52,483 nucleotides of DNA, taken from Myxococcota bacterium (lineage in GTDB: Bacteria > Myxococcota_A > Polyangia > Polyangiales > Sandaracinaceae). A program made the position numbers and the translations under genes. Shown here piece after piece: positions 1-52,483 of this stretch; the stretch's first letter is position 1; the number at the start of each line of letters is the position of its first letter. Below the pieces are notes generated by a model. It worked only from the letters and a program-made list of their open reading frames with translations, did no database searches and was not told where the DNA came from. The stretch covers positions 1 through 52,483 of the forward strand of contig JAYZQJ010000058.1 in the NCBI GenBank assembly GCA_036149055.1, written 5' to 3'.

Positions 1-8
1 CCGCGCTC

Positions 9-377
9 GCGGGCCGCCCGCTGCCGCGGGATCGGACGACTCGAGTGGCGCGTGCCCTGGATCGGAGCGCACGCCGAGCCCCGGCCACCCTCCATCCCGC
101 GGCCACTCAGCCCCTTCGCGTCTTTGCGTGAAATCAGTTGCCACCGAAGCCCCACACCTCGATTCGGCAGAGATCGAGCGGGCCGCCCGCTGCCGCGGGA
201 TCGGACGACTCGAGTGGCGCGTGCCCTGGATCGGAGCGCACGCCGAGCCCCGGCCACCCTCCATCCCGCGGCCACTCAGCCCTCTTTGCGTCTTTGCGTC
301 TTTGCGCGAAATCAGTTGCCACCGGAGCCCCACACCTCGATTCGGCAGAGATCGAGCGGGCCGCCCGCTGCCGCGGG
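9..377. repeat. Tandem direct repeat, about 2.1 copies of a 169-178 bp unit with an internal TCTTTGCG octamer run
   Basis: GCGGGCCGCCCGCTGCCGCGGG starts at 9, 178 and 356. The sequence between copies is near-identical except for the number of TCTTTGCG octamers. Confidence 0.92.
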
Positions 378-379
378 CT

Positions 380-1762
380 TCACGGCTCGTCGCTCCACGC
401 GCGGGGGAGGCGGAGCGAGAAGGTCGCGCCCTCTCCGGGGGGCGACTCGACGTCGAGGGAGCCGCCGTGCGCGAGCGCGATGGCGCGCGAGATGGACAGA
501 CCGAGGCCGGTGCCGGCGAAGGCGCGCGCGTCGCTGGAGTCGCCCTGGACGAAGGGCTCGAAGATGCGGCCCTGGGCCTCGAGGGCGACCCCGGGGCCGC
601 GGTCCCGGACGTCGACGACGGCGTAGGCGCCCTCGGCCCGCGTGGTGAGGGTGATCGGCGCGCCCTCCGGTGAGAACTTCGCGGCGTTGGAGAGCAGGTT
701 GTCCAGGATCTGCTCGACCCGCACGTCGTCGAGCTCGACCTCGAGCGGCCCGGCCTCGTGGCGCACCGTGAGCGCGACGCCGAAGCGCGCGGCCAGGCCC
801 TCGGCGCGCTCCACGCAGCCGTCGACCAGGGCGCAGACGTCGACGCGCGTCAGGCGCAGGCTGAGGCGGCCGGCGGCGAGCTTCTGCACGTCGAGCAGGT
901 CGTCCACCAGGGTCGCGAGGCGCACGACGTTCCGCTCGGCGAGCGCCAGCACGCTCGCCCGCTTCTCCGCGCCGCCCAGCGCCTCGGAGGTCAGCAGGCC
1001 CAGCGCGCCCCGGATGCTGGTGATCGGGGTGCGCAGCTCGTGGCTGACGGTCGAGATCAGCTCGTCCTTGATCTGCATCGCGCGGTGGCTCGCGGTGACG
1101 TCGTCGCGGTTGACCAGCAGGCCCTCCTCGCCGGTCGCGGGGTCGCGGGTGGGCAGCGCGTGCAGGCGATGGAAGGCGCGCCCGTTCGGAGTCTCCCGCG
1201 GCACCACGCCCGCCCAGGGCCGGCCGCCGCGCGCCGACTCGAGCACGGTGGCCGCCAGCACCCGGTCGCCGACCGTCTCCTCGAAGCGGACGCCGCGCCC
1301 GAAGACGGCGAAGTGCGCCGGGTTGTGAAAGAGCTCCTCGCCGCTCGAGCCGTAGAGCGCGATCAGCGAGCCGGTGTGCCTCAACGCCTCGAGCGCCCGC
1401 AGGGTCGGCGCGTCCGCGTCGTCGTCCTGGCGGCGCGCCTCCACGAGCATCGCGGAGCGTCCATCCGCGTCCCAGGGGCTGCAGGTCACCTCGACCGGCG
1501 TCGGGCGGCCGCGCGGATAGAACGTCCACTGCAGGACCACCCGCTCGCCCGCGTCGAGCCGCTCGCGCAGGTCGCGCTGCCGGGCCCGCGCCGCGTCGCT
1601 CATGTCCGAGAAGTCGCGGGCCCGCAGCGCCTCGAGGCTCTCGGCGGACCAGAGCGCCAGCGCGGCGCGGTTCGCCCACAGGAGCGCGTTGGACTCGAAG
1701 CCGTGCACCCACACCGCAGTCGACAGCGCCTGCAGCACCGACGCCGCAGGCGGCTCGTACAC
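380..1762 (-). CDS. PAS-like sensor histidine kinase (HisKA + HATPase), no adjacent response regulator
   Basis: H-box STVSHELRTPITSI, N-box QILDNLLSNAAKF, G1 DRGPG, G2 GTGLGL. Start placed at GTG 1762 after GGAG, because the longer ORF overlaps the divergent gene. Confidence 0.9.
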   Translation of the reverse strand: MYEPPAASVLQALSTAVWVHGFESNALLWANRAALALWSAESLEALRARDFSDMSDAARARQRDLRERLDAGERVVLQWTFYPRGRPTPVEVTCSPWDADGRSAMLVEARRQDDDADAPTLRALEALRHTGSLIALYGSSGEELFHNPAHFAVFGRGVRFEETVGDRVLAATVLESARGGRPWAGVVPRETPNGRAFHRLHALPTRDPATGEEGLLVNRDDVTASHRAMQIKDELISTVSHELRTPITSIRGALGLLTSEALGGAEKRASVLALAERNVVRLATLVDDLLDVQKLAAGRLSLRLTRVDVCALVDGCVERAEGLAARFGVALTVRHEAGPLEVELDDVRVEQILDNLLSNAAKFSPEGAPITLTTRAEGAYAVVDVRDRGPGVALEAQGRIFEPFVQGDSSDARAFAGTGLGLSISRAIALAHGGSLDVESPPGEGATFSLRLPRAWSDEP

Positions 1763-1804
1763 CGCTCCCACCGGAAGAGGATAGCTGCTACCGTCCGCGG
1801 CCAC

Positions 1805-2113
1805 ATGGACGCCAACGTCGCCCGCTGCCTGCTCGTCGCGAAGGTCCTGGCCGCCGACGGCATCATGACCGACGAGGAGCGCGAGTTCCTCGAGTCGAGC
1901 ATGGACGCGCTGTCCCTCGACGACGCGGCCCGTCAGCGGGTGCGCGAGCTCGAGGGGTGGGACGAGGCGGAGTCGGTCGTGAACGCCCTCTCGGACGACG
2001 AGAAGCGCGCCTTCATGGACGGGCTGGTGCAGGCGGTGCTCGCCGACGGCAAGGTCAGCCCCCACGAGATGCAGACGATCGAGAAGCTCTCCAGCGCGCT
2101 GGGGCTCGATTGA
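1805..2113 (+). CDS. TerB-family (tellurite resistance TerB-like) protein
   Basis: 102 aa from ATG 1805, with two TerB-type motifs, AADGIMTDEERE and LADGKVSPHE. Confidence 0.75.
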   Translation: MDANVARCLLVAKVLAADGIMTDEEREFLESSMDALSLDDAARQRVRELEGWDEAESVVNALSDDEKRAFMDGLVQAVLADGKVSPHEMQTIEKLSSALGLD

Positions 2114-2488
2114 GCGTCCCCCGAAATCCTCAACGATTTCGTGGAATCATCCGGACTACCGGGGGGCTCTTGCCTTCCCCGCGGGGGCTCTCTATACAGT
2201 CGAGCCTCGCCCGTCCAGGCTGTGGAGTTCGGGTGGGGAAACCTGGGGATGGAACACGGGAGCACATGGGGACGACTTCTCCCACACTGTGTCCCCGATT
2301 TCGTCCACGGGCTGAGACATCGGATCGAGGTAAGGATTCCGGGCACTTGGCCGGATCCATCCCCAATCCACAGCACTTAAGAAGACGACGGAATTGAATT
2401 TAAAGATCCGAAAGGATCTTCTTCTGCGCGCTCGTGGATGTGGAAAGCGCGAGCCGCGCCCCAGCGGCGGGAAAGAGGCGAGGGACGG
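2114..2488. other. Putative chromosomal replication origin (oriC)
   Basis: Lower-GC intergenic region directly upstream of dnaN. It holds several degenerate DnaA boxes (TCGTCCACG 2291-2299, CAATCCACA 2364-2372, TGTGGAAAG 2439-2447). The 2364 box is followed by trio-like TAAGAAGACGAC and the AT-rich GAATTGAATTTAAAG. Confidence 0.65.
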
Positions 2489-3625
2489 ATGGAGCTCACG
2501 ATCAGCAAGCGGAACTTCCTGCGTGGCCTGGCACGTACCCACGGTGTCGCGGATCGGAAGAGCTCGATGCCGATCCTGTCGAACATCCTCCTGACCACCG
2601 AGAGCACCGGAACGCTCCGGCTCGCGGCGACCGACCTGTACCTCGGCGTCACCGCGACCGTGGAGGCGGAGGTGAAGACCGGGGGCTCGGTGGCGGTGGC
2701 GGCGAGGACGCTCTTCGACATCGTCAAGAACCTGCCCGAGGGCGACGTGAAGTGGACCGTCGGGGCGAACAACGCCGCAGAGATTCGCTGCGGAAAGGTC
2801 AAATACAAAATTCCCGGCATGCCCGGTGACGACTTCCCGCCCCTGCCGAGCCCCGGCCGGGCCGACTTCGTCGAGCTCGACGCCGATTCCGTCGGGGATC
2901 TCATCGGCAAGACCCAGTACTCGATGAGCACCGACGACACCCGACCGCACCTCGCGGGCGCGCTCTTCGAGGGCGACGGCAAGCTCATGCGCATGGTGAC
3001 CACCGACGGTCACCGCCTCAGCAAGGCCGAGCACAAGCTCGACGGCTCGATGCTCAGCTTCACGATGCTCGTGCCCAACAAGGGCATCGGCGAGCTGAAG
3101 CGCCTCATCGACGACGCCAAGTCCGAGCAGAAGAAGGGCGAGGGCGAAGGCGCCAGCGTCGGCGTGGCCACCACCGGCGGCAACGCGTTCTTCCGCGGCA
3201 AGGACGTCCTCCTGAGCGTGAAGCTGGCCGACGAGCAGTTCCCGCCCTACTCCAAGGTCATTCCACAGCAGCAGACCAAGCGCGTCATCTGCGCGCGCAC
3301 CAGCCTCATCGACTCGCTCCGCCGGATCAGCCTGGTCTCGAGCGACAAGAGCGGCGGGGTGCGGCTGACGCTGGAGCCCGGGACGCTGAAGATCGTGAGC
3401 GAGAACCCCGACGTCGGCGAAGGCAGCGAGGAGCTCGACGTCGACTACGCCGGCGACGCGCTCACCGTCGGCTTCAACGCCCGCTACATCCTCGACGTGC
3501 TCGGGGCCCTCGACGACGACGAGGTGGCGCTGGAGCTGAGCGGCGAGCTCGATCCCGGCGTGCTCAAGCCGGCGGGCGACGCGGCGGCGAGCTTCGTCGG
3601 CGTCGTGATGCCGATGCGCATCTGA
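2489..3625 (+). CDS. dnaN: DNA polymerase III subunit beta (sliding clamp)
   Basis: MPILSNILL, ATDL, TTDGHRL, FPPY, GFNARYILD and C-terminal VVMPMRI. ATG at 2489. Confidence 0.98.
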   Translation: MELTISKRNFLRGLARTHGVADRKSSMPILSNILLTTESTGTLRLAATDLYLGVTATVEAEVKTGGSVAVAARTLFDIVKNLPEGDVKWTVGANNAAEIRCGKVKYKIPGMPGDDFPPLPSPGRADFVELDADSVGDLIGKTQYSMSTDDTRPHLAGALFEGDGKLMRMVTTDGHRLSKAEHKLDGSMLSFTMLVPNKGIGELKRLIDDAKSEQKKGEGEGASVGVATTGGNAFFRGKDVLLSVKLADEQFPPYSKVIPQQQTKRVICARTSLIDSLRRISLVSSDKSGGVRLTLEPGTLKIVSENPDVGEGSEELDVDYAGDALTVGFNARYILDVLGALDDDEVALELSGELDPGVLKPAGDAAASFVGVVMPMRI

Positions 3626-3630
3626 TCGAC

Positions 3631-4737
3631 ATGGAGGAGCGACGGCCAGCCCTCCGTCTGACGCGGCTGGCGCTCCGTGGTTGGCGCAACCTCGCCGACC
3701 TCGACCTCAGCCCCGGCGAGCGCTTCAACGTGCTCGGGGGCGACAACGGGCAGGGCAAGTCCAACCTGCTCGAAGCCATCTACTACTTCGGCGCCCTGAA
3801 GAGCTTCCGGCTCGCGGGGCGCGAGGACCTCATCGGGCGCGACCGGGAGCAGGCGGTGCTCGGGGCCCGCTTCGACGCCAGCCCGGCTCCGATCACCGCG
3901 AAGGTGCGCCTCGATCGCCGCAAGGCCCGGGCGCTCTCCCTCGAGGGCAAGCGACCCCGCTCGACCGCGGCCTGGATCGCCTCGCTCCAGATGGTCCTGT
4001 TCCATCCGGGCGACCTGAGCCTGGCCAGCGGCTCCCCCGAGGGGCGGCGTGGGTACCTGGATCGCATCCTCGAGCAGCTCGACCCGACCTACGCGAAGAC
4101 GCTGGCCTCCTACGGCAAGGCCCTGAGGAGCCGTAATCGCCTCCTGAAGCGCGAGGACGGGGATCCCCGGGGGGTCACGTCATATGACGCGCTCCTGGCC
4201 TCAGCGGGCGCTGTGGTGGCGCAGTGCCGGGCTCGCCTGGTGGAGGAGCTGGCCCCGCTCGCCGAGCGCGCCTTCGAGGAGGTCGCCGGTCAGGAGCTCC
4301 CGCTGGCGGTGGCGTATCGTCCGCGAGTCGAGCCGACGGTGGAGGCGATCCGGGAGGCGCTGGCTCGCTCGCTCCAGAAAGACCTCGCCCGCGGCTTCAC
4401 CGCCGAGGGCCCGCACGGCGACGACCTCGCGCTGACGGTGCACGCGGACCGCGGCGCCCGGCATCACGCCTCCCAGGGGCAGCACCGCATGATGGTGCTC
4501 GCGCTGAAGGTGGCCGAGCTCGAGGTGCTCTCGCGCCGGGTGGGGCGGGTCCCGATCCTGCTGCTGGACGACGTCTCGAGCGAGCTGGACAAGACCCGCA
4601 ACCGACGCCTGTTCGAGTATCTCGACCGGCTGGGCGGGCAGGTCTTCCTCACGACCACGCACCCCGAGCTCATCCGCCTCGAGGGCAGCCGGACCGAGCT
4701 GCGGGTCGAGGCGGGGCGGGTCGAGGCCGTCGCGTGA
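3631..4737 (+). CDS. recF: DNA replication and repair protein RecF
   Basis: GDNGQGKSNLLEAI, GPHGDDL, ASQGQHR and ILLLDDVSSELD. Lies directly after dnaN. Confidence 0.97.
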   Translation: MEERRPALRLTRLALRGWRNLADLDLSPGERFNVLGGDNGQGKSNLLEAIYYFGALKSFRLAGREDLIGRDREQAVLGARFDASPAPITAKVRLDRRKARALSLEGKRPRSTAAWIASLQMVLFHPGDLSLASGSPEGRRGYLDRILEQLDPTYAKTLASYGKALRSRNRLLKREDGDPRGVTSYDALLASAGAVVAQCRARLVEELAPLAERAFEEVAGQELPLAVAYRPRVEPTVEAIREALARSLQKDLARGFTAEGPHGDDLALTVHADRGARHHASQGQHRMMVLALKVAELEVLSRRVGRVPILLLDDVSSELDKTRNRRLFEYLDRLGGQVFLTTTHPELIRLEGSRTELRVEAGRVEAVA

Positions 4738-7166
4738 AGCGCATCTACGACTCGCTGCCCCGCTGGCGCCGGCCGATGCTGGTCGCCCTGGCGCTGCTGA
4801 GCGCCGGGCTGATGAGTCAGATCCCGAAGCTGGAGGCGGTCTTCGCGCCCGAGGAGCTGGTCCCGGCGCGGCCCGAGGAGGCGGCCCGGGCCGAGCGGGC
4901 GTTCGAGGGCTTCTCGGGGCGAGACGAGCCGCTCCTGGTGGTCCTGGAGGCCGACGACGCCCTCGCGCCGGAGGTGCTCGGCTACCTGCACCGGGCGGCG
5001 CGGGCGATGCGCGACCGGCCGTGGGTGGCGCGGATCGATGGGCTCACCGTCACCGCCCTGCCCCACGCGCCCCGGGAGGCGGCGGTCGGCCTCGACGCGC
5101 TCGAGGAGGCCGAGCCGGTGGACGAGGCGACCGAGGACGCGCTCTCGGCCATCGTCGCCTCGGAGCCCGAGCGCTTCCCGATGGGCCTCGCCTCCCTGGA
5201 GCGCGGCGCCCCCGAGGTCGGCCCGCTCGTCGAGGGGGACGCGATCGACGCCGAGGAGCGGGAGGCCATCCTCGAGGCGGTCGCGAGCGGCGCGCTCGAC
5301 CGACGCCTCATCGACGAGGACCGCCGGGTCACCCAGCTCGTGATCGCGCCGCGCCCGCTGGACGAGGACGCGGCCCGCGCGGCGGTGGAGGAGCTCGAGG
5401 CGTGGCTCGCCCGTCACCCGCCGCCCGCCGGGGTCGAGGCCCAGGTCGGCGGCCTGCCCGCGGTGCGGGTGGCGATGATCGAGGCGCTCGAGGACGACCA
5501 GGTGCTGCTCGTCGGGCTGGCGGTGCTCGGCAGCCTGATCGTGCTCGTCATCGGCTTCCGCTCGTGGGCCGGGGTGCTCCTGCCGCTCGGGGCGGCGGGC
5601 ATGACCGCGGGCATGACGGTCGGGGCGATGGCCTGGCTGGGCGAGCCGCTGAACCTGCTCAACAACGTCGTGCCGCCGCTCCTGATCACCATCGGCCTGG
5701 GCGACGCGGTGCACCTGCTCGTCCGGCACCGGGAGGAGCTCCGGCGCGACCCCGACCGCATCGCCGCCTCCCGGCGCACCATGCGGGCGATGGTCGGCGC
5801 GTGTTTCCTGACCTCGGCCACCACCGCGGTGGGCTTCGGCTCCCTCGTCATCAGCGAGACGGGGGTGCTCCGCCGCTTCGGCGTGACCGCGGCGCTCGGG
5901 GTGATGCTCGCCTACCTGGTCACGGTGCTCTTCCTGCCGGCCGCCCTGCCCGACTTCCGGGTGACGGTGCGCGAGGCGGGCCCGCGGATGAGCCTCGAGG
6001 TCTGGATCCCGAAGCTCGCGGCCTGGGTCTCGCGGCGCGGCGGCTGGGTGCTCGGGGGCACGCTGGCCCTCCTGCTCCTCTCGGTGGCCACCGCCGGCCG
6101 GCTCCGGGTCGACAGCGCGCTCCTCGACCAGCTGCCCCCGGACTCGTCCACCGCGCGCACCGCGGCCCTCCTCGAGGAGCGGCTCGGGGGCGTGCGGGTG
6201 CTCGAGGTCGGGCTCGTCGGGGAGCGAGGGCGCTTCCAGGGCGCGGAGGGGCTGCGAGAGCTGGCGGCGCTGGAGGCGTGGCTCGCGGCCCAGCCCCAGG
6301 TGCTGCGCGTCTCGGGCGCGGCCGGGTTCGGGGGCGCGCTCTGGCGCTGGATCGACCCGGGCGACGACCGACCCGATCCGTTCTCCGACGACGCGCGGGC
6401 CGAGGGGCTCGCGTCCCTGGCGTCGGCGTCGTCCCCGGCGCGCTGGGCGACCTACGTGAGCGCCGACGGCGCGCGGGCCCGGGTGGAGGTGCGCCTCGCC
6501 GACGCGGGCGAGCGCGCCATCAACCGGCTGATCGATCGCGTCGAGGCGCGCGAGAGGGAGAGCGAGCTGGTGCTCGGGGGCGAGGCCTACCGCTCGGCGC
6601 GGGGGCTCGAGCGCCTCGTCGGCGAGCTGGTGGTCAGCCTGGCCGCCGCGGTGGTCATCATCTTCGTGCTCCTCGGCCTCCTGCTCCGGAGCGCCCGCCT
6701 CGGCCTGATCAGCGTCCTGCCCAACGTGCTCCCGCTGACGCTGACCCTCGCCTGGATGGCCATCCGCGGCATCCCCCTGCACGCGGCCACCGCCATCGTC
6801 TTCACGGTGAGCATCGGGCTCGCGGTCGACGGCACGGTGCACATCCTCGCGCGCTATCGGGAGGAGATCTCCGAGGGCCAGCGGCGTCAACGCGCCATGA
6901 TCCTCGCGATGCGCGGGAGCGGGCGCGCGGTGGTCATCGGGGCGATGACGCTCCTGCTCGGCTTCTTCGCCCTGCTCTTCGGCTCGTTCGTGCCGATCCG
7001 GCTCTTCGCCGAGCTCTCGGTGGTGGCGATCGGCACCTCGCTGCTCGCCGAGCTGATCGTGCTGCCCGCGCTGCTCAGCCGCTTCGGCCCGACGGTGGTC
7101 GAGGGCCGCGCGATGGTCCGCACCAAGCTCGAGCACTCCGGCGAGGCGCCGCCCTACCGGCGTTGA
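4734..7166 (+). CDS. MMPL/RND-family membrane transporter
   Basis: Two repeats of a soluble loop plus 5-6 TM helices. Motifs ITIGLGDAVHL, FLTSATTAVGFGSL and SIGLAVDGTVH. GTG 4734 overlaps the recF stop (GTGA). Confidence 0.88.
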   Translation: MKRIYDSLPRWRRPMLVALALLSAGLMSQIPKLEAVFAPEELVPARPEEAARAERAFEGFSGRDEPLLVVLEADDALAPEVLGYLHRAARAMRDRPWVARIDGLTVTALPHAPREAAVGLDALEEAEPVDEATEDALSAIVASEPERFPMGLASLERGAPEVGPLVEGDAIDAEEREAILEAVASGALDRRLIDEDRRVTQLVIAPRPLDEDAARAAVEELEAWLARHPPPAGVEAQVGGLPAVRVAMIEALEDDQVLLVGLAVLGSLIVLVIGFRSWAGVLLPLGAAGMTAGMTVGAMAWLGEPLNLLNNVVPPLLITIGLGDAVHLLVRHREELRRDPDRIAASRRTMRAMVGACFLTSATTAVGFGSLVISETGVLRRFGVTAALGVMLAYLVTVLFLPAALPDFRVTVREAGPRMSLEVWIPKLAAWVSRRGGWVLGGTLALLLLSVATAGRLRVDSALLDQLPPDSSTARTAALLEERLGGVRVLEVGLVGERGRFQGAEGLRELAALEAWLAAQPQVLRVSGAAGFGGALWRWIDPGDDRPDPFSDDARAEGLASLASASSPARWATYVSADGARARVEVRLADAGERAINRLIDRVEARERESELVLGGEAYRSARGLERLVGELVVSLAAAVVIIFVLLGLLLRSARLGLISVLPNVLPLTLTLAWMAIRGIPLHAATAIVFTVSIGLAVDGTVHILARYREEISEGQRRQRAMILAMRGSGRAVVIGAMTLLLGFFALLFGSFVPIRLFAELSVVAIGTSLLAELIVLPALLSRFGPTVVEGRAMVRTKLEHSGEAPPYRR

Positions 7167-7901
7167 TCAGTTGCAGTAGAGGGTCTGCTCGTCGATGTCG
7201 ACGCACTGCCCGAGGCTCAGATCCGTCCCGGTGCAGAACCCGGACGCGCACTCGTCGGAGCGGTTGCACGGGCTGCCCGCCGCCTCGCCGGGGCCGCAGG
7301 TCCCGGGCGCGATCAGGCTGCCCCGCGGGCAGCGCGCGGTGTCGCACACGAGCCCGGAGCGGCAGGGGCGTCCGTCCTCGAGCTTTCGGCCGCAGCGCCA
7401 GTCGTCCACGCCGACCTGCTGGCAGATGTGGTCGCGGTTCTGGCAGGTCAGGTGCGCGACGAAGAGCGCGAGCTCGCTCCGGTCCATCGGGTCGCAGACC
7501 TCCCCGCCCTCGACCTCGCCCTCGAGGCCGCCGAGGAAGCCGCGCCGGTCGGTGGCCCAGGCGACGATGCCGAGGTCGCAGGCGTCGAGCAGGACCTGCC
7601 CGCTGGCGAGGGCCTCGGCGGCGAGGGTCGGGCTGTAGGTCACGCCGTCCACGCCGAAGGCGCTGCCGTAGAACATCTCGCACTCGCTCTCGGCGGCGTC
7701 GGAGCACGCGCCGATGTCGACCCCGCCGCTCTCGCAGCAGTCGGCCTTGGCCTGGCAGAAGGCCTCGGCGTAGCGCCCGCAGAAGTCCTCGAAGCGCACC
7801 TCGGCCGGTCCGGCGTCGGTCGCGGGGCCGAGGTGGTCGGCGGGATCGTTGACCAGCGAGCAGCCGGTCGAGAGCAGGAGCAGAAGCCAGGCGCGGCGCA
7901 T
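7167..7901 (-). CDS. Cys-rich lipoprotein (myxobacterial type)
   Basis: Lipobox MRRAWLLLLLSTGC and many Cys-rich modules such as GSPCNRSDECASGFC. ATG overlaps the upstream stop. Confidence 0.75.
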   Translation of the reverse strand: MRRAWLLLLLSTGCSLVNDPADHLGPATDAGPAEVRFEDFCGRYAEAFCQAKADCCESGGVDIGACSDAAESECEMFYGSAFGVDGVTYSPTLAAEALASGQVLLDACDLGIVAWATDRRGFLGGLEGEVEGGEVCDPMDRSELALFVAHLTCQNRDHICQQVGVDDWRCGRKLEDGRPCRSGLVCDTARCPRGSLIAPGTCGPGEAAGSPCNRSDECASGFCTGTDLSLGQCVDIDEQTLYCN

Positions 7902-8743
7902 CAGAAGCGTCCTCCCGTGGCGACGCCCGCGTCGCCGGTGGGGCTCACGTAGGGGGTCATCCAGGCGCTCGCGCCCTCGGGGTCGGCCTCGGGGCTCAGC
8001 GCGAAGAGGAGGATCACGCCGGTCGCCCCCGCGACCGCGGCCGCGATCCAGCTGACGTCGGCGACGGTGTTGTAGATACGCAAGGTGTCTACCCGGCTCT
8101 CCGCGCAGGTCAGCGCGGGGTTGTCCCGGCCGCACTCGCTGGCGAGCGCTCCGTCTTCGGCCTCGCTCAGGGCGGCGAACACGCCGAAGCTCGCGAGGAG
8201 CACGCCGGCGCCGATCAGCACGCCGACGCCCGCGGGGTGCACGCCGGAGGCGGGCCGAGGCTCGGGCGGGGCGAGGTCGCGGTTCCGGGTGCGCTCGTCG
8301 GGCGCCGCGTCTCGGCTGGCCTCCCGCGCGGCCCGCTCGCGCTCGAGCGCCGCCTCGGCCTCGGCCGCGCGCTGCTCGGCGACTCGCGCCTGCAGCCGGG
8401 CCAGCCGGGCGCTCAGGGCGGTGCGGCGGTCCTCGGCCATCTCGCCCTCGGCCAGGTAGCGCTCGAGCGCGGTCGCCGCCTCGGCCAGGGCCCCGCCGCG
8501 CTCCTGCGCCGAGTAGATGTTGAAGAGCAGGTCCGGGTGGCCGGTCAGCTCGTGGGCGGCGCGGAACTCGGTCGCCGCGCGCCCGTAGTCGCCGGTGTCG
8601 AAGGCGGCGGTGCCCGCCTCGAAGTGAGCCTGGGCCTCGGCCCGAACCGCGTCATCGAGCGGCGGATCCGCCGCGTCGTCCTGGGCGAGCGCGGGGAGCG
8701 AGACGAGGAGTGAGGCCGCGATGAGCGGGGCGAAGCGAAGCAC
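7901..8743 (-). CDS. Exported TPR-containing protein with C-terminal hydrophobic segments
   Basis: Signal peptide ending ALA-Q and TPR-like AQAHFEAGTAAFDTGDYGRAATEFRAAHEL...LLFNI. GTG start at 8743 is inferred. Confidence 0.75.
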   Translation of the reverse strand: MLRFAPLIAASLLVSLPALAQDDAADPPLDDAVRAEAQAHFEAGTAAFDTGDYGRAATEFRAAHELTGHPDLLFNIYSAQERGGALAEAATALERYLAEGEMAEDRRTALSARLARLQARVAEQRAAEAEAALERERAAREASRDAAPDERTRNRDLAPPEPRPASGVHPAGVGVLIGAGVLLASFGVFAALSEAEDGALASECGRDNPALTCAESRVDTLRIYNTVADVSWIAAAVAGATGVILLFALSPEADPEGASAWMTPYVSPTGDAGVATGGRF

Positions 8744-8775
8744 GCCCGCAGGGTAATGGATGAGCCGCGCGCGCG

Positions 8776-9702
8776 TCACCGACAGACGCAGACCCTACGC
8801 TTGCCGTTGCGCTTCGCCTCGTACATCGCCTCGTCGGCGCGGCGGAAGAGCGCGACCGCGTCGGGCGCGTGCTCGGGGAACGCGGCGACCCCGATCGAGA
8901 TGCCCGGCGAGAGCGAGACCCCGTCCTTCTCGTAGCCGTGCGAGAGCACCGCCGCGAGGATGCCCTCGGCGATGGCCCGGCTCGCGTCGAGGTCGAGCCC
9001 CGGGAACGCCGCCACGAACTCGTCGCCCCCGAAGCGGGCGGCGATGGCGGCGTCGGGGATGGTGGCGCCGATGAGCTTGCCGCTCTCCGAGATGACGTAG
9101 GCGCCGAAGAGGTGGCCGTGCGCGTCGTTGATCGCCTTGAGCCCGTCGAGGTCCATCACCAGCATGCCGAGCGGCTCGCCCCGCACCCGGGCGCCGCGCA
9201 TCAGCTCCTCGACCTCGCGGTCGAAGCGGCGGCGCACGTAGAGGCCGGTGAGGTCGTCGATGTCGATGAGGCGCTCGACCAGCTCGTCGTACGCCTGGTC
9301 CGCCGCGTCCTGGAGCTCGAAGCGGAGCACGCTGTCGCCGACCTCGATCTTGTCGTTCGGGTGCAGCTTCACCTCGCCGTCGACCGCGCTCCCGTTCACG
9401 CTCGTGCCGTTGGTCGACCCGAGCTCGACGAGCGCCCAGCCGTCGCCGCGGTCCTCGATGCGGCAGTGCCTCGACGAGACCCGCGGGTCGGTGAGCGTGA
9501 GGTCCACGGAGTGGCTCCGGCCCACCACCAGCGACGACTCCCGGACGCGCGCGCGCCGGCCGACGTCCTCACCGAGCACCACCACCAGGGTGGGCCGCCG
9601 CTTCACCTGCGCCGCCGCCGCGAGCGCCCGGTGCCGGAGCGACTCGCCGTCGTCGATCTGCAGGGTCCGCGCGACCTCCTCGTCGGTGCTCCGCTTGGTC
9701 AC
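8776..9702 (-). CDS. FHA-GGDEF diguanylate cyclase
   Basis: FHA motifs VGRS, SSRH and GSTNGT; GGDEF-domain motifs DDLTGL, KAINDAHGH, RFGGDEF and ADEAMYEAK. GTG start at 9702 inferred. Confidence 0.92.
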   Translation of the reverse strand: MTKRSTDEEVARTLQIDDGESLRHRALAAAAQVKRRPTLVVVLGEDVGRRARVRESSLVVGRSHSVDLTLTDPRVSSRHCRIEDRGDGWALVELGSTNGTSVNGSAVDGEVKLHPNDKIEVGDSVLRFELQDAADQAYDELVERLIDIDDLTGLYVRRRFDREVEELMRGARVRGEPLGMLVMDLDGLKAINDAHGHLFGAYVISESGKLIGATIPDAAIAARFGGDEFVAAFPGLDLDASRAIAEGILAAVLSHGYEKDGVSLSPGISIGVAAFPEHAPDAVALFRRADEAMYEAKRNGKRRVCVCR

Positions 9703-9716
9703 CGCCCCGGAGTCTA

Positions 9717-9879
9717 GCAGCGCGCAGCGAAAATGACTGCGCGCGCCTCGCCGGCGGGACGCCGCGCCCAGCCCGTCAGTCGCTCCTCCGAAATGCTGAA
9801 GCATTTCGTCGTCGGCCCGCCGCGCTGGACGCGACGTCGCGCTCGCCGATGCATCACGCGCATCTTCGCTGCGCGCTGC
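9717..9879. mobile_element. MITE-like palindromic element (~163 bp), copy 1
   Basis: 19-bp terminal inverted repeats GCAGCGCGCAGCGAAAATG / CATCTTCGCTGCGCGCTGC (1 mismatch). Central palindrome CGAAATGCT-GA-AGCATTTCG. Near-identical copy at 52360. Confidence 0.8.
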
Positions 9880-9880
9880 G

Positions 9881-9913
9881 GCAGCGCGCAGCGAAAATGA
9901 CTGCGCGCGCTGC
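9881..9913. repeat. Internally deleted second copy of the MITE-like element
   Basis: Repeats the first 30 bp of copy 1 and ends in GCGCGCTGC like the right terminus. Confidence 0.7.
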
Positions 9914-10003
9914 TGGCAGCTGCTGGCACACGCGCGGCATCGTCCCTAGGCTGGCGCCCGAGCGGCGGGGGGTGGCCCTGCCTCATGGAGAGAGACACGA
10001 GAG

Positions 10004-11641
10004 ATGGCCGTTCTTCCCCACCTTCGAGGCGTCACCGACACCGCTCCGCTCGGGGGCGACGTGAGCTGGCGTCAGGCGCTCGACGCCGCCGTGAACGCCT
10101 TCATGAAGCCGAACGACCGGCTCCGGACCACCGGGGAGCCCATCCCGGTGACCGAGGAGTCGCCGACCGCGGTGGTGATCGGCGCGGGGCTCGGGGGGCT
10201 CGCGGCGGCCGTGAGGCTCGGCGCGCGCGGCTACCGGGTGACCGTCGTCGACCGCCTCGAGCAGCCCGGCGGTCGGGCGCGCGTGTTCCGGGACGACGGC
10301 TTCGTCTTCGACGCCGGCCCGACCGTGATCACCGCGCCGTTCATGCTCGAGGAGCTCTGGCGCCTCGCGGGCAAGCGGCTCGAGGACGACGTCGAGCTCC
10401 GCGAGGTGTCGCCCTTCTACCGGATCCGGTTCCACGACGGCTCGCAGTTCGACTACACGGGCTCGGCCGAGGTCATGCGCAGCGAGATCGAGCGCTTCGC
10501 GCCGAGCGACCTCGCCGGCTACGACGAGTTCCTGAAGCACAGCGAGCGCATCTTCGAGATCGGCTTCGAGAAGCTCGCCCACGTGCCCTTCGACAGCGCG
10601 GTCGACATGGCGCGCATCGTCCCGGCGATGATGCGGCTCGAGAACTATCGCACCGTGCACGGGCTCGTCGCGAAGTACGTGAAGGACGAGCGCCTGCGCC
10701 AGGTCTTCAGCTTCCACCCGCTGCTCGTCGGCGGGAACCCCTACAGCTGCAGCTCCATCTACACGCTCATCGCCTACCTCGAGCGCAAGTGGAAGGTGTG
10801 GTTCGCGATGGGCGGCACCGGCGAGATCGTCAAGGGCCTCGTCGGACTCGTCGAGCACCTCGGCGGAGAGGTGAAGCTCGGAAAAGACGTGGCGGAGATC
10901 GTCGTCGAGGACGGCAAGGCCGAGGGCCTCCGCTTCCAGGACGGCTCCTCGATGCAGGCCGACGTCGTCGTCTCGAACGCGGACGCGGCCTGGACCTACC
11001 GGCACCTCGTCGCGCCGCAGCACCGCAAGCTCTGGCCGGACTGGCGCCTCGAGCGCAGCCGCTACTCGATGAGCCTCTTCGTCTGGTACTTCGGCACCAA
11101 GCGCCGCTACGAGGACGTGGCCCACCACACCATCCTGCTCGGGCCGCGCTACGAGGAGCTGCTCGACGACATCTTCGCCAAGAAGCACCTCGCCGACGAC
11201 TTCAGCCTCTACCTGCACCGGCCGACCGCGACCGACCCGTCGATGGCACCGGACGGCTGCGACGCCTTCTACGTCCTGTCGCCCGTGCCGCACCTCGACA
11301 GCGGGACCGACTGGTCGACGATGACCGAGCCCTACCGGAAGAAGATCGAGCGCTACCTGAGCGACACGATCATGCCGGGCCTCGAGTCCGAGGTCGTCAC
11401 CAGCCGGACGCTCACCCCGCAGGGCTTCCTCGACGATTACCTCTCGTTCAAGGGGGCCGCCTTCTCGCTCGAGCCGGTGCTCCAGCAGAGCGCCTACTTC
11501 CGGCCGCACAACCGGAGCGAGGACGTCGACGGGCTCTACCTCGTCGGGGCCGGGACCCACCCCGGGGCCGGCATGCCCGGCGTGCTCTCGAGCGCCCGCG
11601 TGCTCGACACCGTGGTCCCGGACGTCGTCCGCCGCCGGTGA
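10004..11641 (+). CDS. crtI: Phytoene desaturase
   Basis: VIGAGLGGLAAA, FDAGPTVIT, SFHPLLVGGNP, SLYLHRP and LYLVGAGTHPGAGMPGVLSSA. Confidence 0.96.
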   Translation: MAVLPHLRGVTDTAPLGGDVSWRQALDAAVNAFMKPNDRLRTTGEPIPVTEESPTAVVIGAGLGGLAAAVRLGARGYRVTVVDRLEQPGGRARVFRDDGFVFDAGPTVITAPFMLEELWRLAGKRLEDDVELREVSPFYRIRFHDGSQFDYTGSAEVMRSEIERFAPSDLAGYDEFLKHSERIFEIGFEKLAHVPFDSAVDMARIVPAMMRLENYRTVHGLVAKYVKDERLRQVFSFHPLLVGGNPYSCSSIYTLIAYLERKWKVWFAMGGTGEIVKGLVGLVEHLGGEVKLGKDVAEIVVEDGKAEGLRFQDGSSMQADVVVSNADAAWTYRHLVAPQHRKLWPDWRLERSRYSMSLFVWYFGTKRRYEDVAHHTILLGPRYEELLDDIFAKKHLADDFSLYLHRPTATDPSMAPDGCDAFYVLSPVPHLDSGTDWSTMTEPYRKKIERYLSDTIMPGLESEVVTSRTLTPQGFLDDYLSFKGAAFSLEPVLQQSAYFRPHNRSEDVDGLYLVGAGTHPGAGMPGVLSSARVLDTVVPDVVRRR

Positions 11642-12612
11642 TCGCGACCCAGCCCATCCCGGGACGGCCCGCTTCGGTGTACCGTCCCGCCGCCATGCGC
11701 CCGCCGCGACAGGTGCTCGACGAATGCCGCGCCATCCTCGGGCGGGGCAGCAAGAGCTTCGCGGCGGCCTCCCGCCTGCTCCCGGCGCGGCTGCGCGACC
11801 CGGTCGCCTGCTACTACGCCTTCTGCCGGGTGAGCGACGACGCGGTGGACGAGTCCGACGACCCCCGGCGCGCGCTCGACGGTCTCCGGGCGCGGGTGGA
11901 CCGCGTCGTGGACGGGCGCCCGGACGACCACCCCGCCGACCTCGGCCTCGCCTGGGTGATGGACGCGTTCGGGGTGCCGCGCGCGCCGATCGACGCCCTC
12001 CTCGAGGGCTACCTCTGGGACGTCGAGGAGCGCCGCTACGCCGACCTCTCCGGGGTTCGCGCCTACTCGGCGCGGGTCGCGGCCAGCGTCGGGGTGGTGA
12101 TGACCCTCTTGATGGGGCGCCGGGAGGACTACGTGCTGCACCGAGCGGCGGACCTCGGCGTGGCCATGCAGCTGACGAACATCGCGCGGGACGTGGGCGA
12201 GGACGCGCGGGCCGGCCGGCTCTACCTGCCGACCGAGTGGCTCGAGCGGGAGGGCGTGGACGTCGAGGCCTGGCTCGCCGCGCCGCGCTACGAGGACGGC
12301 GTCGGCGTCGCCGTCTGTCGCCTCCTGGACCACGCCGCGCACCTCTACCGCCGCGCCGACCTCGGGGTGCCGGAGCTCCCCGCGGACTGCCGGGTCGCCA
12401 TCGCCGGCGCCCGCCACATCTACAGCGACATCGGCCGCGTCATCCGCGGGCGCGGGCACGACAGCGTGACCGGGCGGGCCTTCACCTCCGGCCCCCGCAA
12501 GGTCATGCTCCTGGCCCGCGCCGCCTCCGAGCGCTGGCGTGACCCCGATCCTTTCGCGGTGCATCCTCCGCCGCTCCCCGAAATCACGTTTCTCGTCGAG
12601 GGCGTCTCTTGA
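11638..12612 (+). CDS. crtB: Phytoene synthase
   Basis: GSKSF, YAFCRVSDDAVD, RVAASVG and LGVAMQLTNIARDVGEDARAGRLYLP. GTG 11638 overlaps the crtI stop. Confidence 0.96.
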   Translation: MIATQPIPGRPASVYRPAAMRPPRQVLDECRAILGRGSKSFAAASRLLPARLRDPVACYYAFCRVSDDAVDESDDPRRALDGLRARVDRVVDGRPDDHPADLGLAWVMDAFGVPRAPIDALLEGYLWDVEERRYADLSGVRAYSARVAASVGVVMTLLMGRREDYVLHRAADLGVAMQLTNIARDVGEDARAGRLYLPTEWLEREGVDVEAWLAAPRYEDGVGVAVCRLLDHAAHLYRRADLGVPELPADCRVAIAGARHIYSDIGRVIRGRGHDSVTGRAFTSGPRKVMLLARAASERWRDPDPFAVHPPPLPEITFLVEGVS

Positions 12613-13337
12613 GTCAGTTACACGAACAACCCCTTGAGCGGCGCAAGCAGACCGTGCCGCGTGAGTTCGACGTCGTCGCCACGACGTACGACCTCCTCAC
12701 CGGGATGAACCCGGGCTACCACCGCAACCTCCGTCAGAGCGCCGAGCGGCTCTCCGTCCGGGGCGAGCGGCCGCGGCTCCTCGACCTCTGCTGCGGCACC
12801 GGCGCGAGCACCTCGGCGCTCCGCGCGACCTACCCGGACGCGGAGATCGTGGGCCTCGACGCCTCGGCTGGCATGCTCGCCCAGGCCCGCCGCAAGAAGG
12901 GCCTCGAGGGCGTGCGTTTCTTCGAGGGCGACGCGACCGATCCCGCGGCTTGCGGGGTCGAGGGGACCTTCGACGGCGTCCTGATGGCCTACGGCATCCG
13001 CAACCTCCCGGAGCCCGACCGCGGTCTCGAGAACGTGCGCGCGTTGCTCCGCCCGGGCGCGCGCGTGGTCTTCCACGAGTACTCGGTGCGCGACTCGCGG
13101 CGGGCGCGGCTGAAGTGGGACGCGGTCTGCTACGGCGTGATCCTGCCGGGCGGGATGATCACCGCGCGGGACAGCGACATCTACCGCTACCTCCACCGCA
13201 GCGTGCGGGACTTCGACGGGGTGCGGGCCTTCGAGGAGCGCCTGCGGCGCGCAGGCTACGTGGACGTGTGGACGGCGCCGATGGACGGCTGGCAGCGCGG
13301 GATCCTGCACTCGTTCGTCGGGCGGACGGCGTCGTGA
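12609..13337 (+). CDS. crtT: Class I SAM-dependent methyltransferase, Streptomyces CrtT-like
   Basis: YDLLTGMNPGY, LLDLCCGTGAST, FHEYSV, IYRYLHRSV and GWQRGILHSF. Sits between crtB and crtU; TTG start overlaps the crtB stop. Confidence 0.8.
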   Translation: MSQLHEQPLERRKQTVPREFDVVATTYDLLTGMNPGYHRNLRQSAERLSVRGERPRLLDLCCGTGASTSALRATYPDAEIVGLDASAGMLAQARRKKGLEGVRFFEGDATDPAACGVEGTFDGVLMAYGIRNLPEPDRGLENVRALLRPGARVVFHEYSVRDSRRARLKWDAVCYGVILPGGMITARDSDIYRYLHRSVRDFDGVRAFEERLRRAGYVDVWTAPMDGWQRGILHSFVGRTAS

Positions 13338-14851
13338 GCCTGCTCGAGAACCTGGGCTTCGGGCGGCGCGAGGTCCGCGGCGTCACCCGCGGCACCCGTG
13401 ATCGGGTCGAGGATCCGACGCGGGTGGTCGTGGTCGGCGGGGGCCTCGCCGGCGTCGCCGCGGCTTGCGTCCTCGCAGAGCGAGGCGTGAAAGTCACCCT
13501 GCTCGAGAAGGAGCGCTTCCTCGGCGGCCGCGTGGGCGCGTGGACCGAGAAGCTCCCCGACGGCACGCCGTACGAGATGGAGCGCGGCTTCCACGGCTTC
13601 TTCCGGCAGTACTACAACCTGCGAAACCTCTTGCGTCGCGTGGACCCGGACCTGTCGCGCCTGCGGCCGCTCGACGACTACCCGGTGCTCGGGCCGGACG
13701 GCTCGATGGAGTCGTTCGAGGGGCTGCCCAAGACCCCGCCCCTGAACCTCATGGCGCTGCTCCGGCGCACCCAGTTCGTGCGGCTCAAGGACCTGCGGGG
13801 GGTCGATCAGTCGAAGGCGCGGCTGATGCTGATGTTCGACCCGGCGCGCACCTACGCGGAGCACGACGAGACGACCGCGCGCGACTACCTCGACTCGCTC
13901 AAGTTCCCCGAGCGCGGCCGGCAGATGCTCTTCGACGTCTTCTCGCACTCGTTCTTCAACCCCGAGGCGGGGATGAGCGCGGCCGAGATGTTGATGATGT
14001 TCCACTTCTACTTCCTCGGGAACCCGGAGGGCCTCGTCTTCGACGTGCTCGACGAGCCGTTCAGCGACGCGCTCTGGAAGCCCTTCGAGCGCTACCTCTC
14101 GGGGCTCGACGTGGACGTGCGGCTCGGCGCCGAGGTGGAGTCGGTGGAGCAGACCGGCACCGCGTCCTGGCGGGTGCACGCGGACGGCGAGCACTTCGAC
14201 GGCGAGGGCCTCGTGCTCGCGGTCACGGTGCCGGCGCTCAAGTCGATCCTCGCCGCCTCGCCCTCGCTGCAGGTGGCCGAGGGGCTCGCGCAGTCGGTCG
14301 ACGGGCTCGACGTGACGCTCCCCTTCGCGGTGTGGCGCCTCTTCCTCGATCGCCCGGCGAACGAGGAGCGCCACCCCTTCGCCGGCACCGCGGGCATCGG
14401 CCTCATCGACAACATCTCGCTGTACGAGCGCTTCGAGGGCGAGAGCCGTCGCTGGTCGATGCGCACCGGCGGCTCGGTGGTCGAGCTCCACGCCTACGCC
14501 TGCCCGACGTCGGACGAGCGCGCGATCAAGGAGGAGCTGCTCGACGGGCTCCATCAGGTCTACCCCGAGCTCGCCGACGCCGACATCCTGCACGACACCT
14601 GGCTCCTGCGTCAGGACTGTCCGTCCTTCGGCCCCGGCAGCCACGGCGACCGGCCCCGGGTGGCCACGCCCTTCGGCAACGTCGTGCTCGCGGGCGACTT
14701 CGTGAAGATGCCGTTCCCGACCGCGCTGATGGAGCGCGCGGCCTCGAGCGGCATGCTGGCGGCCAACCACCTGCTCGACCGCTGGGACGTGCGGGGCGAG
14801 AGCCTCTTCAGCATCCCGCCCCGCGGCTTCATGTCTCGTCTCCCGCTGTAG
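13334..14851 (+). CDS. crtU: Carotenoid phi-ring synthase / isorenieratene synthase, actinobacterial type
   Basis: GGGLAGVAAA, RGFHGFFRQYYNLR, SAAEMLMMFHFYFLG-PEGLVFD, GGSVVELHAY and ALMERAA. GTG 13334 overlaps the crtT stop. Confidence 0.88.
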   Translation: MSLLENLGFGRREVRGVTRGTRDRVEDPTRVVVVGGGLAGVAAACVLAERGVKVTLLEKERFLGGRVGAWTEKLPDGTPYEMERGFHGFFRQYYNLRNLLRRVDPDLSRLRPLDDYPVLGPDGSMESFEGLPKTPPLNLMALLRRTQFVRLKDLRGVDQSKARLMLMFDPARTYAEHDETTARDYLDSLKFPERGRQMLFDVFSHSFFNPEAGMSAAEMLMMFHFYFLGNPEGLVFDVLDEPFSDALWKPFERYLSGLDVDVRLGAEVESVEQTGTASWRVHADGEHFDGEGLVLAVTVPALKSILAASPSLQVAEGLAQSVDGLDVTLPFAVWRLFLDRPANEERHPFAGTAGIGLIDNISLYERFEGESRRWSMRTGGSVVELHAYACPTSDERAIKEELLDGLHQVYPELADADILHDTWLLRQDCPSFGPGSHGDRPRVATPFGNVVLAGDFVKMPFPTALMERAASSGMLAANHLLDRWDVRGESLFSIPPRGFMSRLPL

Positions 14852-14920
14852 CCAGACGCCGAAGGCGGCCGGCGACAGCGGCCCGTGCCCGTGACGGCAG
14901 CGGCTCGGTGATCGACGAGC

Positions 14921-16084
14921 TCATCGCCCGGCGGGCTCGGGCTCGTAGGGCATCACCACGTTGTCGCGGATGTCCCAGGCGGCCGGCGGCGCGCCGCAGT
15001 AGAAGCAGCTCCACACGTCGGTCATCACCAGGTTGTTCCGGGCGTGCAGCGCGCCGATGGCGCCGTCCGGGTTGAAGAGGTCGGGCGCGACGTGGTGGAA
15101 GACGTTGTCGTCGAACCAGATGCGGTCGAGGGTGTCGCCGGCCATGCGGCCGAGCATCACGCCGGTCCCGACGAGCACGTTGTCGCGGGCGTAGGCCAGG
15201 TCGCTCAGGCCGTGGATCCGGTAGTTGTGCTTGTTGGTGTTCGCGATCCGGTTCTCGACGGTCGCGGTCCGGAGCACCGACACGAGGCGCACCGTGGACT
15301 CGGGCCCGGCCGAGTCGAAGTCGTTGCGGAAGAGGATGAGGTCCTCCGTCTGCATCGGGCCGGTGTCGCCGCACCACACCGAGTAGCGCTCCGCGATGGC
15401 CGTGCTGTCCATGATGGCGATGCGGCGCCCGCGGACGTCGAAGGCGATGTCGCCCGAGACCACGCGCAGACCCTCGAGGGAGATGTCCTCGGCCATCCAG
15501 TCGCTCCGGTAGGAGGGACCGCCGCCGTCCCACGACGCGGGGATGGGGAAGCGCACGCCGCTCCACTGGCCGCCGACCACGCGCACGCGGTGCACGCCGT
15601 GGGCGAAGCTGAGCTGGCCGAGCCGGCTGCTCGAGTCGAGCACGATCTCGACGTCGTTGGCGGTCACGGTCACGCTCGTGCCGCTCACGCCGTTCGCGAT
15701 CACGCGGGTGCCGGCCACGCCGACCTCACGCGTCAGGGAGGCGCCGTCGGTGACGGTCACCTCGCGGGTGATCGAAGGCGCCGTGGGCCAGCGCAGGCCG
15801 GACAGCTCGGCGGGGAGCGGTCCCAGGTCGCGGGGGCCCATCACCGGGGGCTCCTCGGTCGGGGGTTCTTCGACGGGGGGCGGGGGCTCCCCTTCGCCGA
15901 CCGGCTGGGCGACCGGCTGCCAGCCGCTCGCGCCGTCCGCCAGCGCGAGATCCTCGAGCTCTCCGTCCATCGTCGGGCCCGGGTCGAGGGTCCCCGGCTC
16001 CGATACGACCTGACCCACACAGCCGGTCAGCGCACACACGTATCCACACAGGAGCGCGAGGCTCCACACACACACCTTAGACAT
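14921..16084 (-). CDS. Hypothetical lipoprotein, possible parallel beta-helix domain
   Basis: Lipobox-like ALTGC, a Pro/Glu linker, then repeated short beta strands ending in N (FRNDF, VENRI, RDNVL, DDNVF, RNNLV, RDNVV). Confidence 0.6.
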   Translation of the reverse strand: MSKVCVWSLALLCGYVCALTGCVGQVVSEPGTLDPGPTMDGELEDLALADGASGWQPVAQPVGEGEPPPPVEEPPTEEPPVMGPRDLGPLPAELSGLRWPTAPSITREVTVTDGASLTREVGVAGTRVIANGVSGTSVTVTANDVEIVLDSSSRLGQLSFAHGVHRVRVVGGQWSGVRFPIPASWDGGGPSYRSDWMAEDISLEGLRVVSGDIAFDVRGRRIAIMDSTAIAERYSVWCGDTGPMQTEDLILFRNDFDSAGPESTVRLVSVLRTATVENRIANTNKHNYRIHGLSDLAYARDNVLVGTGVMLGRMAGDTLDRIWFDDNVFHHVAPDLFNPDGAIGALHARNNLVMTDVWSCFYCGAPPAAWDIRDNVVMPYEPEPAGR

Positions 16085-16251
16085 GGTCACCGTCACCGAA
16101 GGGTGTCGACTCGTTTTGACGCCGACGCGCCCCCCAGCGCTCGCGGCCCTTCGTCCTTTCCGGGCCTAAGAATGTCGCTGCGCAGAGTTCGTACAATGGG
16201 GGACAACCCCGACACTCGGCGGGGTTTCCCAGTGCCCGGACGTGTACGATT

Positions 16252-17247
16252 TCACTGGGTTACGACACGCAGGCGCTGCGGCGTGCGCTCGCCTTCGGAC
16301 CGGCGTCGGAGCGCGTAGGTGCGCTCCGCGTATGCCTTGTCCTCGACCCACAGCCGGGCGGCGCGGGCCTCGATCATCGGTCGCGCGAGACCGCTCAGCT
16401 TGCGAACGAACGGGAACAGCATCCGATCGCTCGTCGCGAGCGTCGCCTCGATCACCGCGCTGCGCCCCTCGTCGATCGGGGTCGCGTGCGTCTCCACCAC
16501 CGAGCCGACTCCGTCGCCGCGCAGGATGGTCATCACGATGGTGCGCGGGTCCGGGCAGTCGAAGCGCGCGTCGACCTCCATCGCGAGCGGGCCGAGCACC
16601 TTGTAGACGACGCGCACGGTGAGCTGCGTGACGTCCTCGTCGATCACGTGGAGGCGCAAGAAGGAGTGCGGGTGATAGTGCGCGCCGTGCCACGGATCGA
16701 GGCGGTTGGCGATGATGTCGCGGGGCTCGCACCGCGCCTCCATGCGGATCACGCCGCTCATGAACGAGCGCGGTCGCGCGGTCAGGATGGGCGCGTCGGT
16801 CGGCGCCTCGCCGGGCGCGAGCAGCTCGGGCATTCGCACCCAGGCGAGCACCCCGTCGTCGTGGGTCGTCAGCGGGGCCCAGTCGCCGCGCGCGCGGTCC
16901 CCGAGGGCGAGCCCGTGCCAGGGGCAGACCACGCGGCCGTCCCGGTCGACGTGCCCGTCGCAGAGCGAGGCGCCCATGTGCGGGCACGCCTCGGGCGCCA
17001 CCCGCAGGGCTCCGTCCGGCGTGCGCCAGGCCACCAGCGCGCGGCCGGCGACGGTGAAGCCGCGCGGGGCGTCGATCCGGTCGCTCGCGTCCAGCACCGC
17101 CCAGCCGCCGGAGGGCAGCGAGCGGGCGTGGGCGAGGCTCCGCTCGATCCGCGCCGGGTTGGCCTGCACCCAGTCGGGGCGGTCCGACACCGGATCGGCG
17201 TCGAGCTCCGAAGCGGGCGAGCGACCGAAGAGGACGAAGCGAGCCAT
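16252..17247 (-). CDS. crtV: Rieske-domain / DUF5914 protein, Streptomyces CrtV-like
   Basis: Rieske ligands CPH and CPWH; CEPRDIIANRLDPWHG, GVGSVVETHATP and LWVEDKAYAER. Lies near crtU. Confidence 0.8.
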   Translation of the reverse strand: MARFVLFGRSPASELDADPVSDRPDWVQANPARIERSLAHARSLPSGGWAVLDASDRIDAPRGFTVAGRALVAWRTPDGALRVAPEACPHMGASLCDGHVDRDGRVVCPWHGLALGDRARGDWAPLTTHDDGVLAWVRMPELLAPGEAPTDAPILTARPRSFMSGVIRMEARCEPRDIIANRLDPWHGAHYHPHSFLRLHVIDEDVTQLTVRVVYKVLGPLAMEVDARFDCPDPRTIVMTILRGDGVGSVVETHATPIDEGRSAVIEATLATSDRMLFPFVRKLSGLARPMIEARAARLWVEDKAYAERTYALRRRSEGERTPQRLRVVTQ

Positions 17248-17341
17248 GCGATCTCCTACCATTGCTGAGACGAGGCAGATAGCCCCGCCGCCGTTACCGA
17301 CACCCTGGTGTCATTCCGGCCCGAGGGCATACGCTCGTCGC

Positions 17342-17710
17342 ATGGACGACCCGCTCCTGGTCCGCGTGCGCGCCCTGATCGAGGCGCTCCCCGAGACGTC
17401 CGAGAAGCTCTCCCACGGCGCCCCGATGTTCTGGGGCGGCCGGAAGACCTTCGCGTGCTTCCACGCCGGCCAGTACGACGAGGGCCGACGAGGGGTCTGG
17501 ATCAAGGCCGACGACGGCGTCCAGGGCGAGCTCATCGAGAGCGACCCGGAGCGCTTCTACCGCCCGAAGTACATGGGCCCGAGCGGCTGGGTGGGGGTCA
17601 GGCTCGAGGGCGACGTCGACTGGGAGCAGGTCCGGGTGCTGCTCGAAGACGGCTGGCGCCTCGTCGTGACCAAGCGCGCCCTCCGCGCGCTCGAAGAGGC
17701 CCGGCGCTAG
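17342..17710 (+). CDS. MmcQ/YjbR-family DNA-binding protein
   Basis: LPETSEKLSHGAP, PERFYRPKYMGPSGWVG and DWEQVRVLLEDGWR. Confidence 0.85.
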   Translation: MDDPLLVRVRALIEALPETSEKLSHGAPMFWGGRKTFACFHAGQYDEGRRGVWIKADDGVQGELIESDPERFYRPKYMGPSGWVGVRLEGDVDWEQVRVLLEDGWRLVVTKRALRALEEARR

Positions 17711-17784
17711 AGAGGCCAGCGACGATCCACCCCGCGCCGCAGCCACAGGGCTCGGCTTCGGATCCGGGCTCGGTTTCGGTCTTC

Positions 17785-17817
17785 GGGCACGGGCAGGGGC
17801 ACGGGCAGGGGCACGGG
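17785..17817. repeat. Intergenic hexamer run (GGGCAC/GGGCAG)x5
   Basis: GGGCAC GGGCAG GGGCAC GGGCAG GGGCAC GGG, read directly. Confidence 0.7.
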
Positions 17818-17867
17818 GGCGCGAGAGGCGCTTCGCGACTCTCTCGCGCCTGCTATGATGGCCGCCC

Positions 17868-19511
<1,644 letters not shown>

Positions 19512-19514
19512 AGG

Positions 19515-20126
19515 TCAGCCGTAGAGCGCGCGGATCTCGTCCTTGCGGACGACGACGATGCCCCACGCGTAGTAGGCGATCTTGATGATCAGGAAGCCGA
19601 TCGCCATGCACATGCTGGCGCTCGCGCTCGCCTCGCCGAAGGCGCCCATCGTCTCGGCGAAGCCCGCCGGGCCGTTCTCGCCCGAGGCGGCGAGGAACTC
19701 GCGCAGGATCGGCTTCATCTCGAGCTGAGCGAGGAGGCCGAGGACCGCGCCGAGCGTGTCGACGAGGATGCCCACCCCGGCCGCGCCGAGGAAGAGCGTG
19801 AGACCGAGCTTCTTCCAGCGCAGCAGCAGGATGCCCGCGATGCCGAGCGCGAGGCTGGCGAAGAGGTTCAGCACCTGATGGGTCAGGGTGAACGGCATCC
19901 AGCTGTCGGCGACCTCCTGGAGCCGCTCCTGCAGCTCGAGCTGCCGCTGGAGCTGCTCCGCGCCCGGGCCCTGCATCGACTCCATGTTGGCGCGGTTGAA
20001 GTCGTTCACCAGGCCCTGGGTGGCCGTGGACAGGAAGGTGAAGGAGCTCACGCAGCTGCCGAGCACGCCGATGACGATGGCGATGATGGCGATGGCGGTC
20101 AGCTGACCGGGGCGGTTCTTGGCCAT
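19515..20126 (-). CDS. Hypothetical 4-TM membrane protein
   Basis: ATG 20126 (MAKNRPGQLTAIAII), four hydrophobic segments, typical codon bias. Confidence 0.7.
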   Translation of the reverse strand: MAKNRPGQLTAIAIIAIVIGVLGSCVSSFTFLSTATQGLVNDFNRANMESMQGPGAEQLQRQLELQERLQEVADSWMPFTLTHQVLNLFASLALGIAGILLLRWKKLGLTLFLGAAGVGILVDTLGAVLGLLAQLEMKPILREFLAASGENGPAGFAETMGAFGEASASASMCMAIGFLIIKIAYYAWGIVVVRKDEIRALYG

Positions 20127-20130
20127 GCGG

Positions 20131-20706
20131 TCATGTAGCAGCCGGCCGCTCCGCGTCGAACCGCTCGACCACCTCACCGGAGTGCAGGACGATCGAGCCG
20201 TAGACGATCATCGCGAGCGAGGTCGGCAGGCAATAGCAGCCGAAGAACGTCAGGAGCCCGAGCCAGAGCGACGTGACGCCGAGCCAGCGCGACTGGTAGG
20301 TGCGCACCCGCCAGCCGGCCAGGAGCTGCAGCACCCCGGACGGCATGTGGATCACGCCGAGCCCCAGCATGCCGCCGAGCATGATCGAGGACATCGCCTG
20401 CTGGGCCGGGTCGTCGTTCGCGGGCAGGTCGCCGAGCGCCGCCGCGGTGAACACGCCGTAGACCAGCAGGATCAGGCCCATCGCGACCGTCAAGCCGCCG
20501 TGCACCATCATGAGCACGCCGAGGATGGGGACCTGCGCCACCCATCGCCCGCGCCCCAGCCGACGCGCGCAGGTCTCGCAGAGGCCCGCGCCGGGGGCCG
20601 AGCGGCAGCCCTCGCACATGAAGCTGCCGCAGCGCTCGCAGGTGCCGACGCTGGCCCGCTCGGGGTGGACCGCGCACACCTCGGCCAGCTCGACGGCTTC
20701 GCTCAC
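20131..20706 (-). CDS. Membrane protein with an N-terminal B-box-like Zn finger
   Basis: CAVHPERASVGTCERCGSFMCEGC...CETC followed by TM helices. GTG start at 20706. Confidence 0.75.
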   Translation of the reverse strand: MSEAVELAEVCAVHPERASVGTCERCGSFMCEGCRSAPGAGLCETCARRLGRGRWVAQVPILGVLMMVHGGLTVAMGLILLVYGVFTAAALGDLPANDDPAQQAMSSIMLGGMLGLGVIHMPSGVLQLLAGWRVRTYQSRWLGVTSLWLGLLTFFGCYCLPTSLAMIVYGSIVLHSGEVVERFDAERPAAT

Positions 20707-20743
20707 CCGCCGAAGGTAGCAGCTCTCGCCGCCCGCGAGCGCG

Positions 20744-21778
20744 TCAGCCGCGGTCGGCGGCGGGGCGAGGCAGCGCGGCGTTGCGCTCGGCGCCGAGGCG
20801 ACGGAGGGCCGGCTGGTAGCGAGGTGAGATGCGGAGCGCGCGGCGGTAGGCGCGGCGGGCGGCGTCGGGCTGGTCGTTGGCGTCGAGCGCGTCGCCGAGC
20901 AGGACCTGGTAGTAGGGGAGGCCGCCGCGGAGCCGGGCGGCGCGGCGTGCGAGGCGGAGGCCGGCCCCGGCGTTGCCCCGGCGGAGGGCCCGGCGAGAGG
21001 CGCGGGCGAGCCGGCGGGCCTCGACCCGTCGCTCCTCGCGGTCCTCGGCGGCCGGCGCGGGATCCTCGGACTCCAGGCTCGGCGCGTCGGCCACCGGCGC
21101 CTCGTCGAGCGCGACCGAGGGGCCCGGCACCACCGCGCGCTGGGCCGGCGGCTGGAGCGCGTCACCCTCCATCGCCGCGTAAGCCACGCCGACCCCGCCG
21201 AGCAGGAAGAGCGCGGCGACCGCGACGAGCCAGCGGCGCCGCGGCTTCGTGCGGATCTCGGGGGCCTTCACCCGGGGCGCGGCCGGGACCGCGGGCGGGC
21301 GGGCGGCCCGGCGGGGCGCGGACGCGAGCAGCTCCTCGGGCAGCTCCAGCTCCTCGGTGACCGGCTCCGCGTGGAGCGGGCGCGCCTGGGGGAGCGCGAC
21401 CTCCACCGTGTCCGGCGGGCCGGGCGGTCGCGAGCTCGCGCGCATCAGGTCGGGCAGCGCGTGCACCGGCTCGAGGATGTTCGCGAGCGACGGGAAGCGG
21501 AGCGGCGAGACCGCGGCGTCGCCGGTGCGCGTCTTCCGGAGCAGCGCGTAGGCCTCGCGCCCCTGGAGCTCCGCGCCGCTCTTGTCCGCGACCGCGCCCA
21601 CCACCAGGCCTCCGCCGACCTCGACCGTGACCGCGCCGAAGAGGCACTCGACCTCCACCCGATAGCTCCCCCCGTCGGCGGCGAGGCGCTCCAGGATGGT
21701 CGTCGGGCTCACCTCGGTGAGCGAGAGGACGACGGGCTCCCCGGCGGCGATGGCGGCTTCGAGCGCGGCTTCGGTCAT
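20744..21778 (-). CDS. Membrane-anchored protein: DUF4388/PatA_N-like N-terminus, Pro-rich linker, TM, TPR
   Basis: LTEVSPTTILERL...GREAYALL, TM WLVAVAALFLLGGVGVAY, and TPR YQVLLGDALDANDQPDAARRAYRRALRISP. Confidence 0.6.
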   Translation of the reverse strand: MTEAALEAAIAAGEPVVLSLTEVSPTTILERLAADGGSYRVEVECLFGAVTVEVGGGLVVGAVADKSGAELQGREAYALLRKTRTGDAAVSPLRFPSLANILEPVHALPDLMRASSRPPGPPDTVEVALPQARPLHAEPVTEELELPEELLASAPRRAARPPAVPAAPRVKAPEIRTKPRRRWLVAVAALFLLGGVGVAYAAMEGDALQPPAQRAVVPGPSVALDEAPVADAPSLESEDPAPAAEDREERRVEARRLARASRRALRRGNAGAGLRLARRAARLRGGLPYYQVLLGDALDANDQPDAARRAYRRALRISPRYQPALRRLGAERNAALPRPAADRG

Positions 21779-21899
21779 GCGTTTGGGCGATGCAGCATCC
21801 AGGCCGAGCCGCGGATGGGGAAAGCCCGTCGGGATTCACCCCGCGCCGCGGACTGATGGACCCACCGGTGTGGCCGGTCGGAGCCCGCCGCGCTCCGGA

Positions 21900-23147
21900 T
21901 CAACCGCTGAGCTGCTCGCGCACGGCTCGGCGATCGACCTTGCCGCTCGCCGCGACCGGGAGCGCGTCGGCGCGGGCCCAGCGGCGGGGGTGCTTGAAGC
22001 CGGCGAGGCGGGGCGCGAGGTGGGCGCGGAGGACCTCGGGCTCGACGTCGCCCACGATCATCGCCGCGACCCGCTGACCCCACCGCGGGTCGGGCACGCC
22101 GACGACGCAGGCGTCGCGCACCGCGGGGTGGCTGCGCAGGGCGGCCTCGACCTCGAGCGGGTCGACGTTCTCGCCGCCGCTCACGATGCGGTCGTCCGAG
22201 CGCCCGAGCACGTGCAGGCATCCGTCCGCGTCGAGCCGGCCGAGGTCGCCCGTGCGATACCATGTCCCGGGCGACGACCCCTCGGGCGTGGGGTCGTCGA
22301 GGAAGCCGTCGAACAGGGTCGGGCCGGAGACCTCGACGTGGTCATCCCGTATCCGTAGCGACACACCCGGGAGCGCTGGCCCCACCCCCTCGGGGCGCGG
22401 ATCCTCGAGCCGCTGGGTGGCGACCTGGGCGCAGGTCTCGCTCGTGCCGTAGGTCGGGAGCAGCGGCCAGCCGGCCTCTCGACCGCGGGCCAGGAGCTCG
22501 GCCGGGCAGGCGGCGCCGCCCAGGAGCGCGGCCCGGAGCCGGGGCGGCGGGGCGATCCCGCGCTCGAGCAGCCGATCGAGCATGGTCGGCACGAGCGAGA
22601 GCAGCGTGACCTCGAGCCGCGCGAGGTCGTCGCAGAAAGTATCGGGTGCGAACCCTTCCTGGCCGAGCGCGACCGCGCCGCGGGACCAGAGCGCTCGGGT
22701 GAGGATGGAGAGGCCGCCCACGTGGCCGAGGGGCATCGCGAGCAGCCAGCGATCGCCCGGCGCCCAGGGAAGCGCGCGCGCGTGGGCCTCGGCCGCGGCG
22801 CCGAGGGCGGCGGCGGAGAGGCAAACCCCCTTGGGCCGACCGGTCGATCCCGAGGTGAACACCACGGCCTGGGCGGTCGGGGCCGCTGCCTCGAGGCGGC
22901 GCCTCGCCGCCGCGCGCTCCGCCTCGGTCCAGCGCGCGTGCAGGAGCGCGAAGGGCACGCCGGCGTCGAGCAGCGACCAGATCCGGAGCACGTCGGCGCG
23001 GCGCGCGTGGGCGGTGAGCACCACCGGAGGCGCGCCGGGCGGCGGGAGCCGGGCGGCGACCTCGGCCCACGTGAGCGCGCCGTCGTCGTCGACGAGGGCG
23101 ATCCGCGTCGGCGCCTCCCGCGCCGCCTCGCGGACCGAGAAGCTCAC
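21900..23147 (-). CDS. menE: O-succinylbenzoate-CoA ligase
   Basis: FTSGSTGRPKG, TYGTSET, TGDLG and SGGENV. Lies in the men operon; GTG 23147 overlaps the menC stop. Confidence 0.88.
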   Translation of the reverse strand: MSFSVREAAREAPTRIALVDDDGALTWAEVAARLPPPGAPPVVLTAHARRADVLRIWSLLDAGVPFALLHARWTEAERAAARRRLEAAAPTAQAVVFTSGSTGRPKGVCLSAAALGAAAEAHARALPWAPGDRWLLAMPLGHVGGLSILTRALWSRGAVALGQEGFAPDTFCDDLARLEVTLLSLVPTMLDRLLERGIAPPPRLRAALLGGAACPAELLARGREAGWPLLPTYGTSETCAQVATQRLEDPRPEGVGPALPGVSLRIRDDHVEVSGPTLFDGFLDDPTPEGSSPGTWYRTGDLGRLDADGCLHVLGRSDDRIVSGGENVDPLEVEAALRSHPAVRDACVVGVPDPRWGQRVAAMIVGDVEPEVLRAHLAPRLAGFKHPRRWARADALPVAASGKVDRRAVREQLSG

Positions 23148-24187
23148 CAGGCCAGCTCGAGCGACATGCCGGGCAGACCGGGCGGCTCGATCCAGGCGAG
23201 GTCGATCCACGGCGCGGCGAGGCCGTCGCTCAGGGGCGCGAGGGCGGGGTGATCGCCGAGCCCGGGGGGCGGGCCGCCGAGCGCGAGCGCGAGATGAGCG
23301 GTGGCGGCCCGCGCGATCACGCCCTCCATCGTGTGGCTGAGGATCGCGCGCTTGCCCGCCTCGGTGGCCCGAGCGGCGATGGCCCGGCAGCGCTCCAGGC
23401 CGCCGAGCAGGGTGGGCTTGAGCACCACCGCGCCGATGTGGGGGCAGGCGAGGGCTCGCTCCAGGATGGCCTCGCCGTCCGGGCCGGACAGGGTCTCGTC
23501 GACCGCCAGCGGGAAGGGCACCTCCGAGAGCGCCTCCACGTGCTCGAGCGCGCACGGCTCCTCGAGCAGGTCGGGCTCGTGGGCGGCGAGGGCCTCGAGC
23601 CGCTTCGCGAGGGTGTCGGGCTCGATGCTGCCGTTGGCGTCGAGGCGCAGGTCGATGGGGCCGACCACCGCGCGCACGTCCCGGAGCAGGGCGTTCTCGC
23701 GGGCCGGCGGCTGCCAGCCGATCTTCATCTTGATCGCGAGCACCTCGTAGGCGGCCGCCTCGCGGGCCGACTGGAGGATGGCGCCCTCGTCGCTGCCCCA
23801 GAGCGCGCTCGCGATCGCGATCTCCTCGCTGGTCTCGGTCCACATCGCCCACATCGGGACCTCGTGCACCGAGGCGGCGAGCGAGGTGAGGGCGCTCTCC
23901 GCCGCGAAGCGGGCCGACGGGAGCGACGCGTCGATGCGCGAGACGCGGTCGGTGATCTCGTCGAGCTCGAGGAGCGGCTCCTCCGGCCACTCGAAGCGCG
24001 CGAGGGCCGCGCGGGCCTCGGAGGCGGACTCCTGGCTCATGCCCGGGAGCGGCGCGGCCTCGCCGAGCCCGACGTGTCCCTCACCGTCGTCGAGGATCAC
24101 GCGCACCGCGCTCCGGGAGTGCCAGCGACGCTTGGCGTTGCCGGTCTCCTCGATGCTCGTGTGCAGGGTCTGTAGCTCGGGCCGCAT
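23144..24187 (-). CDS. menC: O-succinylbenzoate synthase
   Basis: GEAAPLPG, KMK, LRLDANG, EEP, AVDE and VLKPTLLGG. Confidence 0.88.
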   Translation of the reverse strand: MRPELQTLHTSIEETGNAKRRWHSRSAVRVILDDGEGHVGLGEAAPLPGMSQESASEARAALARFEWPEEPLLELDEITDRVSRIDASLPSARFAAESALTSLAASVHEVPMWAMWTETSEEIAIASALWGSDEGAILQSAREAAAYEVLAIKMKIGWQPPARENALLRDVRAVVGPIDLRLDANGSIEPDTLAKRLEALAAHEPDLLEEPCALEHVEALSEVPFPLAVDETLSGPDGEAILERALACPHIGAVVLKPTLLGGLERCRAIAARATEAGKRAILSHTMEGVIARAATAHLALALGGPPPGLGDHPALAPLSDGLAAPWIDLAWIEPPGLPGMSLELAW

Positions 24188-24236
24188 GCGCTCCGCCGAA
24201 GCGTGAACCGTAGCAGGATGTCAGACCAATTTTCGG

Positions 24237-25103
24237 TCAGGCCGCGAGACCGGCCGCGAAGAGCACTCCGTATGCCAGCAAGAGCTGCGCGGTGCGGGCG
24301 AGCGTCTGGTTGAGCGGGCGGCCGGCGCGGGTGGCCACCTGCTGACAGAGGAGCGCGGCCCACGGCAGGGTGATCGCGGGCAGAAAGACCCAGGGCGACG
24401 CGAGCTCGAGCGCCCAGAGCAGGGTGGGCGTCGCGTAGCTGATCGCGATGAGCAGCATGTACTCGGCGATGGCGCCGCCCCGGCCGAAGCGGACCGCGAG
24501 GGTGCGCTTGCCGGCGACGACGTCGGTCTCGCGATCGCGCAGGTTGTTGACGACGAGGATGGCGGTCGCGAGCGCGCCGACCGGGACGCTCGCCCAGAGC
24601 GCGACCGGCGGCACCTCGCCGACCTGCACGAACGCGGTCCCGCACACGGCGACGAAGCCGAAGAAGACCATCACGAAGACGTCGCCGAGCCCGTGGTAGC
24701 CGAGCGGATAGGGCCCGCCGGTGTAGGCGATGCCGCTGAGCACCGAGGCGACGCCGATGGCGATCACCGGCCATCCAGCCACCCACACGAGGTAGGCGCC
24801 GCACAGGGTGGCGAGCCCGAAGGCGACGACCATCGCGACCCGCATCGCGCGCGCGCTGATCAGCCCCGAGGCCACCGCGCGGGTCGGGCCGAGGCGGTCT
24901 TCGGTGTCGGCGCCCTTCTCGGCGTCGAAGACGTCGTTGGCGAAGTTGGTTCCGATCTGGATCCAGAAGGCGCCGAGCAGCGCGGCGAGCGCGGGGCCCC
25001 AGGAGAGGCCGCCGGCGGCGTGCGCGCAGGCGGTCCCGACCGCGACCGGCACGAAGGCGGCGGTGAGGGTGGCGGGGCGAGCGGCGAGGATCCAGCGCTT
25101 CAT
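24237..25103 (-). CDS. menA: 1,4-dihydroxy-2-naphthoate polyprenyltransferase
   Basis: [33 protein letters not shown] and [20 protein letters not shown]. Confidence 0.95.
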
Positions 25104-25822
25104 GAGGTTTCCGTGAGGAGCGCGGCGAGGCGCTCCGGGCGCTCGAGCACGACGTTGTGCCCGGCGCCTTCGATCACCGTGAGCCGCCCGGACGGCAGGC
25201 GCGAGGCGAGCGCGCCCGAGAGCGCGCGGTGCTTGTCGTCTTCGGCCCCGACCACGAGGCGCACCGGCAGCCGGAGGGCGTCGGGCGCGACCGGCGGCAT
25301 CTCGGCGAGGCCGAGCACCTCGAGGGCGTGGGCCAGCCCGTCGGCGGCGTGCGCCTCTCGCTGGGCGCGCTGGGCCGCGAGGCGCTCCGCCGGCAGGCGC
25401 GCCTGGGAGGCCCAGAGCGGCAGCCGCTCCCACTCGGCGAGGAACGCCTCGAGGCCGTCCTCGCGGAGGAGCCGGATCCAGCGGGCGTCGGCCTCGCGCC
25501 GGGCGCGCCGGGCCTCGTCGTCGTCGAGCCCCGGGTGCGCGCCGATCAGGGTGGCGCGCGCGAACCGCTCCGGGCAGCGCTGGAGGAGGTGGTAGCCGAC
25601 GCGGCCGCCGAGCGAGTAGCCGACGAGGTGGGCCCCCTCGACCGCCTCCGCCTCGAGCAGCGCGGCCAGACGCTCGAGCTCGTCTCCCCAGGACGCGGGG
25701 CGCGCGGGGCTCGGGCCGTGGCCGGCGAGCCAGGGGCGGATCACCCGGGCGCCGCTGGGGAGCGCGACCGCGTCCCAGCTCGCGGGGCCGCCAGTGAAGC
25801 CGTGCAAGAGGACGTACGTCAC
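25100..25822 (-). CDS. menH: SHCHC synthase (alpha/beta hydrolase)
   Basis: [14 protein letters not shown] and AGHNV. Lies between menD and menA. Confidence 0.9.
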
Positions 25823-27530
25823 CGGAGCGCCTCCCGGAGCCGCGCCTCGAGGGCGCTGGCCGCGCTGGGCGCCACCTTCACGTGCACGAGGGTCACGCCC
25901 AACCGGGCGAGGGCCTCCCGCACCGCGGCCCGCGCGCTCTCGGCGTCCTCGGCGGCCGCGTAGCGCACCCCGTAGGCCTCGGCGGCGAGGTCGAAGCGGA
26001 CGCGCGGCGGGGTGGTGAAGAGGTCGAAGGCACCGTCGGGGAGGTCCCGCGAGGCGATCGGCAGCTGCTCGAAGATCCGGCCGCCGCCGTTGTCGATCAC
26101 GACGAGCGCGACCGGCGCCTTCACCTGCGCCGCGAGAGCCAACGAGGAGAGGTCGTGCGCCGCGGTCACGTCGCCGACGATCCAGACGCCGGGCCCGCCG
26201 TCGGCCTGCGCCGCGCCCGCGAGGCCCGCGATCCAGCCATCGATCCCGTTGACGCCGCGCTGGGTGATCACGCGGAGGTCGCCGCCGCCGGGCACGAAGC
26301 GGTCGGCGTGCCGGATGGGGAGGCTGTTGCCGAGCCCGAGGAGCGCGCCGGTTGGCAGGGCGCCGATCACCGCGCGCACGATCGCGCCCTCGGCGTCGGG
26401 GGTCAGCGCCGCCTCGACCGCGTCCCAGGCCCGGCGCTCGGCCGCGCGGGTGGCCCGGGCGAAGTCCGGGTCGGGCTCGCGGGCGCCGACGGAGGCGAGG
26501 CGGGTCACGATCTCGTCGAGCTCGCCCAGGAGCACCGCCTCCGCCGCGCCGCTCGGGTCGCGGTGGCGGGTGCCGCCGAGCACGAAGCGGCGGACCGGCG
26601 GCGCGGCGTCGAGCCAGCGCGCGTAGGCGGCGGAGGTGGGGGTGCCGCCGAGCTCGAGGATCACGTCGGGCGCCGCCTCGTGCGGGCCGCGGAGCCAGAG
26701 ATCGAAGGCGTCGGCGACGAGCAGCCCGCTCCGGTCGACGAAGCGGAGCTGGCTGCCGGCCTCGGCCCAGAGCGCGGCCCCGATCGTCTCGCAGACCGCG
26801 AGCACGGCGTCGCGCGGCGCGTCGAGCCCGAGGGGGCCGGCGACCATCGCGACCCGGCGGCTCGCCGACAGCGCCTCGCACACCGCGCCCAGCTCGGGCC
26901 GGACGAGCCGGCGTCGACCGATCGAGGTCGGCGGGAGCGAGGCGGCGAGGGCCTCGAGCGCGCGGCCCTCGTCGCTGGAGGCGGCGGTGGGCTCGAGCGG
27001 CTTGCGGGCCCGGGCGTTGATCTGCACCGGTCCGGGCAGGGGGCCGACCGCCGTCTCCACCGCGCGGGCGGCGGCCGAGCGCATCGCCCGGAGCGCGCGC
27101 GGGGTCGGGTCGGCGTCGCCGAGCTCCACGAAGGCGCGGGCGTGATCGCCGTAGAGCTGGCGCTGGTCGGTGGTCTGCGGCGCGCCGGTGCCGGTCAGCT
27201 CGGTCGGCCGGTCCGCGCTCAGCACCACCAGGGGCAGCGCCGCCTCCGACGCCTCGATGACCGCCGGGTAGTAGTGGGCCGGCGCGGTGCCGGAGGTGCA
27301 GAGCAGCAGCGGCGGGGCGCCGGTCACCCGGGCGAGGCCGAGCGCGTAGAACGAGGCGGCGCGCTCGTCGATCACCGGGTGCAGGGTGAGGTCGTCCCGC
27401 CGGGCGGCGGCGAGGAGGAAGGGGGTCGACCGGGAGCCCGGGCTCACCACGACGTCGCGGACGCCGGCCTGCGCGAGCGCGCCCAGCAGCGCGTCCGCCC
27501 AGACGGTGAGCAGGTTCTCCGGTCGATGGG

Positions 27531-27534
<4 letters not shown>
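25819..27534 (-). CDS. menD: SEPHCHC synthase
   Basis: [34 protein letters not shown] and [11 protein letters not shown] start at 27534. Confidence 0.95.
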
Positions 27535-28945
<1,411 letters not shown>

Positions 28946-28949
<4 letters not shown>

Positions 28950-29662
28950 TGCGCCTCCGCCGGGGTCCCCACGTAGAGGGTGCAGACGCCGAAGGTCAGC
29001 GGGGTGACCTCGAGCACCTCGAGCCCGGACTCGCGCATGAGCTCCGCGAACGCCTCCGGGGGCGGGAAGTCGGCGATCGACTTCTGCAGGTAGCGGTACT
29101 CCTTCTTGCCGCTGATGAGCCCGCCGATGGTGGGCACCACGTGATGCACGTGGAAGCGAGCGAGCGGCCCGAGCACGCCGGAGCGCGGCTCGCTGAGCTC
29201 GAGGATGGCCACGCGCCCGCCCGGCCGGGTGACCCGGGCCATCTCGGCGAGCGCCTTGCCGCGGTCGGGCACGTTCCGGATGCCGAACGCGATGGTCACG
29301 CCGTCGAAGCGGTCGTCGTCGAAGGGCAGCGCCTGCGCGTCGCCCTCGACGAGCTTCACGCGGTCGTCGATCTCCTCGCGCCGCGCCTTGTCGCGCCCGA
29401 TGGAGAGCATGTTGACGCTCGGATCGAGGCCGATGACCTGCGCGTCCGGGTGCGTCTGGGCGATGCGGAGGGCGAGGTCGGCGGTGCCGGTCGCGAGGTC
29501 GAGCACCCGGGGGCGCTCCTGCAGCTCGAGGGCGGCGACGGTGAGGCGTCGCCAGCGCTGGTCGATCCCGAGGCTGATGATGCGGTTGAGCAGGTCGTAG
29601 CGTTCGGCGATGGCGTCGAACATCTGGCCCGAGCCCTGCCTGACTTCGGTGGCGCTGGTCAT
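28946..29662 (-). CDS. menG: Demethylmenaquinone methyltransferase (UbiE/MenG)
   Basis: MFDAIAERYDLLNRIISLG, LDLATGTAD, FGIRNV and YRYLQKSI. ATG 29662 follows AAGGAG. Confidence 0.92.
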
Positions 29663-29673
29663 CGGGGGCTCCT

Positions 29674-30735
29674 TCAGCTCGGGCGGTGCACGGTGGCGTC
29701 GGCGACGGTGACGAGGGCGTCCTTCGCGCGCGACGGGGGCATGGCGGAGAGGGCGTCCTTCGCGCGGGCCGCGTGGTCGAGGGCGAGCTTGCGGCACTCC
29801 TCGAGGCTGCCGGTGCGGTCGAGGGTGGCGAGGACCTGGCGGTGCTGCGCCGGCGTGGAGACGTCGGCCGCGATGATCTCGCGCAGCAGCGGCTCGAGCT
29901 CGGGCTCGCGGGCGAGCGACACGATGAGGGGGTAGGTCAGCTTGCCTTCGCGCAGGTCGGTGAAGAGCGCCTTGCCGGTCTCCTCCGGGTCGCCGGCGAG
30001 GTCGAGCAGGTCATCGATGGCCTGGAAGGCGACGCCGAGGTGGCGGCCGTAGGTCTCGAGCACCGCGCAGTCCTCGGGGCTGGCGCCGCCGGCCTTGCCG
30101 CCCGCGAACATCGCCCAGCGGAAGAGCGCCGCGGTCTTGCCGTCGACGATCTCGAACCACTGCGCCTTCGTCGTGTCGAGCCGGCCGCGCCGCTCGAGCT
30201 GGAGGGACTCGGCGAGGATCATCTCCTCGATCACGTCGAAGAGGCGCTCGAGCACTCCGTCGACCTGCGCCTTCCGCACGCGGCGGAGCGCGTCGATGAG
30301 CAGCCAGTCGCCGGCGAAGATGCTCACCGCGTTGCCGAAGATCATGCGGGCGGCGGGCGCGCCCCGGCGGGTCTCGCCGAGGTCGACCACGTCGTCGTGC
30401 AGGAGCGTCGCCGCGTGCACCATCTCGACCGCGACGGCGAGCTGCAGCGCGCGCTCGTCGAAGCCGTCCCCGAGGCGCGCCGCGAGGGCCACGCAGATCG
30501 GTCGCAGCCGCTTGCCGCCCAGGTCCACCAGGTGCTGCGCCCCGCGCTCGACCGCGCTGGCCTCGGGCCGGAGCGACGGCACGGCGCGCTCGAAGCGAGC
30601 CACGTCGGGGCCGACGAGATCGGCGAGCTCGGCGAGCCGCGCGGCGAGCGCGCCCAGCTCGCGTCCGCGGCAGAGGGACTGGAGACGTCGGAGCAGATCC
30701 GGGGGATCGGCCTGGACGGCGGCGGTGGTCGGCAT
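29674..30735 (-). CDS. Long-chain polyprenyl diphosphate synthase (IspB/HepT-like)
   Basis: GGKRLRP, HAATLLHDDVVD...RRG, KTAALF and FQAIDDLLD. Heads the men operon. Confidence 0.9.
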   Translation of the reverse strand: MPTTAAVQADPPDLLRRLQSLCRGRELGALAARLAELADLVGPDVARFERAVPSLRPEASAVERGAQHLVDLGGKRLRPICVALAARLGDGFDERALQLAVAVEMVHAATLLHDDVVDLGETRRGAPAARMIFGNAVSIFAGDWLLIDALRRVRKAQVDGVLERLFDVIEEMILAESLQLERRGRLDTTKAQWFEIVDGKTAALFRWAMFAGGKAGGASPEDCAVLETYGRHLGVAFQAIDDLLDLAGDPEETGKALFTDLREGKLTYPLIVSLAREPELEPLLREIIAADVSTPAQHRQVLATLDRTGSLEECRKLALDHAARAKDALSAMPPSRAKDALVTVADATVHRPS

Positions 30736-30784
30736 GGAGTGGCTCCTCGGATTCTCGACCCGTCAGACCGGAGCGGTCGAAACG

Positions 30785-30800
30785 TTCAAGAACTTTTGAA
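30785..30800. promoter_or_regulatory. Candidate regulator site TTCAA-N6-TTGAA upstream of the men operon
   Basis: TTCAAGAACTTTTGAA is an AT-rich inverted repeat in the crtY/prenyl synthase gap. Confidence 0.35.
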
Positions 30801-30854
30801 ACCACTGTGGGGTCGACGGAGGACGAATTCAAGCCGGCGCGGTCGCCTCGTGGT

Positions 30855-32015
30855 TCAGCGCAGCCAGAGCCGATGCGACCGCAGCGTCTCGGCGGTCATC
30901 GCCCGGACCGGCATCGCGGCCATCACCTCGAGGCTGTGGCTCGGGCTCGTGCGGTCGCTGAGGAAACGCGCGAGCAGCTCGGGGCGCACCCGCTCGAAGA
31001 GCCGGACCAACGTGGCCGGCATCCGCTCGGTGTATCGCGATAGGTACGAGAGGAAGACCCGGTCCTGGAACAGCTGGAACGACGTGCGCGGCGGCGGCGG
31101 CTCCGGCAGCGTATCGACGTCGAGGCGCTTCGCCATCTCGGCCGAGAAGGTCTGGATCGCCTGAAAGGCGTATCCGGTCGAGGGCTTGGCCATGCCGCCG
31201 CCGAGCCCGATGCGGTACACGCGATCCGAGATCCGGACCGGCATCGGCTCGGCGCTCATCGGGATCACGCCCCGCTCACGTCCGGTGACGCGCCAGTCCC
31301 GGAGCCCCAGCTCCTGCCGGATGTATCGCACCAGCGCCTGGCGATACACCGCCTCGTCGGGCACCTCCGTGCCGAACCAGGTCGCCTCCACGAGAGCCCG
31401 GCGCGGGCCGTAGGGGAGCACGTAGAAGAAGTGCACCCCGTGCTCCTGGGGCACCGCGAAGTCCATCAGGGTGGCGACGGAGTCGTCGAACACGTCGCGG
31501 TCGGCCTCGATCTGCCAGCCTTCGAAGTGCTGGAGGAAGGCGACGTCCCGCCCGGGCACGCTGGCCACCCGCCGCCGCGGCGGCCGGCTGTCGAAGACCA
31601 CCGGCGCGCGGAGCGGTCCGTCCGGGGTCTCGACGCTGGCCCCGTCCCGGGTCTCGGTCACCTCGCCGGCCTCGACGCCGAGCCGGAGCTCGACCCCCGG
31701 CGTGCGCCTCAGCCTGGCGATCACCCGGTCGTAGAAGGCGTCCGACGGAAGGTGCTCGTAGCGCAGCCCGCGGGAGGCGCGCTCGACCCAGGGGCCCTGA
31801 TGCCGGACCCGCCAGCGATCCCACCGATGGGTGACCAGGTCCTCGAACGGGTGATCGACCACGTTCCAGAAACACCAGGTCCGGTCCCGGCCGTAGTCGC
31901 TGCGGGGATCGACGAGGACGAGGCGGCGGCCCTCGAGCCCACGCTCCACGAGGTGCCACGCGAGGCTCAGCCCGGCGCAGCCAGCGCCGACGATGGCGAC
32001 GTCGGCGTCGCTCAG
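30855..32015 (-). CDS. crtY: Lycopene beta-cyclase (CrtY/CrtL family)
   Basis: DVAIVGAGCAGLSLA, DRTWCFW, LQHFEGW, TLMDF, ERGVIPM and AKPSTGY. Start uncertain: CTG 32015 or GTG 32060. Confidence 0.88.
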   Translation of the reverse strand: MSDADVAIVGAGCAGLSLAWHLVERGLEGRRLVLVDPRSDYGRDRTWCFWNVVDHPFEDLVTHRWDRWRVRHQGPWVERASRGLRYEHLPSDAFYDRVIARLRRTPGVELRLGVEAGEVTETRDGASVETPDGPLRAPVVFDSRPPRRRVASVPGRDVAFLQHFEGWQIEADRDVFDDSVATLMDFAVPQEHGVHFFYVLPYGPRRALVEATWFGTEVPDEAVYRQALVRYIRQELGLRDWRVTGRERGVIPMSAEPMPVRISDRVYRIGLGGGMAKPSTGYAFQAIQTFSAEMAKRLDVDTLPEPPPPRTSFQLFQDRVFLSYLSRYTERMPATLVRLFERVRPELLARFLSDRTSPSHSLEVMAAMPVRAMTAETLRSHRLWLR

Positions 32016-33316
32016 CCCGCCGCGCGGGCGAGCGCTTCGAGGGTCTCGTCGAAGGAGCACGTCTCTCCAGGGGGTTGGCGAAGGAAGGCCTCGAGGGCGT
32101 CGATCTGGGCGAGGGCGGCGTCGAGCTGCGGGTCGCGTCCCTTCTCGTGTGCGCCGAGCAGCACGAGGTCTCGCTTCGCTTCGTAGACCGCGAGGTGAGC
32201 GCGCGCCTGCCTCGCGTACGCGCGGTGAGACGCGTCGGTGACCGCGTCCATCACCCGGGACAGGCTCCGGAGGGGATCGATGGCCGGCCAGCGCCCGCGG
32301 GCGGCGAGCTCCCGGTCGAGCACCACGTGCCCGTCGAGGATGCCGCGGACCTCGTCCGCGATCGGCTCGTCCATGTCCCCGCCCTCGACGAGCACCGTGT
32401 AGACCGCGGTGATCGAGCCGCGCTCGCCCTGACCGGTGCGCTCGAGCAGCTCGGGCAGGGCCGCGAACACGCTCGGCGGGTAGCCGCGACGGGTCGGCGG
32501 CTCTCCCGCCGCCAGCCCGACCTCGCGCGCGGCCCGGGCGAACCGGGTCACGCTGTCCATCAAGAGCAGCACGCGCTGCCCCTGATCGCGGAAGTACTCG
32601 GCGAGCGCGGTGGCGACCCAGGCGGAGCGCATGCGGACCAGCGCGGGGGCGTCGCTCGTCGCGGCGACCACCACCGAGCGCGCGAGGCCGTCCGGGCCGA
32701 GGCTCTCCTCGATGAGCTCCCGTACCTCGCGGCCACGCTCGCCGACCAGGCCGATGACGACGACGTCCGCGTCGGCCTCGCGTGCGATACGACCGAGCAG
32801 AGTGCTCTTGCCCACCCCGCTGCCGGCGAACAGGCCCACCCGCTGGCCTTCGCCGAAGGTCATGAGGCCGTCGATGGCGCGCACCCCGGTGACGAAGCGC
32901 TCGGTGATGCGCGCGCGAGAGAGCGGATCGGGCGCCGGTCGCGTCACCGGCCACGCGACCCCGGGGGGCAGCGGCGAGCCGTCGATCGGCTGCCCGAGCC
33001 CGTCGATCACCCTCCCCTTGAGCGCCCCGCTCGCCTGCACGGCGAACGGCCTCCCGGTGGGCCGCACCGGCAGGTCCGGGCCGACCCCGCGGGCGTCGCC
33101 GAGCGGCAGCAGCGTCGCGTCGTCGAGCTCGAAGCCCACCACCTCCGCGAGCAGCGGCTCCCGATCGCGGCGCAGGATCTCGACCACCTCACCGACGCGG
33201 ACCCCCGGGATGGCGGCGCGGAGCGTCAGCCCCACCAGCGCGCGCACCCGACCGGTCACCGAGACCGAGTCGGTGTCCGCGAGCTTCGCCAGCGCGGACT
33301 CGAGATCGAAGGGCAT
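32012..33316 (-). CDS. FliI/YscN (SctN) family type III export ATPase, orphan
   Basis: GEGQRVGLFAGSGVGKS, GERGREV, DSVTRFARA, GEPP-RRGYPPSVF and DEVRGILDGH. Confidence 0.93.
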   Translation of the reverse strand: MPFDLESALAKLADTDSVSVTGRVRALVGLTLRAAIPGVRVGEVVEILRRDREPLLAEVVGFELDDATLLPLGDARGVGPDLPVRPTGRPFAVQASGALKGRVIDGLGQPIDGSPLPPGVAWPVTRPAPDPLSRARITERFVTGVRAIDGLMTFGEGQRVGLFAGSGVGKSTLLGRIAREADADVVVIGLVGERGREVRELIEESLGPDGLARSVVVAATSDAPALVRMRSAWVATALAEYFRDQGQRVLLLMDSVTRFARAAREVGLAAGEPPTRRGYPPSVFAALPELLERTGQGERGSITAVYTVLVEGGDMDEPIADEVRGILDGHVVLDRELAARGRWPAIDPLRSLSRVMDAVTDASHRAYARQARAHLAVYEAKRDLVLLGAHEKGRDPQLDAALAQIDALEAFLRQPPGETCSFDETLEALARAAG

Positions 33317-33398
33317 GCCCAGACCCTGCCACATAGGATCCACCCCACGAAATCCGCAAGGGATCGCGCGAGGGTCGCCGAGGTGTCAGGCTCGGCCC

Positions 33399-34418
33399 GT
33401 GCGCTGGTTTGCCCTCGCGATGGCCGCGGCCCTCTCCGCCTGTGCAGGCGAAGGCCTGGCGGAGACGCCCACCGCGGAGGTCTGCGGTCGTGCGGACTCC
33501 CATGCGCGCGGAGAGTGGCTCCCGGTGCGAGGGGGACGCATCTGGTACTCGGCTCGGGGCCCGGTCGACGCGCCGCCCGTCGTCTTCCTCCACGGCGGTC
33601 CCGGCTACAATTCCTACGTCTTCGAGCGTTCGGTGGGCGAGCGGCTCGCGGAGCGCGTGCGCCTGGTGGTGCTCGACCAACGAGGCTGCGGCCGCTCGGC
33701 GAGCGTCGGGGCGGAGCTCGGTCTCGAGCCGACGCTCTCGGACCTGGAGGCCCTGCGGCGAGCGCTGGGCGTCGAGCGGTGGACGGTGGTCGGTCACTCG
33801 TTCGGGGGTCTCCTCGCCGTCGCCTACGCGCAGCGGCACCCCGACGCGGTCGCGGGGCTGGTCCTCGTCGAGACCACGCCCGATCTGCCGGCGGCGTTCG
33901 CGCATCAGCTGCAGACGGCGGCCGCCGCGGCCGACGAGCGCTGGCCCGAGCAGGCGGAGTCGATCCGGACGCTGGCGGAGGGGGACGGCCCCGCGTTCGA
34001 CCGCCTGCTCGCGCTGTACGGCCTGACGGGGCAGACGTCCTTGCAGGCGCTGCTCCACTGGGCGAGCCCCGCGCACCAGGCGCGGGCCGACCGTTGGGAC
34101 GCAGACAGCGGCTTGCTGCGGTGCACCCGCCCGTCCGTGCTCGAGGCGTTCGCCGCGGACGGCCTGCTCGACGGGGCGGAGCCCTCGCTGGGGCGCCCGC
34201 TCCCGACGCCGGGGGTGCTCGTCGGCGGACGGCACTCCAACGTGATCGGCGCCGCACAGCTCGGCCACGCGGCGGAGGTCTGGGGCGTGGAGCAGCGCTG
34301 GATGAGCGAGAGCGGGCACTTCCCCTACGTGGAGGAGCCTGCGGCCTTCACCGCGCTCGTGGCCGACGCCGCCGAGACCTTCGCCGAGGGCGCGCGGTTC
34401 AGTCGAACAGCGCCTTGA
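33399..34418 (+). CDS. Alpha/beta hydrolase lipoprotein (proline iminopeptidase-like)
   Basis: Lipobox ALSAC, then HGGPG, DQRGCGRS, GHSFGG and SGHFP. GTG start at 33399. Confidence 0.85.
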   Translation: MRWFALAMAAALSACAGEGLAETPTAEVCGRADSHARGEWLPVRGGRIWYSARGPVDAPPVVFLHGGPGYNSYVFERSVGERLAERVRLVVLDQRGCGRSASVGAELGLEPTLSDLEALRRALGVERWTVVGHSFGGLLAVAYAQRHPDAVAGLVLVETTPDLPAAFAHQLQTAAAAADERWPEQAESIRTLAEGDGPAFDRLLALYGLTGQTSLQALLHWASPAHQARADRWDADSGLLRCTRPSVLEAFAADGLLDGAEPSLGRPLPTPGVLVGGRHSNVIGAAQLGHAAEVWGVEQRWMSESGHFPYVEEPAAFTALVADAAETFAEGARFSRTAP

Positions 34419-35499
34419 GCTTGTCGAGGAAGCCCTTCTGCTGCGGGTGGACCTCCTCGCCCATCTCCGAGGCGAGCTCCGCGATCAGCTGCTTCTGCTT
34501 CTTGCTGATCTTCTCCGGCACCTCGACGACGACCTTCACCAGCTCGTCGCCTTTGCCGTAGCCGCCGAGCACCGGGATGCCCTTGCCGCGGAGGCGGAAG
34601 ATTTTGCCCGACTGGGTGCCGGCGGGGATCCGCATCTTCACCCGGCCGTCGAGGGTCGGCACGTCGATCTGCGCGCCGAGGACCGCCTGCGGGAAGCTGA
34701 TCGGCACCGTCACCCGCACGTCGGCGCCGTCGCGCTGGAACAGGGGGTGGGGCTCGACGACGATGCGCACGTGGAGGTCGCCCGCGCCGCCGCGGCCGCG
34801 CTCGCCGCCGCCCTTGACGGTGCGGATGGAGCCGTCCTCGACCCCGGCGGGGATCTTGACGTCGAGCTCCTCGGACTTGGGCACCACTCCGTCGCCGGCG
34901 CAGGCGGGGCATGGCTTCTCGATGCGCTTGCCCGAGCCGCCGCAGGTCGCGCACGGCCGCGCGACGCTGAAGAACCCGCGCTGGTAGCGGACCTCCCCGC
35001 GGCCGCTGCACTGGGGGCACGCGCTGACCTTGGTGCCCTCGGCCGCGCCGCTGCCCTCGCAGGCGTCGCAGGACTGCCGCCGCTGGATGGTGATCGACTT
35101 CTCGGCGCCGAGCGCGGCCTCCTCGAAGCTGACCCGGAGGTCGACCTCGATGTCTCCGCCCACCCGGGCGCGCCGCATGCCGCCGCCGAAGACGCCGCCG
35201 AACAGCCCCTCGAGGATCTCGCCGAAGGAGCTGAAGTCGACCCGCTCGTAGGGGGTGCCGCCGCCGGCGTTCTGGAACGCGGCGTGGCCCATCCGGTCGT
35301 AGCGCCGGCGCTTCTCGTCGTCCGAGAGCACGGCGTAGGCCTCGGTGGCCTCCTTGAAGCGCGCCTCGGCCTCGGCGTCGCCCGGGTTCCGGTCGGGGTG
35401 TGAGGCGAGCGCGATCTTTCGAAAGGCCCGCTTGATCTCGTCGAGCGAGGCGCCCTTGGTCACCCCGAGGACGTCGTAGTAATCGCGGGTCGGCGCCAC
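34399..35499 (-). CDS. dnaJ: Chaperone DnaJ (class A)
   Basis: DYYDVLGV, HPD, four CxxCxGxG motifs and GTQSGKIFRLRGKG. Confidence 0.96.
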   Translation of the reverse strand: MAPTRDYYDVLGVTKGASLDEIKRAFRKIALASHPDRNPGDAEAEARFKEATEAYAVLSDDEKRRRYDRMGHAAFQNAGGGTPYERVDFSSFGEILEGLFGGVFGGGMRRARVGGDIEVDLRVSFEEAALGAEKSITIQRRQSCDACEGSGAAEGTKVSACPQCSGRGEVRYQRGFFSVARPCATCGGSGKRIEKPCPACAGDGVVPKSEELDVKIPAGVEDGSIRTVKGGGERGRGGAGDLHVRIVVEPHPLFQRDGADVRVTVPISFPQAVLGAQIDVPTLDGRVKMRIPAGTQSGKIFRLRGKGIPVLGGYGKGDELVKVVVEVPEKISKKQKQLIAELASEMGEEVHPQQKGFLDKLKALFD

Positions 35500-35579
35500 G
35501 GCGGGGGGACTCTAGCAGCGTCGCGCCGAAATGCCTGCGCGTTGAGCGCGGCGCCCGACCGTGGGACGTTCCGGCTCCG

Positions 35580-38422
<2,843 letters not shown>

Positions 38423-38435
<13 letters not shown>

Positions 38436-38820
38436 GGACCTGGGGACGGAGTTTACTTGCGAACTTAGGTAGGATGTTTGCTGATCTTTAGCCGCGTATG
38501 AGGACTAGGGGACGGTGTTTCCTTGTTGCCCAGCGACCGCGCGGGATCGGGGGATACCCGCGTATTGGGACTTGGGGACGGTGTTTCCTTGTTGCCAAGC
38601 GGGATCGGTAACGAGGGCGTTGCTGGAGACTGTGGTCACGATGCGGACCCCGGCGACGGGTGATCAGAATCCTCCGTTTGGGAGCATCGTTCGGGGCTAC
38701 TCGACCGGTTGGGCAACAAGGAAACTCCGTCCCGGAGCCTCCGTTTGGGAGCATCGTTCGGGGCTACGCGACCGGTTGGGCAACAAGGAAACTCCGTCCC
38801 CTGGTCTCCATTCGGAGCTA
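38423..38820. repeat. Cluster of REP-like repeats: three forward units and two reverse units
   Basis: GGGGACGG cores at 38442, 38508 and 38574 (period 66). Reverse units ending GGGCAACAAGGAAACTCCGTCCC start at 38671 and 38738 (period 67). Confidence 0.88.
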
Positions 38821-39084
38821 CTCGCCGAGGCGGCGCTTCAGGGCTCGGAGCTCGTCTTCGATCTGCTTCGCGTCGCGCTTCTCTTGCTTCGCGCGGGCCT
38901 TCTCGGCGCGCTTCGCGGCGCGCTCGGCTTCGCGGGCGGCTCTCTTCGCGGCCTTCTCGGCGGCGCGGATCTCGGCTTCGGTCTTCGGGGGCTCGTCCTC
39001 GGTGAGGCGCTCGATGCCCTCTCGCGCGGCCGAGCGGCCGAGCTCCCAGCCGATGCCCTGCACGATGAAGCGGAGGAGGCTCAC
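38818..39084 (-). CDS. Small hypothetical coiled-coil protein
   Basis: 88-aa ORF with an amphipathic N-terminus and a K/E/A/R-rich helix. Confidence 0.65.
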   Translation of the reverse strand: MSLLRFIVQGIGWELGRSAAREGIERLTEDEPPKTEAEIRAAEKAAKRAAREAERAAKRAEKARAKQEKRDAKQIEDELRALKRRLGE

Positions 39085-39119
39085 GGCTTCACTCTACGCC
39101 AGGACGCGCCGGAGATCCC

Positions 39120-40559
39120 TCAGGCGTAGCGGAAGACCCAGACGCCTCGGTTGCGGGCGCCGGCGATGACGAAGACGCCGTGCGCCGGGTCGAAGTAGCC
39201 GAAGGCGGTGCCCCACGGCGGCGGCGGGAAGGGGTCGCCGTCGACCTCGATGAGCTCCCACGCGGCGGTCTCGAGCGAGAGGGCGGCCACGCGGCTCGGA
39301 TGGCGCTCGTCGAAGAGCAAGAAGACGTCGTTGACCGTGTCGTAAGCGAACACGGTGCGGGCGTCGTGGGCGTCGATGCGCTCGTCGCTCAGCAGGTGCG
39401 CCCACTCGTTCCGGTCGATGTCGTAGGTGTAGGTCTCGCTGCCGAGCACGGCGACGATCTGACGCGCGACCGGGCTGTAGGCGGTCTGCTGCTCCGAGCC
39501 GGGGGCCAGGCCGTCGGCGGTGGCGAGCTGACGGATCGCGGTCCCGCCGTTGGGGTGCAGCTCGGTCCAGGTGTCCGCCGCGAGGTCGTGGCTCCACATC
39601 TCGAAGGCCGGCGGGGTGACGTTCTGAGCCGCCGCGTAGTGCACGACCGCGCAGAGATCCGGGACGTAGATCGCGGTGGTGCCCATGCCGCGCAGCGACG
39701 AGCGCGGGGTCTCGCCGTCGTGCCGGTACCAGCGCCAGCGCGCGCTCTCGGGGTCGAAGGTCCACATCGGTGTGGTGTCCGTGGCGCGCTGCGCGGTGAC
39801 CTCGGCCGCGTCCATCTCGAGCACGTAGGCGACCGCGGCATCCGACAAGCTCTGATGCGCGCCCATGCGCCAGACCATCTGCCGCGTGCGCGGGTCGTAG
39901 GTGAGCCCGTCCCACTGGTGCGAGGGCATGATCGGGCCGCCCTCGAGCGTGGTGTAGAGCCCGTCCCGCAGCTCGGTGTGCTCGCGCGCCCAGGCCACGA
40001 AGCCGTCGATGTCCTCCATCGTCTCGGCGTCCGGGGTCTCGCCGCCGTCGATCATGCGGCGGAGCGCGAACAGCCCCGCCTTGTGCGGCCCCACGTTGCC
40101 GCCGACCGGCCGGAACAGCATCTGCCAGGTGTTCGAGCCGAGGTGGTACTCCCAGACGTCGTTCGCCCGGTACGTCCCGTGGCTGCCGCCCGCGTAGAGC
40201 GCGGTCCGGCGCTCGGGCGCGAACACCATCGCGTTCGAGTAGTCGCGGTGCGGGGGCCCCTTGTGGCTGTCGTAGCCGGTGAAGCCCATGTTGTGCACCG
40301 TCGGCGCGGGCAGCGAGCGAGCGGTGCGCGCGGGGAGCGCCTCGAGGAGCGCGACGATCTCGGCGTCGTCCGCGTACACCCCGACCTCGGCCGGCGCGGG
40401 ATCGCAGGGGCTCGGGGGCCCCGCGTCCGGCGCGGCGGTGGAGGCGTCCGCTCCCGGCGAAGGCGAGGCGTCGGCGATCCCCCGGCCCGCGTCATCCGCC
40501 GCCGGGGACGGCTCGGCGCACGCGGTCAGGGCGACGAGGAGAGCGAAGGTGACGCGCAT
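39120..40559 (-). CDS. Lipoprotein with kelch/beta-propeller-like repeats
   Basis: Lipobox ALTAC and repeated blades WEYHLGSNTW, WTFDPESARW, WSHDLAADTW and YTYDIDRNEW. Confidence 0.72.
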   Translation of the reverse strand: MRVTFALLVALTACAEPSPAADDAGRGIADASPSPGADASTAAPDAGPPSPCDPAPAEVGVYADDAEIVALLEALPARTARSLPAPTVHNMGFTGYDSHKGPPHRDYSNAMVFAPERRTALYAGGSHGTYRANDVWEYHLGSNTWQMLFRPVGGNVGPHKAGLFALRRMIDGGETPDAETMEDIDGFVAWAREHTELRDGLYTTLEGGPIMPSHQWDGLTYDPRTRQMVWRMGAHQSLSDAAVAYVLEMDAAEVTAQRATDTTPMWTFDPESARWRWYRHDGETPRSSLRGMGTTAIYVPDLCAVVHYAAAQNVTPPAFEMWSHDLAADTWTELHPNGGTAIRQLATADGLAPGSEQQTAYSPVARQIVAVLGSETYTYDIDRNEWAHLLSDERIDAHDARTVFAYDTVNDVFLLFDERHPSRVAALSLETAAWELIEVDGDPFPPPPWGTAFGYFDPAHGVFVIAGARNRGVWVFRYA

Positions 40560-40640
40560 GCCCCCGATGCTGAGCGCCGCGCGCGCTCCCCGCGATTACC
40601 TCGCCTGCGCCGATCGCTCGCATGTCCACGAGCGCGGACA

Positions 40641-40699
40641 CTGGGACGGAGTTTCTTTGTTGCCGAGCGCGGTTGGGCAACGAGGAAACTCCGTCCCAG
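40641..40699. repeat. REPIN-like hairpin (GGGACGGAG family)
   Basis: CTGGGACGGAGTTTCTTTGTTGCCGAGC-GCG-GTTGGGCAACGAGGAAACTCCGTCCCAG, a 28-bp imperfect stem. Confidence 0.85.
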
Positions 40700-40708
40700 G
40701 GTGGTCGA

Positions 40709-41254
40709 CTACGTCGAGGGAGCCGGCCAGGTCTCCAGCAGCCGTTCGACCTCGCGCCGGCTGCGGAGGCGGACGAATCGCAGGTGCGCCCACGTCGGGT
40801 CGACCATCGCGGCCAGGTAGGTCGCGCGGTAGGCGTGGAAGCGGGTGAAGGACCACGCCAGCACCGAGCGCTCCGGGTCGAGCGAGGTGAGGTTGCTCCA
40901 GGGCTCGCGGTTGCCGTTGTAGAGCGGCTCACGCGTCAGAGTGCGACGCAGCGTCCGGCCCAGCAGGGCGCGCATCACCTGGTGGCGCGGCAAATCCAGC
41001 CACACGACGGCGTCGGCCGCGCTCCAGATCTGCGCACGGTGCGCGGCGTAGTTGCCGTCGATGACCCACCGCCGCTCGCGCTCCAGAAACGCCGCGATCC
41101 GCGCGCGAGTCTCCGCCTCCGGGCGCGGTCGCCAGCCCGGCAGGTGGTGCAGCGCGTCGAGCTCGAGCCACGCGTGCCCGCGCTCGCGCTGCAGCCGGCG
41201 GGCGAGGGTGCTCTTCCCCGCCCCGCTCGACCCCACGATCGCGATTCGGTCCAT
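40709..41254 (-). CDS. P-loop kinase, adenylate kinase / FlaR-like
   Basis: IAIVGSSGAGKST, ELDALHH, WVIDGNY and VWLDLP. ATG at 41254. Confidence 0.85.
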   Translation of the reverse strand: MDRIAIVGSSGAGKSTLARRLQRERGHAWLELDALHHLPGWRPRPEAETRARIAAFLERERRWVIDGNYAAHRAQIWSAADAVVWLDLPRHQVMRALLGRTLRRTLTREPLYNGNREPWSNLTSLDPERSVLAWSFTRFHAYRATYLAAMVDPTWAHLRFVRLRSRREVERLLETWPAPST

Positions 41255-43569
41255 CACGCCAGCATGGCGTGCTCGGCGTAGCCTTCGAAGGCGACGGGGC
41301 CGAGCATGGCGTCGGGGATGCCGAAGGCGTTCACCAGGGCGACCGAGTGGCGGCGGACCTCGGCGCACTGGCGGCCGAAGAGCTTGCGGAGCGCGCGGGC
41401 CTTGCGGCCGTCGAGGTAGTCGTTCTCGAGGTACCAGCCGACGTCGTCGTGCAGGCGCCAGATCGCGAAGAGCGCGCGCAGGGACTCGAGGGCCTCTCGC
41501 TCGGCGCCCTCGGCCGCGTCGACCGCGTCGGCGAAGCAGGCGTGCACGTGCTCCTCGACGTGGGCGCGGGCGAGCGCGACCAGGTGGTCCTGCACCTCGG
41601 TGAAGGCGTCGAAGGGGTCCATGTCGGCGTCGGTGCGCTTCTTCATGCGGCGCGCGGCCGAGACGAGCAGGTTGTGGGTGCGGTAGCGGAGCGCGTCGCG
41701 GTGGAAGTCGACGCTCTTCAGGTGCTCGTCGTCGGTGCGGCGCTTGTTCACCGGGTTCTGCTCGATCAGCGCGCGCTTCGCCCGCTCGCCGATCTCGCTG
41801 AGCAGGGTGCCGATGAGGTTGTCCGAGAGCTGCTTCGCGAAGCCGGTGAGCAGGCTCTTGGCCACCAGCTGCAAGAGCACGGTGTTGTCGCCCTCGAAGG
41901 TCGCGAACACGTCGACGTCGCGCCGCATCTGGGAGATGCGGTTGAGGGTCAGGAAGCCCATGCCGCCGCAGCACTCGCGCGCGGCCTGACACGCGTCGAT
42001 GCCGTGCCAGGTGGCGAGCGCCTTGACCCCGGCGGCGAGCGCCTCGATCTCGCGGGTGTCCTCGCCCTCGTGCTCGGCCCAGCGGCGCTGCAGGTCGGCG
42101 GCGGTGAAGTGGTGCGCGTAGGCGCTCGCGAGCCAGGGCATGAGGCGCTGCTGGTGCGCGGGGTAGTCGAGCACGCTGGTCTCCGCCTGCCCCTCGGGGC
42201 CGAACTGGCGGCGGAGCGCGCCGTAGCGGATGGCGGTGGCCAGCGAGACCTTGGACGCGGTGACCGCGGCCGCGCCGACGCTGATGCGCCCGCCGACCAG
42301 GGTGCCGAGCATGGTGAAGAAGCGGCGCGAGGGGTTCGCGATCGGGCTGTCGTAGGTGCCGTCCTCGGCGACGCTCGCGTAGCGGTCGAGCAGGTTCTCG
42401 CGCGGCACCTGCACGTGGTCGAACCAGAGGCGGCCGTTGTCGACGCCGTTGAGGCCCATCTTGTGGCCGCAGTCCTCGACCGACACGCCGGGGAGCAGGT
42501 TGCCTTCCTCGTCGCGAATCGGGACGTAGAAGACGTGTACGCCGTGGGACTCACCGCCGGTCTCGAGCTGGGCGAAGACCGCCATCGCCCGGCCGTGGAG
42601 CGCCGCGTTGCCGATCCACTCCTTGCGCGCCGAGACGCTCGGGGTGTGCAGCACGAAGACGCCTTGCTCGACGTCGTAGCGGGCGACGGTCTCGAGGTCG
42701 CGCACGTTCGAGCCGTGGCCGAGCTCGGTCATCGCGAAGCCGCCGAGCAGCTCGCCGCGCCCGATGGCCGGCAGGAGCGTCGCGTGGTGCCGCTCGCTCC
42801 CGAGGTTCGCGATGGCGCCGCCGAAGAGGCCGAACTGCACGCCGAGCTTCACCACGAGCGAGAGGTCGTGCATGCCGAGCGCCTCGAAGCTCTTCACGAA
42901 GCGACGCGTGAGCCCGCCGCCGCCGTGGGCCTCGGGGTAGCTCAGCGCGCCGATGCCCTCCTCGGTGAGCACCTTCAGCTGCTCGAAGATCCGCGCGCGG
43001 TATTCGGGCGTGGGCAGGCCGTGGGCCAGCGCGAGGCGCGGGTCGGTCACGAGCCCGCGGATCCGCTCCCAGTCCTCGCGCGCGTCACCGTCGAGCAGCG
43101 CGGTCAGCGCGGCCACGTCGAAGGGCGGGGCCGGCTCGTCGAAGTCCTGCCGCACCGGCGGGCGCTCCTCGAAGAAGTGCCGCGCGACCTCCCGGCTCTG
43201 GATGCCGAGCGCCGCCTCCACCTCCTCGAGCGCGCGCAGCTTGGCGTCCTCCGCGTCGAGGTCGCCCTCGAGGCTCGCGATCGCGCAGCCGAGGTCGACG
43301 AGGCTGCTCCGCGCCTTCGCGTCGAGCCGACCGGCCCGGTCGCGCACGAAGCGATAGAGCCGGAGCAGCTCGGTCGACGACGGCGGCGCGTCGGGATCCA
43401 GCCAGTGATCGAGCGACGCGTGCTGCTCGCTCGGGAGCCGCGCGCGCGCCGCCTCCCGGATCGCGCGGATCTCCTCCGCTTCGAGCGCGCCGTCCGCCCA
43501 CGCCACGTAGAGCAGCGGGGTCATCGCGGTCAGCTCGGGGTGTCGCGTCAGCTCTTCGATGGCGGCCAT
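41254..43569 (-). CDS. Acyl-CoA oxidase/dehydrogenase with an N-terminal TerB-like domain
   Basis: FAMTELGHGSNV, KEWIGN, KMGLNGVDNG, RECCGGMG and TFEGDNTVL. N-terminal LYVAWADGALEAEE. Confidence 0.9.
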   Translation of the reverse strand: MAAIEELTRHPELTAMTPLLYVAWADGALEAEEIRAIREAARARLPSEQHASLDHWLDPDAPPSSTELLRLYRFVRDRAGRLDAKARSSLVDLGCAIASLEGDLDAEDAKLRALEEVEAALGIQSREVARHFFEERPPVRQDFDEPAPPFDVAALTALLDGDAREDWERIRGLVTDPRLALAHGLPTPEYRARIFEQLKVLTEEGIGALSYPEAHGGGGLTRRFVKSFEALGMHDLSLVVKLGVQFGLFGGAIANLGSERHHATLLPAIGRGELLGGFAMTELGHGSNVRDLETVARYDVEQGVFVLHTPSVSARKEWIGNAALHGRAMAVFAQLETGGESHGVHVFYVPIRDEEGNLLPGVSVEDCGHKMGLNGVDNGRLWFDHVQVPRENLLDRYASVAEDGTYDSPIANPSRRFFTMLGTLVGGRISVGAAAVTASKVSLATAIRYGALRRQFGPEGQAETSVLDYPAHQQRLMPWLASAYAHHFTAADLQRRWAEHEGEDTREIEALAAGVKALATWHGIDACQAARECCGGMGFLTLNRISQMRRDVDVFATFEGDNTVLLQLVAKSLLTGFAKQLSDNLIGTLLSEIGERAKRALIEQNPVNKRRTDDEHLKSVDFHRDALRYRTHNLLVSAARRMKKRTDADMDPFDAFTEVQDHLVALARAHVEEHVHACFADAVDAAEGAEREALESLRALFAIWRLHDDVGWYLENDYLDGRKARALRKLFGRQCAEVRRHSVALVNAFGIPDAMLGPVAFEGYAEHAMLA

Positions 43570-43609
43570 GCCGACACCGTAGATCCAACTGCCCCCAGGA
43601 GAACCAGGA

Positions 43610-44122
43610 TCACTCACAATGGCCGGCGACGCAGGCGCGCCCGTCGTCGACGCAGTGGCCGTCCGGGTGGGCGGGCCCGCAGAGCGGCTCGCAGGCGCCG
43701 GCGAGGCAGACCTCGTCGTGGGGGCAGAGCCCGAACGGGCTGATCGGCGCGCAGGGCTCGATGTCCACCTCGAGATCACCGGCGCTGGCGATGAAGCGGA
43801 GCCGGGAGGGCGGCGCGTCGAGGGAGAAGGCGACCACGCAGCGACGGGTGCCGCTCTCGAGCAGCCCGCGGCAGCCGCCGATTCCCACGTCGCGCTCCGC
43901 CTCGTGCCAGCGTCCGTCGAGGGTCGCGAGGCGGAAGCGCTCGGGCTCGACCGAGCCGGCGCCGGCGACCTCCACCGTCAGCCCGAGCCGGGTCGGCGTC
44001 TGCCACCACGCCTGCCGCAGGGTCATCGTCTCCTCACCGCCGGCGTCCGCGCCCGCCCTCCCCACGTGGCTCGACGCGCAGCCGAGCCAGAGGGCCATCG
44101 TGATCCCGATCCAGATGTTCAT
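43610..44122 (-). CDS. Hypothetical lipoprotein with a Cys-rich C-terminus
   Basis: Lipobox LWLGC after a GGAGG RBS. C-terminal CPHDEVCLAGACEPLC...CVAGHC. Confidence 0.65.
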   Translation of the reverse strand: MNIWIGITMALWLGCASSHVGRAGADAGGEETMTLRQAWWQTPTRLGLTVEVAGAGSVEPERFRLATLDGRWHEAERDVGIGGCRGLLESGTRRCVVAFSLDAPPSRLRFIASAGDLEVDIEPCAPISPFGLCPHDEVCLAGACEPLCGPAHPDGHCVDDGRACVAGHCE

Positions 44123-44285
44123 CGCTCACCTCCGTGCGCACCCGGAGCGAGCCGCGTGCCGGGCGGCGCGCACGTGATCTCGGGGACTTGCGGGGCCGGA
44201 TCGGCGGCGGTGGCGGGCGGAGGGGTGGCGGCCGCCGGGGAATCCCCGGACTGGCACGGTTCTCTCGCTGCAGTACCGTGGCCCG

Positions 44286-45095
44286 GTGCAGCTCCCGGAA
44301 GCGGCTCCGCTCTCCCTCTGGCCGTCGCGCCTCGCGGTGCAGACCCCGGGCGACGCGTCGGCGGGCCACGCACACCACACGATGCACCTCGTGCTCGCTC
44401 GGGAGGGCACGCTGACCCTGCGTGGTGACACGCTGCGTGGTGACACCGTGCGCGCTGAGACCGTGCCCGCTGACAGAGTCGCGGGGGCTCACGCCGGGGT
44501 GCTGACGCCGCCGGACGTGCCGCACGCGCTCGACGCGGAGGGTCAGATCGTCGTGCTGCTCTTCATCGATCCGGAGTCGCGGCCCGGCCGAAGGCTGCGG
44601 GCGGGCCTCGAGGGCATCCGGACGCTCTCGGCCGGCGAGCGCGACGCGCTGCTCGAGGGGCTCCCGGCGCGGCCCACCTCGAGCGAGCTCGACGCCTGGG
44701 CCCGCCGCACCCTCGATCGGCTCGCGGGCGAGGAGGCGCCGGCGCCGATGCACCCGAAGGTGCGCGCGCTGCTCGAGGCGCTGCGCGAGCTGCCCCCGGA
44801 CGCCGACACCTCCCTGGAGGCGCTCGCGGCCCGGGTCTCGCTCTCGCCGTCACGGCTGATGCATGCGTTCACCGAGTCGGTGGGGATCCCGCTCCGGCCG
44901 TACCTGCGCTGGCTGCGGGTGCAGCGGGCGGCGACCGCCATCGTGACCGGCACGCCGCTCTCGCTCGCGGCGGCGGAGGCTGGCTTCAGCGACGCCGCGC
45001 ACATGAGCCGCACCTTCAAGCAGATGTTCGGCATGACGCCGTCGGCGCTGCAGCGGCGGGCCGAGATCGACAGCCAGTCCGTTCAAGCGCGCTGA
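44286..45095 (+). CDS. AraC-family transcriptional regulator
   Basis: LSPSRLMHAFTESVG and AAAEAGFSDAAHMSRTFKQMFGMTPS. Confidence 0.92.
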   Translation: MQLPEAAPLSLWPSRLAVQTPGDASAGHAHHTMHLVLAREGTLTLRGDTLRGDTVRAETVPADRVAGAHAGVLTPPDVPHALDAEGQIVVLLFIDPESRPGRRLRAGLEGIRTLSAGERDALLEGLPARPTSSELDAWARRTLDRLAGEEAPAPMHPKVRALLEALRELPPDADTSLEALAARVSLSPSRLMHAFTESVGIPLRPYLRWLRVQRAATAIVTGTPLSLAAAEAGFSDAAHMSRTFKQMFGMTPSALQRRAEIDSQSVQAR

Positions 45096-45119
45096 GCGGC
45101 CGCCGCCCAGGATGAGGGC

Positions 45120-45485
45120 ATGGCGACCGACACCTTCCTCTCGCGGCACCTCGAGGGCTACCCGCTCGTGCACGCCAGCCGGGCCAACCTCGCGCTGCAC
45201 GTGCTCACCGTGCCGCTCTTCCAGCTGGGCACGCTCGCGCCGCTGGTCGCGCTGCTGACCGGGGCGCCGTGGCTCGCGCTCGGGGCGCTGGCGATGCCGC
45301 TCGCGATGGCAGCGCAGGCGCGGGGTCACGCGCTGGAGGCGCGCTCGCCGGAGCCGTTCACCGGTCCGCTGAACGTGGTCGGGCGCATCTTCGCCGAGCA
45401 GTGGATCACCTTCCCGCGGTTCGTGCTCTCGGGCGGGCTCGCGCGGGCCTGGCGGCGCGACGATGTCACTCCGGTCGCACGGTGA
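45120..45485 (+). CDS. Small membrane protein, Mpo1/DUF962-like
   Basis: YPLVHASRANLALH, QARGHALE and RIFAEQWITFPRFVLSG. Confidence 0.65.
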   Translation: MATDTFLSRHLEGYPLVHASRANLALHVLTVPLFQLGTLAPLVALLTGAPWLALGALAMPLAMAAQARGHALEARSPEPFTGPLNVVGRIFAEQWITFPRFVLSGGLARAWRRDDVTPVAR

Positions 45486-46365
45486 TGCGCACCCCGGCGT
45501 CGGCGACGTCCTCGCGGGCGAAGCGGATCTCGTAGACGCCGGGCGCCTCGAGCAGCGACTCGATCGAGCGCTCGGTGGAGACGGTCTCCTGAGGGTTCAG
45601 GCTCGCCCAGCCGGGCTCCTGGATGCCGTTGGAGAAGGCGAGCGCGAGGCCGGGCGCGGGCTCTCCGTTGACCGTCCAGGTGCCCGCCGCGAGCTCGGGC
45701 CGGGCGGCCGCGGTGCCGTCGTTGCGCGCGGACAGGCGGAGCCGGGTCTCGGCGCGCTCGCCCATCGTCGGGCGCGGGCGCGTCGCCTCGAGCCACCAGG
45801 AGACGCCGCGGTCCTCGGGCGCGTTGGCGGTCACGATCACCCGGGTCTCGGCCCGCGCGCTCCCGTGCTCGTAGGTGAGCACGTAGGCGCCGGGCTCGGG
45901 GAAGAGGGTCTCGCCGATCTCGCGGATGAGGGTGCCGCTGTCGCCCGGCTCCACGTCCTCCCACTCGCCGCCGCGAGGCCCGGAGGTGAGCGCCTCCACC
46001 AGCGCGGGGTCGCGGCGGCCGTTGACGAAGAACTGCTCGGAGAGGGGAAGCTCGTCCAGCTCGGCGCCGCTGCGGTTGGCGAGGGTGAGCTGGAGACGGA
46101 AGTGCGGGCGGTCGTTGAGGATGAGGACCTCGGGGCGCGCCAGCAGCCGGGCCTCGACGTCGGCGCCCGCCTCCCAGCGCGGAACGAGCCCGTCGCGCTC
46201 GATCTCCTCGGGCGTCTGGGTGGAGACCGGCAGCTCTTCCTCCGCCTCGGCCGGGGCCGCCGCCTCGGGCTCGGGCTCGGCGGGCGCCTCCGCCGGGGCT
46301 GAAGACGCGGGCGTCTCCTCGCCGCAGGACGCGAGCAACAGGACGGTCACGAGCAGCCAGCGCAT
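45466..46365 (-). CDS. Lipoprotein with two tandem Ig-like domains
   Basis: Lipobox LLASC and two similar ~100-aa halves (VNG...W..(V/L).P....PG.Y). Confidence 0.65.
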   Translation of the reverse strand: MRWLLVTVLLLASCGEETPASSAPAEAPAEPEPEAAAPAEAEEELPVSTQTPEEIERDGLVPRWEAGADVEARLLARPEVLILNDRPHFRLQLTLANRSGAELDELPLSEQFFVNGRRDPALVEALTSGPRGGEWEDVEPGDSGTLIREIGETLFPEPGAYVLTYEHGSARAETRVIVTANAPEDRGVSWWLEATRPRPTMGERAETRLRLSARNDGTAAARPELAAGTWTVNGEPAPGLALAFSNGIQEPGWASLNPQETVSTERSIESLLEAPGVYEIRFAREDVADAGVRITVRPE

Positions 46366-46382
46366 GCGCCGACTCTACCCGA

Positions 46383-47078
46383 TCAGTCGTCTTCGGAGAG
46401 GGCGCGGAGCCGGCGCTGCAGCTGGGCCTGCGCGGCGGCGTTGTCGGGCAGGGTCGGCTTGGATCCGCGGCGCCTGCGGTGGGCGCGCGGGGCGGCCGGG
46501 GCGGTGGAGCCGTCGTGGGCGTGCACCCGGTCGCGGATGGCGCGCTCGAGGCTCGAGAAGTCGACGACCCGGTGGGTTCGCAGGACGTCGTGCGCGATCC
46601 ACATCAGGTGCGCGCAGGCGTGCGGCGTGATCGAGGGCGCGGCGAGGCGGGGCAACGCGACCGAGCGGATCGCGCCCGGGTCGACGCCGTTGCGGAGATC
46701 CACCGTGAGCAGCGCGGCGCCGGTGGCCCGGGCGACCGCCTCCCCGTCGGTGGGGTCGGCGAGGCCGGTGGCGATGAGGAAGCGGGGCGCGGTCTTGCCG
46801 GTGTCGAAGCAGAGGGCGCGGCCGTGCGGGATCGCGCCGCCCTGGGCGCGCACCGCCTCGGTCAGCGCCTTGGGCACGCTCGGCCCGAGGAACGTGGCCA
46901 CCGTGCGGGCCACGCCGCCGTCCATCGCGCCGTTGGGCGGGACCGGCACGACCCAGGCGTCGGTCCGCGCGTCGAGCATCGAGGCGCCGGTCACCTCGAC
47001 GTCGGGGTGGTCGAACCGGCTCCGCCACGCGTCGGCCATCGCGCTGCTGGCGTCGGCGAGCTGGATGCGGATCCCCAT
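46383..47078 (-). CDS. Macro-domain (Appr-1-p processing) protein, divergent
   Basis: TDAWVVPVPPNGAMDGGVA, APRFLIA and IRSVALP. ATG at 47078. Confidence 0.7.
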   Translation of the reverse strand: MGIRIQLADASSAMADAWRSRFDHPDVEVTGASMLDARTDAWVVPVPPNGAMDGGVARTVATFLGPSVPKALTEAVRAQGGAIPHGRALCFDTGKTAPRFLIATGLADPTDGEAVARATGAALLTVDLRNGVDPGAIRSVALPRLAAPSITPHACAHLMWIAHDVLRTHRVVDFSSLERAIRDRVHAHDGSTAPAAPRAHRRRRGSKPTLPDNAAAQAQLQRRLRALSEDD

Positions 47079-47170
47079 GCGGTCATTGAACCAGGCTGCA
47101 CCCGAATTGAACAGCCGCGGGCCGCCGTTTCCCCCGGGATCCCCCGACGACGGCGCCGCGGCACCCCTTC

Positions 47171-48568
47171 CTACGGCGCGTGCTCCACGGACCTTCCCGA
47201 GAAAGCGCGCTTCGTCGGGCGCGGCTTCACCCACATGCGCATCCCGTGCTTCGGGCGCAGGGTCACCGCCGGGTCCAGGGCGACGCGGTGGCCGGGGACG
47301 AGCGCGAGGTGATGGCGCTGCCGCAGGGTGGCGAGCACGAGCTTGGCCTCCATCATCGCCATGCCGAGCCCGATGCACTGGCGCGGCCCGGCGCCGAAGG
47401 GCAGGTACGCAAAGCGGTTGCGCCCCTTGGCGCGCGCGGGGAGCCAGCGGTCGGGATCGAAGCCCTCGGGGTTGTCCCAGTGATCGGGGTGCCGGTGGAG
47501 CGCGTAGGGCGCGATGCCGAGGGTCGATCCGGCGGGGATGCGCCAGCCGCAGAGCTCGTCCTCCTCCAGGCTGTCGCGCTCGAACGCCCACGCCGGCGGG
47601 TAGAGCCGGAGCGACTCGCGCACGACGCGCTCGGTGAGCTCGAGCTTCGGGAGGTCCTCGGCGGTCGGCAGGCGCCCGCCCAGCACCGCGTCGAGCTCGG
47701 CCTCGAGGGCCCGGTCGGTCTCCGGGTGCCGCGAGAGCAGGTACCAGGTCCAGCTGAGCAGGTTCGCGGTGGTCTCGTGGCCGGCCATCACCAGGGTGAT
47801 CACCTCGTCGCGGAGCTGCTGCTCGCTCATGCGCCCGTCCTCGTCGGTCGCGCTCATCAGCAGCCCGAGCAGATCCTCGCGCTCGTCGCCCGCGCGGCGG
47901 CGGGTCTCGACGATGTCGCGCACCAGGCGGTCGAGGGACGCCTTGGCCCGCCGGAACTCGAAGTTGCGCGGGAGCGGCACCCAGGTCGGCAGCCGCAGCA
48001 GGCTCTCCGCCCAGTCGTTGGCGAAGTGGATGAGCACCGAGACGGTCGGGCCGATGTGGTCCGCCTCGCGCTCCAGGTCCTCGTCGAAGAGCGTCTTGCC
48101 GACGATGCGAAACGTCAGCTTCATCATCTCGTCGTGCACGTCGAGGGCCTCGCCGCCGCGGGCATCCCAGGCGTCGGCCATGTCGACGGCGTAGCGCGCG
48201 ATCGGCGGGGCGAAGGCCTCGATGCGCCGCTTCATGAACGCGGGCTGGGCGAGCTTGCGCTGCCGCCTCCAGAGCTCGCCGTCGCTGGTCACCAGGCCCT
48301 CGCCGAGCACCAGCTTCAGGCCCTCGTAGTTGCGGCTCTTCACGTAGGCGCGGTTGTTGTCGATGAGGACCCGCTTCACCGCGTCGACGTCGTTGACGAG
48401 GTAGTAGGGGAAGGGCCCGAAGGTGAAGCGCACCAGGTCGCCGTGGTCGCGCGAGGCCTCGAGCAGGTTCGTCAGGGGATCCTTCCAGAGCAGGTGCGCG
48501 TGCCCGATGACCGGGTAGCCCTTCGGACCGGGGGGCCGGTCTCCGCCTCGTCGCCAGATGCGCGTCAT
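47171..48568 (-). CDS. Cytochrome P450
   Basis: AGHETT, ESLR, PDRW and heme motif FGAGPRQCIG. Confidence 0.96.
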   Translation of the reverse strand: MTRIWRRGGDRPPGPKGYPVIGHAHLLWKDPLTNLLEASRDHGDLVRFTFGPFPYYLVNDVDAVKRVLIDNNRAYVKSRNYEGLKLVLGEGLVTSDGELWRRQRKLAQPAFMKRRIEAFAPPIARYAVDMADAWDARGGEALDVHDEMMKLTFRIVGKTLFDEDLEREADHIGPTVSVLIHFANDWAESLLRLPTWVPLPRNFEFRRAKASLDRLVRDIVETRRRAGDEREDLLGLLMSATDEDGRMSEQQLRDEVITLVMAGHETTANLLSWTWYLLSRHPETDRALEAELDAVLGGRLPTAEDLPKLELTERVVRESLRLYPPAWAFERDSLEEDELCGWRIPAGSTLGIAPYALHRHPDHWDNPEGFDPDRWLPARAKGRNRFAYLPFGAGPRQCIGLGMAMMEAKLVLATLRQRHHLALVPGHRVALDPAVTLRPKHGMRMWVKPRPTKRAFSGRSVEHAP

Positions 48569-48587
48569 GTCTTCCCCTCCCAGGCAT

Positions 48588-48642
48588 AACGTGAGGACCG
48601 CCTCACGTTTATGGTGCTAGAATGTGAGGCCCGCCTCGGGTT
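48588..48642. promoter_or_regulatory. Two TetR-type operators
   Basis: AACGTGAGG-ACCG-CCTCACGTT (48588-48609, perfect) and AATGTGAGG-CCCG-CCTCGGGTT (48621-48642), between the divergent P450 and TetR genes. Confidence 0.75.
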
Positions 48643-48655
48643 AGTCAAGGCAGTC

Positions 48656-49282
48656 ATGACCACGCGGCTCAGGAAACGTCCGGTCCAGGCCCGGAGCCGG
48701 AAGCGCTTCGAGGCGATCCTCGACGCGGCCGCCGAGCAGTTCGCGCTCCACGGGCTCGACAAGACGACCATGGACGCCATCGCCGCGGCGGCCGGCACCT
48801 CGATCGGCAGCGTCTACCAGTACTTCCCGGACAAGGACGCGGTGTTCCTCGCCCTCGCCGAGCGGGTGCTCGAGCGGAGCCGGGAGCTCTTCGACGCGCT
48901 GATCCCGGCGATGGAGGCCGCGCGCCCGCCCTGGGAGACCCTGCTCGACCGGGTCATCGAGGGCTTCGCGCTGATCACCCGGGACGCCTCGGTGCGCGCG
49001 GTGTGGCGGAACCTGCAGCTCCACGGCGAGGTGGCGGAGGCGGACGCGGCGCTGCACGAGGAGCTGATCGTGCGGACGACCGAGATCCTCACCTGGTACG
49101 CGCCGGCGGCGAGCCCGGAGGCGCGCCGGGCGGTGGCCACGATGACGGTGGACGTGGTCGGCGCGGTGCTCTTCATCGGCATCCTCCGGGACGACGAGCG
49201 CACGCCGCGGATGCGTGAGGAGCTGCGCCTGCTGCTGCAGCGATACCTCGAGCCGTGGATCGCGGAGCACCAGAGCCGGTAG
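48656..49282 (+). CDS. TetR/AcrR-family regulator
   Basis: PVQARS...ILDAA...TTMDAIAAAAGTSIGSVYQYFPDK. ATG at 48656. Confidence 0.93.
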   Translation: MTTRLRKRPVQARSRKRFEAILDAAAEQFALHGLDKTTMDAIAAAAGTSIGSVYQYFPDKDAVFLALAERVLERSRELFDALIPAMEAARPPWETLLDRVIEGFALITRDASVRAVWRNLQLHGEVAEADAALHEELIVRTTEILTWYAPAASPEARRAVATMTVDVVGAVLFIGILRDDERTPRMREELRLLLQRYLEPWIAEHQSR

Positions 49283-49292
49283 GGTTTGGGGG

Positions 49293-50228
49293 GTGAGCTT
49301 CGACCTCGAGGTGGACGCGGCCGAGGACGGGACGCGCCTCGACGTGCTGCTGGTGCGGCGGGTCGACGGCATGAGCCGGGCGAAGGCGCGCCGCATGATC
49401 CAGGACGGGCTGGTCAAGCTGAACGACCGGCGGGCCAAGAAGGGCGCGCGGGTGAGCCAGGGGGACACCGTCGCGCTCGAGGAGCTGCCGCGGCCGACCG
49501 ACTTCGTGGCGCAGGCGGCCCCGGAGGTCCCCCTCGAGGTCGTGCACGAGGACCGGCACCTCGTGGTGGTGAACAAGCCGGCGGGCATGCCGACCCACCC
49601 GCTCCGGCCGCACGAGCGGCAGACCCTCGCCAACGCGCTGATCGCCCGCTACCCGGAGATGGAGCGGGTCGGCTACGCGCTGCGCGAGCCCGGCATCCTG
49701 CACCGCCTCGACAACGACACCTCCGGGCTGCTGGTCGCCGCGCGCAGTCAGGCCGCGTTCGAGCGGCTCCGCGAGATGCTGAGCGAGGGCGCCATCGAGA
49801 AGGCCTACGAGGCGCTGGTCGACGGCTACGTGCAGGCGCCGATGGAGATCGACCACCCGATCGCGCCTCACCCGAGCGATCCGCGGCGGGTGCACGTCTG
49901 CATGGACCACGCGGACCGGCGGCTCCCGGCGGCGCGGCCGGCCCGGACCGAGCTGGCGCGGGCCGAGCGCGTGGGATCGGCGACCCTGGTGGACGTGCAC
50001 GCGCCGGTGGCCGTGCGCCATCAGATCCGCGCGCACCTCGCGGCGGTCGGCCATCCGCTGGTCGGGGACTGGCTCTACGGCGGCTCGGGGATAGACCAGC
50101 TGGGGAGGCACTTCCTCCACGCCTCGCGGATCGCGCTCGCGCATCCCTTCGGCGGCGCGCGACTCGAGGTGACGGCGGACCTGCCCGACGACCTGAGAGA
50201 GGCGCTCGCGTGGAAGAAGCAGCACTGA
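49293..50228 (+). CDS. RluA/RluD-family pseudouridine synthase with S4 domain
   Basis: RLDVLL...SRAKA, VNKPAG, HRLDNDTSGLL, RHQIRAHL and FLHA. GTG at 49293. Confidence 0.92.
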   Translation: MSFDLEVDAAEDGTRLDVLLVRRVDGMSRAKARRMIQDGLVKLNDRRAKKGARVSQGDTVALEELPRPTDFVAQAAPEVPLEVVHEDRHLVVVNKPAGMPTHPLRPHERQTLANALIARYPEMERVGYALREPGILHRLDNDTSGLLVAARSQAAFERLREMLSEGAIEKAYEALVDGYVQAPMEIDHPIAPHPSDPRRVHVCMDHADRRLPAARPARTELARAERVGSATLVDVHAPVAVRHQIRAHLAAVGHPLVGDWLYGGSGIDQLGRHFLHASRIALAHPFGGARLEVTADLPDDLREALAWKKQH

Positions 50229-50863
50229 ACGAGCCGCGGGCGCGAATGGTCCGCTCCCAGCTGGCGGCCCGGGGCATCCTGGACCGGCGGGTGCTCGAGG
50301 CGATGGGGCGGGTGCCGCGGGAGGACTTCGTGCCCGCGGGTCGCCGCGCCGCCGCCTACGAGGATCGGGCGCTGCCGCTCGAGGAGGGGCAGACGATCTC
50401 GCAGCCCTACATGGTCGCGCGCACCCTCGAGCTGGCCCGGGTCTCGCCTGGCGGCCGGGCCCTCGACGTGGGCACGGGCTCCGGATACCAGGCCGCGCTC
50501 CTGGGCGAGCTGGCCGGCGAGGTCGTCACCATCGAGCGCATCCCGGCGCTGGCCGCGCACGCGCGCGTCACCCTCGAGCGCCTCGGCTACACGAACGTCG
50601 AGGTCATCGTCGGCGACGGCTCCCTCGGCTGGTCCGACCGCGCCCCCTACGACGCCATCGTCGGCGCCGCCGCGGCCCCCCGCGCCCCCGAGGCGCTGAA
50701 GCGGCAGCTCGCGATCGGCGGCCGCCTCGTCTTCCCCATCGGCTCCCGGACCATGCAGCGCCTCACCGTGATCGAGCGCACCTCGGAGGACACCTACTGC
50801 TCCGAGGAGCACGAGGGCTGCGTCTACGTCCCCCTCCTCGGCGCCGAGGGTTGGAGCTCCTGA
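50210..50863 (+). CDS. pcm: Protein-L-isoaspartate O-methyltransferase
   Basis: VPREDF, QTISQPYMVA, DVGTGSGYQAA and GDGSLGW. Start is GTG 50210 or ATG 50246. Confidence 0.93.
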   Translation: MEEAALNEPRARMVRSQLAARGILDRRVLEAMGRVPREDFVPAGRRAAAYEDRALPLEEGQTISQPYMVARTLELARVSPGGRALDVGTGSGYQAALLGELAGEVVTIERIPALAAHARVTLERLGYTNVEVIVGDGSLGWSDRAPYDAIVGAAAAPRAPEALKRQLAIGGRLVFPIGSRTMQRLTVIERTSEDTYCSEEHEGCVYVPLLGAEGWSS

Positions 50864-50868
50864 TGCTA

Positions 50869-50939
50869 GGGGACGGAGTCAACTTGTGAACTTACGTAGG
50901 GGTTCTGACTACGTAGGTTGACAAGTTCACTCCGTCCCC
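50869..50939. repeat. REPIN-like hairpin between convergent genes (possible terminator role)
   Basis: 31-bp stem with 3 mismatches, GGGGACGGAGT...TACGTAG / CTACGTA...ACTCCGTCCCC, and a 9-nt loop. Confidence 0.85.
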
Positions 50940-50944
50940 CCGTC

Positions 50945-52075
50945 CTAGAACGGAGCTCTCAGCCCGGCCTGGGCGAGGATGGCGTCGCCGAAGGTGCTGG
51001 TCTGGTGCCAGTAGTTGAACGAGAGGTCGACCCAGGCGCGCTCGAGGAACGAGAGCGGGGTGCGGCCTAGGAAATCGAGGCCCACCCGGAGCTGCACGCC
51101 GAAGAGGTGGGAGAAGAAGTTGCTCATCTTCGGGTCCGCGGTGACGAAGTCCTCGGTCCCCGTGTACTCGGTGCGGAAGAAGAAGGAGTCGACCTGGTCG
51201 TGGTAGCGGTAGCGCAGCCGCACGAGCACGCTGTCGCCGAGCAGCTGGTAGATCCGCACCTCGGGGTTGAGCGCCGAGACGTCCCAGTCGTCGATGTACG
51301 CGCGGTACATCAGATGGACGGCGGTGCGGGTCTCCGGGAAGAAGTGCGCGAGCCGGCCCCAGAGGGTGTGCCGGGTGCGCTGGTCGGGGTGCTCCTCCGG
51401 GACCAGGCCGCCGCTGACCCGCGCGCGCCGGTAGGGGTTCTGCAGGTAGCCCCAGTTGTGCACGAGCTGGTAACCCGCCACGAAGGTGGTCACGGGGGAG
51501 AGCACCTGGTTGAGGGACAGCGAGGCGGTGACGCCCTCGAGCTGTCCCTGCCGTCCGCGGTCGCTGAGGTCGCGGCCCATGTCGTCGGTGCGGGGCATGC
51601 CGCCGCGGAGCACGGATCCGACGTTGTCGTGGATGTAGGTGAAGGCGCCGCTGATCACCGTCGAGCGCTGGTTGAGCGAGAGCGTCGAGAAGGTGGTGAG
51701 GCGCGAGGCGAAGTAGTCGGGCTCGTGGCTCAGGCCGCCGAGCACGCCGAGCCGGAGCTGCATCTCGCCGAGGTCGAATTCGCGGCTGGCTCCGAGTGAG
51801 CCCTGGTTGCGCACCTCGGTGAAGCGGATGTCCTCCTGCACGCCGGCGGCGATGCTCGCGCTGGTGATCGCGTCGATGAGGTAGCCGCCGTCGATCTGCA
51901 CGCCGTCCGGGGTGACGAGGCGCGCGCGGACCTCGGGAGCCACCACGCGGGTGGAGGTCTCCCAGTAGTAGTTCGCGCGGAGCTCGACCGAGCCGGTCCA
52001 GGTGCCCGACGCCTCGTCGGCGGCGGCGGGCGCGGCGGCGAGCGTCGCGATCAGGGCTGCGAGGAGAGCGCGCAT
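50945..52075 (-). CDS. DUF3570-family outer-membrane protein
   Basis: Signal peptide, IDAITSAS, SHEPDY, GYLQNPYR, YRAYIDDW and C-terminal F. Adjacent to a DUF4266 gene. Confidence 0.8.
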   Translation of the reverse strand: MRALLAALIATLAAAPAAADEASGTWTGSVELRANYYWETSTRVVAPEVRARLVTPDGVQIDGGYLIDAITSASIAAGVQEDIRFTEVRNQGSLGASREFDLGEMQLRLGVLGGLSHEPDYFASRLTTFSTLSLNQRSTVISGAFTYIHDNVGSVLRGGMPRTDDMGRDLSDRGRQGQLEGVTASLSLNQVLSPVTTFVAGYQLVHNWGYLQNPYRRARVSGGLVPEEHPDQRTRHTLWGRLAHFFPETRTAVHLMYRAYIDDWDVSALNPEVRIYQLLGDSVLVRLRYRYHDQVDSFFFRTEYTGTEDFVTADPKMSNFFSHLFGVQLRVGLDFLGRTPLSFLERAWVDLSFNYWHQTSTFGDAILAQAGLRAPF

Positions 52076-52284
52076 CAGTTGCAGCCGCAGCCGCCGCCGG
52101 TGGAGCCGGTGCCGCCGGTCGCGCCCTCGCGCGAGTCGAAGACGTGGGCCTGGAACTCGCCTTCGCCCTCCTCGAGCTCGACGTTCATCGCCGGGTTCGC
52201 GAGGTATTCGCGCTCGTACGGCGCGACGCTGACGCAGCCGCCGAGGAGCGCTGCGGAGAGGCAGAGGAGCGAGACCACACGCAT
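52075..52284 (-). CDS. DUF4266-family lipoprotein
   Basis: Lipobox LGGC, VAPYEREYLA, SREG and terminal GGGCGCN. Confidence 0.88.
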   Translation of the reverse strand: MRVVSLLCLSAALLGGCVSVAPYEREYLANPAMNVELEEGEGEFQAHVFDSREGATGGTGSTGGGCGCN

Positions 52285-52359
52285 GACGCGCGGAGCCTAG
52301 CTCGGATCGAGAGGCGGCTCACCCCGCGAGGACGAGCACACGCGCGGATCGGGCGGCTA

Positions 52360-52483
52360 GCAGCCCGCGGCGAAAATGACTGCGCGCGCCTCGCCGGCGG
52401 GACGCCGCGCCCAGCGCGCCAGTCGCTCCTCCGAAATGCTGAAGCATTTCGTCGTCGGCCCGCCGCGCTGGACGCGACGTCGC
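52360..52483. mobile_element. MITE-like palindromic element, copy 2, truncated by the window end
   Basis: Matches 9717-9840 with about 4 substitutions. Both copies begin within CTAG. Confidence 0.8.

Follow-up and report, generated by a model that had tools for sequence, protein, structure and literature searches.

Predicted phi-ring aryl carotenoid genes in a marine, non-phototrophic myxobacterium of the Sandaracinaceae type

Isorenieratane is taken as a sign of photic-zone euxinia. Cui et al. 2020 (PMC7395447) dismissed Streptomyces as a marine source of it because these bacteria live in soil and their clusters are usually silent. A carotenoid locus in a bacterial contig of 52,483 nucleotides (the whole stretch analyzed, here called the window) raises the question of which aryl carotenoid its host could make and whether this product bears on the biomarker. 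According to our main reading, to which we give a probability of roughly 55%, a marine, non-phototrophic host of the Sandaracinaceae type makes phi-ring aryl carotenoids, CrtU leading to isorenieratene and CrtV with CrtT to its 3-hydroxy and then 3-methoxy forms. The direct basis consists of genes, motifs, fold, clade placement, and distribution, from which all products are inferred.

The crt locus and its host

Coordinates and HMM matches confirmed the linkage of crtI, crtB, crtT, and crtU described in the original prediction, with crtV 1.4 kb off and a cyclase gene farther away. On the forward strand, crtI (10004-11641; TIGR02734, 616 bits with a cut-off of 238) and crtB (11638-12612; GTG start; SQS_PSY PF00494, best NCBIfam match NF045921, Rhodobacter-type CrtB) encode a phytoene desaturase and a phytoene synthase, both of the purple-bacterial type. 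They are followed by crtT (12609-13337; TTG start; PF01209), encoding a UbiE-fold SAM methyltransferase, and crtU (13334-14851; GTG start; Amino_oxidase), the 505-aa product of which is a predicted phi-ring synthase (beta-ring desaturase/methyl-shift). Three 4-nt overlaps (GTGA, TTGA, and GTGA) join the four genes. On the reverse strand, crtV (16252-17262; Rieske PF00355 and DUF5914 PF19299), encoding a Rieske non-heme iron oxygenase, is convergent with crtU and ends 1,400 bp from the crtU stop, while crtY (30855-32015; Lycopene_cycl PF05834, 215 bits), encoding a lycopene beta-cyclase of the Streptomyces-type clade, is 13.6 kb distant from the cluster. All six genes are intact, and their GC3 (0.93 to 0.97) resembles that of housekeeping genes. 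The cluster was also recovered from an independent seawater run (X6), in contigs corresponding to 9901-13641, 13652-14451, and 14453-17778 with 27, 2, and 12 differences, respectively, and is therefore no assembly artefact.

For crtY, an ATG, GTG, or TTG start was not found near the N terminus. The sole near start is a CTG, which overlaps the stop of a SctN/FliI ATPase gene (CTGA). CTG is also used in the same-genus genome, and ATG (L206) or GTG (L207) is located at about the same position in two other genomes of the family. In several related loci (L012, L017, L019, L103, L109, L192, and L195), crtY adjoins crtV.

The gap between crtU and crtV is filled by a reverse-strand gene (14921-16096) for a 391-aa, right-handed beta-helix-like protein predicted to be secreted or a lipoprotein. 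This passenger is unrelated to the carotenoid pathway. A Pfam search gave no match, its atlas neighbours are beta-helix proteins, and two paralogues are present on contig C147. Among the related loci compared, only that of the same-genus genome has it in the crtU-crtV gap. Its match to a Shiga toxin A model (20 bits versus a cut-off of 730) was noise.

The host is a myxobacterium and not an actinomycete, as was suspected from the start: its DnaN (2438-3625, forward strand; TIGR00663) is 82% and 78% identical to DnaN of two Sandaracinaceae MAGs, 68% to that of Polyangiaceae, 44% to that of Cystobacter, and only 26% to that of Actinoplanes. It was found in several marine studies. Four matches to heme-copper oxidase subunit I indicate that it is probably aerobic, again as foreseen. 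Reaction-centre genes pufLM (PF00124) were absent from the 96% complete host genome.

A mosaic pathway with an old aromatising module

CrtI, which has an N-terminal extension of approximately 50 aa common to family relatives, is 64% identical to Thiodictyon CrtI but only 33 to 34% identical to Streptomyces CrtI; for CrtB, the corresponding values are 52% and 33%. In trees, both grouped with the purple-bacterial enzymes of Thiodictyon and Roseobacter. Identities and trees thus bore out the view that these two proteins look proteobacterial rather than actinobacterial. An actinobacterial crtE-crtI-crtB backbone within one seven-gene cluster was not found here: crtE is absent from the cluster, and two candidates for a short-chain prenyl-diphosphate synthase are located on contigs C137 and C227. 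Within Myxococcota, the crtT-crtU-crtV module is combined with at least three distinct types of crtI/crtB backbone.

The remaining enzymes point elsewhere. CrtU is 46 to 47% identical to Streptomyces (plasmid) CrtU, and its clade is sister to the Streptomyces-type CrtU of crtYTU/crtEIBV clusters (support 99/96; SH-aLRT 95 under a mixture model), apart from the chi-ring CrtU of Thiodictyon and a Calothrix Rieske-type protein. The tree thereby places the 13334-14851 protein inside CrtU, in line with its original assignment. CrtY shares 37% identity with Streptomyces CrtY versus 25 to 27% with proteobacterial CrtY, and forms a clade with the former (support 96/99). Judged by sequence, the mosaic of purple-bacterial-type CrtI/CrtB and Streptomyces-type CrtU/CrtY is real.

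The known clusters most similar to the locus are thus crtEIBV/crtYTU of S. griseus, S. coelicolor, S. argillaceus (crta), and S. anulatus (plasmid L093), which contain the same crtY, crtT, crtU, and crtV families (37, 48, 46, and 47% identity, respectively; the CrtT and CrtV values refer to S. anulatus). They share with the window a Rieske-less CrtU of sister clades, crtT and crtV linked to crtU, the active-site motifs of CrtV, and a CrtY of the same type, unlinked here; L093 likewise has a crtT-crtU overlap and a convergent crtV. In contrast, the window has purple-bacterial-type CrtI/CrtB (33%), lacks crtE in the cluster, and has a displaced crtY, and its genome, that of a marine Gram-negative host, harbors an additional, unlinked crtC-crtD pair with a CarH-like gene. 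Green sulfur bacterial CrtU and the CrtU/CruE enzymes of Thiodictyon and cyanobacteria belong to the same flavoprotein family and also aromatise rings (34 to 40% identity over the shared halves), but they form a separate clade, contain an internal Rieske domain, and occur in phototrophic hosts, whereas the window CrtU has no such domain (no PF00355) and its host no reaction centre. The carB pathway of M. xanthus likewise comprises myxobacterial CrtB, CrtI, CrtC, and CrtD and a CarH-type B12 photoreceptor. It differs by two CrtI proteins, CrtYc/Yd, and a monocyclic keto-glycoside ester (myxobacton ester) as product, and no CrtU-T-V module has been described for it.

We detected CrtU in 29 and CrtV in 27 of 30 Sandaracinaceae genomes, which argues against a recent graft. 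Recent transfer is also contradicted by the host-like GC3 and by the 71 to 78% identity of CrtT, CrtU, and CrtV to those of two family MAGs, compared with 78 to 82% for DnaN. Apparently, the module was inherited within the family. It is old in Polyangiales, including crtY, and shares common ancestry with the Streptomyces module. Of the proposal that an aromatising module was grafted onto a native backbone, the mosaic nature stood, but a recent graft did not; an actinobacterial donor is allowed by the trees, not demonstrated. In the CrtU trees, the myxobacterial clade lies between two actinobacterial clades, but the AU test did not reject a monophyletic actinobacterial group (p-AU 0.189). Conceivably, the crtT-U-V-Y module originated in Myxococcota and not in Actinomycetota. 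A basal position of Polyangiaceae in the joint Streptomyces and myxobacterial clade of a quick LG tree, which would give a Myxococcota-to-Actinomycetota direction, was gone under the mixture model and was discarded as likely long-branch pull. For CrtT, the tree could not be usefully rooted, and that of CrtV was unrooted.

CrtV was found in 68 of the 251 sampled genomes of the host order and in 15 of 301 sampled Myxococcota, about as frequently as the crtT-U-V set in sampled Actinomycetota (8/201). This undermines the use of crtT/U/V as an actinobacterial marker. A link of the module to phototrophy was rejected as well: besides the lack of pufLM in the host, reaction centres are present in only 4 of 30 family genomes, and pufLM in only 6 of the 66 genomes of the order with both CrtU and CrtV.

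Predicted products

In the proposed pathway, GGPP from an unlinked prenyl synthase would be converted by CrtB to phytoene and by CrtI to lycopene, four steps being assumed from the closest annotated relative, Thiodictyon CrtI. CrtY would then form beta-carotene, as made by a Streptomyces cluster with crtY. CrtU would desaturate the beta rings and shift a methyl group from C1 to C2, yielding beta-isorenieratene and then isorenieratene. Finally, O2-dependent CrtV would hydroxylate the aryl rings, and CrtT would O-methylate them to 3,3'-dimethoxy-isorenieratene. A branch is conceivable, since crtC-crtD may channel some of the flux into monocyclic aryl carotenoids whose open end is hydroxylated.

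CrtV qualifies as a Rieske oxygenase alpha subunit with both iron-ligand sets (C93/H95/C113/H116 and N186-x2-D189-x2-H192-x4-H197, with D308) and a Rieske plus Bet v1-like fold. The ligands were invariant in 22 of 22 sequences, and the motifs were present in 45 of 46 homologues. The structural model (pLDDT 88) had KshA and dicamba monooxygenase (DdmC) as best Foldseek matches (E about 1e-13, TM 0.55 to 0.57). Motifs and model thus describe a complete Rieske non-heme iron oxygenase, which is likely an aryl 3-hydroxylase, and CrtT likely O-methylates the aryl hydroxyls. A literature search for DUF5914 gave no match. In the order sample, 66 of the 70 genomes with a CrtU of this clade also had CrtV, compared with none of the 41 with only a distant CrtU. 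Together, the conserved active site and the tracking of the CrtU clade suggest that CrtV is under selection for an activity on the product of CrtU. CrtT-CrtU and CrtU-CrtV also occur as natural fusions.

We also considered that CrtV is the split-off Rieske domain of a sulfur-bacterial CrtU. When CrtV Rieske domains were compared with 112 CrtU inserts, the profile scores were 17 to 25 bits versus 21 to 22 for unrelated proteins of the genome, revealing no specific relationship to the inserts of sulfur-bacterial or cyanobacterial CrtU. This origin was rejected also because none of the 41 genomes with only distant CrtU, which is Rieske-poor, has CrtV.

PMC5993118 describes hydroxylated and methylated isorenieratenes for the S. 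argillaceus cluster, which contains crtT and crtV, with the dimethylated dihydroxy form as the major product, and proposes CrtV and CrtT as the enzymes. By analogy, the end product here is likely 3,3'-dihydroxy/dimethoxy-isorenieratene and not the bare hydrocarbon, which weakens isorenieratene as the anticipated product. The pigment likely serves, as we infer, photo- and oxidative protection.

The best surviving alternative, which we consider unlikely, is the earlier view that the pathway halts at isorenieratene (C40H48), as in S. griseus, with CrtT and CrtV being minor or using another substrate. It agrees with the CrtU tree and with the observation, cited in PMC5993118, that S. griseus does not need crtT and crtV to make isorenieratene, and most Streptomyces pathways stop there according to that source, but it is at odds with the S. 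argillaceus product and with the retained, CrtU-tracking oxygenase site.

Less likely again, the cluster is mostly silent, stalls at beta-carotene, or encodes a CrtU making chi rings (renieratene/renierapurpurin), so that little or no isorenieratene is formed. Streptomyces Mg1, despite crtU in a full seven-gene cluster, accumulated mainly beta-carotene, and PMC5993118 calls such clusters often silent. The CTG start of crtY also points this way. Transcription could not be read from RNA run X15: 30 of 30 bins were covered, contigs from the RNA run extended over the genes and equally over their flanks, and one (12538-16978) spans the convergent genes at flat depth; DNA carry-over is therefore possible, and X15 was set aside as expression evidence. 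Against this alternative, intact frames and conserved order in 27 to 29 of 30 family genomes argue for use. As to ring type, chi rings are the product of Thiodictyon CrtU, and the choice between phi and chi does not closely track sequence and is not predictable from that of CrtU alone; our literature search found no characterised member of this CrtU clade, but phi rings are made by the closest clade with characterised members, and phi specificity is predicted accordingly from placement.

The unlinked crtC-crtD pair on contig C71 (CrtD model 386 bits, below the cut-off of 580; CrtC 42 bits) is located beside a divergent CarH-like B12 photoreceptor gene with the motifs W-x9-EH and E-x-H-x2-G. 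CarH operators consist of tandem T-x2-ACA repeats; these were absent from the window and from C71. A monocyclic main pigment with a chlorobactene-type end made by CrtY/CrtU and an open end hydrated and desaturated by CrtC/CrtD, the aryl analogue of the myxobacton skeleton, matches this gene neighbourhood and the use of CrtC/CrtD on gamma-carotene in M. xanthus, but is the least probable product, given that crtD is limited to 9 of 31 family genomes (in 6 of them a close orthologue) versus the near-universal CrtU/CrtV, that Pantoea queries gave no match for a CrtX-like glycosyltransferase or CrtZ, and that CrtY clusters with enzymes of the Streptomyces type. On contig C1, a BchU/CrtF-family match that was partial, below the cut-off, and outside any crt context was discounted as crtF.

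Implications for isorenieratane

Isorenieratene capacity as such is not new for these bacteria. Li et al. 2023 (PMC10576062) predicted it for phototrophic Myxococcota, including Sandaracinaceae, from KEGG-level CrtU/CruE plus a cyclase, and PMC8262859 makes a similar prediction for Binatota. The window genome differs by its lack of pufLM, and crtT/crtV, clade placement, and end product are not mentioned in the available text of either report. What is new is a family-wide aromatising gene set in non-phototrophic, marine myxobacteria.

Since the same module as in Streptomyces is near universal in a mostly non-phototrophic myxobacterial family with a marine member, an oxygen-breathing marine source is possible. 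Isorenieratene from green sulfur bacteria is enriched in 13C. Constitutive synthesis of phi-ring carotenoids by Sandaracinaceae, leaving sufficient free isorenieratene to make them an oxic marine source of isorenieratane and aryl isoprenoids that has escaped notice, is doubtful but worth considering: it would remove the soil-bound-and-silent argument made for Streptomyces against non-phototrophic producers. The likely hydroxylated or methoxylated end product and a possible flux diversion by crtC-crtD weaken the isorenieratane claim. A methoxylated end product would lessen the concern for the biomarker, and the locus would then provide access to 3,3'-dihydroxy/dimethoxy-isorenieratene and a system in which to assign functions to CrtV and CrtT. 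A cultured Sandaracinaceae member is yellow-orange from carotenoids (PMC5010890). Since the CrtU encoded by such a pigmented cultured relative, Sandaracinus amylolyticus DSM 53668, belongs to this clade (P0052; 58% identity), the question is open to direct pigment analysis.

Gene content and arrangement of the cluster

The contig (C58) belongs to a 9.89-Mb genome with 73% GC and 96% completeness. As originally predicted, crtI (10004–11641), crtB (11638–12612), crtT (12609–13337) and crtU (13334–14851), all on the plus strand, are intact and successively joined by GTGA, TTGA and GTGA overlaps. The predicted positions of crtV (17262–16252, minus strand), convergent to crtU and 1,400 bp away, and of crtY, which encodes the lycopene cyclase (32015–30855, minus strand), 13.6 kb beyond crtV, were also correct, and family models supported all six assignments. 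Furthermore, the cluster was recovered on three contigs with ~99% identity in an independent seawater DNA run.

Between crtU and crtV lies an unrelated gene for a predicted beta-helix-like lipoprotein (14921–16096, minus strand), which has two paralogues on contig C147 of the same genome; the contents of this gap vary between relatives. Menaquinone genes (23144–30735, minus strand; enolase-like, UbiA prenyltransferase, hydrolase, TPP enzyme, chorismate-binding, UbiE/MenG and polyprenyl synthase) separate crtV from crtY. The sole nearby start codon of crtY is CTG, conserved in a same-genus genome, with ATG or GTG at about the same site in two other family genomes. It overlaps the stop codon (CTGA) of a lone SctN/FliI-type ATPase gene (32012–33343, minus strand), and crtY was near such a gene in 4/4 family loci checked. 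Since crtY immediately adjoins crtV in several Polyangiales, we consider the distant crtY tied to the module. A cytochrome P450 gene beside a TetR regulator (47171–48568, minus strand) lies 30 kb from the crt genes.

Mosaic ancestry and age of the module

The host DnaN was most similar to those of two Sandaracinaceae MAGs (82 and 78% identity), followed by those of a Polyangiaceae MAG (68%, partial), Cystobacter (44%) and Actinoplanes (26%); all five genomes compared gave a value. The closest named relatives of the window CrtU are Sandaracinaceae. We infer that the host belongs to the Sandaracinaceae (Polyangiales), on the myxobacterial side as predicted.

Identity to the plasmid-borne S. anulatus cluster was 48% for CrtT, 46% for CrtU, 47% for CrtV and 37% for CrtY, but 33% for CrtI and CrtB. 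The latter two were 64 and 52% identical to their Thiodictyon counterparts and 52 and 48% to those of Roseobacter, and in quick trees (69 and 56 rows) they grouped with these genera, away from every actinobacterial row, in line with their predicted proteobacterial type. CrtY clustered with Streptomyces rather than proteobacterial CrtY (support 96/99, 29-row tree). Thus, the pathway halves differ in their nearest relatives. In the set of CrtU-relative loci, the crtI-B-T-U order was present in 14 of 24 non-actinobacterial loci, as was crtV, while crtT and crtV were absent from all 56 actinobacterial ones. In other Myxococcota, the T-U-V module was found on Pantoea-type and further crtI/crtB backbones. 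Taken together, the Streptomyces-type aryl-carotenoid module exists here as a genuine, conserved variant that is combined with a purple-bacterial backbone.

A careful LG+G4 tree (67 of 103 gathered rows, rooted with Rieske-bearing CrtU) confirmed the 13334–14851 protein as CrtU. It sits in a mostly myxobacterial clade, together with Lernaella, Latescibacterota, Thermoanaerobaculales and one gammaproteobacterial row. This clade joins the Streptomyces/crtTV-linked actinobacterial clade (support 99/96), and a second actinobacterial clade branches outside the pair; a 45-row mixture-model quick tree concurred (support 95). This topology is compatible with an old actinobacterial donor. However, actinobacterial CrtU monophyly was not rejected (p-AU 0.189), and one quick tree favoured the opposite direction. 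The GC3 of the module equals that of host genes and its identities to family relatives come near that of DnaN, which makes the module old within the family. Of the predicted graft of an actinobacterial-type module onto a native backbone, the mixed ancestry stands, but these trees do not establish a direction of transfer.

The second actinobacterial clade, without crtT/crtV (loci L020–L079), includes Micromonosporaceae, Streptosporangiaceae and others; two sampled genomes (L162, L167) contain both clades. A Rieske-inserted CrtU in some Myxococcota (loci L172–L175; proteins P0145, P0167) groups with the CrtU of green and purple sulfur bacteria, so the phylum has at least three CrtU types.

Distribution and habitat

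CrtU matches were found in 29/30 family and 111/251 order-sample genomes, CrtV matches in 27/30 and 68/251, and a strong lycopene cyclase match in 29/31 family genomes. When the 111 CrtU-positive order genomes were sorted by hand, CrtV was present in 66 of 70 with close CrtU (at least 44% identity) versus 0 of 41 with distant CrtU only; two order-sample genomes had CrtV without CrtU. These tallies take in G113, an unpublished genome, and related genomes are not independent. In the Myxococcota sample, CrtU occurred in 51/301 and CrtV in 15/301 genomes; in Actinomycetota, CrtU occurred in 10/201, eight with adjoining crtT and crtV; in Pseudomonadota, CrtV was limited to the centre genome (1/251). 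These counts make the module a Sandaracinaceae family trait, not the actinobacterial marker for which crtT/U/V had been taken. Roughly two in three family genomes encode a pair of close-clade CrtU copies (locus pairs L095/L096, L099/L100, L101/L102), the second being near crtY at L096 and L102; the window genome has one.

Reaction centres were detected in 4/30 family and 11/251 order-sample genomes, and phototrophs account for 6 of the 66 order genomes carrying close CrtU and CrtV. No reaction-centre genes were found in the 96% complete window genome, which has four heme-copper oxidase subunit I genes. Part of the cluster was contained in 20 of the 24 sequencing runs listed. Runs with at least 79% of the cluster words (possible source omitted) could be traced to seven studies: seawater or marine in five cases, an invertebrate gut in one and a coded organism in one. 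Contigs from an RNA run did not demonstrate transcription of the cluster.

Predicted products and earlier work

Across 22 aligned CrtV sequences, the ligands of the Rieske centre, the N-x2-D-x2-H-x4-H motif for iron and the C-terminal Asp are invariant, and the motifs are kept in 45/46 homologues, including all 10 actinobacterial ones. The structure model (pLDDT 88) had KshA and dicamba monooxygenase as top fold matches. Judged by its motifs, CrtV goes beyond a bare Rieske domain, and Becerril et al. 2018 (PMC5993118) termed it a Rieske oxygenase. According to that study, the S. argillaceus cluster yields hydroxy- and methylated isorenieratenes, mainly the dimethylated dihydroxy form; CrtV and CrtT were proposed for the hydroxy/methyl steps, and their dispensability in S. 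griseus was noted. Natural CrtT-CrtU fusions exist; the one in Actinopolymorpha pittospori has 3 cluster members. For CrtU-CrtV fusions there are four representatives, of which the three looked up were single-member clusters that could be read-through artefacts. Both fusion types support coupling. Many CrtYcd-CrtU fusions were also seen (proteins P0259, P0260, P0271, P0275, P0276, P0283 and others), those placed in trees falling in a distant CrtU clade, and CrtU was fused once each to a UbiA-like (P0262), a fatty-acid-hydroxylase (P0299) and a glycosyltransferase (P0293) domain.

On the basis of CrtV, the fusions and the S. argillaceus products, we predict, at slightly better than even odds (about 0.55), phi-ring carotenoids ending in 3-hydroxy/3-methoxy-isorenieratene; CrtV would hydroxylate and CrtT methylate isorenieratene. 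Two observations speak against any claim on products: Streptomyces Mg1 gave mainly beta-carotene despite its full cluster (PMC13505331), and CrtU similarity does not fix ring type (PMC10604819).

Li et al. 2023 (PMC10576062) have predicted isorenieratene synthesis (CrtU/CruE) for families of phototrophic Myxococcota, Sandaracinaceae among them, and the same prediction exists for Binatota (PMC8262859). An Enhygromyxa cyclase-CrtU fusion is listed in PMC9304148, CrtU in non-phototrophs was noted by Ward and Shih (PMC9342728), and myxobacterial proteins are already annotated in databases as 'isorenieratene synthase' or 'phi-carotenoid synthase'. The M. xanthus pathway ends in myxobacton ester (PMC8156234). 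In the open-access literature seen, we found neither an aryl carotenoid measurement in a myxobacterium nor a description of myxobacterial crtT/crtV. New here are the near universality of the module in a family that has marine members and is mostly non-phototrophic, and the likely oxygenated end product. The suggested role as an isorenieratane source is plausible but weaker than proposed, because cyanobacteria and actinomycetes are known aerobic sources (PMC7395447) and rings bearing O-substituents would presumably not give isorenieratane directly.

Contig C71 of the same genome has a crtC-crtD pair (1436–5090; L084, L202) divergent from a CarH-like gene with HTH, B12-binding, W-x9-EH and E-x-H-x2-G motifs. 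This is probably a light-switched second carotenoid branch, which could give monocyclic aryl products; crtD of this type occurs in 9/31 family genomes.
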